NCBI GenBank assembly: GCA_001599295.1
Contig: BCGN01000010.1
Location: forward strand, 1-64,000
Length of the DNA stretch: 64,000 bases
DNA from: Sporopachydermia quercuum
Taxonomy: Eukaryota
Reading direction: 5' to 3'
Part shown: piece by piece, positions 1-64,000 of the stretch
Layout: each line of letters begins with the position of its first letter
Position numbering within the stretch: position 1 is the first letter of the stretch
The notes under the pieces: generated by a model
Told to the model about the DNA's origin: nothing
The model's input: the letters and a program-made list of their open reading frames with translations, nothing else
The model's database searches: none
Position numbers and translations under genes: made by a program

Positions 1-95
1 CCCAACTACCTCCCAACTACCTCCCAACTACCTCCCAACTACCTCCCAACTACCTCCCAACTACCTCCCAACTACCTCCCAACTACCTCCCAACT
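1..95. repeat. Telomeric repeat tract, 11-bp unit CCCAACTACCT (G-strand AGGTAGTTGGG), 8 full copies plus a 7-nt partial copy
   Basis: Perfect tandem repeat at the very start of the sequence, C-rich on the + strand as expected for a left chromosome end. Units start at 1, 12, 23 ... 89. Confidence 0.92.
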
Positions 96-1248
96 GCAGG
101 TTTTATTTTTTGAGCATAAGATCTAGTTTCACTGTTGTCCATTTTCATAAACACATGCAAGTGAATTAGCAATAATTGGCGATTCATTATTCAAAGGATG
201 GTAAGATAATGAGCAAGTGTGCTGTAGTCTTCTGTTGCAGCAGGACAAGAGAGGAATGACCAAATGAATATGAATTCCCAATATTCATCATTTTTTTTCT
301 CGGTATTGAAAACCAACAAGTAGCCAAATTCAGCAAAGGTATATTCCTATAATTCAAATCCCCAATAATTATGTTTGACACTTCTGATAGATAGAAATAT
401 ATCCTAACCCTATCAGTTAATAACAGTACCTTTTATTTTTTTTTGTTCAGTCATTTTAACGTTTCGCTTCATTTGTTTTTTCAACCGCGTCCCATCTCAT
501 ATCAGTCACTCCATTAGAGAAAGAGTTATCCAAATTGTTACCTGATGACGCAACAGAAACGTAGAGAGCACTTAAAGCAAGAATATGAGCTACAGAAGAG
601 ACTATAAGAAATCATCCAGCATTTAGTTCAATAGTGGGTCATAGCTGATTGGAAATAAATAGAAAGCGGTTATTAAGAAGAGTTCGGCTACTAACTGATT
701 GAAAATTTTTTAAAAATTAGACTGCTCAGTCATCGATTCCTTACATATCTTTTAAAACATATCTTACAAGAGAGGGGAAGCATCGAGTAGAAGAGATATA
801 AAAAATGGGATTAGATCCATTCCATAACAGGATTCCAATTACCAAAGAATTGTTATGTTAGATATGCGAATGAATTACCTATTGCTGTTCAAAAGTACAG
901 CGTTGGTTTGGTATAGCGATTCCCAATGACATTGGTTTAATTTAACCACTATACTCCCTAAGAGATGATTGCCGGGAATAAAAGGATTCGAACTAATATC
1001 TCAACTTAAATTAAAGTGAATACCTAATCTGAATTCAATATCTCAGAGTCCACAATTGTAATCAAAGTGACAAAACATAATATCACAAACAACTGATTCA
1101 GTAATTCGCAAACACACCTTCTGACGACTTCTTCTTATTTATCAGCTAGGACTTCTATCAATACAAGTTCTCGGATGTCTAACCAGTCCAAATGTAGATA
1201 ATGCTATGTAATCTCGGCTTCACCGCTTGCGAGATTTCTTTGCCCCAC

Positions 1249-4092
1249 CTAGTTCATTACTTTGAAGTACAAAGAGTCGATTTTGTTCCAGAAATCATCG
1301 TCCAGGTTGAAATCCCCCGTGAGTTGAATGTCGTCGGCCAAATCGACTTCAACAGCCTGTTCGCCGAACACATCGATCCCCGCTCCGGCGGGGCCAGCTT
1401 GCGGGACAGGCGTGGCACAACGGCAAGCCGACGAAGAGGATATGTGCCTGGTAGAAGTTGTGCCAGAACCTAACTCCAAATAGTTGCAAGGGTTTACTCT
1501 AACCGGGAAAAAGAGGGGCCGGATATGCCCGTTTGCTTCGGGTTCGGGTTCGATCTCGGCCTCTGATTCGGCTCGCCGTTCAGCTTCACCCTCCTGTTCC
1601 GGGTCTAGTTCCCCTTCTGTGTGTTCTGATCTTTTCCGCATTCTCCCTGTTCCCGCTTTTTCGGCCTCTCCATTCACGAAATTCGACAGGTTCATCCGCT
1701 TATCGGATCCAGGCCGCTTCCCTGGAGTTCCTCCTCCCATTGCCTCTCCGGACCCCGCTCCCTGCCCGATCGGAATCTCCTGGTTATACAAACTCGTCTC
1801 CAGTAGCTTGTCGAACAATATCCGGAAACTGTCAGCTTTTTTCGTCCGTTCCGAGAACACATATAGAAGCATGGAACAGTGTCGGATGTAATTGTGGAAA
1901 CGCCAGTGTCCCGCCCGCCGTACTGTTCCTGTTCCTGCCCCTCCTTCACTAGTTGTCCCACTAGCTGCCTCTAGATTCACTATACAATAGGCCAGTGTCA
2001 CCCCCACCAAGAATATCGTATGCAGGGAAAACATACTAAACCCAAATATGGCATCCTTGTACAAATCCAAATAGGCTCGGCATACTCCGCCCGCCGCATC
2101 GCAGGTCATCACCAGCAGCTCGCACTTTTCCCCGGCATCGGCAAACTGCCGGTTCATCAGCCGGGTAAGCAGAAGGAGCAACTTGGCTCGATGATAGCAC
2201 AAAAGCAGGTATTCGAACGGAACTGTGTATTTCATGCCCTTATTGAACACTGCGGGGTCGGGGAGCTGCAGCTTCCACAGTTCAAGGTCCCGGATGAGCC
2301 CCGCGTACTCCTTGGCAAAGCACTTTTTACCAATAGCCATGGCGGGACCGCCGGAGCCGCTACTGGCACCGGAGGAACTGCGGGGTACAGGGGAGTGGCA
2401 TTTGCGCTCCAAATTGGTGATGTTTCCTTCAATCTCCCGAATCCGGCACAATTGGACTAAATAGGAAGTCAACGTGACCCGGTCAGGAAGAGTTACTCGG
2501 TGTGATCCGAGTTCCGCCTGTTTCCGCTGCTGCGCCAGCTGCAAATCCCGTAATTCCCCAATTGGAATATCCTCCACACACTCAATACTGAGAGGATAAG
2601 GCACATCGATCTCGGAGTCGGAGATTAACGCGGGACGACCCAAAATCAGGCACAAAAGCTTCTCAAACGCATAGACAGACCAAAATAGCCGCTTCATCAG
2701 CTCATATTCCCGAGCCGTTTTTTCTACAGGGTACTTGAACCGATGTGCTCCGATCTGCACTAGCTTGCGAATGCCGATGCCCGAAAGCTCCCATACATTA
2801 AGTGCGAACGGATTAGCTGTATCATAGCAGTAAATGAGGCACAAGGAGAGGGACATTATGAGGCGGATTTGCTGGATTGAGTCAAGCGGGGCAGGGATGC
2901 GGGACAGGTGGTGGAGGACGCGGCGAAAGTACGTTTCCGGAGCGGGACAGTTGTTGGTTTTGGACAAACGGGCGAGCCGACATCCGGTTGCTAGGACGAG
3001 AAAGGCTAGGCATTTGTCGTACTCGGACCCCCCATGCGCATGCGAGATATTGTCCCTTTCCCTTCTGGATTTCCCGCGGGAGAACTCGGGAAAAAGCCGC
3101 TTCACAGTGCTCGGCTCAATAAACTGGTACCGCTGACATATGAAATTCAAATACAGTTTCACAAACAGCGGTTCCGACATCTGCGATGCGGTTTCGACCC
3201 ATTCGGCCCCGGAGTCCAGCTTCGGCTTTTCCGCCTGTATTTGCCGGGCCGAACTTGCTGAGTTTGCCGAGTTTACCGAAGCGTCGTGGTAATTGTTGCC
3301 GAGCATCAACTGTTTAATGGCGTTTACTTTGGAGATGATGGCCGTTGATCCAATGTAGGTGTTTTCCGGGATTTTCCGGTTCAGGAGAGTCCAGATCGAT
3401 TTGAGGAAGATTTCCGTCTGGGAAGGTGAGGCAGAAGTGGGGACGGGGTTGGGTATATGGAATCGGAGGGTAGCGTTTTCCTGTTTTATCACTTCGAGCT
3501 CGGCAGTGAGCTGGGCGATCCGGGCGTTGAGGACTTCGGGAGAGTTGGATACAGAAGTGGGAGTAGGAACCGAAGAAGAGATTTCGGCAGACAGAGTGAC
3601 AGGATCTTTAATGGAATTGTCATTTCTTTTAACACCAGGGCCAGGTCCCCCGCCAAACTGTTGAAACGTCTTGTTGCTCTCAGTTGCCCCGCTCAACGGA
3701 GATTCCTGCGGGGTATGCGAAGTCTGTGGGGAATCTCCTGACGGAACAGGTACTCCCCCAACTCCGGCCGCAGCTTCGGGAACTCCTGGAACACTATAAA
3801 ACATACAGGATGAGTACACACACTTGTTTTTTGACTTGCTGCAGGTTGCACACGGAGAGCGCCCGTCGCATTTCTTCTTCCGCTTCCGACACCGGTCGCA
3901 AGCAGCAACGACCCGCTTTCGTCTTTTACTGCCCGGTAGGGGTGTGCAGCTTGCGACCAGCTCATTTGCAAGTAGCGGGGTAGAAACATGCCAGGAGTAT
4001 TCTTGGTCCGTAATCATTGATGGGGCAGAGTTGCTGACCAGCGCAAATTTAAGATTGGCGGAGAAGTTCAGAAGAAGATCGGAATGTACCAT
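1249..4092 (-). CDS. Zn(II)2Cys6 transcription factor with fungal TF middle homology region (probably Ppr1/UaY-like); putative cluster regulator
   Basis: ACDRCRKRKKKCDGRSPCATCSKSKNKCVY zinc cluster, then a coiled coil and an MHR (KRLFWSVYAFEKLLCLILGRP). First in-frame ATG is at 4092, alternative at 4017; the ORF-track start at 4221 is not ATG. Confidence 0.9.
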   Translation of the reverse strand: MVHSDLLLNFSANLKFALVSNSAPSMITDQEYSWHVSTPLLANELVASCTPLPGSKRRKRVVAACDRCRKRKKKCDGRSPCATCSKSKNKCVYSSCMFYSVPGVPEAAAGVGGVPVPSGDSPQTSHTPQESPLSGATESNKTFQQFGGGPGPGVKRNDNSIKDPVTLSAEISSSVPTPTSVSNSPEVLNARIAQLTAELEVIKQENATLRFHIPNPVPTSASPSQTEIFLKSIWTLLNRKIPENTYIGSTAIISKVNAIKQLMLGNNYHDASVNSANSASSARQIQAEKPKLDSGAEWVETASQMSEPLFVKLYLNFICQRYQFIEPSTVKRLFPEFSRGKSRRERDNISHAHGGSEYDKCLAFLVLATGCRLARLSKTNNCPAPETYFRRVLHHLSRIPAPLDSIQQIRLIMSLSLCLIYCYDTANPFALNVWELSGIGIRKLVQIGAHRFKYPVEKTAREYELMKRLFWSVYAFEKLLCLILGRPALISDSEIDVPYPLSIECVEDIPIGELRDLQLAQQRKQAELGSHRVTLPDRVTLTSYLVQLCRIREIEGNITNLERKCHSPVPRSSSGASSGSGGPAMAIGKKCFAKEYAGLIRDLELWKLQLPDPAVFNKGMKYTVPFEYLLLCYHRAKLLLLLTRLMNRQFADAGEKCELLVMTCDAAGGVCRAYLDLYKDAIFGFSMFSLHTIFLVGVTLAYCIVNLEAASGTTSEGGAGTGTVRRAGHWRFHNYIRHCSMLLYVFSERTKKADSFRILFDKLLETSLYNQEIPIGQGAGSGEAMGGGTPGKRPGSDKRMNLSNFVNGEAEKAGTGRMRKRSEHTEGELDPEQEGEAERRAESEAEIEPEPEANGHIRPLFFPVRVNPCNYLELGSGTTSTRHISSSSACRCATPVPQAGPAGAGIDVFGEQAVEVDLADDIQLTGDFNLDDDFWNKIDSLYFKVMN

Positions 4093-4237
4093 CAGGTATT
4101 TGTGGAACTGTGGGGTGTAAGGAGGACAAATAGAAGAAGAGCGGTGCGGAAGTTCCGTTGTACAAGTATGATGAGCGGGAAGAGAATGAGGAAAAATTGA
4201 AAATATGTTTATGGAACACAAAAATATGGAAGATAGA

Positions 4238-4255
4238 GATAAGGTTAAGGTTAAG
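4238..4255. promoter_or_regulatory. Shared cluster promoter motif TAAGGTTAAGGTTAAG overlapping a GATAAG site
   Basis: The same tandem motif lies upstream of all four cluster genes. Confidence 0.6.
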
Positions 4256-4895
4256 CTTAGAGTTTGAGATACTTCGCTTGTTGAATGATTTACACTTTTA
4301 AATTTTTAGACCGATCTTTTATTTAAGGTTTTCGGGCTAAAACTTTAATAATATCTGCAGCGACATGCCGTATGATTAAACTGTATTCTCATAATTGGTA
4401 GTCGGTCGTTTCTTCTCTCAATCACTTGATCGCTTGCTGATAGCTCTCCATTCTCGATTGTATTACCTCATTTATTACCTGTTTTGTTAATGATTCATCA
4501 CTACTTTGAGAATGTATACCTACCCGTTTGAAGAGTAGGAAATGCTGGTTTTGAAAAGCACACGAAGCGAGCAGGAGAAGCAAATGTCGCCTGGAGGATG
4601 CTGCAAATTATACACACCTCCATGCATACGCTGGTAGCAAAGCTGCCTTAGCGTATCACAATTAGAGAGTATTACTGCATAAAAGTGACTATGAGATAAG
4701 AGCCTACTGTAATATAGAACTACGAACAAAGAATATAAAATTGCTATATTAAATAGTCAGGAAAGTGACTTGTTTAACTGGATTTCAATAGACGGTTTAG
4801 TAGAATAAGCTGATCTGATGGGAAATAAGGTGACACTCATGCACATATTTACACACATCTGCAGCCTTAAGACAGTATCTAACACGGAGCAGAAC

Positions 4896-6191
4896 TCAAA
4901 GCTTGGAAACCGGCATCTTAGGTAGAAACTCGGCTGTCGCCAAATCAAAATGCTCCCGAGGCAATCGAGAACTTCCTTTGCCCTTGAACTCGGGATCTTT
5001 CTTCCATCTCCATACAGCTTCCAGCTCCTTATCGAGACCCCCGTAGAGCTTTTTATAGATATGGGTCCCAATATTAGGCAGGAACTTGAAAGCATGCGAA
5101 GTGTCCCCAGTGCAAGCGTATACTCCGCTGTAACCGGCAAACGGGACCTTGTCAATCAGGAAGAAGGAATCACAAGAATCGGCAGCCCAGCAGGTTTTGC
5201 TGTCAATTAACGGATGTTTCGACAGCTCGGGGACCATCATATCTAGCACAAAACGGATGTCGGCTTCCGCCTGCATGGGAATTGTATCATGAGGAGATTC
5301 CGTTTGGTAACGAGCCACAGTAATTTCCCTTCCCGGGACGAATTTATCTTCGGTTATGGCGTATCCGTCTTTCGTAGTAGCGACAATTTTGATTCGTTTT
5401 GTTTTTGCCTCCGGCGGGAAGAAATAGCCGAATTGGGCCGAGAAAAAAATGGGCATGTCTTTGTACTTTTCAAATTCGGCATCCGAAAGCTGAATATGCG
5501 ACACAAATGAACACCAGGTCCGAGTTTGGTTGTCCAACGGAAGAAGCCGGTTTGTAGCCGCCCCGCAGGAGACTAAAATCTTCTCCGCTGTGTATTTTTT
5601 ACCGGATTTAACCTCTACGGAATGGTCCCCGAGCCCAACAGCCTGACCGTCGTTTCCGAAGGCAAACTTTACCCCGAACAGCTTGGCTTGCTCGTAAGCC
5701 TTCCGCAGTGCATTGGCGGCCAGACCGACTCCGTTGTCCCGGTTGTAGATGCTACGGAACTTCGCGGGCAATTTATTTTCGCGGAAATGCGAGAATCGGG
5801 ATTTCACGACCTCTGAGTCGGTGATAATCTCCAGTTGTTGTTTGATATTGAGCTGTTTAAGGTTTTTCAGCGAATTGACTTCGTAGATGGCCCGAGTGGA
5901 CTCGGAATCGAACGGCGACAGAGTCAGTCTCCCCGAACGGACAAAGCAATCTCGGTACAAGGGGTCGTTTTCCCACATTTGGAAGGCCTCGTAGGCCAAT
6001 TTGCAGGTAATCAGATCGCTGTATTCCACGCGGACTATCTTGTTGAGGTCGTTAGCGGCAGACCAGGGAGACGGAGGCTCGTAGGCGTCAATACATAGCA
6101 CGGAGTGGCCGAAACGACCCAATTCAATAGCAGTGGAGAGCCCGAACACACCCGCACCGACGACAATTACTTCATACTGAGTGGGCGCCAT
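4896..6191 (-). CDS. FAD-dependent amine oxidase (sarcosine/pipecolate/saccharopine/fructosyl-amino acid oxidase family), peroxisomal PTS1
   Basis: N-terminal VVGAGVFGLS dinucleotide fold, SAANDLNKIVR family motif, KTCW (probable flavinylated Cys), GDTSHAFKFLP, and C-terminal SKL. ATG at 6191. Confidence 0.9.
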   Translation of the reverse strand: MAPTQYEVIVVGAGVFGLSTAIELGRFGHSVLCIDAYEPPSPWSAANDLNKIVRVEYSDLITCKLAYEAFQMWENDPLYRDCFVRSGRLTLSPFDSESTRAIYEVNSLKNLKQLNIKQQLEIITDSEVVKSRFSHFRENKLPAKFRSIYNRDNGVGLAANALRKAYEQAKLFGVKFAFGNDGQAVGLGDHSVEVKSGKKYTAEKILVSCGAATNRLLPLDNQTRTWCSFVSHIQLSDAEFEKYKDMPIFFSAQFGYFFPPEAKTKRIKIVATTKDGYAITEDKFVPGREITVARYQTESPHDTIPMQAEADIRFVLDMMVPELSKHPLIDSKTCWAADSCDSFFLIDKVPFAGYSGVYACTGDTSHAFKFLPNIGTHIYKKLYGGLDKELEAVWRWKKDPEFKGKGSSRLPREHFDLATAEFLPKMPVSKL

Positions 6192-6428
6192 CTTGAAAGG
6201 AAATTGGTGTTCTAAAGTGTTAATGGAGGTGGAATTGGAAAATGGCACAGTTTAAGGAATAATATGGCTAATATGACTAATAAGAGCTCTGAATAGCGAG
6301 CATAAACGTGTGGTGCTAGGGAAAAGTTTTATATGAACAATTGTGCTGTGTGGATGTTGAAAACCAGTTGAACAACATGATGAGAGAACAGATTTGCAGG
6401 ATCAATTCGTAATTATGGGAAGTAAGCT

Positions 6429-6546
6429 TGTCGGAAGCTCCGATGCTGGTTTCAGTTCCGAGGGAAGAGATCATATCTAAGTTAAGGTTAAAGGTTAGGT
6501 TGCTTATCTCTCATCGGTTACCAAAAAAGGGGCCCGCCCGCTTATC
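6429..6546. promoter_or_regulatory. Oxidase promoter module: TGTCGG-AAGCT-CCGA (CGG-N5-CCG), TAAGTTAAGGTTAAAGGTTAGGTT, two GATAAG sites
   Basis: Motifs at 6429-6443, 6478-6501, 6503-6508 and 6541-6546. Confidence 0.6.
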
Positions 6547-7759
6547 TTGAAACCTTCCCAGTACAGAAATGTGATAGCTTTTGAGTTCAGAGGTGAGAAT
6601 CAAGAATATGCATATACGTGCAGATTGCTCACATATATTATTGATTATGTAATATTGTATTCACAAGAGCTGACATGCAATTAGTTGAACAAGTTGAATA
6701 GACCCGTACAGAGCAATAGTATCAACATACACAACCACGATTTACATGCTAGCAATGTCGCAGATATAAATAACTACGTCCGGCGTGATAGGGTACTATA
6801 TCGCACTTGAACTAGAGAATGTTATATAACGAAGTCTCTAAAACTACAGTTTTAAGTAATCATATCATTGTAAGCGGCGTATACGAGATCAGTAATATAT
6901 TGATCATTCGTGATTTTGTACTTTGACTGCTGTTCGTTCTGGAAACCATGGTCTTGATTACCTCACTCTTGAGGAACGCGATTCAGCGCAAGACTATTGC
7001 ATTATGTTTAGATCTTTGTGGTCCGTCTCGTCTTCTGGAAATACGGGGAGTGTACAAAAACATGGGCGATCCACAAGAGTATTCTTCCTGTCTGTGACAC
7101 ATTGCAAGTATCACTCAGAATATATATACAAGTTCTAATGCATATGGTACATCGTATGTGGTTGTAAGATGATTTGAAGTCCCAAAATGTAGGCCGTGAG
7201 ACCATTATTATGTCATTGGGCCACTAGTTATAACCCTTCCTTCGTAGATTATGGGTGCAAAGTGAGATGAGATGAGCTGAGTATGAAGTACATGTGGAAA
7301 CAGGAAGACTTTGGGAAAGAAAGAATGCGAAGCAATTGTATCAAAACATCATTATAAGGTTGCAAGAGTTAGTAATAAAGCGATTCAGATGTTTTATTAT
7401 CCAGTGCTATTGTCACTTGCTATTTCCTGGTCACTTACCAGGATTCTAGTCAATCGAATATGATAAATATGCAATATTCAAATCAAATAGCAATCGATAG
7501 GCACACTTCGCTGGTTTCTGCAGTTTGACGACACAGTATCCTGTGTTCTCATTGTTAAACCGTTGATCAATTGCCAAATTCATGGCCAAATGTTCAATTT
7601 CTCACCTATAACCTCTTGAATCGCCCTTGTCTACACTTCTACACTCTCCTTACGAAGGCAAACAAAACAAATAATTTTATTGTATCAACACTCAAATGAT
7701 AGCAACACCAGCTCGCGAACAAACACAGCATCAACACCAAAACCCCAATAAACACACCT

Positions 7760-10700
7760 CTACTGAGAAGTGTTGGCCAAAACTTCACGGGCGGCAAATG
7801 AACCACCCGCCAAAGGCTGAACAGCATAACACGAGTAGTTGGAGATCGTGGCGATATTGAACTCATCGTAATCATCAAACATATTCTCCTCTCTTTCCTT
7901 TCGTGCCTTTTCATCCTCACCATATCCACCTCCACCAGGAGTGGCAATACAGATCATCTCGCCTTTTTTCACCATGAATTGAGCAAACCCAGGCAAATGG
8001 ATCCATCTCACTTTGCCATTCTTCACCCGGCCTAGCTTATTTTCACCCATAGCTCCAGGTCCACCCCCATAAAGACCGTACGGACAGTTGACTCTTCGCT
8101 GGGATCTCAGCGTGATACTCAGCTCTTCATCGAACTCATACAAACGCAAGAGACCATCGCCACCGTTCCATTTGCCCTTTCCCCCAGAATTGGTCCTTAA
8201 AGAGAACTCCCGTAATAACACAGGATACCGCTTTTCCAGAACTTCCGGATCGGTGATCTTGGTGTTAGTCATATGGCACTGCACACCGGACCATCCGTGA
8301 TGACCCCTGGAAGCACCAGAACCACCACCAATGGTCTCGACCATGGCAAAACCGGGTTTCATCTTCTTAGTGATAGGATCAATCCCACCTTTACCGAACG
8401 TGATGGTATTGTTGCTTCCTGTGGAGGCAGCACAGAGACCAAATGCTTTCAAAATAGTGTCATTGAGTCTTTGGGCTGTGATGGAGTTCGCTGCTGACAC
8501 AGCAGCGTGTTCGCTGGGGTTAAGAATGCTTCCTTCCGGGACAATCACCTTTACAGGCACCAGACAACCTTCATTCAGAGGAATGTCCTGCGCGAGCATC
8601 AACCTCAACGAGTATATCACACAGGCATGAGTGATAGCTATCGGGGCATTGCAAGGAGAAAAGGCTTCGTCAGAAGAACCCTCAAAATCAAAAATGGCCT
8701 CCCCAGTTTCTTCGTCGATTTGGATGGTCACTTGGATCACTGAGCCGTCATCAAGGATTTCCCGAGCTCTCAAGGGCAGCTTCCCGCGATGCTGCTTCGC
8801 AGTATGCTTCAAGAACTTCCGCACGGCAAGCTCGGCAGTACTCTTCATGTTAGACATATAAAACAGAACAGTAGCTGTGCCGTATTCTTGGAAAAGGTCC
8901 TTAACCAAGTTCACTCCTTTTTGATTGGCGGCGATTTGAGCCTTCAGATCAGACAGGTTATCGTTAAGATTTCTTGTGCCGGAACAGCCAGGATACTGTG
9001 CCGGATCCTCGACAAAGAACTTGTTGACCCCATCGTAGTCGAAAAGACCATTAGAAACAATCTTCCAGTGCTTGAATTGGGCCCCCTCCTGGTACAACTC
9101 CGTGGCGTCAGCAGCACAGGATCCGGGGGCAGAACCACCGATTTCAGCGTGATGGGCACGCGAGGCGGTGAAAAATCTCAAATACCCGTCAATGAATACA
9201 GGAGAAATCAACGTGATATCTGGCAAATGTGTGCCACCTGCTCTGGGATGATTAGAAGCCAGAATGTCTCCAGGATGTAAATCGTGTTCCCAGTGGGCCT
9301 TGGCATACTTAATACAGTGTGACATTGAACCCAAATGTACAGGGACATGAGGGGCATTAGCAGTGAGGTTCCCGTCCCCGTCGAACAGGGCGCACGAGAA
9401 ATCTAACCGCTCCTTGATATTAGCCGAAATGGCGATCTTCTGCAGGGTAATTCCCATAGCTTCTGCAATGGCCATGAATCTGTTCTGGAACACAGCCAAT
9501 AGAATAGGATCCACTACCAGAGAGATAGAAACAGCATCCGTATTCGACAAGCTGAGGATATCTAGGGAAGATTGAGAGGACTCTGTCACGTACAAGCTTT
9601 CCGGGTCAGACGACAGGGAAGAGGTTTCGCCGGCCTCCGAAGCAGAAGCGGATATGGGTGCCGAGGCGAGGGGAAGATCCTCGGAAGTGGTTTCGCAAGT
9701 AACAATTGCCATTCCTGCTACTGTTGCCGCAGCCTCCATCGCTGTCCCGTCCAACACAATATGCCTAGGCAGAACAATCGCCTGCCAACCAGGATTCACC
9801 ACAATAGTCTGGGTACTATCAAGCAATATCGCAGGACCATCCACCTTGTCTCCCACCGCCAATGCGTCTATCTTATACACATACGTCTCACATAGCTGAC
9901 CCTTCTCGCTGCCCTTCAAAGGAAACCATACCGGCTGCACTTTCATGTCTTTAATGCCTTTCCCGACGGTTCTAATACTTACCGTCTCTAAATCCTCATA
10001 AGGCGATCGTTCTGATAGCTTCCCAGTGTTTCCAGTGACCCGTACTCGGATATCATGCACCAGCACGTCACGCTTGGGGTCAATGAAGGAAAACTCCCGT
10101 AAATGAGTCTCGTTGAAAAGATCAATGAAATCCTTCTCAACATTGCGAAGGACCATCAGCTTGGTTTCCGAACCTCGGTAGCCCATATTGAAGTAATAAT
10201 CGGCATTGATTGTATTAAGATCAACCCCTTGCAGTACGAGCTGCTGCACCAGGTTTTCCTCTTTTACAGCGCATAACTTCAAAAGCTGGTCACGGGTGGC
10301 TTCCGAGTACACCTCGTCGCAAGGGCTCATTCCCTCCTTGACAATGTCAGCAAGGCCAATTCCGTAGGCGGAAAGAATAGAAGAGTACCGGTGGATGATC
10401 ACCCGGGACATGCCCAAGATGGTGGCCACGTCAACGCAGTTTTGGCCCCCAGCCCCACCAAAACTGGCTAGATTATGCTTGCACATGTTGTATCCTTTGG
10501 CCTCGGTGATGGCTCGGATAGGTTTGGCCATGGAGTAGTTCGCAACTTTCAGGTAGCCAAGGGCAACCTCATAGCTGGTCTTGTAGTTGCCAGGGTTGTC
10601 TTTGTTGATGCGGTCAGTGAGCTCTTGGAACTTTGTATCTACAATATCGTAGTCCAGAGGCTGATCTTCGTTTTTCCCAAATATAGAAGGGAAAAACTCG

Positions 10701-11941
10701 GGCATAATCTTCCCGACATAAAGGTTAGCATCGGTGATGGTTAGTGGTCCTCCTTTACGGTAGCACGCGGGACCAGGATGGGCGGAAGCGGATTCCGGAC
10801 CCACCTTGAACACTCCGTTATCGTAGCTAAGGATTGAACCTCCCCCAGCCGCTACAGTGTTGATGTCAAGCTGGGGAACGGCAATCTCCACTCCAGCAGT
10901 AATACCGTGCAAGACGTAGTCGTAGTGTCCATCGTAACGGGAAACATCAGTAGAAGTACCACCCATATCAAAGCCAATAATTGGAGTTTTCTCCCTATGA
11001 TCATAACAGGTGCTGGCCTCGCCAACTACCCCGCCAGCTGGACCAGACAAAAGAGCCTTCAAGCCAGAAAACTCCGTCCAGGGTGCGAGCCCGCCATCAG
11101 ACTGCATGAACTCAACTCTCGTAGTTTGGTCAAATCCAGTAATGAAACCAGATCTAAATGATTCAATGTATCGTTTGATGATGGGAGTAAGATAGGCATC
11201 AACAACAACAGATTGGGCTCGGGGAATCGCCTTGATTGTAGGCATAAGCTCGTGGGAAGCAATGACAAACTCGAATCCCTGTTCCAAAGCCACTTCTTTC
11301 ACTTTTGCTTCGTGCACAGTATAATTATAACCATGAATAAGGCAGATTCCAAGCGATTCAATACCCTTAGCTTTCAAATCGGCTAGCTTAGTTCTTATAT
11401 CATCCACGTCAAGAGGAGTTATGACCCGGAACGTCTGTTTAGTATTTCCTCGTACATAACGAACTGGGTCTTTCTCGACGTAGAAATCGTAGGATATTTG
11501 ATCTGGATCCTCGCTATAGCCGGCACAAGTGACTCTTTCAATCACTTCGACCACTTCTTCGTAAATCACATCCGGTTTCACGATGTTCATGGCGAAAAGG
11601 TCCGGCCGGGTTTGATCGCCAATGGCAAGAAGATCTTTGAATCCTGCAGTCGTAAGAAGGGCACATCGGGCGCCTTTCCGTTCTAGCAAGGCGTTAGTGG
11701 CCACGGTAGTTCCCAGCCGAATGGAAGCTATGGGAGAGGTGTCTAAAAGGGAGTCTTTCGGTATTGAAGTCCTGTTTATTTTCTCCAGGACTCTTCTGAT
11801 GGCCTCAATATTGGCATCGCGATAATTACTGGGATCTACCGACAGAATCTTGAACACATAGTCCTCTTGGCCAGGAATGACCGCCAGGACATCTGTGAAT
11901 GTTCCACCTCGATCTATGGCAATAGTGACTCCAGATACCAT
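7760..11941 (-). CDS. OXP1: ATP-dependent 5-oxoprolinase-like enzyme (hydantoinase A+B fusion), divergent Oxp1 homolog
   Basis: IAIDRGGTFTD, RLGTTVATNALLERKG, LLSGPAGGVVG, FDMGGTSTDVSR, NIKERLDFSCALF, NAPHVPVHLGSM, HMTNTKITDPE, TPGGGGYG. ATG at 11941. Confidence 0.93.
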   Translation of the reverse strand: MVSGVTIAIDRGGTFTDVLAVIPGQEDYVFKILSVDPSNYRDANIEAIRRVLEKINRTSIPKDSLLDTSPIASIRLGTTVATNALLERKGARCALLTTAGFKDLLAIGDQTRPDLFAMNIVKPDVIYEEVVEVIERVTCAGYSEDPDQISYDFYVEKDPVRYVRGNTKQTFRVITPLDVDDIRTKLADLKAKGIESLGICLIHGYNYTVHEAKVKEVALEQGFEFVIASHELMPTIKAIPRAQSVVVDAYLTPIIKRYIESFRSGFITGFDQTTRVEFMQSDGGLAPWTEFSGLKALLSGPAGGVVGEASTCYDHREKTPIIGFDMGGTSTDVSRYDGHYDYVLHGITAGVEIAVPQLDINTVAAGGGSILSYDNGVFKVGPESASAHPGPACYRKGGPLTITDANLYVGKIMPEFFPSIFGKNEDQPLDYDIVDTKFQELTDRINKDNPGNYKTSYEVALGYLKVANYSMAKPIRAITEAKGYNMCKHNLASFGGAGGQNCVDVATILGMSRVIIHRYSSILSAYGIGLADIVKEGMSPCDEVYSEATRDQLLKLCAVKEENLVQQLVLQGVDLNTINADYYFNMGYRGSETKLMVLRNVEKDFIDLFNETHLREFSFIDPKRDVLVHDIRVRVTGNTGKLSERSPYEDLETVSIRTVGKGIKDMKVQPVWFPLKGSEKGQLCETYVYKIDALAVGDKVDGPAILLDSTQTIVVNPGWQAIVLPRHIVLDGTAMEAAATVAGMAIVTCETTSEDLPLASAPISASASEAGETSSLSSDPESLYVTESSQSSLDILSLSNTDAVSISLVVDPILLAVFQNRFMAIAEAMGITLQKIAISANIKERLDFSCALFDGDGNLTANAPHVPVHLGSMSHCIKYAKAHWEHDLHPGDILASNHPRAGGTHLPDITLISPVFIDGYLRFFTASRAHHAEIGGSAPGSCAADATELYQEGAQFKHWKIVSNGLFDYDGVNKFFVEDPAQYPGCSGTRNLNDNLSDLKAQIAANQKGVNLVKDLFQEYGTATVLFYMSNMKSTAELAVRKFLKHTAKQHRGKLPLRAREILDDGSVIQVTIQIDEETGEAIFDFEGSSDEAFSPCNAPIAITHACVIYSLRLMLAQDIPLNEGCLVPVKVIVPEGSILNPSEHAAVSAANSITAQRLNDTILKAFGLCAASTGSNNTITFGKGGIDPITKKMKPGFAMVETIGGGSGASRGHHGWSGVQCHMTNTKITDPEVLEKRYPVLLREFSLRTNSGGKGKWNGGDGLLRLYEFDEELSITLRSQRRVNCPYGLYGGGPGAMGENKLGRVKNGKVRWIHLPGFAQFMVKKGEMICIATPGGGGYGEDEKARKEREENMFDDYDEFNIATISNYSCYAVQPLAGGSFAAREVLANTSQ

Positions 11942-12362
11942 GATTTGTAACGATGAATGGAATAACAAAGCTGAGATAGAAGATACGAGCTGAGATAGTA
12001 AGCCGAATTAAACAATCCACAGTTCAACAATGAGTAAAACTGGATTCATTCTTGTCATTTTTTTCCCTTTCACTGATCATCAAAGAAAAGCGGCCATGGG
12101 ATGAGGCCTAGGGAGTCTTTTAATATCATGGGGCAACCATTGAAAACCAGATTCGATTACAAGCTTCATACATGGTTGAGATTTAGCTTGTTTGCGGATA
12201 GGAACCACAGACCGTTGTATTATTCCCACATTACTACATATAATGTTGGGGTCATTGCTTTTATGGCTTGAAGAGTCCGTTCAAGGATGGTCGGCCGGTC
12301 CGCTTGCTGGAAGCATCATTTGGGTGAAAATCAGACCAGTGGTTACATACAAAAATCAAACA

Positions 12363-12582
12363 TGTCGGGAGCATCCGACAGCCTCGAAACTTCAATCTGT
12401 TTAAGGTTAAGGTTATTTTTTAAGTGTTTATGCTGTTGTCTTACATGCGCTCTGTCAAGGACCTTCAAAGCTTATCAAGCTGCTTCAAACTCGTTGCTTA
12501 GTCTGATATCAGCAAGTAATGTTTTTATGGAATTTATTTCATGTTGGTGAAAGAGCGTTTTACCACTTGTAAAGGTGTCGGA
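12363..12582. promoter_or_regulatory. Oxoprolinase promoter module: inverted repeat TGTCGG-GAGCAT-CCGACA (CGG-N6-CCG), TTAAGGTTAAGGTTA, GATAAG, extra TGTCGGA half site
   Basis: Motifs at 12363-12380, 12401-12415, 12471-12476 and 12576-12582. Confidence 0.65.
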
Positions 12583-14384
12583 GGCGAAACTGAAAGTGGA
12601 ACCGCTGGAAGGACAATTAGGTTGTTACTGCAAGCAGTGCATGAAGTCTCTATAGTCTGCAGAAAGGGAAAATCACTAGAACTTTGATTAGAGTCTAAGA
12701 AAGGGTATTCTGGAATGCTTCGCTAAGAGCATGGCTGTGCGTTACTTGTTTATTGACAGTTAATTGATACGAGGTTGATTCATTTATGTAAAATAGCTCA
12801 AACTAAAGTAGGATTACACTATTCGAGTATCTAATAAATAGCTTAATGTAACTCAAATCGAACAATGTAATATTAACAATGCATTGAGATTACGAGTCAG
12901 CCTTTCTGGATTAAAATTGAGTTCTACTATAAATTAAAGTTAGTAATTTAGAGAAAAACTACATAATGTAGACAGATTGAACTTCAATGATGATTCAACA
13001 ATATGAGCAACTGTTATAGTAAAGACTACGGGTTATGCTTGAATAGATTCTGATTTCAACTAGAAGCCAAGTCTAGTTTCACAGCTTAGTATTTAATGAA
13101 CCACCTTCTGCTATAAGAAAAAATAATTTCAGGTTATGTCATTCAATTCACACTATCTGATTTGAATGGGAGAATTAGGTTTCCATGCTGAGTAGAAATT
13201 CTTGAAAAAGAAGTTGCATGAACTTAATTGCATTAGCGATCAAAAGATCAAATGGTGCTTAGAAAACAACAAAAGTGGACTACCTATATGGTTGTTCTTA
13301 GATCAGTGGAAAGCCCCAGTTAAAAAAAAAAAGTAATTGGGGTTGGAATTTGGGGAATCAAACTAATAGACAGGACCGACACTTGGTAAAGAAAGAAAGA
13401 CTAATCGTCATTATTTATTAAATAGGTACTGTATATAGTAACAGTTCAATGTAATATACAAGCCTAGTATGATGATACAATCGTTATGATTTGCATCTAG
13501 TAGTCTCATTTGGAGTGTACTATGTCTTATAAACCTACATTAATTCTCTCCAACTTCTACATAGTATTGAGTATCGTTTGACACTGACTTTCAGCTACTC
13601 CTAAGTTAAACCATTGTATGCGGTACCTTATTTTGGAGGTACTGAACAGCCAAAATCATCGAAATATCATTACCCGATGATGATAATGAACTGAAGAGAT
13701 ATCCAAGCATCTCACTTGAAGTTTGGGAAAAGAATTACATCTATTTATTCAAAGGGATAATACGCTCCAAGGAGTGATAATCAAAAAGTACGATGCTCTC
13801 ATTCCTTTCTCGATCATGAATAAAGTGAGTGCATCAAAATCTGTCAAGAGCACTGCTTGTTTAACAGCTGCCCTAGGATGAGATGGAGATGCTCAGAATA
13901 CAGGGAAAAGCCTCTATGAGAATTAGCAATATGCTTATTCTCATATGGTGACACTCTACTTACACTTCAGTTGTCAATGATCTTTCTTGCCAGGGTATCG
14001 GTTCTTGCTAAAGAGTCCCAGTATAATTTGAAGAATTAACCCAGGTGGTATTAGAAGGTGATTACTCCTATTTACGAAATACAACTATTTGTGAATCATT
14101 GAAAAACCATAAGTAGTACCATATAGACGTATTTTTATACCATGCAGCGTCAAGAATACGAAATCGAAGCTTCGTCATCCTACAACAAAAGCAATGCAGA
14201 GCTCAAATAAAACGGGACACAGTCCTCCAAAAAAAATAGAATTATCGTAAACGACTATCCGAAAATCAATATCGATAAGAATAAAATAGACAAAAAGAAA
14301 TACATAAAATAGACACTAATATTTAGGTACAATACTCAAGCAGCAGCTCAGTAGCCGCTCGTTGAAGACTGGAGATTCAACAGA

Positions 14385-15962
14385 TCACCAAACATATCTG
14401 AAATCAATGTTCTGTCTGTCGGTCAGGTCGAAAAACTCAGAGTTTTCCACCTTCACATATTCTCCATTTTGTTTCATCTTCTCAACCAGGGCATCCTTCT
14501 TCTTGTTTTCCCAAATGTTGTAGAAGGTCAAACCGACCAACAAGGCCAAACATCCGCTATAGAAAACAGGTACACAGATTTTGGCCGTCTTATAACTTGG
14601 GGCTTCGGAAGTGATGAAAGTTTGTGGTCCAACCGCAGATCCCACGCAGAATCCAACTAAATACATAGCATTGCACACAACTTTCTTGGTTCGGCCTGCA
14701 ACATTAGTTGATAAACCTGCCAAAGCTGTGATCATTGTTACAGGAGAAAAGCCAATCAAATAGAAGCCAGCAAGTTGAGCGTTCTTGTTTGAAGTAGCAA
14801 AGGATAACATACAACCAGCCATCAAAGTAACACACATTCCGAAAATCGACAAAATCATAGGATGTTTGATAAGCTTGTAGTAATTAAGAACTCCTAGTAA
14901 TCCTAGTCCGCAGAACTGAACAACACCCATTGGTGCCTTCATGATCAACGCTTTACCTACGTCGTATTTGAACGTTGTGTTCAAGAGAATTGCAGCGTAA
15001 GCAGTGATTCCAGAATTAGGAATATCCACGCAAATAGCAAGCATGAAATAAAACCAAGCTCTTGGCTCCAAAATTGCTTCCTTTGCTTGTTGCCATTTCC
15101 ATTTCTTAGAACCGTATCCTTGTTGATTGTCTCTGATCCGTTCAACTGCAAGCTTCTTTTCCCGGTCAGTGTACCACCAAGCTTTACTGGGAATATCGGG
15201 AATGAAGATCACCATGAGAAGAGCAAGGAAACAGGTGGCACATCCCAGAATTAAATAAAGAGCTCTCCAAGCCTTCAAGGCAAAATTTTCTTGATTCTTG
15301 TAAATGCCGTAAGCCATGCATGAACCAATGATATTAGCCAAACCAGTGAAACAGAAGTAGAAACAGGTTCTGCTAAACTGTTCGTCCTTATGGTAGAAAT
15401 TGTTACAAATTAGAGACAACCCTGTCAATAAAGGAGCCTCGAAAATACCCAGGAAAATACGACTGGCAAGTAAACTGCCATAGTTGAAAGTGGCAGCGTG
15501 AAGAGCGAGAACTAAACCCCACATAAACACGTAGAAACTAACCATTTTTGATAGTGGAAGCTTTTGTAGAGTCCAACTTCCAGGGAAAGCCCAAACAAGA
15601 TAACCAATAAAAAACAGAGTGGTAAGCAAACTGTACATTTGACCATGCATGGGACCATCGTCTACTTGAATACCCATGATTGCGGTATAAGATAATGCTG
15701 ATTTATCGAGAAATTGGAAGCCATAAGCAGAACAAACCAAAGGCAAAACAATGAGATCACACTTATTTCTCATTTTGATATTGGTTTCAGGATCAAGAAC
15801 TTCGTGGTTATCAGAAACATACTGAATAGCCATGTCAGTACTTTTTAAGGCCAGTATAGGAATGCTCCGATCGTCTGAAGATGGGACTTCGCTGGATGAA
15901 ACTGCTTCGATGTCCTTCACCATAATTTCGACATTTTCTTTTTTTTCAGAGATAGCCGACAT
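14385..15962 (-). CDS. MFS anion:cation symporter, allantoate/dipeptide permease (Dal5-like) family
   Basis: About 12 hydrophobic segments; FQFLDKSALSY, RIFLGIFEA, PDIPSKAWW, NVAGRTKK, GPQTF, and C-terminal DLTDRQNIDFRY typical of the Dal5 family. Confidence 0.92.
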   Translation of the reverse strand: MSAISEKKENVEIMVKDIEAVSSSEVPSSDDRSIPILALKSTDMAIQYVSDNHEVLDPETNIKMRNKCDLIVLPLVCSAYGFQFLDKSALSYTAIMGIQVDDGPMHGQMYSLLTTLFFIGYLVWAFPGSWTLQKLPLSKMVSFYVFMWGLVLALHAATFNYGSLLASRIFLGIFEAPLLTGLSLICNNFYHKDEQFSRTCFYFCFTGLANIIGSCMAYGIYKNQENFALKAWRALYLILGCATCFLALLMVIFIPDIPSKAWWYTDREKKLAVERIRDNQQGYGSKKWKWQQAKEAILEPRAWFYFMLAICVDIPNSGITAYAAILLNTTFKYDVGKALIMKAPMGVVQFCGLGLLGVLNYYKLIKHPMILSIFGMCVTLMAGCMLSFATSNKNAQLAGFYLIGFSPVTMITALAGLSTNVAGRTKKVVCNAMYLVGFCVGSAVGPQTFITSEAPSYKTAKICVPVFYSGCLALLVGLTFYNIWENKKKDALVEKMKQNGEYVKVENSEFFDLTDRQNIDFRYVW

Positions 15963-16593
15963 TGTTTCTTTCTTTTTTATTCATTACAATGTTATTATGC
16001 ACTTGGGGCGAATTGTCTTACTGCTAATGACTGACTGTGAACATGCCTATAGGTTAAAGAGAATTGTAAAATCAAACTACAACTGGACGAACACCAAGAA
16101 AAACAGGTGGATAGCTTTTCAAATAAATATGGGGAAATCAAACTAGGATTATACTTTGATGAGTCGTTGATAGAACAGAAGCAAGTTCTAGTGCTGAGTA
16201 GATTAACTAGGAATTGTATAATTCACTAGTGCAGTCAAGAGAGTGACATACAGCACAGTTAGTAGTAGTTTCCCTAGTTATTTGATTCTATCATCAAAAC
16301 GACGCTTGATAAGCATCATGTTTCTGAAGTAGGGAATGAAAGTCTGTTATCTGAGATATATGTGGAGATATTGTTTTCCTGCCGTTCTATCGGTTGAGAT
16401 TCTTTTAATCACCACTGAAGCTAACCCAGCTTTGCTGATTTTCGGGTTCAACAGTAGCAGAGAAGCGATCAGTATCGGGCTTCAGCGAAAGATATGAACT
16501 GAAACACAACATTGTTTTCAGAAATTTGTAGCTTTCAGCTATTTGAATCATTTTCGTAGGTATACATTAGAGATGAATCGTTAATCGTTGAGG

Positions 16594-16702
16594 CGGGATA
16601 TCCGACAGGAAAACGATCATGTCGGAGAGATTAGATTGGATCTTATCTGGATTGGGAAGTAGGAAAAGCAGGTACAGGATTCTCTTTAACCTTAACCTTA
16701 AC
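16594..16702. promoter_or_regulatory. Permease promoter module: CGG-GATAT-CCGACA, TGTCGGA, GATAAG, inverted (TAAGGT)n motif TTAACCTTAACCTTAAC
   Basis: Motifs at 16594-16607, 16620-16626, 16642-16647 and 16686-16702. Confidence 0.6.
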
Positions 16703-17702
16703 TGTAATCATAAGTATATTGGTTTGGAAGGATTTCCAGGATATAGAGAAAGGGCTTTGATTAATATGATGTTTATTGTTTGATTGTTATACAACGTAAT
16801 ATAGTGCTAAGTGTGTAGTATTGAAGAGTGACGTATTGCAAGTTGCGATGTTAGTTCCATTTTCTGTTTAATTGATGCTTATCTTATATGGTATTGCTTT
16901 ATGGAGAATTTAACTGTCCCCAAAGATTGTATGGAAGTCCATTTATGCAGGGAAGAGAAGAGTAGGTGGTTATTTAATGAAATTGCATTAGCTGATTGGA
17001 TGAGATGAAGAAAGGAATACTGCAAGAAAATATTATGTAGTTCAGAAGCATGGCAATGATTGTTTGAAGATTAATAGTTGTAGTCTTCAAAAAAACTATT
17101 TGATTATCACTTAATCGGCTCAGTTCGTCAGTATAAGCGAACAGCTAATAACTGATTGGAAAGACGCACCATTTTCTCGTTCTACTCCTATTACCAATTA
17201 TTATTTGATATTAATTATTGGTCGTATGTTATCATATGTCAGAAGCATGTTGATTTTTGTTTCATGGTTGCGTCGTAATGACTGAATAATTGACTTCCAT
17301 ACTACCTCGTTCAATCCCAATAAACTACTAGATCTCTCTCTTTTTCTCCTATGTTCAACTATTTGCACGAAGTTTTTATTACTTACAACAACTCTACTAG
17401 ACCTTCAATTGCTCCATCACTGTGGGACATGCATACTAAGGAGTCTGAGATATAGCAACTCTTATGCTAGTGCTGATAAGGCATGGATACTGACGGTCAC
17501 CACCAACGGTCACCAGCAAAATTTGTACTTGTGAAGGTATACACTTTCTGTGGGAGGATCTTCTACATTCAGGATCTCTAGGACGACATTTGAGAGTTTC
17601 TCCATATGAGATTTCCTTCGTTTTATACCTTTCTTCACGCCTATTTGTTATCTCCCGCGGTATCGTCGAGTACGCAATCTTCATTTGCTAAGGAAATGTC
17701 AA

Positions 17703-17910
17703 TCACGTGATAACATTGGACCTGTTTGTCCACTTACGAACTATGTCCTCCTGTGATTAAAGAATTTGTGTCACGCCCACTGAAACAAGCTCTGAAAAAA
17801 TCTCTGTGTCACTTGGACACTGTCATCTCTTCATGGCTTACTATTTAAAACCCAATACCCATACTTTTTCTCCTACTTCGTTCTTTTTCTTTTTCACAAT
17901 TAATATATAA
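17703..17910 (+). promoter_or_regulatory. Yeast-type promoter of the ABC-F gene: TCACGTGA E-box (Cbf1-type), pyrimidine tract, TATATAA
   Basis: TCACGTGA at 17703-17710, T-rich tract ~17865-17895, TATATAA at 17904-17910, about 200 bp before the ATG. Confidence 0.5.
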
Positions 17911-18103
17911 GGAAAAATCCTTTTGATCGCTAACTGAAGAACATTGTAAAGGAGATTCTATAAGTAATAGAGCACTTCCTAGTTATATTTGACATCTACT
18001 CATCTAGACATCGCTAGCAATTGACTGCGTAGTTTAGAGTAAGTGTTAGCTTAAGGTGTCATCAAGAAAGCTCTTTAGAGAATCGACATTATCGTCACAT
18101 TTT

Positions 18104-19867
18104 ATGCAAAGTAGAGAGAAAGGAAAGTCAAACAGGAAACCAAAGCATAAACAAAGTGACTCAAATGATGAACGAGAAGCTAAGCACCACGCCAATGGTT
18201 ATGGCATCTACTACCGAGAAGTAGTCACTGGAGAATCTCCAGAGATCGCTGTTGAGAAACTGGATTTATCATTAGATGGAAAGACCTTGTTTGAGGAACT
18301 CGATTTTGGCTTATTATTGGGTGAGAAGGTTACAATTGTTGGTGAGAATGGAGCTGGTAAAACAACGTTCTTCAAGCTTTTAAGTGGAGTAGGTAATTAT
18401 CATTATTCTGGTACTATTGAGATTGAAGGAAGAATCGGATTTCTCCCTCAGCATTTCGAAGATGTTGACGGTGATGGATTGAATATCAATGTATTATTGA
18501 GGTGTATTCATGACCCTAAAATCAATGAGTTTTTAGAACGCTCTTTGGTACCATTCTCTGCAGAATGGCTGCAGGAACTGAACTCTCTTGGTGGTTATGA
18601 GATTTTCAAACAGGTGAATCTTATTGGAATGAATTATGATCTACTTAGGAAACCTTTTAAATTGTTAAGCGGAGGAGAGAAGACAAAGACGTTATTATGT
18701 GCTCTTTATATTCTTGATCCTGACATCATTTTGTTGGATGAACCTACCAATCATCTTGATTCAAAAGGAATTGAATGGTTGGAAAGCTATTTGAAGAAGT
18801 ATAACGGTGGTATTATAATGGTGACCCATGATCGAAGTCTGATTAATGCTGTTTCTAATCGTATCTCTGAGCTTTCCCCTTATACAAAAAAATTCACTCA
18901 TTTCAGGGGTGGGTATAAGAATTATCTAGAGGAAGAAGAGAAAAGGAGAAGAAGATTAGCAGAAGAACGTCAACTTCAAGAGAAAGAATTAAAGAAGTTG
19001 AAACAAAAGTCTACCGAAACGAAGAGTAAAGTCCGAGGCAGAATCATCAGATCAGGTACGGATAGAGAGAAGGCACAATATAATCTCAAAGAACAAGCAG
19101 CTCAGAAGTCTAGTTCAAGAATTATCAACCAGTTAGCTGACAAGGTAGAACAGCTGTCTGACAACTTGGTTGAAGTGATCCCTGAAAGAACTCAAATCAC
19201 ATTTGATTTCTTTGATATCCCCGTTTCTAATCTTGCTCTTCTTTCACTTGTGGTGAACAATGTCTCGAAATCGTTCAAAGAACCCTTATTCAAGAATGTT
19301 TCTTTCACATTGGGCTCAGGTGATAGACTTATAGTTCAAGGTCCAAACGGTTCTGGTAAAAGTACTTTAATGAANATCATCATGAATCGGATTGACCCAG
19401 ATGAAGGTTCGGTGGGAATGAGTAATTATGCCAGGATTGGTTATTTGGATCAAGAGCAAGAAAACTTACCTTTGGATAAATCACCAGTGGCTTTACTGCA
19501 GGAAGATCCGTTGATCAAAGCTACAAAGCAATCGGCTATCAAAAATTTACGTAACTTTGGAATTTATACTTGGCATGATTTGAAAAGTGCTATGAAGATT
19601 TTGAGTGTTGGTTGTCGTCGTAAAGCTCAGTTATGTCAAATTGTTATGCGAAAGTGTTTGATCATTCTTTTAGATGAGCCAACGAATCATATTGATTTCC
19701 CAAGTCTAGAAGCTGTTGAAGAGGCTTTGTTGAGTTTCCCTGGTATTATTATTGCAGCAACTCACGATAGATACTTTACGGAAAAAGTGGGCACAAGGGT
19801 ATTGAATCTTTCCGATTTTAAACCAGATAGCCAACACGAAGACACTGGGACTTTGTCTGATGCTTAG
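18104..19867 (+). CDS. Bacterial-type ABC-F family ATPase (twin ABC domains, no TM segments; ribosome-associated/ARE-like), candidate horizontal transfer
   Basis: GENGAGKTT...LSGGE...LLDEPTNHLD...VTHDR; charged coiled linker; GPNGSGKST...LSVGC...LLDEPTNHID...ATHDR. No Gcn20/New1/eEF3-type extra domains. First ATG at 18104; one ambiguous base at 19375. Confidence 0.9.
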   Translation: MQSREKGKSNRKPKHKQSDSNDEREAKHHANGYGIYYREVVTGESPEIAVEKLDLSLDGKTLFEELDFGLLLGEKVTIVGENGAGKTTFFKLLSGVGNYHYSGTIEIEGRIGFLPQHFEDVDGDGLNINVLLRCIHDPKINEFLERSLVPFSAEWLQELNSLGGYEIFKQVNLIGMNYDLLRKPFKLLSGGEKTKTLLCALYILDPDIILLDEPTNHLDSKGIEWLESYLKKYNGGIIMVTHDRSLINAVSNRISELSPYTKKFTHFRGGYKNYLEEEEKRRRRLAEERQLQEKELKKLKQKSTETKSKVRGRIIRSGTDREKAQYNLKEQAAQKSSSRIINQLADKVEQLSDNLVEVIPERTQITFDFFDIPVSNLALLSLVVNNVSKSFKEPLFKNVSFTLGSGDRLIVQGPNGSGKSTLMXIIMNRIDPDEGSVGMSNYARIGYLDQEQENLPLDKSPVALLQEDPLIKATKQSAIKNLRNFGIYTWHDLKSAMKILSVGCRRKAQLCQIVMRKCLIILLDEPTNHIDFPSLEAVEEALLSFPGIIIAATHDRYFTEKVGTRVLNLSDFKPDSQHEDTGTLSDA

Positions 19868-21573
19868 TTGTGATTCTATGTATTTTCAACCGTACAAATA
19901 TGTCAAAGAAGTTTATATTGTTATGTATAACTGCAGATCAGAGATCCTTCTGTCTTGTTTAAATTAATTCGAATTTCAATTTCAAAATATTCGATTCATT
20001 GAAGTTGGTACTACCCCCAGCGCCAGTAGTGTTTGTTGAGTTCCCTTTCCTACCATGGCTTCCAATCATTCTATTTAACACCCGCAGGTCTTGAAAAAGC
20101 TCTATTCATTCAAGTCAAGTGTTTACCGTCAAAGCGTTTTATGTCCTTTTTATAGCATTAACTTATTGTATTATTCCTCTATTGTCAAGCGTTCCACCTA
20201 ATCGTAGTGTATGTCTACGTTAAACAAACTGGCAAACATAATGTTCAGAATCTCACTAAAGTCTTGTTCTAGTCTTCCTCATGTACCAGGAACAACTACC
20301 AGAACAGCAATCATAATGTAATATAAAAGACACTTAAAAGCTGGAACCATTGACAGAATTGCCGTTTAAATATTTAACTCTTTCATTTAACAGAATCCTT
20401 CTAAGAAGTAAACGAAAACTAATACAATTGTCAACTGACAACCCCCGAACATAAAGTAACTGTCTTAATTGCTTGCATCCTACCAACGAACACCAATACT
20501 CTCGTGCATCAAAATGCGAATTAATGAGTATTAAATACTTCACAATTAGTCGTCCACGGCAACTACATCATAAGCTTTATATTGTTATTCAGATAATGAT
20601 CGAAAAACTATCTCATCTAATCTCTTCATGCAACTCCTTTATTCCTATGTGAACGGACCAGTATCAGTCATCAAAGCAACAATCCTTCCTTCAACATTGG
20701 AATCTGAATCTAACAGATTGATCTCATCTCTTATCTCTAATTTTACCTGTAAATGCAAATATTTTTTCTTCTTCTTAGTAAGACCGATAACCAATGACAA
20801 TCCATTTTCAAAACACTGTGCTATTCCCGATTAATACTCTCATCGCCCACTCGCTATTAAACTATCGGGTTTTGATGGACTTGTTTAGGAAAACGAACTT
20901 TAAGTATAAATTAAGGAACTTTATGAACTTTAGGATAAAGTTTATTCAAGTTGATTAGGCTTTGCTTCTCTTGCAAGTAGTCTCCTGAAATGGTATTTAA
21001 ATGGGAACATGGAGAAGGAATGGGAGAAATTAACGAGAAAGAACGAATGACTAGAATATTTAGATATTGATGGGATAGAACGCTCATTTTACAATTGTTT
21101 CTATCTACTTACTTGTAATTTATAGAATAAGAGCTTTAATATGTTTCAAAACTATCTTAATTCTCTCTATTTTACTCAATTTAATAATCTGTCAATTCAT
21201 GTAATGGCATATAATTAATGATATAATTAATTACATTTAGACCGGTAAAGCTGCTGGATGAAATCTTAAATTAAAACCTTGGTCTTAGATAAAACCCAAA
21301 GCTAAACCTAAACTGCAACCAGAAACTCAAACTCAACAATTCGCTCTGTAAGCATCGTCTCCGCCATTTTCCGGTTCATTTCACTCTTTATTTATTGAAT
21401 CATACTCACAGACTCCTTGCTTGCTTGTATTTTAGATGCTTAATTTTAGAAGTACGTGTGATCTCGATTAGTTCATTTCAGAGATCGCAGCCTATGTATT
21501 TCTCGCCTCATACTATACATATCATGTCATTTCTATGTCATTGCCATGTTATAGACATATGGTCTACAATTAG

Positions 21574-22560
21574 GTAAGTAAGTGTATGATCTTCAAATAG
21601 ATATGTAAGCAACTCACTCTTCAGCTAACTCAACAGCCGACCTACAGCTTACTTGCCTAGCCATATATATTTATAAATGAGTACCCATCAAGAGATTGCA
21701 ACTATAAGAAGTTCTTGGAACAGTTCAACAATAACACTCACCATCATTGAGAAACCTATTATCTTCTCCCGTTTTTATCCTCTTCCTTTACTGCTTTCTC
21801 CCATTACACTTTCGGTTCATGTGGCTGCTGAAGAATGTCCTGATATCTATTGTCCTAAAACTAATGAGGTACTTGGAAACTGATAGAAATCCCTTTAAAA
21901 TAAGCCAAAACAGATACTGCAGTTAGCAACAGTCTAATTACTTGTTTCAGCGGAGCCTGAAGTAATAAGCTATTTTCACTCAAAATTTATTATTCGAGTG
22001 CTTTCATGAACGATGCCAGTGATTTAATGCTATCAAATACTATCATATGCTCTCAATGGCCGTGGCAAAAAGACAACCGATGGAGTTGTTTGAATTCAAT
22101 CTTCCCTATTAAAATAGGTAAGATCTAGTAATAGCAATGGAGAATATACTTTGAGTGGATATGATATCTAATTTTAGGTCAGCTTCAAGCAAGAATAAAC
22201 CAACCCCTAATTGTTCGTCATGGACTCTGGGAACACGGACACCGTTATCATTGCCAGTGTCGCAGTTGCATAAAAGTCTTTTCTGACTTGTTTTACAAGA
22301 ATCTGGGAAGCACCTGAGATATTCGAAAGTTGCGGGTGTTTTTTTTGGCAGAGTTGAACTATTTGGAGATTTAGCATTTAAGATTCAGTTTCTATTAACT
22401 GTTTTCCTACTATTGAACTCATTAGGGGAAGCTGCGATGAATATCAACAACTCAATTAACAGCCAGCAGTTAATTCACATTCTAAGAATTGGAGGCGCGA
22501 TAACATTGAATCAGCTATTCGATAGTTACTACCATTCTGATTATCTATTGCTGTAACAAT
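21574..22560 (+). pseudogene. Probable decayed fungal globin (YNL234w-like) with a 5' intron-like element
   Basis: Ordered fragments across frameshifts and stops: MSTHQEIATIRSSW (21677), ASVAVA/KVFSDLFYKNL (22253-22305), VAGV/LAELNYLE (22329-22368), IEL/LGEAAM (22412-22439), FTF*ELEAR (22474-22500). GTAAGT..GCTAAC..CAG at 21574-21647. Confidence 0.5.
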
Positions 22561-23408
22561 AAGAACTAGTAACAGTGATGCTGTGAATTTAAATAGTAAT
22601 ACGATAAGATATTTAAGTCTATCGAACTGCATATTAGAGTCTGTTCATGTTTATATTCACATTGATGTTGATATTTCTATTTATATCGAAATCAATAGTA
22701 ATAAAACTAGGAGCTGATATTGATTATTCGTGGAATACAATCATTAGTATAGTGACTTCTTTCATGTTGAGTGTTGGAAAATACGAGATCTGACAACTAT
22801 CACTTTGAACAGAATATGAAGGAATTGAGATTCCGGAAGCTTGGAAGCTTAGAAAACTCGGGACGTTAAGATCGGAATCGGAACTGAATGGATCCTATCT
22901 GAAGAATCTGTTCCCAATTAATGAAGTTATAGCACTAAATGTACCACTACAACGATGGGATAGAGTTTCAGAACAAGTTCGGAATAAAATACATCTCTTG
23001 CTGATATTGATCAATGGAGAACCGATCAATTCCGATCTGATATCCGCTCTTATTGCATTTTTCCGAAACTTTAATTTACTGAGTCTAGCCAACTATCATT
23101 TCCGTTTCAACAAACCAGTCACGTGGCTCAGGTAGAATAAGAAAAATCATTATTTTTGTGTTATTCAATTTCATATCTTAGGATTTCAGGTATGGTCTCC
23201 GATATTTTTGTATAGTCTCCTTTTTCCTTGTCTCCAATTTTGCAATTGTTTCCGCTCCCTCTAAATCATTTCCTTTTTCTTCTCTCTTTCCTGCATTTGT
23301 TCTGCTCCTTCTATCTTCAACAAAACGACAGAAAAAGCGATAATAAACAACTAAGCCACTTTCGTTATTAATAGGGCACTGCGAAATGCTGAGATTGAGC
23401 CACAGAAA

Positions 23409-25562
23409 ATGTCAAAAACACTACAATCGGCCTCCAGGGCTTGTCTCAATTGCCGCAATAAGCATGCCAAATGCGACGGAACTCAACCATGTAAACGGTG
23501 CCTCAGTTCGGGTATGGAATGCGTCTTTGTGAGATCCCGGCGGGGAGGCGCTCGAATCCGATTTCAGAAGAACCCGGATGCATCCGGGATGATGGTCTCG
23601 GTTCTACGGACGGCTTCTTTCCAGAGTTCTCGGCCACAATTGAGTCAGCCAAGGCAGCCACTTAGCACGGAACAAATACCAAGCCACGGGAACAATGAGT
23701 CTTACTTCCAAATAAGTCATCAGCCTGTTGAAGTGGGAAGCGTTGGCACAGTTATGAAGGATAACTCATCTACAGCTGGTTCCGAGATGGATCAATCTTC
23801 TCCGTTGACTACGGCATCTACTGGCACATCGGCTACGTCTTTGAGTTCCGGTTCCGAGCCTAGCGGGATCAGCAACGGCCGTGTTGGTGGCACAGCGCCA
23901 TTGCCTTTTATTGAGGACTGTAACAATTCCCCGAGATTTAGTTCCTCTGCTAATAATATTAATGATTCAGCCCCAGCTCCCATAGTCAACTCCCCGTATA
24001 ATGCCATATTTGATACTCAATTTAACCATCGGCAAAACCCAGTTGAGTCATTCTACGCCGCATATCGCCAAATCCATGGATACTGTTTATCTTTTCAGGC
24101 GTTTGCGGCTGTAAATAAGCCGCTGGATTCATTTCCCGATTTGTATCTAACTTTTCGCTTACTTTACCTACATAGGACAGAACAAGTTCCCAGTCAGGGC
24201 TACGATTTGTGGCTCAAGGACGAACTACGCCACTTGAAATCGGCTATTGATGCTGCGCCACAGGATTTATTCAAAATTCATAGCTGCGCTACCGCAGCTA
24301 TCATCACCCACATGTGTTTCCACTTTGATCTATCCTCCGAGTTGTTATCTCAAGCGGTAGAACTAACTCTGATGTTCCGAGAAAGCCCAGCGTTATTGTG
24401 GCAATCTTCCCTAAATAGGTTATCCTCATTTCCTCTTCAGGAACTACAGTCGTCGTTCCTAGCCACTCTTTTCCAACTGAGGCTTATTGATAGCGTTTTA
24501 AGTATGACGGCTATGCAACGGTCAAGGCTGAATGAGGGTGATAGCGCGAACGATAACATAATAAATACCGGAATTAATCTCGGAATAACCGACGAGTTAT
24601 CCGATATTACCTCCGATCGGTCTTCTGTGTCCTTGGGAATTGAAACATGTAAATTCGTTGATTTCTGTGTTTCTANTGTTCAATCCTCTTTCCCCACTTT
24701 TGACCTCACTCCCGCTAAACAATCGGAAGCGTTTGCCAAATACGCCTCAATCAAAATGCAACTAGAAGAACAGGTATTCCGGTCCGTTCGGATAAACGCC
24801 ACCACCTGTTTTTCTTTAGCTTGGGTGGCTCATAGTTTAATATTTCTCTTGCTGCCCCACAGTTCCCTTTCTAGACAACTAGCCGAGAGATCATTTAACT
24901 GCCGCAAAGTCACATCCGAATCCGAACCCTTAATCAGAAACGCTAGCTCTAATCCCGATCCCATTCCNAATTCTAACTCTAACTCTAACTCTACTGCACC
25001 ACAGGAAGATAAAACAACAAATTACATTCTAAATGCGGCAAGAACTATTCCCAAAATCCTAATTGAGACTGTGGCGCTTGGAACGCTAAACGATCTTTCC
25101 CCGCTTATGGTTTGTCCCTTAATCTCGGCCTCTTTTGTACACATAAATGTTGTTATTGCCTACTGTTTGCGGACTGTTAGCCTCGGTCCGTTGGTGATTA
25201 CCTTGGAAACTGTGCTGGATAATTTATGTTTGATGTTTAAAGTTCTCAAAATGTACGGAAGAATGTATCCGTTTGCGGGGGCAGCTGTGGCTAAGTTCGG
25301 GGGAACAATTAGCAGCTTATTGCCGGGTTTAGCGAGCCGCTTAGGCATAGACGAGGCGCAGTATTCAATGACACATTCTCTTGATTTGGGTATATCATTA
25401 CAAACGCAAGATGAACCACAGTTTTCTTATCTTCAACAGGAAACGCCGCCACAGGATCTTCCGCAAATGGGAGAAATGTTCCACGTCAATGAAACCTTAC
25501 TAGCAGCTACAGATTTAAGTTTGTTTGGATTCTTCCGTGATTTCATGCATGGCGAAGCTTAA
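23409..25562 (+). CDS. Zn(II)2Cys6 transcription factor
   Basis: RACLNCRNKHAKCDGTQPCKRCLSSGMECVFVRSRRGG, followed by a Ser-rich linker and a divergent helical domain. Confidence 0.88.
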   Translation: MSKTLQSASRACLNCRNKHAKCDGTQPCKRCLSSGMECVFVRSRRGGARIRFQKNPDASGMMVSVLRTASFQSSRPQLSQPRQPLSTEQIPSHGNNESYFQISHQPVEVGSVGTVMKDNSSTAGSEMDQSSPLTTASTGTSATSLSSGSEPSGISNGRVGGTAPLPFIEDCNNSPRFSSSANNINDSAPAPIVNSPYNAIFDTQFNHRQNPVESFYAAYRQIHGYCLSFQAFAAVNKPLDSFPDLYLTFRLLYLHRTEQVPSQGYDLWLKDELRHLKSAIDAAPQDLFKIHSCATAAIITHMCFHFDLSSELLSQAVELTLMFRESPALLWQSSLNRLSSFPLQELQSSFLATLFQLRLIDSVLSMTAMQRSRLNEGDSANDNIINTGINLGITDELSDITSDRSSVSLGIETCKFVDFCVSXVQSSFPTFDLTPAKQSEAFAKYASIKMQLEEQVFRSVRINATTCFSLAWVAHSLIFLLLPHSSLSRQLAERSFNCRKVTSESEPLIRNASSNPDPIXNSNSNSNSTAPQEDKTTNYILNAARTIPKILIETVALGTLNDLSPLMVCPLISASFVHINVVIAYCLRTVSLGPLVITLETVLDNLCLMFKVLKMYGRMYPFAGAAVAKFGGTISSLLPGLASRLGIDEAQYSMTHSLDLGISLQTQDEPQFSYLQQETPPQDLPQMGEMFHVNETLLAATDLSLFGFFRDFMHGEA

Positions 25563-25962
25563 GATGAAGTTTTAGCTGAAATGGGATATAAACTTACCCG
25601 AATAGGATTGGTGTGTTTGTCCTTTGTGTTTTGTATTGGTTTGATTTAAGTTATTACTGTTCCTATTTTAGGTTCGATCAACCATACTTAAGTCCGATAC
25701 AATTTCAGATAGTTTCAAAGTTTCAATTACTCAATTAGGTTCAAAAACTTCTTTTTATAATATAGTATAGCTAGCATATACACAAAACACAAACAAAAAA
25801 GATATCAACGTCATAATTCACATTAAGGTTATTCGTATTTTTATCCACTGTAGACATCCATCCGAGCTTATTCATCCCAACTAGGTGACAATCATGACAA
25901 TCGTGATAATAATCGGCTTTGACTACCTCGCCTATCACTCTTCAGTTACCCCTTATCTCACA

Positions 25963-28900
25963 CTACCAATCATCGTCTTCATCTTCATCTTCGTCATCCG
26001 AATCTCTCCGAACTCTGGCCCGGATAGCGCTCGCTAAGCCACCAGCAAGATTTTGCTGTTCCTCTTCTTGCTTCTTCAATGCCGACGCTAATCCGTTAGC
26101 GAGATTCCCGTTAGCGACTTGGGCAGTTGTGGACGAACTTACGGTTGTGACTGCGAGTGCGGGGAGATTACTTGTCTGGGCAATAGGATTACCTAAAACT
26201 TCCTTCAAATAAGCTTCAGGAGTCCAACCTTCGGCTGATCCGTCCAATTTTTTAGCTAAAAGCCATCCATTACCGGCGTTTGAAGCCACGAAAACAATCT
26301 CGTCTTTTGTAACCGATAACTCGTTAGGTCCTCTTGCTGCAAAGTCGTACAACGCCACATATTGAGGATCTGAAGGTGGCACAGGAGGCTGCTGTTGCTG
26401 TGGTGGAGGAGGTGGTGGAGGTGGCGCAATTTTCTTGGATTGTGCATGTGATTGCTGTTGATGCTGGAACTGAGGTTGAGGGGCAGCCGGTTTAGATTTA
26501 GGCTTCGGTTGAGGCTTAGTTGTTTGTGGCGCAGGTGGTGGCGCTTTCCGTCTTAGTGGAGCTTGTGGCTGAGTTTGGGTTTGAGTTTGGGTTTGAGTTT
26601 GGCCGTTATATGCAGCCGATGCAGCTAATGCAGCTGTATTCTGTGCCTGAGACTGGGGCTGAGTGTGGGGTAATTGTTGTACTTGGGGTTGAGCCTTGGG
26701 CTGATAAGACTGCAGTGGCGCAGCTCTGGGTTGAGCNCTTGGCTGAGCCTTGGGAACTTGTCTAGCTACCCCGCCTTTTCTTCGTGGCATGGGTTTTGAG
26801 ACAGAATTGGGACTATTACCGGGCATAACACTGATAGTACCACTCTTATAAACGTCTCCATTACCAGGAATTCCTTGCCCCAATGTAAACTTAACCGAAT
26901 GCATCTTCCCCGCTTTTTTATGGTACGCAATGGTTGGTCCGATGCGGATATCCAATCCCGGGCGGATAATACTCAATCGGGTAACTAATTCCGTCTTAAG
27001 CGGACAGTTCATGAGAAAATCGGGTCCCTGGCCACTACTTACCAGCGAAAACCAGTCATCCTGAAGATTAGACAACGCAACATACGCCACGCCAGATAAG
27101 GGAATTCCCCCTTCCAGACAATAGGCTAGTTGCCGGTTAATTACAGATTCGGCTATAATGTAGAACTTTGTTTTTGTCAACACAAATATCCTTCCAACTC
27201 TTACTGAGGATCTTCCGAATTTGGCGTGCAAAATCTCACCTCTGGCCGAGAATTCTACCGTTTCGGTAATTCCAACCGAACGTTTAACAATTGCACCGAC
27301 TCCAGCGGAATCGGCGGTGGCTAAGTAATCACCCAAAAACCGACGAGAGCCCAAAAGACTGAATGTTCTCCGTTCTTTACGGAAGGCTAATACAGTTGAT
27401 CCGTAATCTCGGAGTTTGAGGAAATCGGCTGTGCCTTGAAGTTGGCGCCAAAACCGTTGAATCTTAATTGCTGCTTCCTCTCTGCGTCTGAGCCATCTGC
27501 GCCAGGCCCGTTGGATCCGAGCGGCCATATTATGCCAGTATCGGTCCCGCATATGCTCTAAAGCAAACAAGGTTTCGGGAGTCTTGATAAACACTTTTGT
27601 AACTCCCATTTGAAATTCCGAGCTCGGAATTGCCGTGGCCCTTAAAATCTCCTGGACCGCGGAGATGGAATCTCCAGTCCATATATAGTCTCCGGCATAA
27701 GATGTTTTCGGAGATAATAAGTAGAACCGTTCGACAAATTTCTCAAATGATTGTCTATATGCAAAACCGGCTCTTCGGATCCGAACGTTCTCCTGTAAAC
27801 CTAAATACTTCACTTGATGTAGAACTGCTTTTTCGTTATATTCGGTTGGCGATTTATTTTGGTTCGGCTTTATTGTTCGGATATAACTAGGCTGTGCTTG
27901 AGTTAAGGTTCCCACTAGTTCGTTGGCTGAGGATTTGATTTTATCTGAAGCCGTCGGCGGTCTCCGTTTAGAGTCTTTATCAATTTTATCAGGGAATAAG
28001 GTTCCAATGAAAGGCTGTTGAGATCCGGCTAATAGTTCTAATAAATCTTTCAACATTTGGTCCTTGTTTTTATCCGTCATACCCCGCATATCATACATGA
28101 CATCCCCTGCATAATGTTTCACAAGGAATTTACCTTGGCGGAGTTCGAAGTGCGGATTTCCCGACATAAGATTCAACCGTTGAGCAAATGATTGGTCTGC
28201 GGCGTCGGAATCGGCATGTGCGGTGGCGCAGGCATCGTTTAATGTGGCGAAGATTCCGGGGGGCCGTTTTTCCTCAATCAAATCGCACACAACCTTATTA
28301 TTGAAGTATTTAATAGGGGTCCATTTTATTTGCTCTCGTACGTATTCATCTTGTTCTGCTTTTAACGTCAATTGAATGAAGATTTGTTGCAGCTTTTCAT
28401 TGACGTAATTAATGCATAATTGTTCAAATGAGTTTGTTTCAAAGATCTCAAACCCGTAGATATCCAAAATGCCGATGGACCTAGATGCCGAGGTTTTAGA
28501 TTGTAATGACACATTTACTCTATCGACAATCCAGTCAAATAAGTTGTTGTATAATCCTTTGGCGAGGGCATCCCGAACCGCGGCGGCTTGAACGGGATTC
28601 AAAGGCACGTGATAAACGGAGCCGCGTCTTCCCCCGCGCGAGGTTTCCACTATACGTTCAGTTAAAGCACGTTGTAAGCTTGGGGCGTCAACTTGGAGGA
28701 GATAAGCGACAAACGTGGGCACGGACATGTCTGAGATTTCGGCGTTCCCTTCTGAGTTTTCCGAGAAAGAGACGTTTCCGATCCATAAAATAGCGGCAAG
28801 AACACGGAAGATATTGTCTTGTTCATGTTGATGTAATCCGATAATTTCCATAGCCTTTAAAGTTTGCTCGTAGTCATTGACATCGTCAATCGAGTTAACG

Positions 28901-29703
28901 GAAGTACAGCCGGATTTGGAGGTATAGACGTAAGATTCCGGGGGTTGAATTCCGAATAATTCCTTATAGTTCGTCCCGGCACCCCGGCATAATTGATAGA
29001 AGATGTGGAAGTTACGTTCACCGGAGATTTGCCCCACTACCCGAGCTTTCTCTAATAGGTAATTTGTGATGGTGGCTCCCACAGGTTCAAAAGCTGTATT
29101 AAATAAGATTTCCAGGTACTTCCCATGCCTAGATGAATTATCATTGCGAAGGGTTTTCGCACAACCAAAAGATTCTAAGAGAGGATTAGTGGCTAAAACC
29201 ATATCTTTGATCTTCTGAATACCCGAAGAAGCTGAGCCACCGGAAACAGCAGCCACATATTGCATGATACGTTTAGCTGCTTCTGTTTTGCCGGCTCCGG
29301 ATTCACCCGAAATAATCACCGCTTGGTTCTCATTATAAGCTTTCATGTTATAATACATCGCTTCGGCAATAGCAAATACATGCGGGGGAACCTCAAGCCG
29401 ATTCTTCCCGCGGTACGATTCCAGAATTGTTTCCGTATAAATGCCGAGATCACGGAACGGGTTGATTGAAATAAGAACGTGACCAATATAAGTATAGATA
29501 GTTCCATTTTCAAACCTTTTTTTCAGATTCTCATTGATGGCTTCCTCGGTTACTTTACTTAAAAGGGTTAGATCGGAAACTCCCACTTCTTTCTTTTTGC
29601 CATGATCAAATGTGGCTTTTTTAACCACATGACGTTTGGCTGGTTGTTGCTTAGCCACAGCTCCTGGTTGCGCCTTTCGAGCGGCACGCTTAGTAATTGC
29701 CAT
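25963..29703 (-). CDS. MYO5: Type I myosin (Myo3/Myo5 homolog)
   Basis: Motor domain ([21 protein letters not shown]), IQ motifs, TH1, Pro-rich region, SH3 (YVALYDF...WTPEAYL), acidic tail ending DDDW. Confidence 0.97.
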
Positions 29704-31401
29704 AGTTAGAACTAACCGCTGAGCCGAAAATTGGGTAAAAACTAATAGAACGAACTAGAAAATATTCTCGGAACAGTTTTGCCTGACTAGGAATACACTT
29801 TTTCAAAAGCGGATGCAATCGTAATAGCTCAGTACTTCAAGCTTCTGTATATCAACTGCTCCTGTTTACTCTCCCAGAAAAATACCACTGATTATGTACT
29901 CAAAGTGAGCACAAGAGTGAAAAAGGATGAAAACCCGATTTTCGGATAGTGCAAATCTAATATAGAAGGTCTCGCAAAGATGGATTGACCCACTTTTCTG
30001 ATTCAATATGCTGATTACAGCTAATAATCGTTGATAATCGTGGTGTGGTTAATGTATGGTTGATAATAATAGTAGTGATAAGGAAGAATGGAGATACAAA
30101 AGAAAACTCGGCAAGGGAAGGCTGAGCTATTGAATGTTTCGATTTGTGATCTGTGTAATGGGACAAGACTAAAAGAGTCTGGGATTCTAGGAGGAGATGA
30201 GGGAGTCAATGGGAAATTAGGGTCTTAGGATGGGTTTGAATATGGTAGTACAAAGGTGGGTGGAAGCTAAGAGTTGTATATCGGGGGTTAATTTATCAAT
30301 AGAGTGTTAGAATCAAATCTAAAATAAATAGAGGTTTACGAAAAATATTCTATTATTACTATACTGTTTATTATTTTGCTTTTCTGCTTATAAATAGGAA
30401 GAAAATGTAAATCAAAGAGGGACTATTGAGTGCAGCATACTTAGAGATGTTGCTATAAGATACAATGATGGTCAATGATGATCTCCTTATCTTACCCTTC
30501 GCTGGTTGGTTTTATGGAAAAAAGTGATCTTTCAAGAACTTTCATAAGAATCTTCTCATTCCAATCATTCATATATATCGAATTATATTATAAGGAATTT
30601 TTAGTGATACACGTGATTTGCTCAGTAGAAATGCCCTGAAACTTTCGGAAATGATTAATAAGGGTCTGGAAATAGAGCACAGTGTTATCTCAGAAATCGC
30701 TCATCTTAAATTCAAGAATTGGGGAGCAAATATATGTATTACAGAGATCTATTCTTTGAACTGTGAGATAAAATAAATACTAAATACTCAATTTAATATG
30801 TTTCCCGTAAGTGTTTTTTTTTCTCAGTAAACTTCTCTGTTGTGGTACATTTATTTCTATTCCTAGTCCTAGGGGAAGCATCCTCCTATTCATTATGCTT
30901 CAACGAAGGACAAATAGGAATAAAAATAACATATAAAGCCAGACAATTGTTGGAAGACTAACCATTATATTTCAAATGTTGAATTAATTACGAATATACA
31001 TACAATTTAGTTGCTCTCGGAAGAGGTAGATAAGTGCTGATGATATGAGAGTACTAATAGTTTCCAGAAATGCTTATCGGATACCGGCTGGAAAACTAAA
31101 CCGGAAATAATAATATCTACTATATGTATGATAATGCATTATAATGCGTTAATATGTATTGTAGGCACATGATGCACGATAATGCATGCACTTTCTACAA
31201 TTATTTTTGTTCACATAATTATTAATTTGCTCACTTCACCATTTCCGTTATTTCCCTCTAATTATAGAATAGATCAACCACAATCACAAATTCTGCCGTT
31301 ACTGCTTCACAATTATATCCAAAATCATCTGCAGACACAATTTAACATTCGAAATAGCATTATTTTAATTCCCGATTTAAATATTAACCACATTTTCACA
31401 A

Positions 31402-34152
31402 CTAAAAATCTGCCATATCCACTGCCCAATCAAAATTACCCTGTGATGTACCCCAAAATGAATCATAATCCCATCTCACAGCAGCCCCAGCTTCGGATGG
31501 CCTCTCGTTCAATTCCACTTGCACCGCATGCCCATTTTCAGCCTCTATTTCCATCTCGGCATCCTCTGGAGCCTGCTGATTATCTGCTATCATAGTAATT
31601 TGCCTCATCAATTTAGGTCTCAGTCCAGCTAATCTCTGTTGCATCCAACACTCATCATCGCCGCTTTCACTTCGGGATGAGATTGTGGAGCCCATTATCA
31701 AACTAGGTAATCTCGGCTCTGGGCCATCGTTAAATTCCTCGGTGGCTTTGAACCACGGATGTTCCAATGCTTCCGACGCACTTATCCGCGCTTCGGGATC
31801 CAGAACAAGCATCCGAGATATCAAATCCAACGCATAGTCGGAAACATTATCCCAATATGGAGAATAAAATGCATATTGGGCCGAGAGAATTTGGTCCCGC
31901 ATGCTTGGCGGGGCCAACTCGTCCGAAAATGGCGGGAACCCGCATAAACATATATATAATAATACGCCGGAGCTCCAGAGATCCACAGGTTTCGAATACT
32001 TCCGGGACGGAACATTCTGGTCTCTAGGAGATAGAATCTCGGGTGCCACATAAGCGGGAGTTCCGCATAAAGTTTGAGTGAACTCGTTCTCCCCAACAAC
32101 TTTAGCTAAGCCGAAATCGGCTAATTTAACCGTCAGTTCTCCAGTCACGGAGTTCTGTTGTAGAAGAATGTTTTCCGGTTTTATATCTCGATGGACAATA
32201 AACCGGACATGTAAATAGTCTAAAGCGGAAAGGATTTGCTTGAAAATGCTAATGGTTTCTGGTTCAGATAGGTTCCGCTTTTTAACAATATAATTGAAAA
32301 GTTCTCCGCAATTACAGTACTCTAAAACTAAATGCGACTTCTCCATAGTAATAAATGACTCCTTTAAAGAAAGAAGGTTCGGGTGCTGCAAAGTCAATAG
32401 AACCGAGATTTCATTTTGAACAGAGCCGAGAATCGAGGTAATAGAGTTCCGCTCGGAGCTCCGTTCCGAGCTCTGCGCATTTCCAAAGCCGTCATACTGA
32501 TTAGGCTTCAAACTGCTGTAACTAAAGATCTTCACAGCATAAACTTGGCCCGTCGCTTTTTCTACAGCCCTCCGAACTTGTGCATAATGGCCGTTGCCGA
32601 TAACATCTCCGAGATCGTAACAATCCTGGAAAGCTCGAATGTGTCTCTCCTCTGCGGGATTGTTATTCCGGTACAGTCGAGTTCGGAGTTGCATCCGGGA
32701 TTGAGATTCAGTATTGGGTTCGGTAACTTTAAACATATAGGAAACGTTCGGAGCAATCTGGATCACATCTCCGGAAACTATAAGCATTCTGCTATTTCTG
32801 CCAATCTTAACATTATTGACAAACGTTCCATTGGAGCTTAAATCCACGATGTACGTGTAATAAGTAACAGAAGCTGAGCCACATTCGGGAGCTCCTATGG
32901 CGACATTGTTTCCGGTTTGACTGGTTTGGTGCAAAACGGGTTCAACTAGGATCAAACAATGCCTATTTGAGACATGGCTTTGCGAGATTACGTAATCGCA
33001 TTCTGAATGACGACCAATCAAAAACGCTTGCGATGTTAAGCCTCTTTTTATCAGGATGCGGTCAAGCTCTTGAGCCAGCGGAACCAACCATCCGAAATAT
33101 TCCCGATTCCATTCCCAACTCCCTTGCGAAATTTCTTCAGAGATTTCTTCCGATTGATTGCCTAACACTGGAAATAAGCCACCTTTCGTAGGAGTTATCG
33201 GAGTGGGATTCGCTGAAGATTCCCCATTAAACACACCATCAAAAGCGGATCCGCTATCACTACTGACTGCATTGCCTGCATTGTCTGCATTGCCAATAGA
33301 GCCATTATTGCTACCGCTGCTCTTATTACTGTAGTGATCTCTTGGAATTGAATTTGGATTGAATTCAAATCTGAGTCGTTTACAGCTTCTTATGCCATCG
33401 TCAAAGTTATCGACAGACCTTGGCGAGACTGGAGATGAAAGGACAGAAGCAAAAGAGTCATCTTGTAGCTAAATAAGAAGGAAGGTTAATATTTGATAGT
33501 GAAACATGAGGAAAAGAGAAGGATACTTTGGAAGAAAATCGATATAATGAAATTCTATGATATTGCTTTATGGCTGTATGATAATATTTTTATAGTATCA
33601 TAGTAGTATAAAACGTAGTATGATAAGTTATCCTACAATTGCCATACTTTCTGATAATTATTTACCATCAGAAAGTGTACTATTCCACCATCACAGCCTT
33701 TCACAAGACCTATGATGCATCATAATGATCAAAGTATCATAATCTATCATACAACAGACTAGCAATCTTGTAGATCATTAGAACCATAGAAAAGCCTTAA
33801 TTTTTATCGTGCAATTGAACTGTCAATACTATGATGATAACTCCAGCAATACCAGTAACAATAACAGCAATAACAGCAACTATCATACATAGTGGTTCTG
33901 ATGAAAAGAATTGTAGCCGTTAGATTCGTATCATTCTTTCATCAACAGCTAGCATGTTTATACAATTATTGCCAACTATAACTGATAATGAGTGAAATAA
34001 TTATTACCTCATTAAACCTTCTGGTTCATATAGTACGATAGCAAACAATGAGGTGAAGACATGAGAATATCAATTTGAAGCCATCAGTTCATCTATCAGT
34101 GTGTCATTTGAACATTTATCCTTTAAATACTTACCCTTTTCCTTGTTTCCAT
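31402..34152 (-). CDS. DUN1: FHA-domain Ser/Thr checkpoint kinase Dun1/Chk2-like; exons 34152-34135 and 33468-31402, intron 33469-34134
   Basis: FHA (IGRHSECD, SNRHC) plus kinase with Dun1-like LCGFPPFSDELAPPSMRDQILSAQYAFYSPYW. The frame stays open to a TAG acceptor at 33469; branch point TATTAAC; GTAAGT donor at 34134; phase-0 join gives METRKR|LQDD (~694 aa). Confidence 0.88.
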
Positions 34153-36284
34153 TGTATTTCGACCACAGAGTAGAAACTTGTTCGATAGCTTGTTTAATAG
34201 CTAGTTCCATTGACTTCCTCGTTATAAATTTCCAGATTCACTAATCACTTGCGTTAATTCCGTTGTATACTATCAGCTGAAATTGTAATTCAACTCTTCT
34301 TGTGTTATTAATTAGTAAATCCACTGGACAAACAAGTCGGCTAACAACCAAACTACAACTTGATGATAGGAATTGCAGTGTAGTAGAAATACTTGATTTT
34401 TGTACAGTAACAACAATGATTAACGCCAGGAAAAAATCGTCAGCAGTTGATAAAGCAAATGGTATGAGAAAATGGTAGTATAAACAGGAAATAGTAATAA
34501 ACGATAAGAAATCGCTGTACCTGAGGATTAGCAATAGCAGCAAAGGAATTAATCTCTGAGATGGATCATCAACGAAGCTCAAAGAAAGTAAACAGAAACA
34601 AGACAAATACCTGAGACATAAGACAAATGAAAGGAAAGTGAAATGATTAGGTTATTACCTGTCTTGTACGTCAGATGACTAAGTTGATGCTGGGAGATGA
34701 GGGGATTAGAGTTTAGGAGCTAAATAGCAGGACAGTAATTAATTGGATTAGGAAATTGTTTGTTATGTTTATTTCCTAAGAAGGGAATAGTTAGTGGACG
34801 TAGGATGCAGTTTATTATGAGGAGAAGGAAATGGAACAGATAAGGAACATCAGTATCAATTGAATATCGATCCAGACCATAAAATTTACTAAATACTATA
34901 AACAGCGTGATAGTCATATTTATCTTAGCTTTATAAGTGAAATGAAGTAATCTAGCTGATTTGTTTGCTTGCTATCTACACTACAACCTAATGTCTAATT
35001 ACTGGTATTAGGGCTGAGTTGAATTGAATCGGATCATCAAAAGACAAAATGTATCTTCTCCTATATTTCAGAAATATCTTTTCCGATGTTCAATTTCAGC
35101 TCTAAGATATTCTCTCACATATGAATAAAGATAGTAGAAGATCAATGAGCTTCTAATATCAAAAGTCATTGGAAACACGATTTCAAGAAATCTTTAAGGT
35201 GATTCCAATTATAACATTCAGTATATTATATAGAAACTATTAAATAAGGGTTATTTTACTGGAAGATTACAATTAATTGGACATTCGAATATGTTGATCT
35301 TCCTCAAGTAAACCAATAGACTCAATTACTTTTACACATCGAACGGAACAATGTGTTTATTTATGGGTTCTATTGCTTGTCTTGTAATTCCCCAAGAAAA
35401 CATAAAGCACAAGGTAATCCAGTTTTATTTATCCTTCTTATCCCAGTTCCGGCAGTTCAACTATACAATTAAGAGTGATCCTTAGAATCAGGTTTCCCTT
35501 GTGAAGACCAATGAAAGTCAATATTAAGTTCAAACCCTATTTAAACTGTTCTCTTTTCACATTCCTATTTGAGATTCAAACTTTGGCCTTATTCCCCTTC
35601 TCTTTCTTCCTTCAGCTTTCGAACAATGACTGGCTGCTACTATGATCATAGAACTTAAGCTTCTGTTATTGTCCTTCCGTTGCTGCCATAGCTAATGTTA
35701 ATTTCGATGCTTTCAATTCTTAGTACCAAATTTACTTAAATATATATAGACCTTATAAATATCTTCCATACCTACAATCCATCGTCTACTGGTTATTGAG
35801 CATCTTGTTGAGATGGTTGTATGAAGTTATATTAAACTAGAACTATTATTCTATAATACTATATACTGCTATATATGGAATAAATACAACTATAACAACT
35901 ATAATAACAACATCATACATGTATGCTCCACTCCATATGCAAAAGAGGGTTTATACATAAGAACGAAATGTCATAGTACAGTTGAATTGTTATCAGTATT
36001 GGTATTATTGTTGATGATAGTGGAAAGAGACATTGTGTATTGAGATATTGATTGTTACTTGTTGCTTGTTACTTGGTGGAAGTAACCAAATGAACAAAAT
36101 GATAAATAACAAACAGCATTAATAATTGCTATAGATTTTAAGAATTAGTATAAGACCCAGTAGCAAATTCTCTTGAATCACAATATTGCCAATTCCTTTC
36201 CGCACAGTAGAGAATGAGGTTTCAACCGAATAGCTTACATTCTCACTGCATGTTAATTTTTCATTGGCATTTAACTTCAAGTAG

Positions 36285-39200
36285 TCAATTTCTGTTTTGA
36301 AGAATTCCAAGAGTAATACTATTACTTCTAATTGGTCTATTCTTATTCACATTTAAGATAAATCCTCCTAAATCACTGCTGCTTGATTCATTACTTCCCT
36401 TCACAGAATCTCCTTCATAATCATGACCAGGGTTACAATTTCTGGCATCGCAAGAAAAACAATCATCACTGCCTTTAGTACTTTGAGAATCATGATTTCC
36501 ATTACTTCCGGAATGTTGGACACTATTGCTGCCAACCATAATAGGCGCCATAGCTGTTACGGGACTCATTTCAGAAGATACAGCAGTATTTGGTGCGTTA
36601 CCGGGAATCTTATATTCATCAAAATGGGTATTATGAATAATTCGATTAGTGTTGCGGGAAAAATGATTAATGTATGGACTGTTCGTGCCGTTGTTCATAG
36701 AATTGAACTGCTGCGTCGAAGGGTTCAAAGGGCTTAACGGTGAAACTTCTTGCCTAGGAGGGAACTGTGGATACCGCAAAGGAGACGAATAAGCAGTTGT
36801 TGCAGCACTGGGAGACAGTATTTCTGGGGTAACGGTTTTTTCATATCTTCCAGTAAGAGCATCCTCACTTTCTGGTGATTGAGATAGGCCTATAACAGTG
36901 AATGCATCGTTGTTGTTGACACCTACTCTAACAGCAGTTTGATTCTTAGACACTGGTTTACTATCCGATATGCTCTTGATCCTCGGACTGTCATTGGAGT
37001 CTGCTGACTCCATATTAGCAACCAGAAGGGCCTCTGGTACAGGGATGGCTTCGTTTGTTGATGATGTAGATTTGTTTGATTGAACTGATCCTGTAGATTG
37101 CATACTGACCGAGACAGGTCTCTTTGATGGAGGAGTAGCACGAGAACCGTTAGAAGAAGTATTAGACGTAGTATTTGTATTTGTTGAACTTGTAGCGTTG
37201 CTGACAGCCCTGGTGACAGTGGTGCTGTTACGACCACTGGTACTTGCATTGCTTCTGCTTTTACCACTTTGGAGCCTGCCATTGGGTAAAGCTTTCTTCC
37301 TTACCAGAGGGTCTTTATGTTTTACAACCAATGTTAACTCACCGGCATCGGAGTCGGAGTCAGAGTTTGAATCAGAATCGGAACCCGAGCCGAGATTAGA
37401 GTATGAACCCAAACCAGACTCGCTGCCAGATCCAGCATCAAGATTGGTTGAGAACTTAGCTCTAGCCCGAACCTTGCCTTTTTTTACCCTGCGATTTCTT
37501 CCGCTATCAACACCATCATCGCCCTCCCAATTACCACTATCAACAGTGTTGGTTATGATAGGCGAAAGAGAGTCATGCGTACTGCCTTCATAGCCATCGC
37601 CTTCTCGACTTAAAGCGTCTTCCAAAACGGTCTCTGTATCTTGTTGTTGATAGTCATATAAAGAAGAGTTGCGCATGTTCATACGTGCTTGGCAGTTTGC
37701 TGTATGGTCAGGATAAGTAACAGGAACCAGAGGGATGATGGGTGAGCTGAAAACAAGATTTCTAGACGTGTCTGTTGTGGTCGCAGGATGTACCAGTGCG
37801 GAAGTTGCAGGACCACCAATTGAAGGCTCAACACAGCTGATTGAAGTTCGAAGAGTATCACTAGGTCCCGTAGGTCTTGCACCGTTACCAAGAGCATTCA
37901 AGTCTGCAGTTAATTGATATAAAGTACCTGAGCTTTCCTTCAAAGCGTTTGATTTGTTTAAATCCGTGATCGAGCTGTCGGAAATGTATCCCTCGTTATC
38001 ATCCAACGGAAGGGTATAGTTTCTGGAATTAATACCATGTTTCTCGGGACTTCCATGACTTCTGACTTGGGATCTATCATTACTGCTATTTATCTTTCCA
38101 CCAGTTATTCTCTCCGCTATACTTCTGCTGTTATTTCTTGCATTGAAAGGAGGCGATCTAGGCGGTGAGCAAAGTAAATGACTCAATGAGTCTCGGGCAG
38201 TTGCAGGTCTTGTAGAACTCGATCGTGAACGAGAAGGAGGATGACACTGGCTACTAAAACCATTTTGACTTCTTTCTGATGAGGGAACAGCTACTGAAAA
38301 CAACCCATTATTCATGAATGGGTTGACAGAGAAGGTCCCGGAGCCTGAACGGCTTCTGCCAGAAGATACTGAGTTGATATAATCGCCGGAACTTAGTTTC
38401 TCTATAGCAAACGGAGGAATGGCGCTTCCGAAAGCAGGAAAAGTATTACCGTTGTACCTATTGTTGTGGTTATTGTTGTCAGTATTGGCGATATTGTTAC
38501 CATTACTATTACTTTTAGTATTGGTATTACTACTACTGTTGTTATTGTTCATTATGTTGCTATTGTTAAAGGAAGAAATAGTAGTCCCAGACCCAGTAAC
38601 AGAACTCGAAATAGACGCTCCTATAGATCCTCTATTGCTGCCCCCACCATTTCTTGAAATGCTTATTGTTGTCGCCGATAGTGACACTTTTGGTAACACG
38701 CTATCAGCGTTCAATTGTTTCAAATCCAGTATAGACTTCTCCCCGTCTCGGTGTCTATTCCGTAACACCGTCCGTTGTAACAACTTTTCAGAATTAGACA
38801 CGGTGCCTTTATTGACACTCCTCACATCTCCAGGTGTCGCTGATCCTGGATAACCGGCCGAGGTATTTCTCCCGATGCTTTCGTCTATGCCTAAATCTAG
38901 GTCATCCGAGCCTGAAAATGAACCCGTTGTAGACCCTGATCCTGATGTTGATAAGAAGTTTAGACCACCAGAAGAATGTGTGGTGAGAAACTGCGATGTT
39001 ATGTTAGGGGAACCAGAACCAGAACCAGTTGATGGGTCTTCATTAGAAGCAAGCGAGTCAAAGAAGTCGTTCATAGTTTGAACTTGGGGAGCATCTACTG
39101 GTGAAAGAAAGTTGGAATTGGTATTTAAATGGTCAGTATCTGTCGATGATGCGAATGAAGCTGCTCTGCTGCTGTTGCTGATATTACTGGCAATCCTGTT

Positions 39201-41639
39201 ATAGAAGTTAGGGTCATTACTATTGCTATTGTTATTGTTGATGGTACAGGTGTTCGAATCATCCTGATTAGTGGTAGGATAAGACAGAGAGCTTGTTTGA
39301 TAGCTGGCTCTTCTATGATGCTGAATACTGTTACTGCTATTATGAATACTGTCTCTCCGTCGCAGGGAGGTATTTCTGGAAAGGTTTGATGGTGAAAAGT
39401 CCATTAGATTGAGAAATGGTGAATGTGCTCTGTTGATAGACGATGGAGATCCAACGGTTTTGCTACTGGTAGTATTTGTTGGGTCATTGTCTCCAGTAAC
39501 AGGGGAGTACTTTGTGCCTTCAGAAAGCACAAGAAAATCGTTGCTGGCACTTAGAGGGTCTAACGATGAAGAACTAGAAGTTGCAGACTTCAGTGAGTTG
39601 TTGCCGGTTGGACCAAGTGCATCAAATGCTTGAAGGAAAGAACCACTTTGGTACCGTGACGTATCAAGGCTTGGACTGTTTGAAGAGCTAGTCGAATGGT
39701 CAGTGAGCTGAGCCTTTGATCGTCCTTGTTGTTGTTGTTGTTGCTGCTGATGTCGCTTAGGCTTTTTGAATCCAGCCAGTTGTAGAGCTTTTCGCAACGA
39801 CTGCCGAATCTTCTTTCCAATGCCAAAAGCAACAGCAACTTCCACCTCTTCATTCGTGACTTCGATACGATCTTCTGCATATAATTTGTATGCATTAAGA
39901 AAGTCTTGTTTATCCTGCTCTGAGATGAAATGATTAATAAAGAAAGCATGGGCTTTTACTCCTGCTATATCTATTCTTTGGTCTGGGTTTTTCTTTAAAA
40001 GTCGAACAATCAAATCCTGACCTTCTAACAGGTCTTCTAAAGTGTTGTTTTCATTTATCACGCCCTTATACTCAGGAAACTCCACATTCTTCGTTGATAT
40101 TACGTTGAACAGTTCAAACTCGTTGTCCGCCATGAATGGGACCCTGCCGTAGATCAAACAGTACAACGTCACCCCTAAAGACCAAAGATCTATTTTGTTG
40201 GTGATTCTTGGTTTTGAAGGTTCAGTTATGGTATCTTCTTGCGTTTTCAAAGTACTGCTGGTCGCTGAATTATCATCGTCTGAATCTTTATCAAATAAAT
40301 CACCAGTGTAACAAAGCTCTGGAGCGAAAAATGCTGGGGTTCCTGCTGTTTTAGCAAGCTCTAAATCATCAAACTCAGAAAGGTTAGAAGCAAATGATAC
40401 ACCGAAGTCTGCTATTTTCACCACATCGTCTTTTGATAATAATAGGTTGGCTGGTTTAATATCACGATGAATAATGCCTTGATAATGTAAATACTCCAAT
40501 CCCATAACTACATTCATGAGAGTCTGCCGGGCTTTGGAAATGGTCATTACGGGAGCAATATCTGGGGCATCATTATTGTAGAAATCACCTTCTTCTTGGG
40601 TAGTCCACTTCACTTCTCCTTTTTCCACATATTCTAGTACCATAAAGATCTTGTTGGATTTTGGATAGTCCAACACTTCGCGCAGTCGAACAATGTTCGG
40701 ATGGTCACATTTCTTCATTATAGCAATCTCCCGTTTGATTTTCAATTCCTGGGACTGTTTTCCCGATAGAAAAGAGCCTTCGAATTTGCCTTTACGATCG
40801 ACAATCTTAATAGCAAAAAGCTCTCCGGAGAGAATATCTCTGGCAAGCTTCACTTTACCATGTTGGCCCCTGCCTAATTCTTTCAATATTTCATAGGTAT
40901 TCAGCACTTTCCTGCCGGAGATTGGATCGTATTCCAAGTTTATATGGTGAGTTTCTTTGATTTTTTTGCCATGGCGGAATGAATTAGTATCCCCGGCTGA
41001 AGATGCAAAAGGTGACTGTAAGGAGTTTTCCCGAGCTTTGGAAATGACCGCGCCTGGTGACAGAGACTGAGCATGGCTGTGCGAAAACGCCTGATCATGG
41101 GAATTCGTGCTGGAAATGCTGTTGGAAAGAGTACGAGTAAACCCGTGAGGAACAGCTGGTGTTAGCGAGGATGTGGAATCAGATTTTCTGAGAGCTTTCG
41201 TTGTAATGTCGACTGAATTCAAGGATGTAGAAGACAACGAAGCAGAAGATTCCCTGGCCAGTGTCTGGTTTAACACTTGAGGCTCTATATTTGATCTAGT
41301 AATAGATATCAATGATGGTTGTTTATTGGAAGCACGGAGAGGAGAATTGGTACGAGCAGTTGCTGTGGGTGCACTGCTATTGGTACTACTATTAGTCAGA
41401 GGGGTATAGATCTCGTCATAGCTGTAATGATTACTGATACTGTTGCTGTTACTAATTGTACTATTATTGTCGAGATCAACCCTGAGTTTCAATTGTTGTT
41501 TTAATAGTTTACGCTGATCGTCTTTCGCTTTNGTAGCAGACGTAGAATCAACGCTGGCATTAGCTGCACTAGCAAAACAGCTCTTGCAGCGCATGTTTTC
41601 TGAGTCCTTTGTTATCGGGGCTGCATCTTCTGTAGACAT
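36285..41639 (-). CDS. SAK1: Snf1-activating kinase (Sak1/Ssp1, CaMKK-like) with very long low-complexity tail
   Basis: KETHHINLEYDPISGRKVLNTYEILKELGRGQHGKVKLA, HRDIKPANLL, ELAKTAGTPAFFAPE. Confidence 0.92.
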   Translation of the reverse strand: MSTEDAAPITKDSENMRCKSCFASAANASVDSTSAXKAKDDQRKLLKQQLKLRVDLDNNSTISNSNSISNHYSYDEIYTPLTNSSTNSSAPTATARTNSPLRASNKQPSLISITRSNIEPQVLNQTLARESSASLSSTSLNSVDITTKALRKSDSTSSLTPAVPHGFTRTLSNSISSTNSHDQAFSHSHAQSLSPGAVISKARENSLQSPFASSAGDTNSFRHGKKIKETHHINLEYDPISGRKVLNTYEILKELGRGQHGKVKLARDILSGELFAIKIVDRKGKFEGSFLSGKQSQELKIKREIAIMKKCDHPNIVRLREVLDYPKSNKIFMVLEYVEKGEVKWTTQEEGDFYNNDAPDIAPVMTISKARQTLMNVVMGLEYLHYQGIIHRDIKPANLLLSKDDVVKIADFGVSFASNLSEFDDLELAKTAGTPAFFAPELCYTGDLFDKDSDDDNSATSSTLKTQEDTITEPSKPRITNKIDLWSLGVTLYCLIYGRVPFMADNEFELFNVISTKNVEFPEYKGVINENNTLEDLLEGQDLIVRLLKKNPDQRIDIAGVKAHAFFINHFISEQDKQDFLNAYKLYAEDRIEVTNEEVEVAVAFGIGKKIRQSLRKALQLAGFKKPKRHQQQQQQQQGRSKAQLTDHSTSSSNSPSLDTSRYQSGSFLQAFDALGPTGNNSLKSATSSSSSLDPLSASNDFLVLSEGTKYSPVTGDNDPTNTTSSKTVGSPSSINRAHSPFLNLMDFSPSNLSRNTSLRRRDSIHNSSNSIQHHRRASYQTSSLSYPTTNQDDSNTCTINNNNSNSNDPNFYNRIASNISNSSRAASFASSTDTDHLNTNSNFLSPVDAPQVQTMNDFFDSLASNEDPSTGSGSGSPNITSQFLTTHSSGGLNFLSTSGSGSTTGSFSGSDDLDLGIDESIGRNTSAGYPGSATPGDVRSVNKGTVSNSEKLLQRTVLRNRHRDGEKSILDLKQLNADSVLPKVSLSATTISISRNGGGSNRGSIGASISSSVTGSGTTISSFNNSNIMNNNNSSSNTNTKSNSNGNNIANTDNNNHNNRYNGNTFPAFGSAIPPFAIEKLSSGDYINSVSSGRSRSGSGTFSVNPFMNNGLFSVAVPSSERSQNGFSSQCHPPSRSRSSSTRPATARDSLSHLLCSPPRSPPFNARNNSRSIAERITGGKINSSNDRSQVRSHGSPEKHGINSRNYTLPLDDNEGYISDSSITDLNKSNALKESSGTLYQLTADLNALGNGARPTGPSDTLRTSISCVEPSIGGPATSALVHPATTTDTSRNLVFSSPIIPLVPVTYPDHTANCQARMNMRNSSLYDYQQQDTETVLEDALSREGDGYEGSTHDSLSPIITNTVDSGNWEGDDGVDSGRNRRVKKGKVRARAKFSTNLDAGSGSESGLGSYSNLGSGSDSDSNSDSDSDAGELTLVVKHKDPLVRKKALPNGRLQSGKSRSNASTSGRNSTTVTRAVSNATSSTNTNTTSNTSSNGSRATPPSKRPVSVSMQSTGSVQSNKSTSSTNEAIPVPEALLVANMESADSNDSPRIKSISDSKPVSKNQTAVRVGVNNNDAFTVIGLSQSPESEDALTGRYEKTVTPEILSPSAATTAYSSPLRYPQFPPRQEVSPLSPLNPSTQQFNSMNNGTNSPYINHFSRNTNRIIHNTHFDEYKIPGNAPNTAVSSEMSPVTAMAPIMVGSNSVQHSGSNGNHDSQSTKGSDDCFSCDARNCNPGHDYEGDSVKGSNESSSSDLGGFILNVNKNRPIRSNSITLGILQNRN

Positions 41640-43549
41640 CGTGTAAACAAATATTAACGCAGCAAAGCTTCAGTTGTAAATGAGTTGTCGTTCATGCAAA
41701 TTGATGACCATACGATAAGCCAAATGGACAGGAAAACTATTGAGTTGCCCAATTCACACTCGCAATACAGTGTGGGATAACTTATATCTTGTATTAATTT
41801 TGATTTTTGTTATTTTGAAGGTATTGTAGGTGAGCAAGTGAATTTGGTAGTGCTGTACTGTATATTATCTAACAACAAACGCTTCATTCAACTCGCCGTT
41901 TTGACCCTTGGAAATGAAATTGAATAATCTGAAAAGTACGTCAGTTCATTTATTAGGGTAATAGCTTGTGGATAGCAAAATTGTAGAAAATATACTGCAA
42001 AACACTTGTTTTGATAAAGAGCCGTCGTATGCTGGGTCGTGCAGTTGTTTGCCCTGCTTTTATTGTTTCACTCGCTCAATATTCAGTCACTTGATATGGA
42101 CACAGGCAAACAGGTCAACTGTTCTCGATTCTTACTTAGTACGTGTGTGTGCTTAGCAGTAAAATGCTCTTTCTGATCAACATTCACTCACACAAGCACC
42201 TTTGTCGGTAATTATAAATAGTTTATCTAAAGAATAGTATATTGAAGTAAGTAAAGAGAACAATATCCTCAATTGTAAGGTTGTATGTCAGAATATTAGC
42301 ACAATCGCAGTTTCACAAACTTGAATAGAAAAAAGACTCACACATAACAAAGACGGTATAGCCACATGAAAGAAAAAAAATTGATTACAAAATCAAAAGT
42401 GTAAATAAAGTTATGAAAGACTGCAGATGCAGAACGCACCTTAAATGGCTTTACAACAGAAAACAGTTGGTAAAGTTTATGCACGATCAGATTTGGTATT
42501 TCTGTTTACAGGCTTTGTCTGCAAAGGATCTTTCTTGGTTTAACGTTAGACAAGACAACGGCCTTAGGAGAAGGAATACAAACAAACTGAACTTCACAAG
42601 GACTACTTAGTTTTCAAGGATATTTTTGAGAGTGAGGAAAAAAATGGACAAAACTGCCAAAAGAATTTGAGTGTGATAAAATCAGTTTACAAAAATGCAC
42701 CCTTTTAGCATAACCTTTTCACTTTTCTATGACGTATTTTGTAATTTCATACTCTCACTTGTAAGACTCCACTTAACTCATACAGCAATTAGGTACTAAA
42801 TCGTCGAAAATGTTACATCGAAAAGTTAGAGTTGTAACATAAATATGCATAATTATGCACGCATGATGAAATTACCAACTGTATTCTCAGGAACCTTTGG
42901 ATCAGTTTACGAATTAGGTGTAACTTCCCATTTAAGTTCTACCCTCAGAATGGCAATTATAAGATTAAGTAATCATTTACTAACCAAGTGGGATATAGGG
43001 GACTTGATATTATCATGTAACTAATATTACTCATTCTGTGCTACTCTCTTCTCAAAGTTTACTTTTTCCCCAAACAGGAAATCATATTAACAAACGAAAG
43101 TGGAAACTGGAGAACTCCGGCTTGTTTTTCAGTATATTGACACTTCTTCTGCTGATACCAGTTGAAATTATATGGAGAATTGCCTTTCAAAAGAATAACA
43201 CTGTAGCTAGATAATGCCAAATTCTGGATTTAGATACTACGCACAACGAATCTTCAGGGATACACAAAAAATTTAAGGTACTTGACCTGTGAAACATGAG
43301 TTATTTTCTGTACCAACGTTCTTTCTATTTATGCTGTGTGACTATTTTCTAGAAAGGTCATTCTATTTTACAACTGCTTGGTAAAACTTACGGGAGAATT
43401 CTGCTTTTATCAGAGAGTAAATTGTGTGATTCTGGTTGTATTTATTGATTTAAATTTATCGCAGTCTCAAACAACTTGGAAACTCAAGCACCAAGACCAA
43501 ATCACTGTACGATAGATCCACCAGAGTTGAGACTATCAAGAACGCAGCA

Positions 43550-45241
43550 ATGAGGCTTCTAACACCTCTAATATCATTATTGCCATGTATCTCGGCTTGG
43601 GAAACACTATATGATTTCCACAATTCGGTCACCTACCTACATCTATCTAACAATGATCTCATATCATTCCCTATAAATCCTGACATATCTTCTTCAACGC
43701 AACCGGATCAACTACCTTCACCAAAAGAGAACTCTCATTTGGTACTCAACAATCAGGGAGTTGTATACTCTTTTTATAACTCATCAAAATCTACACTTTA
43801 TGTTGAGAAATTTGATCCTTCTGGTAATCAATGGACAGCAGCACTAGAATCGACATATCCGTTCTATTCCCAATCGGTATACTTTTCTCCANCAAATTCA
43901 CCAATAATCTATATCTATGGTGGCTTGGAATCTACTGATGAGGTATCCAACAGGTTTATTGGGTTCAATACTTCTAGCAATACATTTTTCTCTCCAGGTT
44001 CCAGTTCTCTGCCTACTGCATTCTATGGTGCATCTTCTACACCTGCTTCAGGCAACTCTGTTGTCCTGATTGGTGGGAAATCAAACAACGGATGGGTAGC
44101 TATGAGTCAATTGGCAATACTTGATTATAATTCATGGAGTTTCAAAAGCATATCAGAGACTCCATCAATGGAATCTTTGATTGACTCTCGTACTGGTGCT
44201 TCATCAATACCATTGTTTGATTACTATACTAATACAGGTAAAGGTGCTTCCGGTACTAATTTGGTAGTTGATGTTACCTCAGTTCTAGTATTTGGTGGCA
44301 CAGTTGCAGGGAGAAAAGCGTATCCTGACATTATTCAACTGAATTTTAATAGTGATACTTCCACCTGGTCTTGGGGACTTCCTGATGGGTCGGTAAACGT
44401 TCCAGACCTTTCTAATATTTTTGGGGCATCCTCTATTTACAACACTGTTATCACCATACAGAATAAGGGAACTCTCAGTAGAGTGAGAAAGCTGTTTGCC
44501 AGAAATAATGAACAGAACACTGGGTCATCTGGTGTTGGGTACTCAATTAAAATGTACGATAGTTCTAACTGGAAACCTGTTGAATCAATAGCTGTTCCAG
44601 CTGTAACGGATTCTCAACAAATAGTACCATCAACTACCAAGACTTCAGTTCTCACCACAACATTAGTATCACCGGTGCCTTCAAATACAGACAATAACAA
44701 TGAAAATATATCTAACGAACACTCAGAAAACAAATCCAACAACAAATCTAGCATGGTAGCTGTTGCAACTGCTGTGCCTATTGTCACTTTTTCAATTGTG
44801 CTTATTATAATAGTTAGTTACATAATATGCAAGAAAAGAAAATTTCCAACCGTTTCGCCCTCAGTACAAGATTTTGAAACTTGGGCAAATTCTGTTCCAG
44901 GAAGGTCAAGAAAACTGCTGCTTGACGATGATATAGATTCAATAAGAAATCCAGAAATTGGATTGGATGTTTCGGCTATTCCTTATCCTGAAATGCAGGA
45001 GCAAGGACGCCGTCATGAGCATAGCAACGAAAATTTTTACTCAGAAAAGCTCGTTGAGCTTTCACCTGTGAGACCAACAAATCCTTTCGGTGATGAGAAC
45101 AGAATAAAAAGCGACAANGGCAACAGTGATGATGATAGTAAGAGTCTGATAGAAAATAAGCTTAAAGACAGGGAAGTTCTTATGATAGGCACTAGACCAC
45201 GAATGAAGCTTAGGGTTATAAATCCTGACGAAGACGATTGA
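43550..45241 (+). CDS. Single-pass membrane protein: signal peptide, kelch/galactose-oxidase-like propeller, Ser/Thr stalk, TM, cytoplasmic tail ending KLRVINPD
   Basis: Hydrophobic N-terminus, repeated IYIYGG/VLIGG/VLVFGG kelch-like motifs, TM VAVATAVPIVTFSIVLIIIVSYII followed by KKRK. Confidence 0.8.
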   Translation: MRLLTPLISLLPCISAWETLYDFHNSVTYLHLSNNDLISFPINPDISSSTQPDQLPSPKENSHLVLNNQGVVYSFYNSSKSTLYVEKFDPSGNQWTAALESTYPFYSQSVYFSPXNSPIIYIYGGLESTDEVSNRFIGFNTSSNTFFSPGSSSLPTAFYGASSTPASGNSVVLIGGKSNNGWVAMSQLAILDYNSWSFKSISETPSMESLIDSRTGASSIPLFDYYTNTGKGASGTNLVVDVTSVLVFGGTVAGRKAYPDIIQLNFNSDTSTWSWGLPDGSVNVPDLSNIFGASSIYNTVITIQNKGTLSRVRKLFARNNEQNTGSSGVGYSIKMYDSSNWKPVESIAVPAVTDSQQIVPSTTKTSVLTTTLVSPVPSNTDNNNENISNEHSENKSNNKSSMVAVATAVPIVTFSIVLIIIVSYIICKKRKFPTVSPSVQDFETWANSVPGRSRKLLLDDDIDSIRNPEIGLDVSAIPYPEMQEQGRRHEHSNENFYSEKLVELSPVRPTNPFGDENRIKSDXGNSDDDSKSLIENKLKDREVLMIGTRPRMKLRVINPDEDD

Positions 45242-45510
45242 TGTTGAAAGAGCTGTTCTTTTCTTTTTATTTTTTTTATTTTTTTGTTCTAGAGGTGTAT
45301 CTATTAGTTGACATGTTATATTATTGGTGTTTGAAGAGAAATTGTGTATTTATAAATAAGTTTATAACTAAAAAGAATGGGACTTTTTGTTGTGTACTGT
45401 ACCATATTCTACTAAATGTTCTATCGACTAATATGCCACTACGCGTTATAAATATCTTATACATTTTTATTCACGGCATATCATCATACTTACTTACATA
45501 TATATTTAGT

Positions 45511-46791
45511 CTAAGCAGAAGAAACAATAGAAATAGATGCTTCTCTAGCCTTTTGAATCAATAAAGCATCAGCCAAAACTAAAGCAGCCATAGCTTCAAC
45601 AATTGGCACAGCTCTAGGAACAACATTAGGATCATGTCTACCTCTAGCAGCTAAAACACCGTCTTTACCTCCATAAGAAGCAGTTGATTGTTCTTGAGAA
45701 ATAGTTGCAGGCGGTTTGAATGCAATACTAAAATAAATATGTTCGCCATTGGAAATACCACCTTGAATACCACCCGAGTTATTAGTCTTTGTTCTTAGAC
45801 GGCCGGTTTCTTTATCAAAATAGAAAGGATCATTATGCTTGGAACCAGAAATCTTAATACCTTCAAAACCAGAGCCAATTTCGAAACCTTTAGTAGCTGG
45901 AATCGAAAGCATAGCGTGAGCTAACTTGGCTTCCAATTTATCAAAAACAGGTTCGCCAAGTCCAATTGGAACGTTTCTAATAACGCAGGTAACAACACCA
46001 CCAATAGAGTCCTTGGCTTCTTTATGTTGTTCAATTATTTTCACCATATCAACTTGAACAGCTTCAACAGGACATCTGATTGGACCCGCTGCATCAACAG
46101 TTTCTCTGGTGACTTCATTTAATAGTTTCACGAAATCAGGGTCCAAAGGATCTCTGTTAATGGAAACTGGGCCGACAGCTGAAACAAATGCAACAATCTC
46201 AACACCATTGGCAAGTTTCAAGAATTTTTCGGCAACGGCGCCAGCTGCAACTCTACCAATGGTTTCTCTGGCAGAAGATCTGCCACCACCCGAGCTAGCT
46301 TTTATACCATATTTAGATAGGTATGTATAATCGGCATGAGAAGGTCTTGGGAAAACATCAGTTTCTGAATAATCATGAGGTCTTTGATCTTCGTTCTTAA
46401 CAACCATTCCAATTGGAGTTCCTAAAGTTTTGCCATTTTCAGTACCTGATTGAATTTGCACCTGATCTTTTTCGTTTCTGGGAGTTGAGAGTTTTGATTG
46501 GCCAGGTCTTCTTCTAGTTAATTGAGGTTGCACATCTGCTTCGGTTAACTCCATTCCTGGAGGGACTCCATCGACAATGCAGCCGACTGACTTGCAGTGT
46601 GATTCGCCATAGGTGGTAACCCCTGCACATAAAAGTTAGTAATATGCTCATTTACTAGCACTGACTATAACGTTTCAAGCTAATGACATAGCTGACGATA
46701 AATCAGCAGTTGCAGATGCTCATCGACACACCCACATAATAACCTTGCCGGGCATTAAAAACTTACTGAATATTTGACCAAAGGTAGACAT
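45511..46791 (-). CDS. ARO2: Chorismate synthase; exons 46791-46767 and 46622-45511, intron 46623-46766
   Basis: The spliced N-terminus [18 protein letters not shown] is canonical. GTAAGT donor, TACTAAC branch (46635-46641), CAG acceptor; [15 protein letters not shown] motifs. Confidence 0.97.
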
Positions 46792-47344
46792 ATTGTTACT
46801 TTATAAGGGTTCATATACTCTATATTGAGTATATATTGTATCTGTTGGTACAATTGTATATAGCTATACAGAAGTTTGATACATAATTGTTTCGTAACAC
46901 AGTATACATCAAAGCTAGTTAATTTCATGATGATTATTCCAATGCTTACTAGACGCCTGATTTTTCACTTGCAGGCAGTTAATTTTTTCTTGACTCATAT
47001 TCTATTTTCTATGTACATGTTTTTTATGACAAAGAATATCACGTGGTCGGATAGTAGAAAGAGAATTATATGATACTGCACCCAAAGCCCATAAAAGTTT
47101 TTTGGGGAGATCAAAATCACATGATGGTAAGAGAAGATTGCATCTGTTTTGAGACATGTCAACTAAAACTAAATGCCAATTTCACTTTCAACAGACAGGC
47201 TAGGCTATCAGTGGCATTTGATATTCACAATGTAAAAGGAATTAGTGATCTGTTGATTAGCTATTTTCATCTATTGGTAAAGCCAATGATGACAATGTCC
47301 ATTTTTCAGTTAAAATTTATATGCGATCGTTCTGTAAAAGTAAG

Positions 47345-48124
47345 ATGTCGCTCGTTATATTACCCTTACTTGTAGCATTGGTAGTGCTGTTCATTAGTAT
47401 AGCTCTGACATATATTAGAAAAGGAACACTAGTACCTCTAAAAACAGGGAAAAAGATTACAACACCTACATTTATTATAGCGGGACCCTCAGGATCAGGA
47501 AAAACATCATTTTATTCATATTTGGTCACAGGCAAACAGCAACCGACAGTTACATCCCAACAAGCTAATATCACTGAAAACTTCAGAATCCCACTAGGAC
47601 ATCCTGAAGTTCAATCATATGCAAGACTTATAGATAGTCCAGGCCATGTAAAACTAAGACAGCAAGTCGTTGATACTATTTTACAGAGTTCTAATATCAA
47701 GGGACTGGTTTACATGGTGGATTCAACTGTTGATCCCAAGGGAATCAACGATGCTGCGGCATTTCTTTATGATATCCTTCAAGCCAGTGAAAGAAGGGTA
47801 GGAGGTGTTGATATATTGATTGCATGCAATAAAAGCGAAAATTTCTCTGCCCGACCAGCAGCAAAAATAAAAGAACTGCTAGAAGCAGAGATCCAAGAAA
47901 TACGAGAAACTCGTACCAAAGGGTTAAGCAAAGTTGGCGAGGGAAAAGATATGGTAGATACAACTGATGAAGACGGGGGTGTCTTTGAGTATAACTCTGG
48001 TAGTAGCCATGTTGTATTTAAATTCGATCAATTAGATGGAAATGTTGAGAGCTTTTCGGGAAGCGTTTTGAAGAACAAAACAGAGCATTGGGAAGATTGG
48101 ATTGATCATAGGAGTGTTAATTAG
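47345..48124 (+). CDS. SRP102: Signal recognition particle receptor beta subunit (small GTPase with N-terminal TM)
   Basis: N-terminal TM, GPSGSGKT, TVTSQ, DSPGHVKLR, ILIACNKSE. Likely ATG at 47345. Confidence 0.9.
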   Translation: MSLVILPLLVALVVLFISIALTYIRKGTLVPLKTGKKITTPTFIIAGPSGSGKTSFYSYLVTGKQQPTVTSQQANITENFRIPLGHPEVQSYARLIDSPGHVKLRQQVVDTILQSSNIKGLVYMVDSTVDPKGINDAAAFLYDILQASERRVGGVDILIACNKSENFSARPAAKIKELLEAEIQEIRETRTKGLSKVGEGKDMVDTTDEDGGVFEYNSGSSHVVFKFDQLDGNVESFSGSVLKNKTEHWEDWIDHRSVN

Positions 48125-48195
48125 AAAATCCCTATAACCCCCTTCTGAATAAAACTAATATAGTATGAGTAGTACACATGCATGCAAATGTAAAA

Positions 48196-48935
48196 TTATG
48201 GATCCTCTTTTGCAGAACTATCAGCAGAAGCAGGTTTAGCAGATAAATCAGTCTTCGGGACTGACGGAAAGAAACCTGGTTGTTTCAATTGTTCAGCTTG
48301 CTTTTTGGCTCTGATCTTATCATAGTACATTCTTAACCGCATTACATAGATATCTTTGTTTAAAATATATCTTCTTGGTGATTTGTTGATAATTTCTGTT
48401 AATCTATCAACTTCTTGCTGTAAGATTTGTATTACAGCTTCAGGATTCTTTGCTGCTTTCGTACTCACTGACTCATCGTTTGGTTTATCCTTTGATTCAT
48501 TTTTTGCGTTATCAGCTTCTTCTATATTTGCTTTGGAGTCTTGTTTCTTAGAGCCTAATAAGAATGACCATTTATTTTGCCGTCTACTTTCCTCTAATGC
48601 TTTTCTTTTGCTTTCAATATCTTTTTCCAGCTTCTCTTTAGTTTTCTTTGCTTCCTTCACCTCATTTTCTGTGATTCCTTGAGCAAAGGACATATCTTTC
48701 AAGTGTGATTCACACACATAGAAAAAATCAGCCTGAGAAACACATTTTTGTTAGCTTGAACGTTGGAGTTTTTATCTTTTCTTCTTACAATCTACAAGAC
48801 AATATTAATACTCACCTGTCCATCTTCTGATACCATAACACAAGATGAAGGTTTATAACAAACAAGACATGCTCTTGCTGCTCCATCTGCAACTCGACGA
48901 AGATGGTACTCGTCTTTGAAAGGTTTATCTCCCAT
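48196..48935 (-). CDS. VFA1: Vps4-associated protein 1 (DUF1742 family); exons 48935-48816 and 48732-48196, intron 48733-48815
   Basis: Spliced PFKDEYHLRRVA...ACLVCYKPSSCVM...|ADFFYVCESHLKD; C-terminal FFPSVP. GTGAGT donor, AGCTAAC branch, CAG acceptor. Confidence 0.85.
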
Positions 48936-49559
48936 GGTTCATCAATATGTAACTACTCTTAGCTTGCTTCTGGAAACGTAAAAACCTGCTACTCCAATCA
49001 ACCTCTACAACAATACCAAGCCTTCAATTACGAGATCATATCAGTATCTCTATTGTTAGCACTTCCCATTTCCACTTCCCATCTCCTTCCAACTGACAAC
49101 AATCTTGATTTTAACATTTCCGTAATTATTCAAACCGTCAATGATATCTTTATATATATTCCGATTGCCATTACCTCTGACATCTATGCATTCTGAAATT
49201 AACTGAGCAAACTAATATCTAATTATAAAAAGCTCGTCCTCAAAACTTTGTTTTTCGGCTTTAATAATTCCAGGTCCGTAATCTTGAATAATATCTTTTT
49301 GCGGGACCCTTGAAGCCCCTTGAATCCGGACAATTCGACCATTTGTTTGTTGTCCATCATTGATATTATTTCTGACCTCAGCCACAGAGGCAAATTGCCT
49401 TGTGGAACATCTTTTAAAATAAAACGTAATAGTTCACGGATTTTCCATTCTTCACTCCAGTAGTCGTAATATCGACAACTTTAAGCCAAGTGTGAGTTCT
49501 TAATACTCTAAGTATTTACCTCCCTTCTTGATTCGATTTCTCTGATTCACCTGTCCAAT

Positions 49560-49825
49560 ATAAAACCTACCCTTGTCCTCGATACAGATGATTCTACTGA
49601 TTTCTTTGGGAGTTCTTTTCACCTTCTAAACTCTAATTAATGTTTCTTCTATAATACTTTTCCCTAATGAACTAAAAGGATTAAAAGAGTATTTAATCCC
49701 AAGCTCCCTGGTTACCTTTATGAGACAGATCCAAGTTCAACCCCCTGAATTGGGGATTTTCATCATTCGTGGATTTTCAGATATCGTGCACTCTCCTACA
49801 AATGATCCCAATTTGTTACCCATGT
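49560..49825 (-). mobile_element. Possible degenerate LTR-retrotransposon integrase-core relic
   Basis: Minus frame NPRMMKIPNSGG*TWICLIKVTRELGIKYSFNPFSSLGKSIIEET resembles the rve segment P..I.SD.G.EF......ELGI......PY....NG..ER, with stops. Confidence 0.3.
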
Positions 49826-51172
49826 GTAAACTTACCACAGGTTTAATGCGTTTTTAGATTATTCTTTTAAGACATTTTTAGAAACTCAACTCAAAACAAT
49901 AGTTTCTCCGAGAAGATTTTCCCTGGCAGTTATGGAAATGAACCTAGGTATTGTTAGATTATTAATGAAGACTCAGGTTTTCTTCATAACTTAACATGCG
50001 ACTTGTTATACTGTCCGTTCAATCGATAATTTTTATCCCCGAAAACTTTATTTCTTAAATAATTCTCTTTATCTATACCATCACTATTCTATCAGGAGAA
50101 CAGCGTCAGCCAAGATAGAGGAATCTCTGGCAGAGTCAAAAATCATGAAAATGAAAGGAAGAAACCCTTCAGGCGGTTAATTGAAGAAATTTTATTATTG
50201 TTGCTAATTAGGAGGTGTTCCAGAGTTTCTCTTCCTCATACGATCAGCTATAGGCAGTACAATTTTTTATATACGATAGGTTTATGTACGATAGGTGCTC
50301 ACAGTAGCACTCGCAATGAATGTACTTGTTGAATCTGTTGTAAGAAATTAATAGATTCCAACATAAATTTGAAGTTGTTTGTGTTTGAGTAAATAAATAA
50401 ATAACCAGACGTTAGTTCATCATATTCGTTTTCCTCCGATCGATTCTCTACTACTTGTTGATGTCAAGTAATAGAGTATCTTGTACAAGAAATTCAGATG
50501 CTGAATAGATTTCTGGAGTGTAGTTGAGTACCTACATTAGGATCTGGTAAGATCTGCGCACTGATTAATTAGATAACAGGACGTTGTTCGAGGGTTTCGG
50601 AGTTTCTAATACTCCGGTTAATATTCACAGGGTGTCAATGTACTGACTGCAGTGATTCTAGGAATACTTCCTTATTCGAGCAAATTTATTAATATAAGGA
50701 TTAAACAAAGCTGGAGAATAGCTTTATTAAAAGTAAAATAATTTGGCACCTGTTGCAATTCAAATGAATGGTGAAAAATTATAACTTGAAAGTAGCTTCA
50801 TTTAGTTGCATTCTTTTATAGAGAACTGAGAAGGCGTGAAGAGCAAGAGAGAAAGAAAAAGATTGTAAAGCAAACGTATAATTCTAGAAAGATTGAAGAA
50901 GATAGATATTTATTTTGGTATTTCGGATTGATAAGACAATAGACGGCTAGCTGGTTGTTTTGATTCACTATTTTTTTAATCGATGGTTGCCTTTATTTGA
51001 GAAACAGTGCTAACTGAGAATATTGTATCAAACATATAGAGATAATTCAAAATCCTTTAAAGCAATTACGGCTAGATTCACTGCACGTACTTTGACATCA
51101 TTATTGACTACTGTTGCTGTTTATCACCATAGAATCACGATTAGGATTGTCAGCAAACTTCTACTTTTAATC

Positions 51173-53500
51173 ATGTCATGTCCAGTTAAGAGTGAAAGAT
51201 CAGGAGCAACTTCAGCTACTACTGCTCCAAAATCAAGATCAACATCTTGTGAATTATGCAAAAAACGAAAACAAAAGTGTGATCACAGATTGCCATCATG
51301 TACCAACTGTCTGAAAGCTGGCGTGCCATGTATTCAACCTGCCAAATATCGTGCTAAAGTACCTACAAAAGACGAATACACCAAACTATTAGAGAAACGA
51401 ATCGCTTTCCTGGAGAAATCTTTGACAGAAATCTCCAAGTCAAATCCTGCTTTAGCAAAGAACTCCTTGTTTTCCAATGATCGGCTAAAACTTCCATTGC
51501 CAAGTGTCCATGAATTTGAAGCTAATGGTGTCGACAATAGGAACGTGGCAACCGCAGATGGTACCACAGGATCAAATAAAGGTGATGCTGCTACATGCCC
51601 ATATTCTGGTAAAAAGACCTCTACTTCCATCGGAGGTTCATGTCCTGCAACAGGCCACGAATCTGGGTCAAAATCTTCCTACAAAACACGACTATGTTGT
51701 GTTCCAAGCGCTAACCTTGATGGTGCCTTCGAGCTATCAAAAGGGATGCTGAAAGATTGCAAATTGAATAACTTCTTGAGCTTCCCACCTGTTTATGATG
51801 TATCAATAGAAGATTCCAGCAGCTACTTGTCCAAAGTGTTCGATACTATTCAAATACGTTATCCTATTCTTGATCCTAATGAAATATATGAGTTCCACGA
51901 AGCTTATAGAAATAATAATCTAAAAGGATTCCTTAATGACGTGGATTACTTTCACTATGCTTGCTTCAGAATGTGGATGATTTATGCCATTGGTCGTAAT
52001 ATTATGAATAGCAATGGTCAAGATACTAAAGCTCCCTCTTCTGAACAATACTTTGCGACTGCTTTGCGATATTCCCGTCGTTGTGAAAAAATTTCTGTCT
52101 ATACTAAAATTGAAGCATTGTTGTTATGTGTATTATACCTTATTAGAGCTAACTATGATTCTGATTTCTTATATGACGTTATCTCACAAGCTTCTGCTTT
52201 GGCTAAACAATCTAATCTTTTCAGCAAAGAGTCCTATGAAAGCGTGCAACCAGAAATCAAATTAAGAAACATTCGTTTAGTATGGGGAATCTATCTGCTG
52301 GAAAGAATGATCACTATAGCAGTAGGTAAGCCATATACTGTCTCAGAACGAGAAATTCCTGAGGATTTTCCTTTGTTCCCACCTAGTATTTCATTGAGTA
52401 ATGAACTTGACATCAGCAAGAGAACACCATTTATTGATATGAAGTTTGCCAATCAATCTATCAAACTAAAACGAATCGAATCTCAAATGATAGAAGCATT
52501 ATACAGTGGTCCTATTACCCTTACTCAAATGCCTATTGTTCAAACATATTTGGCAAAACTTTCAACATGGAAGGAAGAATCATTTTCCATGTACAGGGAA
52601 GATAGCTCGAAGATAGATAGTCTCAGCATTTACTACTATCGTAGTGTCAGACTTGTCATTCAACCTTACCTTGACTTACTAGATCCTTCTGATAAATTAT
52701 TTAGAGAGTGTCAAACAGCTGCCGGTAAGCTTTGTCAATTGTACAAAACCAAGCTTCAAAATACCACCGCAGGCACTACTACTATCTCTATTCACACAGT
52801 TTTTCTTTCAGGATTAACCCTTATCTATTGTTTCTTCTTAGCAAGAAACAAAGCTGAAGAGCAAAGGGATAAGCAGAAATTCCAGTCTAAAATCCCCAAT
52901 ATGCCCCGCAAATCTGTTATTCCTTATTGCATGTCAATGCTAACCATACTAGATGAACTGCGTGCCTGCTCTATATGTCTCTATGTAATGGCAGACAGAA
53001 CACCTTACGCAGCTACATATAGAGATACATTTGACCGTTTATACTCTGCAACATTGAGCAACGTGCATGAAACAGGTGTATTTAATTTTGTTAAATCCAA
53101 TGGGTTTGTTCGTGATAATGTTGTTATGCGGTGTAAACAAGATATTGTTAACGAACAGGAGTCAATACAAACTCAAGTGTTTTGCGCCCTCGCCCAGGAA
53201 TCTGTTCCATGTGGAGATCATCCGGTTTCTCCTATATCTGATCAAGAATTAGAATTCGAAGCCCAAATTGCTGGTTGTAAAAGGAAACGTATGGATACTG
53301 AAAATGCACCATCGTTGAGTTTCACTAGTGGTACTGGAAGTACAAGCTCTGTTGCTAGTAGTATGAACAATATGATATCATCTATATCTTCTTGGACAGC
53401 TTCTGGTCCATCAGATGATAAAGGGAAACAAACTGGGAATATGGATGGTTGCGAATTGGCATCCATCAACGAGTCCTATTTGCAAAAAGTGAATTTGTGA
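51173..53500 (+). CDS. Zn(II)2Cys6 transcription factor with fungal TF middle homology region (Ppr1/UaY-like) and Cys-Pro motifs
   Basis: SCELCKKRKQKCDHRLPSCTNCLKAGVPC, RLVWGIYLLERMITIAVGKP, ECQTAAGKLCQLY, IHTVFLSGLTLIYC. First ATG at 51173. Confidence 0.9.
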   Translation: MSCPVKSERSGATSATTAPKSRSTSCELCKKRKQKCDHRLPSCTNCLKAGVPCIQPAKYRAKVPTKDEYTKLLEKRIAFLEKSLTEISKSNPALAKNSLFSNDRLKLPLPSVHEFEANGVDNRNVATADGTTGSNKGDAATCPYSGKKTSTSIGGSCPATGHESGSKSSYKTRLCCVPSANLDGAFELSKGMLKDCKLNNFLSFPPVYDVSIEDSSSYLSKVFDTIQIRYPILDPNEIYEFHEAYRNNNLKGFLNDVDYFHYACFRMWMIYAIGRNIMNSNGQDTKAPSSEQYFATALRYSRRCEKISVYTKIEALLLCVLYLIRANYDSDFLYDVISQASALAKQSNLFSKESYESVQPEIKLRNIRLVWGIYLLERMITIAVGKPYTVSEREIPEDFPLFPPSISLSNELDISKRTPFIDMKFANQSIKLKRIESQMIEALYSGPITLTQMPIVQTYLAKLSTWKEESFSMYREDSSKIDSLSIYYYRSVRLVIQPYLDLLDPSDKLFRECQTAAGKLCQLYKTKLQNTTAGTTTISIHTVFLSGLTLIYCFFLARNKAEEQRDKQKFQSKIPNMPRKSVIPYCMSMLTILDELRACSICLYVMADRTPYAATYRDTFDRLYSATLSNVHETGVFNFVKSNGFVRDNVVMRCKQDIVNEQESIQTQVFCALAQESVPCGDHPVSPISDQELEFEAQIAGCKRKRMDTENAPSLSFTSGTGSTSSVASSMNNMISSISSWTASGPSDDKGKQTGNMDGCELASINESYLQKVNL

Positions 53501-54331
53501 ACATGATATAGGTTTGGGCATTGAAGTTATTAGTAGATAAAATTACTGTGAAAGGGAAACAGAACAAAAATATCAGAGTTGAGATATTGGTTACAGCTGT
53601 TTCAAGAGTAGGTCTCATTTAGAGGACTTGAAATGAGACGTGATGTATATTGGCTAGATTTGTATTATTGGAAATATGGTTTATGATTTGATATTAAGCC
53701 TGGTTTATGTTGTTGGGTTATGAATTTGCTTAGAGGGAAAGATTAATTATTTGTCATTCTGTATATTATTTTACTTTTCGTTGTTGGAAATGTTTAGTTT
53801 ATTTTTAATTTGATTATATATATATATATGTATTGCAGTGTGAAAAGTAAAGTAACTGCAAGTGCGATGCTTTTCTTCCAATAGTACTCTACATCTGCAT
53901 TGCAGGTTCCATTGTACCAATTAACTATTATAGAAGGTTAGATATATCTATAACTTTCTCAATCGGTTTTATGAAAATTTAGTTCAAAATCTGCATCCAC
54001 TTTATATCTCATAGCACTGTTGCCAACCTCGTCCCAAACTGTTATAACAACTATCTCCGAAATTTATATTACGGAAATAATCTGAAGAAAACCTCTAACA
54101 ATTATCTCCGAAGTTCCTTTTTCATCACTGAATCTTTCTTGATTTCTAAGACTTTTCCGCATTTGCGTTTTGTAACACTCATTTAAGTTATGTTGCAAAC
54201 ACAGTTCGCATATTTGTGCAATTATTCTATCAAAGAAAGCAAAACATTTAGTAGCAGCTCATTTGCATCAGCAGGTTTAGTCCTTTCCTTTCCCCACTCC
54301 ATTGTCTACATTGGTCCAATTGGGATATAGT

Positions 54332-55942
54332 ATGTGGCATCCGACCAAACCTATCAGATCGTTGTGGCTCAGCATCCATCAAAAGAGAGGTATCCGTATC
54401 ATGTCTGTTTCTTCTCAACCCTCGCTGAAAGACGTTAAAATTTCTTTGACACCCTTGGAAAGTAAACTTCGCAGCTTACTGCTTGAAGTCTCAGAACAGA
54501 TCCATAAAACTGGATCGTCGCCTCAACAGCTAGTACTCAGGTTTACTGGTGGATGGGTTAGAGATAAATTGTTGGGACTACCCAGTGACGATATTGATGT
54601 AGCAATTGACCATATGACAGGAGTAGACTTTGTAAATGGACTGAATAGTTACATAAAAAGCAACGAGAACAATGTTCGTCAAAGATATGATATTGATAAA
54701 GCTGGCTGGGTTTACGTTGTAGCTAAGAATCCTGATAAAAGTAAACATCTTGAAACAGCTACCACTACTCTTTTTGGTCTTAGTTTAGATTTTGTGAATC
54801 TCCGAACGGAAGCATACGTGGAGGATAGCCGAGTTCCGACTGTGAACTTCGGGACCCCCGAGCAGGATGCCTTTAGAAGAGATGCTACTTTGAATGCCTT
54901 GTTTTATAATGTACAGTTAGATGAAGTTGAAGATTTCACAGGGAAAGGTTACTCAGATTTGCAAAACGGTATACTGCGTACACCATTAGATCCTAAAAGT
55001 ACATTTGAGGATGATCCACTTCGTGCTCTTCGCCTAATAAGGTTTGCTGCTCGGTTCAATTTCTCAGTTGATTCAGAAGCCTTATCAGTCATGAAAGAAC
55101 CAGAGGTGCACAGATTATTACTACACAAAGTAAGCAGGGAGAGAGTTCTTACTGAAGTGAAGAAAACAATTCAAAGCGATTTCACGGAAAAGGGGTTGCG
55201 TCTTATAGATGAAGTTAACTTCTATGATCTTATCTTTTGTGTCCCAGTGGAAACACTAGACAGAAATCCTGACTTCTCTCAGAAGCCAACTATCAGTGTA
55301 TCTGAGATTATAAATGCAGTATTAGCTGTTCAAAATTCCCCCGCATTAAATAAACTGATTAAGAATTTGTTTTCTGATCAGCAAAGCAAATGGATCATTT
55401 GGCTATCAAGTTTATTAGGGCCATGGAAAGGAATTTATCTTTTAGATGAAAAGCAGAAGCTACGTCCTAGTTCTTGGATTATTTTAAAAGACGGGCTAAA
55501 AACATCGAGAGCTGATGGAGATTTGGTATCAGGCGCATTGGGTGAATATGAGACAATTAGTAAGTTAGCTGTAAGACAGAAAACAGATATCAGTAGAGTT
55601 GAACTAGGTGAACAACTCAAAAGGAGTAGAGATAAATGGCCCATACATTTTGCTTACAGCATTATCGAAGATACGCTTAAGTATAAAGGTAGCATGAACG
55701 TTGCGGAAATAATTGAGAACTATCAGAAGCTTATTGATCTGATTGATGAATTCAAGCTTCATGATATATGGAATGAAAAGCCTTTACTCAATGGAAAAGA
55801 AGTAATGGTGGTAACTAACGTCAAAGGTCCAGGGTTGAAAGACATAATTGATGAAGTGTTTGAATGGCAGTTAGAAAACCCTGACAGAAATAAAGAAGAT
55901 TGTATTAGAATGTTGGAAGAAAAGTTCCCAGTTTCTCGATAA
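54332..55942 (+). CDS. CCA1: CCA tRNA nucleotidyltransferase, two in-frame ATGs (54332 and 54401)
   Basis: RFTGGWVRDKLLG..SDDIDVA, NPDKSKHLETA, DFVNLR, DAFRRDATLNALFYN, DDPLRALRLIRFA. Confidence 0.95.
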   Translation: MWHPTKPIRSLWLSIHQKRGIRIMSVSSQPSLKDVKISLTPLESKLRSLLLEVSEQIHKTGSSPQQLVLRFTGGWVRDKLLGLPSDDIDVAIDHMTGVDFVNGLNSYIKSNENNVRQRYDIDKAGWVYVVAKNPDKSKHLETATTTLFGLSLDFVNLRTEAYVEDSRVPTVNFGTPEQDAFRRDATLNALFYNVQLDEVEDFTGKGYSDLQNGILRTPLDPKSTFEDDPLRALRLIRFAARFNFSVDSEALSVMKEPEVHRLLLHKVSRERVLTEVKKTIQSDFTEKGLRLIDEVNFYDLIFCVPVETLDRNPDFSQKPTISVSEIINAVLAVQNSPALNKLIKNLFSDQQSKWIIWLSSLLGPWKGIYLLDEKQKLRPSSWIILKDGLKTSRADGDLVSGALGEYETISKLAVRQKTDISRVELGEQLKRSRDKWPIHFAYSIIEDTLKYKGSMNVAEIIENYQKLIDLIDEFKLHDIWNEKPLLNGKEVMVVTNVKGPGLKDIIDEVFEWQLENPDRNKEDCIRMLEEKFPVSR

Positions 55943-56971
55943 AGTTAACGTTCGGCCGACACAGGAAGATAGCTCAAGGTTTAGAACCTTAAATGTATAG
56001 TACTCAAATGTATATAAAATACACTACCAATCTTTCAGATGAGAAGATGAATTAATGGATTATTTGATTGAGCTTTTTGCGCTATTGAACAATAGACAAC
56101 TAAATGTTATATAATATTCGAAGATTAGTGAAGATTACGTCAACTTCTAATGAGCACTCAAAACCTCCGAACTAGAGAAGTTATGGAAGTAATTTCTTGC
56201 TACACTCTTGCTAGAACCTCATTCACTGTCAATAGTTTTCACCGCCCAGTATGTCACTGAAGTAACTATATCCACTGTTTGATGAGCTCTGTTATTACGT
56301 TTCATGATAGAATATTACCGCTCTTGTCGAATCCTGTATTCTTTCCCGTTACAAAGAACAGCGACCCATGTTAGAATTCTTCTATATTTAAGCTTTTTGC
56401 TTATTTTCAAATTGGGAATCTTAAAGTAAAGGCATAAACTTAAAATATATCTCAACTCTCTCTAAGACTTCCCACTTTTCTTCAGTCAGATTCCACTTTC
56501 ATTGCCAGTACCCATTCAAATTAGTATAGAAATAAAAGCCTTTCATAGAACTTTTTCTAGTTCTATTTTTCTTTTATCACTAAAGTCTTCGAAACTCTCA
56601 CACCATTTCCTCCTCTTTAAAGTTTTCCAATCGCTTTCAACTTTTCACCTCACACAGCTAAACTTTATTTCGATTTCTTTTATCACGTGATGTGACNCAT
56701 AAGGTTCGATTAGCAGTTCATTGCAAAAAACAACCAGATCCTTTCCGATGCTCAAATTGTCATTTCGAAACATTGAATGCTACTGATATTGCGATCTTTT
56801 AATCAATAGTAACCCGTTTCTTCTTATTAAATCCCTGTGAAGTCTTTCTACTGTGTGATTGTCTGTATTTATTAAGGATCAAGCTGCAGATTAGTAGCTA
56901 TTGTCGTGTCATTTATCTTGGTACCAATACATGTATTTGGTTGATAGCTATCTCACCAATCTGTCGTCATT

Positions 56972-57670
56972 ATGAGTTTTTCGTACACTCAAACAGCTCG
57001 CAAGATTCTTTGCATTGGCCGTAATTACGCGGCACATATTACTGAGCTCAACAATTTACCCCCTTCCCAACCATTCTTCTTCTTGAAGCCCAGCAGCAGT
57101 ATCCTATTACCAGGACAAGGACCTGTTCTAGTTCCTAGAGGAGTCGTTGTTCATCATGAAGTTGAATTAGCTGTAATCCTTAACAAGGATCTTAAAGATC
57201 TTGACGATAGCTTTTCTGAACAAGATGCTATTGGTGCCATTGAAGGTTATGCTTTAGCCATTGATATGACTGCTAGAAACGTTCAAGATGAAGCTAAAAA
57301 GAAGGGTCTTCCATGGTCAATTGGCAAAGGTTTTGATACTTTCCTACCGTTATCACCGTTTATCCCTAAATCAAAGATCAAAGATCCTTACAACGTTAAA
57401 TTGTATTTGGATGTCAATGGTGAAAACAGGCAATCAGACTCCACTTCGCTAATGATCTTCAAACTCGCAGATATCTTTAAGACTATGTCTCGTATTATGA
57501 CTTTACAAAAAGGTGATTTGATTCTAACTGGCACCCCAAAGGGTGTTGGAGGTATTCATCCTGGTGACAAGATCAATATTGGTTTGATCAATGAAGCTGG
57601 TGAGAATTTAGCACCTTTGGAATTTGATGTTATTCAAAAGCCCGGTCCATATGCCTATAAAGAAACTTAG
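56972..57670 (+). CDS. FMP41: Fumarylacetoacetate hydrolase family protein (FAHD1/Fmp41-like)
   Basis: KILCIGRNYAAHI, FFFLKP, HHEVEL, DMTARNVQ, KGFDTF, ILTGTPKG. Confidence 0.92.
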   Translation: MSFSYTQTARKILCIGRNYAAHITELNNLPPSQPFFFLKPSSSILLPGQGPVLVPRGVVVHHEVELAVILNKDLKDLDDSFSEQDAIGAIEGYALAIDMTARNVQDEAKKKGLPWSIGKGFDTFLPLSPFIPKSKIKDPYNVKLYLDVNGENRQSDSTSLMIFKLADIFKTMSRIMTLQKGDLILTGTPKGVGGIHPGDKINIGLINEAGENLAPLEFDVIQKPGPYAYKET

Positions 57671-58144
57671 GGAATTGTATGGAAACATAAGTGAATAAAA
57701 GTAGATAGATGACATTGGTATATGATATCCATTTGGAATATAACAATTATTAAACCTGAAATTCAATATAAATATTGATGAAACGTTGAATTAAATCATC
57801 TAAAAGCAATCGAATCTTGGCCTATATTTGTTGTTGGATCTTAAAAGAAAGCTGATAAATATTAGAACTTATTACTCAATAACGAGCTTTGAGTTGGATA
57901 AATAATGTAATTCCATCCGTAGAATAGTATAATTTTGTTACCTAATCGCGTTTCCGAAGCTTTCTTTCGAATTTCTATGCATGGAATACAAAATATACAA
58001 GTGGCTATTACAGTCTGTGACATATTCTGCTTATAATTATAATAACATCCTAGCTATATCTAGCTCCATCCATGAATTAATGCTTTTTTACTATATTCTA
58101 CCACCATTTTCTCATTACCAACTATCTAAGATCCGCATAGCAGA

Positions 58145-59143
58145 CTAAAAAAAGCCTTCAACTGGAGGACTGTATCTTCTCAGTAGAACACCACCTTTTC
58201 GTAACACTTCAAAGCTTTTCTCGTCCATACTATAACCCTGAGAATAAACAACTTCGCAAATTCCACTTTGAACAATTTTAATACTACACGTCAAGCAAGG
58301 ACAAGTATTGCAATAGATTGTGGCTTGAAGTCCAATACGATCTCGACCTGCTTCTAATAATGCATTCTCTTCAGCGTGCAAACATAAGCACGTCGATAAT
58401 CCAGCACCAGAACCTTGTGCTGCATTACAACGTTCACAGCCTCCTGCATTACAGTTTTCTAATCCCCTAGGAGTTCCATTATAACCTGTTGAAATGACCC
58501 TTTTGTCTCTGACAACCACACTGCCTACTCTTCTTTTCATACAATTGGACCTTAAAGCTGCTAGATCAGCTAATCTCATAAAGTATGCATCCCATGAGGG
58601 CCTCAAACGCGTCGGGTCTTTTAAATCGACTGATGATAAATGTATATACAACTGTTCCACTGTTTCAAAATTATTAAGGATTTTAATTGTCGCTTGTCCC
58701 ATTAGTCTTACTAACTCGTTGTTATTAGTGTATAGTTGCTTATCAGCTTCAACTGCAAACTTTTCAAGAGAAGTGTGTGCATTAGTTACACTCTTGTTAG
58801 TGAACCTATTCCATCTTTTAACTAACGGAGCATCAATTGATATATGAAGATAAAAAGGTCTCTTGATAAGCGAGTTGTAATATTGCAGAGAAGTTACGTT
58901 ACTGAGAACGTAGTTTGAGTTCCAGGTTCTGGTTACGTGATCAATAAGCTCTTCAATTGATTTGAATTCCGATAGATTTTTGGAGTCAAATTTCGAGTTC
59001 AAATTTATTTCAGATACCTCAGTGATGTCTCTAGAACTATTGTTTCCGTCGGTCAGCCTAAGCTCTCGGAATCCTGCTATTTTCAAATAGCGCGTCAGTT
59101 CAGATTTCCCTGAACATAGACTACCACATATTCCGATAAGCAT
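58145..59143 (-). CDS. DCD1: dCMP deaminase
   Basis: N-terminal P-loop-like domain; RPSWDAYFM, RSNCMKRRVG, TGYNGTP, HAEENAL, PCLTC zinc ligands. Confidence 0.95.
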   Translation of the reverse strand: MLIGICGSLCSGKSELTRYLKIAGFRELRLTDGNNSSRDITEVSEINLNSKFDSKNLSEFKSIEELIDHVTRTWNSNYVLSNVTSLQYYNSLIKRPFYLHISIDAPLVKRWNRFTNKSVTNAHTSLEKFAVEADKQLYTNNNELVRLMGQATIKILNNFETVEQLYIHLSSVDLKDPTRLRPSWDAYFMRLADLAALRSNCMKRRVGSVVVRDKRVISTGYNGTPRGLENCNAGGCERCNAAQGSGAGLSTCLCLHAEENALLEAGRDRIGLQATIYCNTCPCLTCSIKIVQSGICEVVYSQGYSMDEKSFEVLRKGGVLLRRYSPPVEGFF

Positions 59144-59308
59144 TGTGAATTACCAAAATCCTTCCAATTCCTTTCCATTCAAACGACTAACTGGTAATAG
59201 CAACAACATCACAACTGCTCTCATCATCCTCAAATCACCAATGTTCCGCTCGCGGAGTAATTATTTCACTATTCCGCTTTTCATCTCTGGTTAAATCTCA
59301 TTTCTATT

Positions 59309-59373
59309 TCACGTGACCTCATTAAATCAAATTTGGCGTCAGTACTTCTAAAAGGTGTTACTACTTTACGCGT
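59309..59373. promoter_or_regulatory. TCACGTGAC E-box and MCB element ACGCGT in the DCD1/PSD1 divergent promoter
   Basis: TCACGTGAC at 59309-59317 and ACGCGT at 59368-59373. MCB elements are typical of G1/S nucleotide-metabolism genes. Confidence 0.5.
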
Positions 59374-59752
59374 AGTACTGTATAATTCCGAAGGGCGTAG
59401 TTTTCAGCACTAACTTCTTCCCAACAGTATTTGCTGATCACGTAACCAGAATCTCTTTTTCCTATTGTTTACATGTAATGTTTGGTTTTTTTTCACTTTG
59501 TCTTAGTTTGTTCGATTGACGGTACATGAATAAATTTGACCACAAATCACAATCCTTAGTTCATCACATCACATACTTCTTGCAAAACTAATCACGCGAC
59601 GGTTTCCTTTTCCTTTCCATTTCCCTTTTTGTTTGTTTCTTTCTCTTTCTTTCTTTTCTACTTATCCATCTTCGTCAAAAACCCCATCAATATTTTTTGT
59701 TTCAAATATTCTATCAATCAACTAGAATCTTGACTGTCCACTTACCGTTGGT

Positions 59753-59777
59753 TTTGGTTTGGTTTGGTTTGGTTTGG
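59753..59777. repeat. (TTTGG)5 microsatellite upstream of PSD1
   Basis: Five perfect pentamer copies flanked by degenerate copies. Confidence 0.75.
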
Positions 59778-60051
59778 CTTGGTTCATCGATTCGTGTAGA
59801 CCCTTGATTGGACACTAGTTTCTCCTTGGTTGTGCATCGTCTTGTATTGTATGTTATTCTAACTAACTTATAAACATTCATTTATACATACATTTACAAC
59901 AAAGTTTGTACCCATTTCTTTCATTGTTGCACTATAAGACAGTTAGATTGTTCATACATTTGGAAGTATTTGTCCATAGAAGTTTGTGAACGTTTTGATA
60001 GCTTTTTTAAGGGTGGACGGTTCGTATTGAGATCGTGCTTTCAGTTACTAT

Positions 60052-62331
60052 ATGATCACTGACAGAATCTCGGAAATTATTTCTGTTATGCCGTTCCCAA
60101 ATTACGTCCGACAGGTTTCAAAACAATCTGTTAAATCCGTGTCGGGATTAAAACCGAATCCAGTTGGCGGAATAACTGCCTCAGAATTTTCCGATACCAG
60201 TCATCGTTCTGGGCCAAGAAGAAGTTTTTCAACTCCTGAATTGATATCGTTAGCTAAAGATAAATCCTATCCAGAGGTTTCTGTGACTAAGGCCACAGCC
60301 ATTTCAGTTTCGGGATTTTCTTCCGAAATCCCCAGTGTCAGTTACCGCAAATCGGTCCTATCATTGTCGTATGAACTTGATCATCAGTCATTTCCAACAG
60401 CCTCTGTCCAATTAAGTAGACAGAAATCTCGGACTTCGGGTTACCGATTTTATGTTCCGAGTTTCCGTCGGAACCTTTCAACGCTCCCATCGGGTATTAA
60501 AACCCGAGTTGCCAGTTTTGGACCTTATGTTCGCCGAGCGTCAGCTAGATTACCAAGTTTTCGTCGGAATTATACCACTCAAACTACCCTACAACGGAAC
60601 GCAATTACTGCTTCCGCGTCTTCGTCTCAAGAAACATCTTGGCTTTTAACTAGACCAAAATGGCGAACCGGAAGACCAAGATTTTTGAGGTTCCGACGAG
60701 GGAGAAGATTTTTCACCTCTAATTCCAATAACCCAGAAGCATCAAATCAAAGGAGAAACCGAAGAAAGTTTATCCGATGGTGGACAGTAACCTCTTTAGG
60801 TTTAATCTTCTACGGAGTTCTCCGAATGAACCACCAAGACCCGTTCTTTTCGGTAGAGGGGGACGAAACGTCCGATTCTGACTCCGATGCTGACTCCGAC
60901 CCCAACCACAAGAAGTTTAAACCCATCCGCCCTGCAGGGCCTTGGACAGTGTTTGCTTACTCCACATTACCCCTCAAAGCTTTATCTAGACTATGGGGTA
61001 GACTAAATAATATTGTACTTCCAGTGTGGATGAGAGCACCAGGGTACCGGCTTTATTCATATATGTTCGGAGTGAACCTTGATGAAGTAGCCGAAGATGA
61101 TCTCCGAGCGTACCGAAATCTCGGTGAATTTTTCTATCGAGAATTGAAACCAGGAACTCGACCTATTGACTCTGAAGCTCCCGTTGTTTCTCCTGCCGAT
61201 GGGAAAATCATTCATTTCGGGGTAATCCATAACCGAGAAATCGAACAAGTTAAAGGAATGACATATTCCCTTGACGCTCTTCTCGGTCCGTCCGGCAATC
61301 CTTCCGTTGCCGATTCCGTTACCAGTTCTGTATCTGGTTCAGATACTGAAGCTGAATCCAGCTCACTCCATAATCTAGCAGCACCCACCCATGAAGTAGA
61401 CTTCTCTACCGAATCAAAACATTTGGACGAACGCGAAATTTACGAACGGGACAAAGAATTTGCCCGATTAAACGGAATTCCTTACACTTTAGACGATTTA
61501 ATTGGAAATGATTCCGATAAATCCCGACATTTGATTGCCAACACTAGGTATAAACAAGACGGTGATGCAACAGCAGGTAAAACATCATCGTCAACCGTCG
61601 CCAAAGTAACGACAGACATCATTGGATCTAGACCAATCTCTAAGAGTGATAAAGATCTATTCTTTGCTGTTATTTACTTAGCACCAGGTGATTATCATCG
61701 ATTTCATTCACCAGTTAATTGGATTGTTCGCCTAAGAAGGCATTTTGTAGGAGAGCTTTACTCAGTTGCTCCATATTTCCAAAGCCATCTTTCAGGATTA
61801 TTTACATTGAATGAAAGAGTAGCATTATTGGGCCAATGGAAGTATGGATTTTTCAGTATGACCCCAGTTGGAGCGACAAATGTTGGTAGTATTTTAGTAC
61901 ATTTTGATAAGGATTTACGAACAAATACTGTATGGGAGCCACTTACCGCTTCTAGTAGGGATCCACAGAATAAGGGAAGTCCAGTAGGAAGTTCAGAAAC
62001 GGACCGATTACTTGAGAATGGCAATTCAAGTTCGGAACACGGCTCAACATCGGAAGCAGACTCAACTACAAGTTCCAGCGTAACTTCAACCTCGGCTGCG
62101 CCATCATCTAGACGTCGGATGAGGAAGAACACTTGCTATGAAGCAGTTTATCATAAAGCGTCTAAATTACTCAATGGATACCCTCTAACTAAAGGACAAC
62201 AAATGGGAGGATTCAATCTCGGCAGTACTGTTGTGTTGGTTTTTGAAGCTCCCCAGAACTTTGAGTTTACTACTAAGATAGGTCAGAAGGTTAAAGTAGG
62301 AGAAGGTTTAGGTGTTATTAAGGATGATTGA
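60052..62331 (+). CDS. PSD1: Mitochondrial phosphatidylserine decarboxylase proenzyme
   Basis: YSTLPLKALSRLWG, SPADG, VIYLAPGDYHRFHSP, LNERV, VGATNVGSI, GGFNLGSTVVL (LGST autocleavage site); Arg/Ser-rich N-terminus and a TM segment. Confidence 0.95.
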   Translation: MITDRISEIISVMPFPNYVRQVSKQSVKSVSGLKPNPVGGITASEFSDTSHRSGPRRSFSTPELISLAKDKSYPEVSVTKATAISVSGFSSEIPSVSYRKSVLSLSYELDHQSFPTASVQLSRQKSRTSGYRFYVPSFRRNLSTLPSGIKTRVASFGPYVRRASARLPSFRRNYTTQTTLQRNAITASASSSQETSWLLTRPKWRTGRPRFLRFRRGRRFFTSNSNNPEASNQRRNRRKFIRWWTVTSLGLIFYGVLRMNHQDPFFSVEGDETSDSDSDADSDPNHKKFKPIRPAGPWTVFAYSTLPLKALSRLWGRLNNIVLPVWMRAPGYRLYSYMFGVNLDEVAEDDLRAYRNLGEFFYRELKPGTRPIDSEAPVVSPADGKIIHFGVIHNREIEQVKGMTYSLDALLGPSGNPSVADSVTSSVSGSDTEAESSSLHNLAAPTHEVDFSTESKHLDEREIYERDKEFARLNGIPYTLDDLIGNDSDKSRHLIANTRYKQDGDATAGKTSSSTVAKVTTDIIGSRPISKSDKDLFFAVIYLAPGDYHRFHSPVNWIVRLRRHFVGELYSVAPYFQSHLSGLFTLNERVALLGQWKYGFFSMTPVGATNVGSILVHFDKDLRTNTVWEPLTASSRDPQNKGSPVGSSETDRLLENGNSSSEHGSTSEADSTTSSSVTSTSAAPSSRRRMRKNTCYEAVYHKASKLLNGYPLTKGQQMGGFNLGSTVVLVFEAPQNFEFTTKIGQKVKVGEGLGVIKDD

Positions 62332-64000
62332 GGAAATATAATTGTGGGGTAAAGTTCGAATTCGAATTTGATGTTGCTACTGCAGTAATTGGAATACCAG
62401 CATTTATTGTTGTTGGGTTCTTGCACTAATTATAGCTCTGCTACAATAGTTCATTTGATACTACAAACATTCATTTGGTTTCTTTCATATATAGACTGGT
62501 TCAAACTACTAGTGAAAAGGATCCTTTGATATTGAACACTATCATCAGCATATAGATAAAAATTATTCAATGCATATTTCATTTTAGTTGATTTCTTGCT
62601 GCATAGTAGAGTTAATACAGTTAATGTTCAGCGAAAAACAAATAATACATAATTAATATACTCAAGTTTTTATTGACGGCATTCATTGATTCTTTCATTA
62701 ATGTTATAATTAATGTTTTGGTTAATTAATATAACAGAGTTAGTATATCAAAAAACAATGATTTATGATCAATGAATATTAATGTAATTATTGCAGTAAT
62801 TGATACGTAATTTATGTAAAAGTTACCACAATCATTACTATTACATTTATAAATTAATGATTCATTAATGCATATGTAATTAATCAACCTCTTATTTACA
62901 TTTATTACATTTTTACGGCAACCAATTTTTTTTTCACAATTTCTTCTGAATAGAAAACACACAAACTGAGTATTTGTTAGTTGGCCTTGAATACAAAAGT
63001 CTTGTCAGCAGCAAATGAACAGAAATAAAGCAATCAGTAATTATTGCAATAAGTCGATCTTTCGTTTATTTTCTTGGTATAAATGAAAATAAATGCTCAT
63101 TAGAAGTACAGTAATGAACAACATACGCTTGATGTAGAGCAAATAAGCTTAAATTAAAACTGATTTTTAGAATGCACTATATTATTAGCTTAGCAATAGC
63201 ATAGAGATCATACTGAAAACGTTTCTGCTTCAGGTTAAACGTAGCCAGTTGATTATAATTTGCAGCCGTAAATTCAAGCTCAAGTTTGATATAGTCACAA
63301 GTATTATATTCATTTGTTATCAGTCATTGGTACTAAGTTTAATTCATGCTATTTATACTGTTTATTCAATTTAAGAAATTTATGCTATTAATGCAATTAA
63401 TGTTCATAGCTATAGCGTTGATGAAGATGTAATTTGAACCTTTGAGCCTTTAATGAACTTATCAATATATATATGAGCAGCTCGTTGCGCTGTGTATTTC
63501 ATTGCCGAAATGCTCATCAAAGTTCTCTTGAAGCAACATTGTGTACAGAGGAAGTGATTATTCAGAGCGAGTGACAGGTTTCCCGTTCGATATGAAATCT
63601 GAGGAATAAATGTAATGCAATTGGTGGATGAACTTTATTATGTTATTATGTTATTCTGCATAAAATCTTTGCTGTAAACAGACAGGAGTGCCGGGACGGA
63701 ACGGAGCAGAGCACGTGGAAGGCCAATAGTTGGCAGATTGTTTCCGTAGTTGTTCGCTGTTTCGGATGTTTCCGTGTCATCCCGAATAACGGAAACAATC
63801 AGAATCTCTCTTTCCAAATACCAATTAAAATCACAAACCAATTATTTTGCTGCATCGTTTACTACTACATCGATTCCGCTATTTTCTCCGTTTACTGGTC
63901 TATGTTTTCCACTATCCGTCTCAGATAGTGTCTCCGGTATCCAGAAATCACTCCCCAGGAATATTCGCCCATTTCATCATCTTTTATGCTACACATCCGA

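Follow-up and report, generated by a model that had tools for sequence, protein, structure and literature searches.

A four-gene set beside a telomere of Sporopachydermia quercuum that probably forms a previously undescribed nitrogen-compound feeding route

The chromosome end and its shared promoter site

We analysed a 64,000-nucleotide stretch of contig BCGN01000010.1 from Sporopachydermia quercuum (the window), at the start of which four minus-strand ORFs, encoding a regulator, an oxidase, an oxoprolinase and a permease, lie directly beside telomeric repeats (Table 1). The ORF list and the Pfam domains bear out the original prediction of four adjacent genes on one strand, and the word "subtelomeric" turned out to be literal, the telomeric array being separated from the first gene of the cluster by only 1.15 kb. 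The inward neighbours of the set are of housekeeping types (an ABC-F-like ATPase, a myosin, kinases and chorismate synthase), so these are the last four genes before the telomere. Scanning of the gaps at 6192-7759 and 11942-14384 revealed no recognisable gene in either.

Table 1. Features at the telomere-proximal end of the window.
Feature	Position	Strand	Details
Telomeric repeat array	1..95	.	8.6 perfect copies of 11-bp unit CCCAACTACCT; chromosome-end marker
Fifth CGG-N5-CCG	1215..1225	.	just 3' of regulator gene
Zn2Cys6 transcription factor, 947 aa	1249..4092	-	Pfam Zn_clus + Fungal_trans
CGG-N5-CCG (CGGAAGTTCCG)	4147..4157	.	55 bp upstream of the regulator's first ATG
FAD oxidase, sarcosine/pipecolate/saccharopine oxidase group, 431 aa, C-terminal -SKL	4896..6191	-	Pfam DAO
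CGG-N5-CCG (CGGAAGCTCCG)	6432..6442	.	241 bp upstream of oxidase ATG
Fused HyuA/HyuB ATP-dependent lactamase, 5-oxoprolinase family, 1393 aa	7760..11941	-	Pfam Hydant_A_N + Hydantoinase_A + Hydantoinase_B
CGG-N5-CCG (CGGCCGGTCCG)	12292..12302	.	351 bp upstream of oxoprolinase ATG
MFS permease, probable anion:cation symporter (Dal5/Tna1-like) group, 525 aa	14385..15962	-	Pfam MFS_1
CGG-N5-CCG (CGGGATATCCG)	16594..16604	.	632 bp upstream of permease ATG

The shared promoter motifs that had been noted are also present: all four upstream regions contain exactly one CGG-N5-CCG, against a total of 0.10 expected in the four regions from dinucleotide shuffles, and none of 2000 such shuffles placed the motif in all four. 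A fifth copy lies just 3' of the regulator, and the remaining ORF-free DNA of the window (19,542 bases) has none. The window as a whole has 18 copies (3.0 expected), 11 of which fall below position 16,605. The motif was found post hoc, from a scan of 72 motif classes, and the product of the per-region probabilities (~3.4e-7) becomes ~2.5e-5 when multiplied by 72. A shared site of the Zn2Cys6 type in all four promoters suggests co-regulation.

The enzymes, the carrier and the regulator

The oxoprolinase matches its three Pfam families with E-values of 1.6e-50, 1.4e-94 and 9e-189 (Hydant_A_N, Hydantoinase_A and Hydantoinase_B, respectively), and profile coverage of 1-290 of 291 and 1-518 of 519 indicates full-length matches. 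It is 48-69% identical to other fungal members of the family and retains 241 of the 244 near-invariant columns (those at least 97% identical in 123 relatives), the three changes being L to I, R to K and T to S. Judged by these columns the enzyme is an intact, well-conserved paralogue, and the earlier term "divergent" was an overstatement. It has a 61-residue Ser-rich linker insert of its own (residues 740-800) and lacks a PTS1, which in canonical form ends just one of 124 oxoprolinases. The closest solved structure is 7hk5, deposited as "N-methylhydantoinase" (E 6e-104, 352 bits), whereas matches to fungal "5-oxoprolinases" score 1350-2050 bits. Yeast oxoprolinases split into three clades in our tree and the window enzyme falls in clade II; Saccharomyces cerevisiae OXP1 is absent from both the 120 listed matches and the tree, and its clade is not assigned. 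Members of the family open 5-oxoproline, valerolactam and caprolactam at the expense of ATP (PMC11033972), which agrees with the ATP-driven lactam opening named in the original prediction.

The oxidase ends in -SKL, a PTS1 that supports its predicted peroxisomal label; a canonical PTS1 ([SAC][KRH][LM]) terminates 44 of 122 relatives. Its best solved relatives are fructosyl amine and peptide oxidases (E 1e-51 to 1e-37), monomeric sarcosine oxidase (MSOX) matches at E 1e-16, and its neighbours in the protein atlas include clusters labelled fructosyl amino acid oxidase. In the fructosyl peptide oxidase PnFPOX, the FAD is bound covalently by an 8-alpha-S-cysteinyl link at Cys343, and Asp54, Asn56, Lys57 and Lys274 lie on the si-face (PMC5459902). 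These five residues align with Cys334, Asp48, Asn50, Lys51 and Lys268 of the window oxidase, in which both the covalent-FAD cysteine and the O2-site residues are retained. The fructosyl group is held in PnFPOX and the amadoriases by Trp235, Glu278 and Gly372 (PnFPOX numbering; PMC5459902), and at these positions the alignment gives Ser228, Thr273 and Ser365. Neither the fructosyl-binding Glu nor the Trp occurs in any of the 122 family members, where the Glu position is taken by G/T/F/Y/A/V and the Trp position by L/A/S/T/H/C. With all three recognition residues replaced, the enzyme was not classed as a fructosyl amine or peptide oxidase.

Conversely, Arg54 and Lys369 are invariant in 122/122 members, and we take them to form a carboxylate clamp like that of Arg52 and Lys348 in MSOX. 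The mapping of Arg54 follows from the equivalence of MSOX Arg49 with PnFPOX Lys57 and a gap-free alignment, and Lys369 is presumably MSOX Lys348, on the basis of the G-H-x-F-K motif. FPOX lacks an Arg at the MSOX Arg52 position, while the window oxidase family has one. On these similarities we place the enzyme in the saccharopine/pipecolate/sarcosine oxidase group, whose source-named members are L-saccharopine or L-pipecolate oxidases; the second half of the predicted "FAOX/saccharopine/pipecolate oxidase" label is thereby kept and the first half dropped, its fructosyl residues being replaced.

The permease matches TIGR00893 with E 4.8e-77 and 259.5 bits, short of the model's curated cut-off (395). 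Orthologues that are 56-59% identical adjoin the oxoprolinase in Yamadazyma tenuis and Candida jaroonii, the 56% orthologue being named allantoate permease by its source. The Zn2Cys6 protein, with a zinc cluster (PF00172) at residues 64-94 and Fungal_trans (PF04082) at 313-520, is a candidate pathway-specific regulator. Matches to it at E<=1e-30 are limited to 9 representatives among 1.84 billion; in Ogataea philodendri an orthologue adjoins the oxidase (OGAPHI_000548/000549), and in Pichia membranifaciens one adjoins the oxoprolinase (ODQ46193 beside ODQ46192).

Linkage and parallel diversification in other yeasts

Recurrence of the linkage elsewhere had been named beforehand as a test of the original prediction, and the oxoprolinase and oxidase paralogues are indeed paired in at least nine other yeasts, as inferred mostly from locus tags, consecutive accessions and same-size contigs, with contig L003 alone read as DNA. 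The linkage is thus not due to chance, and a permease or regulator is frequently also found beside the pair. Priceomyces carsonii has two oxoprolinase-oxidase pairs (PRCAT00002161001/2159001 and 4259001/4260001) and Millerozyma farinosa has one (Piso0_001420/001419). In Y. tenuis the oxoprolinase EGV60399 is followed by the MFS protein EGV60400 and the oxidase EGV60402, in C. jaroonii the oxoprolinase CAH6723255 is next to the MFS protein CAH6723254, and Ogataea has two separate loci, in each of which the oxoprolinase lies two tags from an oxidase. Seven contig sizes are common to both protein clusters in P. membranifaciens. Contigs of the same size unite oxoprolinase, oxidase and MFS (29536 and 10188) or MFS and oxidase (11461 and 24798), with further matches at 26226, 22122 and 51746. 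Contig L003 carries two MFS genes, an oxidase, an oxoprolinase and a Zn2Cys6 gene in succession.

The composition of the cluster varies between yeasts. The L003 regulator belongs to another domain family (PF11951) and CGG-N5-CCG is absent from the L003 cluster; the regulator orthologue of C. jaroonii is ~60 accessions distant, and the best permease match of P. carsonii (42%) sits on another contig. Paralogous pairs occur inside single lineages (P. carsonii and Ogataea), and descent from a single ancestral locus would not account for the conserved linkage.

The oxoprolinases and oxidases have for the most part diversified in step. Every one of the seven clade I oxoprolinases represented in the oxidase tree has its partner in a single oxidase clade, and the clade of the window oxidase pairs with the clade II oxoprolinases P. 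carsonii A, Y. tenuis 1 and lgn29536. Across 12 linked pairs the Mantel correlation is r = 0.78, a value reached in 0/5000 permutations and confounded by species relatedness. Deep branching in the oxidase tree is weakly supported, and at the Ogataea locus whose oxoprolinase is closest to that of the window (69%) the oxidase belongs to another clade (38%). Clade III oxoprolinases, which are widely distributed, are mostly located on contigs other than those of any oxidase.

A possible pathway, its alternatives and known systems

The four genes probably form a previously undescribed feeding route for a nitrogen compound; literature searches returned no published description of the cluster, in line with the earlier statement that no such yeast cluster had been described. 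That they constitute a co-regulated catabolic module which uses an imported anionic cyclic amide, either a lactam or a hydantoin-like compound, as a nitrogen source is a reading to which we give an even chance. The observed part of this module comprises its gene content, catalytic hallmarks, PTS1, linkage, parallel diversification and promoter motif. The Dal5-type permease would import the anion and the cytosolic oxoprolinase paralogue would open its ring, spending ATP, to yield an N-substituted (secondary-amine) amino acid. The peroxisomal flavin oxidase would then grip the carboxylate of this product with Arg54 and Lys369 and oxidise the C-N bond, with H2O2, a carbonyl compound and a free amino acid as products; a pyroglutamate ring would give glutamate. 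The adjacent Zn2Cys6 factor would activate all four genes through the single CGG-N5-CCG in each promoter. What we infer in this scheme is that the genes are induced together, which enzyme acts first and where in the cell each one works, and the placing of the two enzymes in different compartments calls for an extra transport step, which is unexplained. N-(carboxyalkyl)-pyroglutamates resembling pyrosaccharopine or the opine lactams are the best-fitting candidate substrates. 5-Oxoprolinases are not known to act on N-substituted rings.

The enzymes might instead act in the opposite order, which we consider unlikely but worth keeping in mind. The oxidase would convert a cyclic imino acid, for instance L-pipecolate or proline, to a cyclic imine that is oxidised on to a lactam (6-oxopipecolate or 5-oxoproline), and the oxoprolinase would open this to alpha-aminoadipate or glutamate in a lysine/pipecolate-type branch. 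The source names in the oxidase group and the sarcosine-oxidase-like Arg54/Lys369 pair both favour such an arrangement, the oxoprolinase family is known to open lactams of the free, unsubstituted kind (PMC11033972), and the conserved pairing fits equally well. The present results do not separate the two orders, but a Dal5-type anion carrier would be odd for a zwitterionic imino acid and the cluster lacks an enzyme for turning the cyclic imine into a lactam.

Alternatively, there may be no joint pathway, and an ordinary 5-oxoprolinase acting on glutathione-derived or external pyroglutamate may simply lie among unrelated gene families of chromosome ends. OXP1 and TNA1-type permeases are reported to have stayed near telomeres in distantly related yeasts (PMC6277891), the oxoprolinase is highly conserved, and bacterial fused homologues have no neighbouring oxidase, one of them adjoining a glutamate dehydrogenase. 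This explanation appears rather improbable given the recurrent pairing at non-identical loci (in one species as two paralogous pairs), the clade-to-clade correspondence of the two enzymes, the motif common to all four promoters and the lack of linkage in most of clade III, which is the widely distributed clade.

The bacterial creatinine pathway uses exactly these two families, an ATP-dependent N-methylhydantoinase (HyuA/HyuB) and monomeric sarcosine oxidase, and the identity of the best solved oxoprolinase relative, together with the MSOX matches of the oxidase, would suit a comparable route in which N-methylhydantoin is opened to N-carbamoylsarcosine, an amidase yields sarcosine and the oxidase demethylates this to glycine. 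We regard this as very unlikely, because no gene for N-carbamoylsarcosine amidase or creatinine deaminase is present in the cluster or its gaps, a neutral hydantoin is unsuited to an anion carrier, and 7hk5 scores far below the fungal 5-oxoprolinases. Least credible is the opening of fructosyl-pyroglutamate, a cyclised Amadori product, to fructosyl-glutamate that the oxidase would deglycate as a fructosyl-amine oxidase: the nearest structures and atlas neighbours do carry fructosyl names, but the fructosyl-binding residues are missing and the family has the Arg that FPOX lacks, making this compound an unlikely substrate and displacing it as the leading candidate. The original prediction is therefore supported in part, with the unit, the motif and the PTS1 upheld, and fructosyl-pyroglutamate and the "divergent" oxoprolinase given up.

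In Agrobacterium, agropinic acid is broken down by the hydantoinase-like lactamase AgaF/AgaG and then the oxidoreductase AgaE. The route proposed for the yeast follows the same logic, with a HyuA/HyuB-family enzyme opening an N-substituted pyroglutamate and oxidative splitting of the N-substituted glutamate so formed. The bacterial system, however, resides on a plasmid, has separate subunits and relies on ABC uptake, whereas the yeast enzymes are fused, eukaryotic and presumably divided between cytosol and peroxisome. Because no Agrobacterium plasmid match to the oxidase was found at E 1e-8, there is no homology to the oxidase at that level, and the resemblance is at best an analogy of logic.

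The creatinine pathway and N-methylpyrrolidone degradation (NmpAB lactamase plus an amine oxidase) likewise employ the same two families in series, ring opening giving a secondary amine for a flavin oxidase that produces H2O2. Both require an extra amidase or dehydrogenase, which the yeast cluster lacks, and their substrates are neutral whereas the yeast permease is probably of the anion-carrier type. The PDB names of the solved relatives support these family links.

The fused HyuA/HyuB architecture is shared with S. cerevisiae OXP1 and Aspergillus nidulans lamA, a fungal oxoprolinase homologue that serves lactam utilisation under a Zn2Cys6 regulator. Literature searches returned no description of a linked PIPOX-type oxidase for OXP1 or lamA, and the window enzyme belongs to clade II and not to clade III, the one with the broad distribution. 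OXP1 is also subtelomeric (PMC6277891).

The oxidase is 35% identical to Schizosaccharomyces pombe L-saccharopine oxidase and shares with this fungal pipecolate-sarcosine group the motif D-x-N-K-x-x-R-x-E-Y, the covalent-FAD Cys and H-x-F-K. An acidic residue at the position of Asp275 is also found in the S. pombe enzymes, but the window clade differs in having its own signature of Thr272-Thr273-x-Asp275 and Ser365. With the amadoriases, PnFPOX and AnFPOX it has in common the fold, the flavin-linking Cys and the oxygen-site Lys, though not the fructosyl-binding triad.

Budding yeasts have catabolic clusters for allantoin (DAL), GAL, MAL and nitrate. From its sequence, the cluster described here would be of this known kind, with an enzyme pairing for which no literature description was found: like them, it brings a permease, enzymes and a Zn2Cys6 activator together at one locus, as is often the case near chromosome ends, and it is set apart by its different enzymes and by the several paralogous copies of the module, the partners of which have been partly re-assorted.

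Gene content and a shared promoter motif at the chromosome end

The telomeric repeat array, perfectly regular over its whole length, indicates that the start of the window is a chromosome end. After it come, all on the same strand, the four genes that make up the telomere-side set recognised in the original prediction, while the inward neighbours of the permease are of housekeeping type. No hidden genes or pseudogenes were recognisable in the long gaps between the four. An alternative genetic code was considered and rejected: CTG codons match aligned leucines at the same rate as the other leucine codons, so the standard code applies. Across 1249–19867, third-position GC climbs stepwise towards the telomere, from 0.34 in the next gene inward through 0.42 (permease), 0.51 (oxoprolinase) and 0.58 (oxidase) to 0.59 (regulator), with 0.22–0.45 in the remaining genes of the window. 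Intergenic GC stays near 0.36–0.385. The rise could stem from an origin in a GC-richer yeast or from biased gene conversion close to the telomere. A horizontal origin outside the yeasts was considered, but the nearest relatives found in the oxoprolinase, oxidase and MFS homologue searches were all from yeasts. Two more fungal transcription factor genes lie at 23409–25562 and 51173–53500, one with a Zn2Cys6 cluster and the other with a Fungal_trans domain, and neither adjoins the cluster.

Features of the chromosome end and the four-gene cluster
Feature	Position	Strand	Basis
Telomeric repeat, 11-bp unit (CCCAACTACCT), 8.6 copies, perfectly regular	1–95		
Zn2Cys6 factor, 947 aa	1249–4092	minus	Zn_clus + Fungal_trans
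DAO-family flavin oxidase, 431 aa, ending in -SKL	4896–6191	minus	DAO domain + C-terminus
Fused HyuA/HyuB protein (oxoprolinase family), complete, 1393 aa	7760–11941	minus	domain matches
MFS permease, 525 aa	14385–15962	minus	best NCBIfam match TIGR00893 (anion:cation symporter subfamily), below cut-off

Inverted CGG pairs are the classic type of Zn2Cys6 site. When CGG/CCG half-site pairs were scanned at spacings of 0–17 (72 classes), CGG-N5-CCG proved to have a single site upstream of each of the four genes, bearing out the shared promoter motif that had been proposed. Shuffled upstream regions are expected to hold 0.10 sites in total and contained a site in all four in 0/2000 cases; calculated from the per-region probabilities, the chance is ~2.5e-5 after correction for the 72 classes. 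The whole window has 18 sites against 3.0 ± 1.9 expected, 11 of them below position 16,605, and the ORF-free sites fall entirely within the 8,203 cluster bases (5/5, with 0 in the other 19,542 bases). Six more sites inside the regulator, oxidase and oxoprolinase coding sequences (2343–8297) probably result from the higher GC of these sequences.

The oxidase and the ring-opening enzyme

Sequence matches to solved structures are decisive as to the fold. The best solved relatives of the oxidase are fructosyl amine/peptide oxidases (E 1e-51), followed by monomeric sarcosine oxidases (E 1e-16). Its active site was mapped from the residues given for the fructosyl peptide oxidase PnFPOX (PMC5459902) through an alignment to chain 5t1e_A, which has the same numbering as that paper. 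Relative to PnFPOX, the covalent-FAD cysteine (Cys334) is kept, as are Asp48, Asn50, Lys51 and Lys268 of the oxygen site, and the fructosyl-recognition residues Trp235, Glu278 and Gly372 are replaced by Ser228, Thr273 and Ser365. The recognition Glu or Trp is present in 0/122 family sequences. Two residues occur in 122/122, Lys369 and Arg54, the latter corresponding to Arg52 of sarcosine oxidase, and we take the pair to be a carboxylate clamp. The family also takes in Schizosaccharomyces pombe proteins that their sources name L-saccharopine oxidase. On the strength of these members and of the active-site residues, the enzyme is assigned to the saccharopine/pipecolate/sarcosine-oxidase type and not to the fructosyl-amine oxidases. 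The original prediction had admitted either type and had named fructosyl-pyroglutamate among its candidate substrates; the saccharopine/pipecolate type stands, and a route built on a fructosyl substrate is disfavoured by the active-site comparison. A Thr-Thr-x-Asp signature is peculiar to the window's oxidase clade, and the acidic character of position Asp275, common to that clade and the S. pombe enzymes, gives a weak hint of saccharopine-like substrates. The oxidase had no Agrobacterium plasmid match at E 1e-8, and protein atlas look-ups returned only generic names.

The ring-opening enzyme had been described as divergent, which did not hold: 241 of 244 near-invariant columns are kept, so the protein is intact, without strong divergence. 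Between the HyuA and HyuB halves it carries a Ser/Ala/Thr-rich insert of 61 residues (residues 740–800; window 9540–9722), missing from more than 90% of 123 relatives, and a second, small insert at residues 1351–1361. A PTS1 is absent, as in 123/124 family members. Substrates hydrolysed with ATP in this family include 5-oxoproline, valerolactam and caprolactam (PMC11033972). Rhizobiaceae plasmids often carry fused HyuA/HyuB homologues of ~40% identity (900 records), and in the two bacterial neighbourhoods examined no oxidase gene lay beside them. On an Agrobacterium fabrum plasmid (L081, 8977–14086) the fused gene immediately precedes one for a Glu/Leu/Phe/Val dehydrogenase, an arrangement that fits glutamate as the product there.

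Linkage and parallel diversification in other yeasts

Linkage was judged from locus tags, accessions and equal-sized contigs among the homologue matches, and the metagenome contig L003 alone was read as DNA. The co-occurrence that the original prediction had proposed to look for was found, in that the oxoprolinase–oxidase pairing recurs in other yeasts, sometimes with a permease or regulator. Neighbouring tags mark two separate pairs in Priceomyces carsonii (PRCAT00002161001/2159001 and 4259001/4260001) and one in Millerozyma farinosa (Piso0_001420/001419). In Yamadazyma tenuis the oxoprolinase (EGV60399), an MFS protein (EGV60400) and the oxidase (EGV60402) follow in an order repeated in a second assembly, and Candida jaroonii has consecutive accessions for oxoprolinase and MFS. 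The Ogataea polymorpha species group has two separate oxoprolinase–oxidase loci (e.g. HPODL_02375/02373 and ESX00027/ESX00025); one gene intervenes between the two enzymes at each Ogataea locus (P0005/P0187, P0012/P0230), and a third oxoprolinase, HPODL_00002, is unlinked. Further oxoprolinase–oxidase pairs were matched by equal contig size, with an MFS gene on contigs of 29,536 and 10,188 bases and as pairs on those of 26,226, 22,122 and 51,746 bases; contigs of 11,461 and 24,798 bases join MFS and oxidase. Relatives of the regulator are very few (9 representatives at E<=1e-30 among 1.84 billion). Its orthologue OGAPHI_000548 adjoins the oxidase OGAPHI_000549 in Ogataea philodendri, and ODQ46193 adjoins the oxoprolinase ODQ46192 in Pichia membranifaciens, whose regulator and oxoprolinase protein clusters have seven equal-sized contigs in common. 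A table for Pichia sorbitophila contains several 'OXP1' copies with TNA1- or DAL5-type permeases one or two locus numbers away (PMC3284337); that these are adjacent is our interpretation of the locus numbers and not the authors' statement.

An alignment scan of metagenomes with the oxidase gave 80 loci, among which oxidase and oxoprolinase occurred together only on L003, in the order MFS, MFS, oxidase, oxoprolinase, Zn2Cys6 gene. None of the 216 matches of a metagenome pattern scan with the single oxidase was a relative. The L003 regulator belongs to another domain family, and CGG-N5-CCG is absent from the L003 cluster, the contig's single site lying outside it; this fits a different regulator there. 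MFS and oxidase were paired on two more contigs, L021 and L045. These are short and probably from other fungi, with a Dal5-type MFS gene adjoining a distant oxidase relative, so this pairing may extend beyond budding yeasts. Conservation of the cluster spans at least two yeast orders, with paralogous copies, and such recurrence makes it unlikely that the four genes are together by pure coincidence.

In the oxoprolinase tree (FastTree, 36 family proteins) the yeast sequences fall into three well-supported clades; the window protein belongs to clade II, nearest to that of Ogataea locus a and a P. membranifaciens-type protein. In a quick IQ-TREE analysis of 40 oxidases, the partners of clade I oxoprolinases fall in one oxidase clade (7/7), and the window's oxidase clade (100% support) holds the partners of the clade II proteins P. 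carsonii A, Y. tenuis 1 and that of the 29,536-base contig. Across 12 linked pairs the identity matrices of the two families are correlated (Mantel r = 0.78, reached in 0/5000 permutations), a figure inflated by species relatedness; within-species paralogue pairs behave as parallel diversification predicts. Clade III members are mostly off oxidase-bearing contigs (P. inconspicua, P. californica, Cyberlindnera fabianii, Pachysolen 2, P. carsonii C and Ogataea c); one clade III member is on the same 73,652-base contig as an oxidase. At the Ogataea locus whose oxoprolinase comes nearest to the window's (69%), the oxidase is from another clade (38% to the window's), so pairing is not strictly one-to-one and partners can be exchanged.

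A putative catabolic module and its parallels

The best-supported reading is that the cluster is a putative co-regulated catabolic module, in which an anionic cyclic amide would be taken up, its ring opened in the cytosol in an ATP-driven step, and the product cleaved oxidatively at a C-N bond in the peroxisome with release of an amino acid. The two enzymes might instead work in reverse order, the oxidase acting first and 6-oxopipecolate or 5-oxoproline then being opened, which we consider less likely. A creatinine-type route is less probable still, as its amidase is missing here.

More tentatively, the cluster may represent a widespread, undescribed 'lactam-opine' module family of budding yeasts, comprising a permease, an ATP-dependent lactamase, a peroxisomal C-N oxidase and sometimes a dedicated regulator, whose duplication and re-assortment would have extended its range to several N-substituted cyclic amides, for example pyrosaccharopine or plant- and fungus-derived opine lactams. 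No description of such a cluster was found in the full texts searched, which include few subscription journals; this agrees with the initial impression that none had been described in yeast. Known metabolic gene clusters of budding yeasts are few, and each is a useful model of pathway evolution and regulation. This one ties together two enzyme families, and the extra fungal copies of both have, to our knowledge, no assigned role. With four genes, a single promoter motif and relatives assumed to be amenable to genetics, such as Ogataea, it offers a concrete, testable handle in the search for a new nitrogen-source pathway and for new ATP-dependent lactamases, which are of interest to biocatalysis for the hydrolysis of lactams and nylon monomers. 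Were the substrate an opine-type lactam, the cluster would also be relevant to how yeasts live on plants and decaying matter.

The enzyme families are already known, and the logic of the module has bacterial precedents in the agropinic acid, creatinine and N-methylpyrrolidone routes. If the 'lactam-opine' reading is true, it would give a physiological role to orphan fungal saccharopine/pipecolate-oxidase-like enzymes and extra oxoprolinase paralogues, and the modules would parallel, in eukaryotes, the agropinic-acid and N-methylpyrrolidone routes of bacteria.

What the first reader, a model, noticed from the sequence alone, without database searches (positions are those of the whole stretch)
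17703..19867. Intact bacterial-type ABC-F ribosome ATPase in a yeast subtelomeric region (candidate horizontal transfer)
Seen: an intronless twin-ABC protein with no TM segments, a long inter-ABC linker (GRIIRSGTDREKAQYNLKEQAAQKSSSRII), a degenerate second signature LSVGC and both catalytic DEPTNH motifs intact. It lies between clearly fungal genes behind a TCACGTGA + TATATAA promoter. Known: yeast ABC-Fs are Gcn20, Arb1, New1 and eEF3. Bacterial ABC-Fs with extended linkers include antibiotic-resistance (ARE) and stall-rescue factors that reach toward the peptidyl transferase centre. Inference: a domesticated bacterial gene that may protect mitochondrial or cytosolic ribosomes from antibiotics or resolve stalls.
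Basis: partly seen in the sequence, partly recalled or inferred. Interest (0 to 1): 0.82.

Follow-up and report, generated by a model that had tools for sequence, protein, structure and literature searches.

The report
Bacterial-type ribosome ATPase gene in yeast
A budding yeast carries, about 18 kb from a chromosome end, an intact gene for a bacterial-type ribosome-binding ATPase of the kind that protects bacterial ribosomes from antibiotics, and the same gene turns up in a scattered set of yeasts, amoebae and one other fungus.

Summary
The ORF is 18104-19867 (+), 587 aa; 17703 is only an upstream E-box. It encodes a soluble twin-ABC ABC-F protein with all catalytic motifs, a degenerate second signature (LSVGC) and a helical-hairpin linker 30 residues longer than E. 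coli EttA's, the size of extension published for antibiotic-resistance ABC-Fs. It lies 18 kb from a telomere repeat, between fungal genes, with host-like codon usage, and contigs from two studies link it to both flanks.

It is not private to this yeast. It belongs to a well-supported eukaryotic clade (some Saccharomycetaceae, Komagataella, Heterolobosea, Conidiobolus; 58-72% identity). That clade is nested inside a small bacterial family found in host-associated bacteria: Silvanigrellaceae (sister), a Rickettsiales symbiont, Rhabdochlamydia and Mycoplasmataceae. One further member sits in an NRPS-PKS operon.

Bacterial origin by horizontal transfer is well supported. The transfer looks old and was followed by inheritance or spread among yeasts. 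Function is untested. No mitochondrial presequence is evident, so I favour action on cytosolic ribosomes. A 2019 survey lists an extra bacterial-type "YdiF" ABC-F in Komagataella and Naegleria in a supplementary table, without comment. No eukaryotic ABCF1/2/3 sequences could be put in my trees.

The parts
1..95 (.). Telomere-type tandem repeat, CCCAACTACCT x 8.6, at the very start of the window
   Evidence: 100% matches. Contigs of runs X1 and X2 end at about window position 67.
14385..15962 (-). Left neighbour: MFS transporter gene
   Evidence: Pfam MFS_1 4.3e-28; host-like codon usage.
17703..17710 (+). TCACGTGA E-box, 394 bp upstream of the ATG. A consensus match only.
17904..17910 (+). TATATAA, 194 bp upstream of the ATG, with no ATG in between. 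A consensus match only.
   Evidence: read directly.
18104..19867 (+). ABC-F coding sequence, 587 aa plus stop, uninterrupted
   Evidence: AlphaFold2 model with mean pLDDT 91.1 and pTM 0.85.
18236..18913 (+). NBD1 (aa 45-270): Walker A GENGAGKT at 80, Q-loop LPQH at 114, signature LSGGEKTK at 188, Walker B LLDEPTNH at 210 (E213), H-loop VTHDR at 240. The region between Q-loop and signature is 15 residues shorter than in EttA.
18914..19243 (+). Inter-domain linker (aa 271-380): helix 271-311, tip loop 312-320, helix 321-353, then an extended segment. The tip motif D-R-[DE]-K..N....QK is conserved.
19244..19819 (+). NBD2 (aa 381-572): Walker A GPNGSGKS at 413, Q-loop LDQEQ at 448, degenerate signature LSVGCRRK at 500, Walker B at 522 (E525), H-loop ATHDR at 552
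19375..19375 (+). Ambiguous base N (codon 424 AAN, K or N), one of 8 N in the window
18971..18975 (+). CAACT shared with the telomere repeat. This is the site of a telomere-repeat junction inside the ORF in one public sample (a terminal-deletion variant).
   Evidence: tables 2, 7 and 8.
23409..25562 (+). Right neighbour: fungal Zn2Cys6 transcription-factor gene
   Evidence: Zn_clus 9.3e-10.

Best explanation
The gene encodes a soluble ABC-F ATPase of bacterial descent that is now a resident, host-adapted nuclear gene of this budding yeast.

Shown:
- It has two complete ATPase sites and a long helical-hairpin linker, with no membrane or targeting segment.
- It belongs to a eukaryotic clade nested within a bacterial ABC-F family carried by host-associated bacteria.

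Inferred from what is established for ABC-F proteins (EttA, VmlR, Vga, Lsa, Msr, Arb1):
- In the ATP-bound closed state it occupies the ribosomal E site.
- It pushes its hairpin along the P-site tRNA acceptor arm toward the peptidyl-transferase centre.
- It is released on ATP hydrolysis.

Why I think it protects or rescues ribosomes:
- The hairpin has the roughly 30-residue extension typical of antibiotic-resistance ABC-Fs.
- The hairpin tip is as conserved as the ATPase cores.
- One bacterial relative sits inside an NRPS-PKS cluster.
So I think it most likely displaces small-molecule inhibitors bound at or near the peptidyl-transferase centre, or clears the stalls they cause.

No mitochondrial presequence is evident, so the likelier target is the cytosolic 80S ribosome.

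My odds, step by step: bacterial origin about 0.85; E-site ribosome factor about 0.7; protection against natural translation inhibitors about 0.35.
For: Architecture and motifs. Foldseek's 25 top-ranked listed hits are ABC-F structures, 20 of them ribosome-bound (PoxtA, EttA, VmlR2, YbiT, LsaA, Arb1).

Linker:
- It is 30 residues longer than named E. coli EttA.
- Murina et al. 2019 (passage read) state that ARE1-5 linkers are extended by about 30 aa on average relative to EttA.
- Across 99 aligned sequences the family median is 109, against 80-88 for EttA-like and YbiT-like representatives.
- Mean conservation of the tip is 0.77, the same as both NBDs, among 45 eukaryotic members.

Family profile against PDB sequences: VmlR 360/349 bits, VgaA-LC 328, YbiT 312, EttA 295, human ABCF1 272, Arb1 260, eEF3 210.

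Phylogeny (quick IQ-TREE, SH-aLRT only):
- The eukaryotic clade has support 100.
- Its sister is Silvanigrellaceae MAG plus two others, support 99-100.
- Further out are a complete Ca. Megaira polyxenophila genome, Rhabdochlamydia and Mycoplasmataceae MAGs, and the operon-embedded P0268.
- All of these lie inside a clade of about 550-aa 'producer-like' ABC-Fs that share the LS[VIL]G signature 2.

Bacterial context of P0268: GC about 30%, overlapping same-strand ORFs in the order NRPS-PKS, PKS-thioesterase, ABC-F, isochorismatase, amine oxidase, PPTase.

Residency:
- GC3 is 0.337 and the RSCU correlation with the other 16 ORFs is 0.77.
- One X1 contig of 51,245 b spans 13000-24000 with no differences. 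X2/X3 contigs join the gene to each flank.

No presequence: 5 acidic residues in the first 25, N-terminus pLDDT below 50, and the Heterolobosea and Conidiobolus copies have no N-terminal extension at all.

Independent classification: Murina Table S1 lists an extra 'YdiF' (the bacterial catch-all class) in K. pastoris and three in N. gruberi, and none in L. thermotolerans or K. lactis.
Against: - No functional, expression or localisation data exist.
- The protein falls below the curated cut-off of every named ARE model: Vga 243/725, producer 238/800, Msr 237/680, Sal 228/725, Lsa 211/750. The only near-hit, NF000355 (372/380), is a catch-all that 66 of 76 ABC-F relatives scanned pass.
- Long linkers are not exclusive to resistance factors.
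- No eukaryotic ABCF1/2/3/5 sequence is in my trees.
- Human ABCF1 scores only about 90 bits below VmlR against the family profile.
- The immediate bacterial sisters are known only from short MAG or metagenome contigs of 2.5-8 kb.
- Tree supports are SH-aLRT from quick searches. The careful search did not finish.
- Absence of a presequence was judged by simple counts, not by a trained predictor.
- In one public sample about half of the copies lack the gene's 5' half, so it is dispensable at least under those conditions.
Confidence: 0.6

Rival explanations
1. Same protein and same origin, but it is a housekeeping-type translation factor. It would resolve intrinsic stalls (difficult peptide sequences, empty E site at initiation), as EttA, Uup, YfmR and YbiT do. 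It would not protect against inhibitors.
For: - Most ABC-F subfamilies have no known resistance role (Murina 2019, passages read).
- The protein passes no named ARE model.
- The family occurs in reduced genomes of intracellular bacteria, where housekeeping genes dominate.
Against: - The distribution is patchy and the location subtelomeric. The gene is missing from S. cerevisiae, L. thermotolerans and K. lactis, which carry only the standard ABC-F classes in Murina Table S1.
- The terminal-deletion variant argues against a core role.
- The linker has ARE1-5 length.
- One relative sits inside a biosynthetic cluster.
Confidence: 0.25
2. The protein is imported into mitochondria and acts on the bacterial-type mitoribosome. 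It would protect respiration from antibacterial translation inhibitors made by neighbouring microbes.
For: - Bacterial-type ABC-Fs are built for 70S-type ribosomes.
- Several bacterial relatives carry basic, acid-free N-terminal extensions. The Ca. Megaira clade is an example.
Against: - The window protein has 5 acidic residues in its first 25, and the 6 other short yeast-clade copies listed have 2-4.
- The Heterolobosea and Conidiobolus copies listed have 4-7 residues before NBD1, so no N-terminal extension.
- The N-terminus is predicted disordered.
Confidence: 0.12
3. There was no horizontal transfer. This is an ancient eukaryotic ABC-F paralogue, perhaps of endosymbiont origin, inherited vertically and lost from most lineages.
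For: - The eukaryotic copies form one clade (support 100).
- Yeast copies group together with depths compatible with vertical descent: window to Komagataella is 66% here, against 80% for ARO2.
Against: - This would need losses in nearly all fungi and most eukaryotes.
- Conidiobolus groups with Heterolobosea, not with the yeasts.
- The clade is nested several nodes deep among bacterial sequences from at least four bacterial lineages.
- 5 of 10 named yeast copies have locus tags near the start of a chromosome's numbering. Reading that as 'near the end' is my inference from the tag numbers.
Confidence: 0.08
4. Artefact: bacterial contamination or a chimeric assembly joined a bacterial gene to yeast DNA.
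For: - X2 and X3 contigs break inside the gene at 18971-19000.
Against: - The two X2/X3 contigs overlap by 30 bases, as at a graph branch.
- The branch is explained by a 53-base record that joins telomere repeat to 18971.
- X1 spans the whole 11 kb in one contig with 0 differences.
- Codon usage is host-like.
- Orthologues exist in at least 9 other named yeast assemblies.
Confidence: 0.01

Closest known systems
VmlR (ExpZ) and VmlR2 of Bacillus, and VgaA-LC: ARE-type ABC-F ribosome-protection proteins
   Same: - They are the best sequence matches among solved structures (235 bits with the single sequence; 360/349/328 bits with the family profile).
- Same twin-NBD plus helical-hairpin fold.
- Linker extended to about the same degree relative to EttA.
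   Different: - Only about 26-27% identity.
- Below all curated ARE cut-offs.
- The window protein keeps a longer insert in NBD1 than VmlR. I infer this from alignment offsets.
- Nuclear eukaryotic gene. No resistance phenotype is known.
TlrC/CarA/OleB/SrmB 'producer' ABC-Fs (NF000171) and LmrC-type cluster-encoded ABC-Fs
   Same: - The nearest large bacterial group in my trees has this model as its second-best hit.
- It shares the degenerate LS[VIL]G signature 2 and the D-x-D-K hairpin-tip motif.
- One family member (P0268) is cluster-embedded, like these.
   Different: - The window scores 238 bits against a cut-off of 800.
- The labelled representatives are themselves below that cut-off.
- The LmrC paper was seen only as a search listing and abstract.
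'YdiF' class of Murina et al. 2019, including the extra YdiF entries for Komagataella pastoris GS115 and Naegleria gruberi in their Table S1
   Same: - This is very probably the same gene family. These are two of the named species in which I find the clade, and the other yeasts in that table have only the standard classes.
   Different: - YdiF is defined there as a paraphyletic catch-all.
- The eukaryotic entries are not discussed in the passages I read.
- I could not match accessions, because the supplementary file was cut when stored.
EttA (E. coli)
   Same: - ABC-F fold, E-site factor, conserved ATPase motifs.
   Different: - The linker is 30 residues longer and the NBD1 insert 15 residues shorter than in EttA.
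- 258 bits against a cut-off of 599.
- Signature 2 is canonical LSGGE in EttA.
Native yeast ABC-Fs: Arb1 (ABCF2), Gcn20 (ABCF3), New1, eEF3
   Same: - Soluble twin-NBD ribosome-associated ATPases of the same superfamily branch.
   Different: - Much more distant: Arb1 152 bits, New1 118 bits and eEF3 114 bits with the single sequence; 260, 196 and 210 bits with the profile.
- Gcn20 was not tested: no Gcn20 chain appears in those PDB hit lists.
- No HEAT or chromodomain, and no ABCF3-type N-terminal domain.
Bacterial-like eukaryotic ABC-Fs of algae (mEttA, cpYdiF, algUup, algAF1, algEttA)
   Same: - Precedent for bacterial-type ABC-Fs encoded in eukaryotic nuclei (Murina 2019, passages read).
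   Different: - Those are algal or amoebozoan, attributed to endosymbionts, and mostly carry organelle-targeting peptides.
- This clade is fungal and heterolobosean, shows no evident targeting peptide, and is of a different subfamily.

Membership tests
ABC-F family (soluble twin-NBD ribosome ATPases) | Two ABC ATPase domains in one chain, no transmembrane domain | tested here: met
   Pfam ABC_tran twice. Maximum hydropathy 1.49. AlphaFold2 model.
ABC-F family (soluble twin-NBD ribosome ATPases) | Alpha-helical hairpin linker (PtIM/ARD) between the two NBDs | tested here: met
   Helices 271-311 and 321-353 with loop 312-320, pLDDT mostly above 90. The top Foldseek hits are all ABC-F structures. 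Pfam's ABC_tran_Xtn model itself does not hit.
ABC-F family (soluble twin-NBD ribosome ATPases) | Binds the ribosomal E site in the ATP state | not testable with these tools
   Inferred from homology only.
ARE ABC-F (antibiotic-resistance ABC-Fs, ARE1-5 type) | Linker extended by about 30 aa relative to EttA | tested here: met
   128 against 98 residues between the shared anchors. Published figure from Murina 2019.
ARE ABC-F (antibiotic-resistance ABC-Fs, ARE1-5 type) | Scores above the curated cut-off of a named ARE model (Vga, Msr, Lsa, Sal, producer, OptrA, CplR) | tested here: not met
   The best is 243 bits against 725.
ARE ABC-F (antibiotic-resistance ABC-Fs, ARE1-5 type) | Confers resistance to a ribosome-targeting compound | not testable with these tools
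   No data.
NCBIfam NF000355 ribosomal protection-like ABC-F | Score of at least 380 bits | tested here: not met
   372 bits. The model is a catch-all that 66 of 76 ABC-F relatives scanned pass, so the near-miss says little either way.
Eukaryotic ABCF1/ABCF2/ABCF3 | Nests within those clades, or has its closest relatives among them | tested here: inconclusive
   No reference sequences could be fetched for a tree. Indirectly against membership: relatives at 37-50% identity are bacterial; the profile scores ABCF1 at 272 and Arb1 at 260, against VmlR at 360; and the published table calls the Komagataella and Naegleria extras YdiF.
EttA | Curated cut-off, short PtIM, long arm | tested here: not met
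   258 bits against 599. Linker 30 residues longer, arm region 15 shorter.
Horizontally acquired gene of bacterial origin | Nested within bacterial sequences in a phylogeny | tested here: met
   Secure bacterial anchors are the P0268 operon and a 1.5-Mb Ca. Megaira contig. The immediate sisters rest on MAG labels only.
Horizontally acquired gene of bacterial origin | Physically linked to host genes, not contamination | tested here: met
   contigs of two studies; fungal flanks; host-like codon usage.
Horizontally acquired gene of bacterial origin | Patchy distribution in the recipient group | tested here: met
   Only named records could be placed taxonomically.

The most novel reading that the evidence does not exclude
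The family may be a eukaryote-directed ribosome factor from the start.

- In host-associated bacteria, 22 of 31 non-eukaryotic members carry N-terminal extensions of 30 or more residues. By my reading, about 9 look like Sec signal peptides and about 8 like mitochondrial presequences. None of the 6 outgroup ABC-Fs has such an extension.
- A ribosome ATPase has no use outside a cytoplasm. These proteins could therefore be exported into host cells to act on host cytosolic or mitochondrial ribosomes.
- Protists and fungi would then have captured a gene already fitted to eukaryotic ribosomes.
- They would use it, without the export signal, as the first known target-protection factor for the 80S ribosome against natural translation poisons. 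From there it would have spread between soil eukaryotes.
Probability: 0.12. Interest if true: 0.88.

Novelty: new variant of a known kind. Interest (0 to 1): 0.6.

Why it matters
Target protection by ABC-F proteins is a major route of antibiotic resistance in bacteria. No equivalent is known for the eukaryotic cytosolic ribosome, which many natural toxins hit at the same centre.

This clade offers an intact, conserved protein with an ARE-length linker and no evident organelle signal. It is present in tractable yeasts (Komagataella, Lachancea, Saccharomyces uvarum) and absent from S. cerevisiae. The question can therefore be tested directly by deletion and by transfer into S. cerevisiae.

It is also a clean case of bacterium-to-eukaryote transfer. 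The nearest bacterial relatives are symbionts and pathogens of protists and arthropods. The eukaryotic spread (yeasts, Heterolobosea, Conidiobolus) cannot be vertical.

If the protein instead proves to be an ordinary stall-rescue factor, it is still a new, unnamed ABC-F subfamily, currently filed under the 'YdiF' catch-all.

Tried and rejected
- Own genome: none is held, so copy number and other ABC-Fs of this yeast are unknown.
- Exact look-up of 8 window proteins: 0 of 8 are in the collection.
- Scan notes: nothing relevant.
- Expression: no RNA holder was listed for the stretch, so nothing can be said.
- GTDB genome scan: the best of the 80 loci kept is 31% identical.
- Plasmids: 25 records, all below 30% identity. 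No close plasmid relative.
- NCBIfam NF000355: I first read it as an ARE call and dropped that after one search showed it is a catch-all.
- Atlas neighbours (Bacillota ribosomal-protection-like clusters): kept only as a lead.
- MTS-like N-termini of intermediate relatives: I first took them as a sign that those sequences are eukaryotic mitochondrial proteins. I rejected this because the same kind of extension occurs in a complete Ca. Megaira genome and next to an operon.
- Careful IQ-TREE run with bootstraps: not finished after 411 s. Only quick trees are reported.
- Eukaryotic ABCF1/2/3/5 reference sequences: no tool could deliver them. The control genomes are all prokaryotic.
- Upstream exon: a tblastn with the N-terminal domain shared by Komagataella and P0002 found nothing upstream of the ORF.
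- Literature: five searches listed no paper whose title or abstract describes this eukaryotic clade.
- Yeast-to-yeast transfer within Saccharomycetaceae: Lachancea copies are not monophyletic, but supports are mixed and identities (72-87%) fit vertical descent too, so I make no claim.
Full report
**1. What is at the coordinates**

- The only long ORF in the interval runs from the ATG at 18104 to the stop at 19865-19867 on the + strand, 587 aa.
- Upstream of 18104 the frame is closed by several stops.
- That 8-mer occurs 3 times in the window against 0.61 expected, and 4 of 100 shuffles reach 3. It is a consensus match, not evidence of regulation.
- TATATAA lies at 17904-17910, and I saw no ATG between it and the start codon (read).
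- One base is ambiguous: N at 19375, codon 424 AAN, K or N. Both kinds of residue occur at that column in relatives.

**2. The protein**

- Pfam finds two ABC_tran domains.
- All catalytic motifs are in place in both halves: Walker A at 80 and 413, Q-loops at 114 and 448, Walker B LLDEPTNH at 210 and 522, H-loops at 240 and 552.
- The first signature is canonical (LSGGEKTK, 188). The second is LSVGCRRK (500).
- The degenerate second signature is not a private defect. It reads LS[VI]GC[RK]RK in 43 of 45 eukaryotic members. It is a close variant in all but one of the 22 bacterial relatives scanned, and the 11 'producer-like' outgroup sequences carry LSxGQ forms (9 of them LS[VIL]GQ). All 6 EttA-like and YbiT-like representatives, and most generic ones listed, keep LSGGE.
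- There is no hydrophobic segment; the maximum 19-residue hydropathy is 1.49.
- An AlphaFold2 model built on a 99-sequence alignment is confident: mean pLDDT 91.1, pTM 0.85. It shows two NBDs joined by a helical hairpin, with helix 271-311, loop 312-320 and helix 321-353. The first roughly 25 and last 8 residues are disordered.
- Foldseek's 25 top-ranked listed hits are ABC-F proteins, 20 of them ribosome-bound. They include PoxtA, EttA, VmlR2, YbiT, LsaA, VgaL and Arb1.

**3. The linker**

- I measured between two anchors invariant in the seven-sequence alignment (Y271 and S400). The linker is 128 residues here and 126-127 in four family members. It is 98 in E. coli K-12 EttA (annotated gene). 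It is 101 in a Bacillus protein that one search identifies as YbiT-type.
- In the larger alignment the family median is 109, against 80-88 for EttA-like and YbiT-like representatives and 106 for the 'producer-like' group.
- Murina et al. 2019 (passage read) state that ARE1-5 linkers are about 30 aa longer than EttA's on average. They also note that extension is not universal among resistance factors.
- The extra residues sit at the hairpin tip and carry a conserved motif (D-R-[DE]-K..N....QK).
- Among 45 eukaryotic members the tip is as conserved as the NBDs (0.77 against 0.77).
- The NBD1 insert between Q-loop and signature is 15 residues shorter than in EttA.

**4. It is a real, resident yeast gene**

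- The window starts with 8.6 perfect copies of CCCAACTACCT. The gene is therefore about 18 kb from a chromosome end.
- Its neighbours are a fungal MFS gene and a Zn2Cys6 gene. Further right lie Myo3/5-, ARO2-, SRP102-, CCA1-, DCD1- and PSD2-like genes.
- Its GC3 (0.337) and codon usage (RSCU correlation 0.77 with the other 16 ORFs) are typical of the core genes to its right.
- Three public runs from two studies hold the stretch; either may be the source of the assembly.
  - In X1 a single 51,245-base contig covers 13000-24000 with no difference.
  - In X2 and X3 (one sample), one contig joins the left flank to the gene's first half and another joins the second half to the right flank. The two overlap by 30 bases.
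- ARO2 is 79-81% identical to Cyberlindnera, Geotrichum and Komagataella and 74-78% identical to Saccharomycetaceae. The organism is therefore a budding yeast outside Saccharomycetaceae. I did not try to name it further.

**5. Relatives**

- The word-indexed search found about 50 full-length or partial proteins at 58-72% identity.
- All named ones are eukaryotic: S. uvarum, five Lachancea species (one partial), Torulaspora globosa (two assemblies), Zygotorulaspora mrakii, Komagataella pastoris, Naegleria gruberi (two copies), N. lovaniensis, Willaertia magna, Acrasis kona and Conidiobolus coronatus.
- Next come a Silvanigrellaceae MAG protein (50%) and metagenomic proteins at 39-47%. After those there is a drop to the general ABC-F mass at about 30-35%.
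- The exhaustive representative search agrees: one 50%-identity cluster represents the full-length eukaryotic copies, with three further rows for fragments. About ten further full-length clusters lie at 37-44%.
- A profile of the intermediate group added named bacterial members: Candidatus Megaira ('Megaera') polyxenophila on a 1.5-Mb contig, a Rhabdochlamydia MAG, a Mycoplasmataceae MAG and an unnamed NCBI record on a 141-kb contig. They are 37-47% identical to the window protein.
- One relative (P0268, 46%) could be fetched with its context.
  - It sits on a contig of about 30% GC, in a run of overlapping same-strand ORFs: NRPS-PKS, PKS-thioesterase, the ABC-F, isochorismatase, amine oxidase and phosphopantetheinyl transferase.
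  - An MFS gene lies on the other strand upstream, and a Tn3-type transposase fragment lies downstream.
  - This arrangement is plainly bacterial and resembles the setting of cluster-encoded self-resistance ABC-Fs.

**6. Trees**

All three are IQ-TREE quick searches under LG+C20+F+G4 with SH-aLRT support only. A careful run did not finish.

- With 99 rows, 54 rows and 56 rows including the newly named bacteria, the eukaryotic sequences form one clade (support 100).
- Their sister is the Silvanigrellaceae MAG with one or two unnamed sequences (99-100).
- Outside that lie the P0268 operon sequence, the Ca. Megaira clade, the Alphaproteobacteria-MAG clade, the Rhabdochlamydia clade and the Mycoplasmataceae clade.
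- The whole family (99-100) is nested among about 550-aa ABC-Fs. Their second-best NCBIfam model is the TlrC/CarA/OleB/SrmB producer type, and all are below its cut-off. The family is separate from EttA-, YbiT- and Uup-like representatives.
- Within the eukaryotes, the window groups with K. pastoris, two unnamed sequences and an 18-row Saccharomycetaceae clade (96-99).
- Heterolobosea, Acrasis and Conidiobolus form another clade (97-98).
- Rows left out of the trees: family members shorter than 480 aa, unnamed members at least 90% identical to a kept one, and all but a sample of the outgroup representatives.

**7. What the trees do and do not show**

- They show that the yeast gene descends from a bacterial ABC-F lineage. 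The eukaryotic clade lies several nodes deep among sequences with two secure bacterial anchors (an operon and a complete symbiont genome).
- They do not identify the donor. The immediate sisters rest on MAG labels and contigs of 2.5-8 kb.
Indirect evidence is against that criterion:
  - The family profile scores VmlR at 360/349 bits and VgaA-LC at 328, against human ABCF1 at 272, Arb1 at 260, eEF3 at 210 and New1 at 196.
  - Murina et al. 2019, Table S1 (supplement searched; the file was cut when stored) lists K. pastoris GS115 as 'YdiF, New1, ABCF2, ABCF3, eEF3'. N. gruberi is listed as 'YdiF, YdiF, YdiF, ABCF7, ABCF2'. L. thermotolerans, K. lactis and A. gossypii have only the four standard classes.
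  - YdiF is their catch-all for unclassifiable bacterial-type ABC-Fs.
  - That these YdiF entries are this family is my inference. I could not match accessions.

**8. History**

- Identities among Saccharomycetaceae copies are 72-87%. The window protein is 62-69% identical to them and 66% to Komagataella. Yeast copies are 57-65% identical to Heterolobosea. Conidiobolus is closer to Heterolobosea (69%) than to yeasts (57-62%).
- Together with host-like codon usage, this points to an old acquisition, not a recent one.
- It does not decide between two options: one entry into an early budding yeast followed by many losses, or passage between yeasts through subtelomeres.
- The grouping of a zygomycete with amoeboflagellates cannot be vertical.

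**9. Function**

Nothing here measures function. Four observations lean toward a target-protection or inhibitor-linked rescue role over a housekeeping one:

- the ARE-length linker with a constrained tip;
- the two intact ATPase sites;
- the cluster-embedded relative;
- the patchy, subtelomeric, dispensable character of the gene.

On location:

- The N-terminus has 5 acidic residues in its first 25 in the window protein, and 2-4 in the 6 other short yeast-clade copies listed.
- There is no extension at all in Heterolobosea and Conidiobolus.
- This argues against mitochondrial import and so for the cytosolic ribosome. It rests on simple counts, not on a trained predictor.

**10. Prior knowledge**

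- Five full-text searches listed no paper whose title or abstract describes this clade in fungi or Heterolobosea.
- The only trace I found is the uncommented 'YdiF' entries in the 2019 supplementary table.
- Large fungal HGT surveys turned up in the listings (for example PMC11708051, seen as listing and abstract only). They may include the gene in supplements that I did not open.

Noticed in passing
window 18971-19000 (runs X2 and X3): In one public sample the contigs break inside the ABC-F ORF. A 53-base record joins 23 bases of telomere repeat to position 18971 through a shared CAACT. The left 19-kb contig has about half the depth of the right one (50.8 against 101.8; 15.4 against 23.6). The junction record has depth 31.4 and 12.8. 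This reads as a terminal deletion healed by telomere addition in about half of the chromosome copies, which cuts the gene in two.
   Followed up: partly
window 1249-11941: The three telomere-proximal genes (Zn2Cys6 factor, FAD oxidoreductase, hydantoinase/oxoprolinase) have GC 0.49-0.53 and GC3 0.51-0.59. Their codon usage correlates poorly with the rest of the window (r -0.16 to 0.47). The other genes have GC 0.38-0.46. The block is compositionally foreign-looking.
   Followed up: no
window 1-95: Chromosome-end repeat of an 11-base unit, CCCAACTACCT, 8.6 perfect copies.
   Followed up: partly
L081 1923-14694: A low-GC bacterial metagenome contig carries a compact hybrid NRPS-PKS cluster. The family's ABC-F sits between the thioesterase-ending PKS and the tailoring genes. 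A Tn3-type transposase fragment lies at 14963-15400.
   Followed up: partly
Proteins P0052, P0122, P0121, P0131, P0393, P0395 (signal-peptide-like); P0401, P0399, P0400, P0404, P0128, P0126, P0059 (presequence-like): 22 of 31 non-eukaryotic family members have N-terminal extensions of 30 or more residues before NBD1. None of the 6 outgroup ABC-Fs does. Some extensions are strongly hydrophobic, like Sec signals. Those of the Ca. Megaira clade are basic, acid-free and look like mitochondrial presequences. Start codons were not checked, except that the L081 ORF abuts the upstream gene.
   Followed up: partly
Proteins P0002 (713 aa) and P0022 (K. pastoris, 723 aa): These two yeast-clade members share an extra N-terminal domain of about 150 residues (31% identity over 120 aa, E 2e-12). 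It is absent from the window gene and its upstream DNA. P0002 begins with a hydrophobic segment.
   Followed up: partly
Proteins P0122 and P0270: Two nearly identical proteins (same 90% cluster, branch lengths 0 and 0.01) are labelled as coming from an Alphaproteobacteria MAG and a Flavobacteriales MAG. This points to a binning error or a very recent transfer.
   Followed up: no
Proteins P0060 and P0129: These two family members, which pair in the trees, lack the hairpin tip. Their linkers are among the shortest in the family (minimum 77 residues against a median of about 109), so the extension has been lost secondarily in one branch.
   Followed up: no
window 19375, 24676, 24968, 26737, 41532, 43892, 45118, 56697: Eight isolated N bases are scattered through the window, several of them inside ORFs. 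Their cause is unknown.
   Followed up: no
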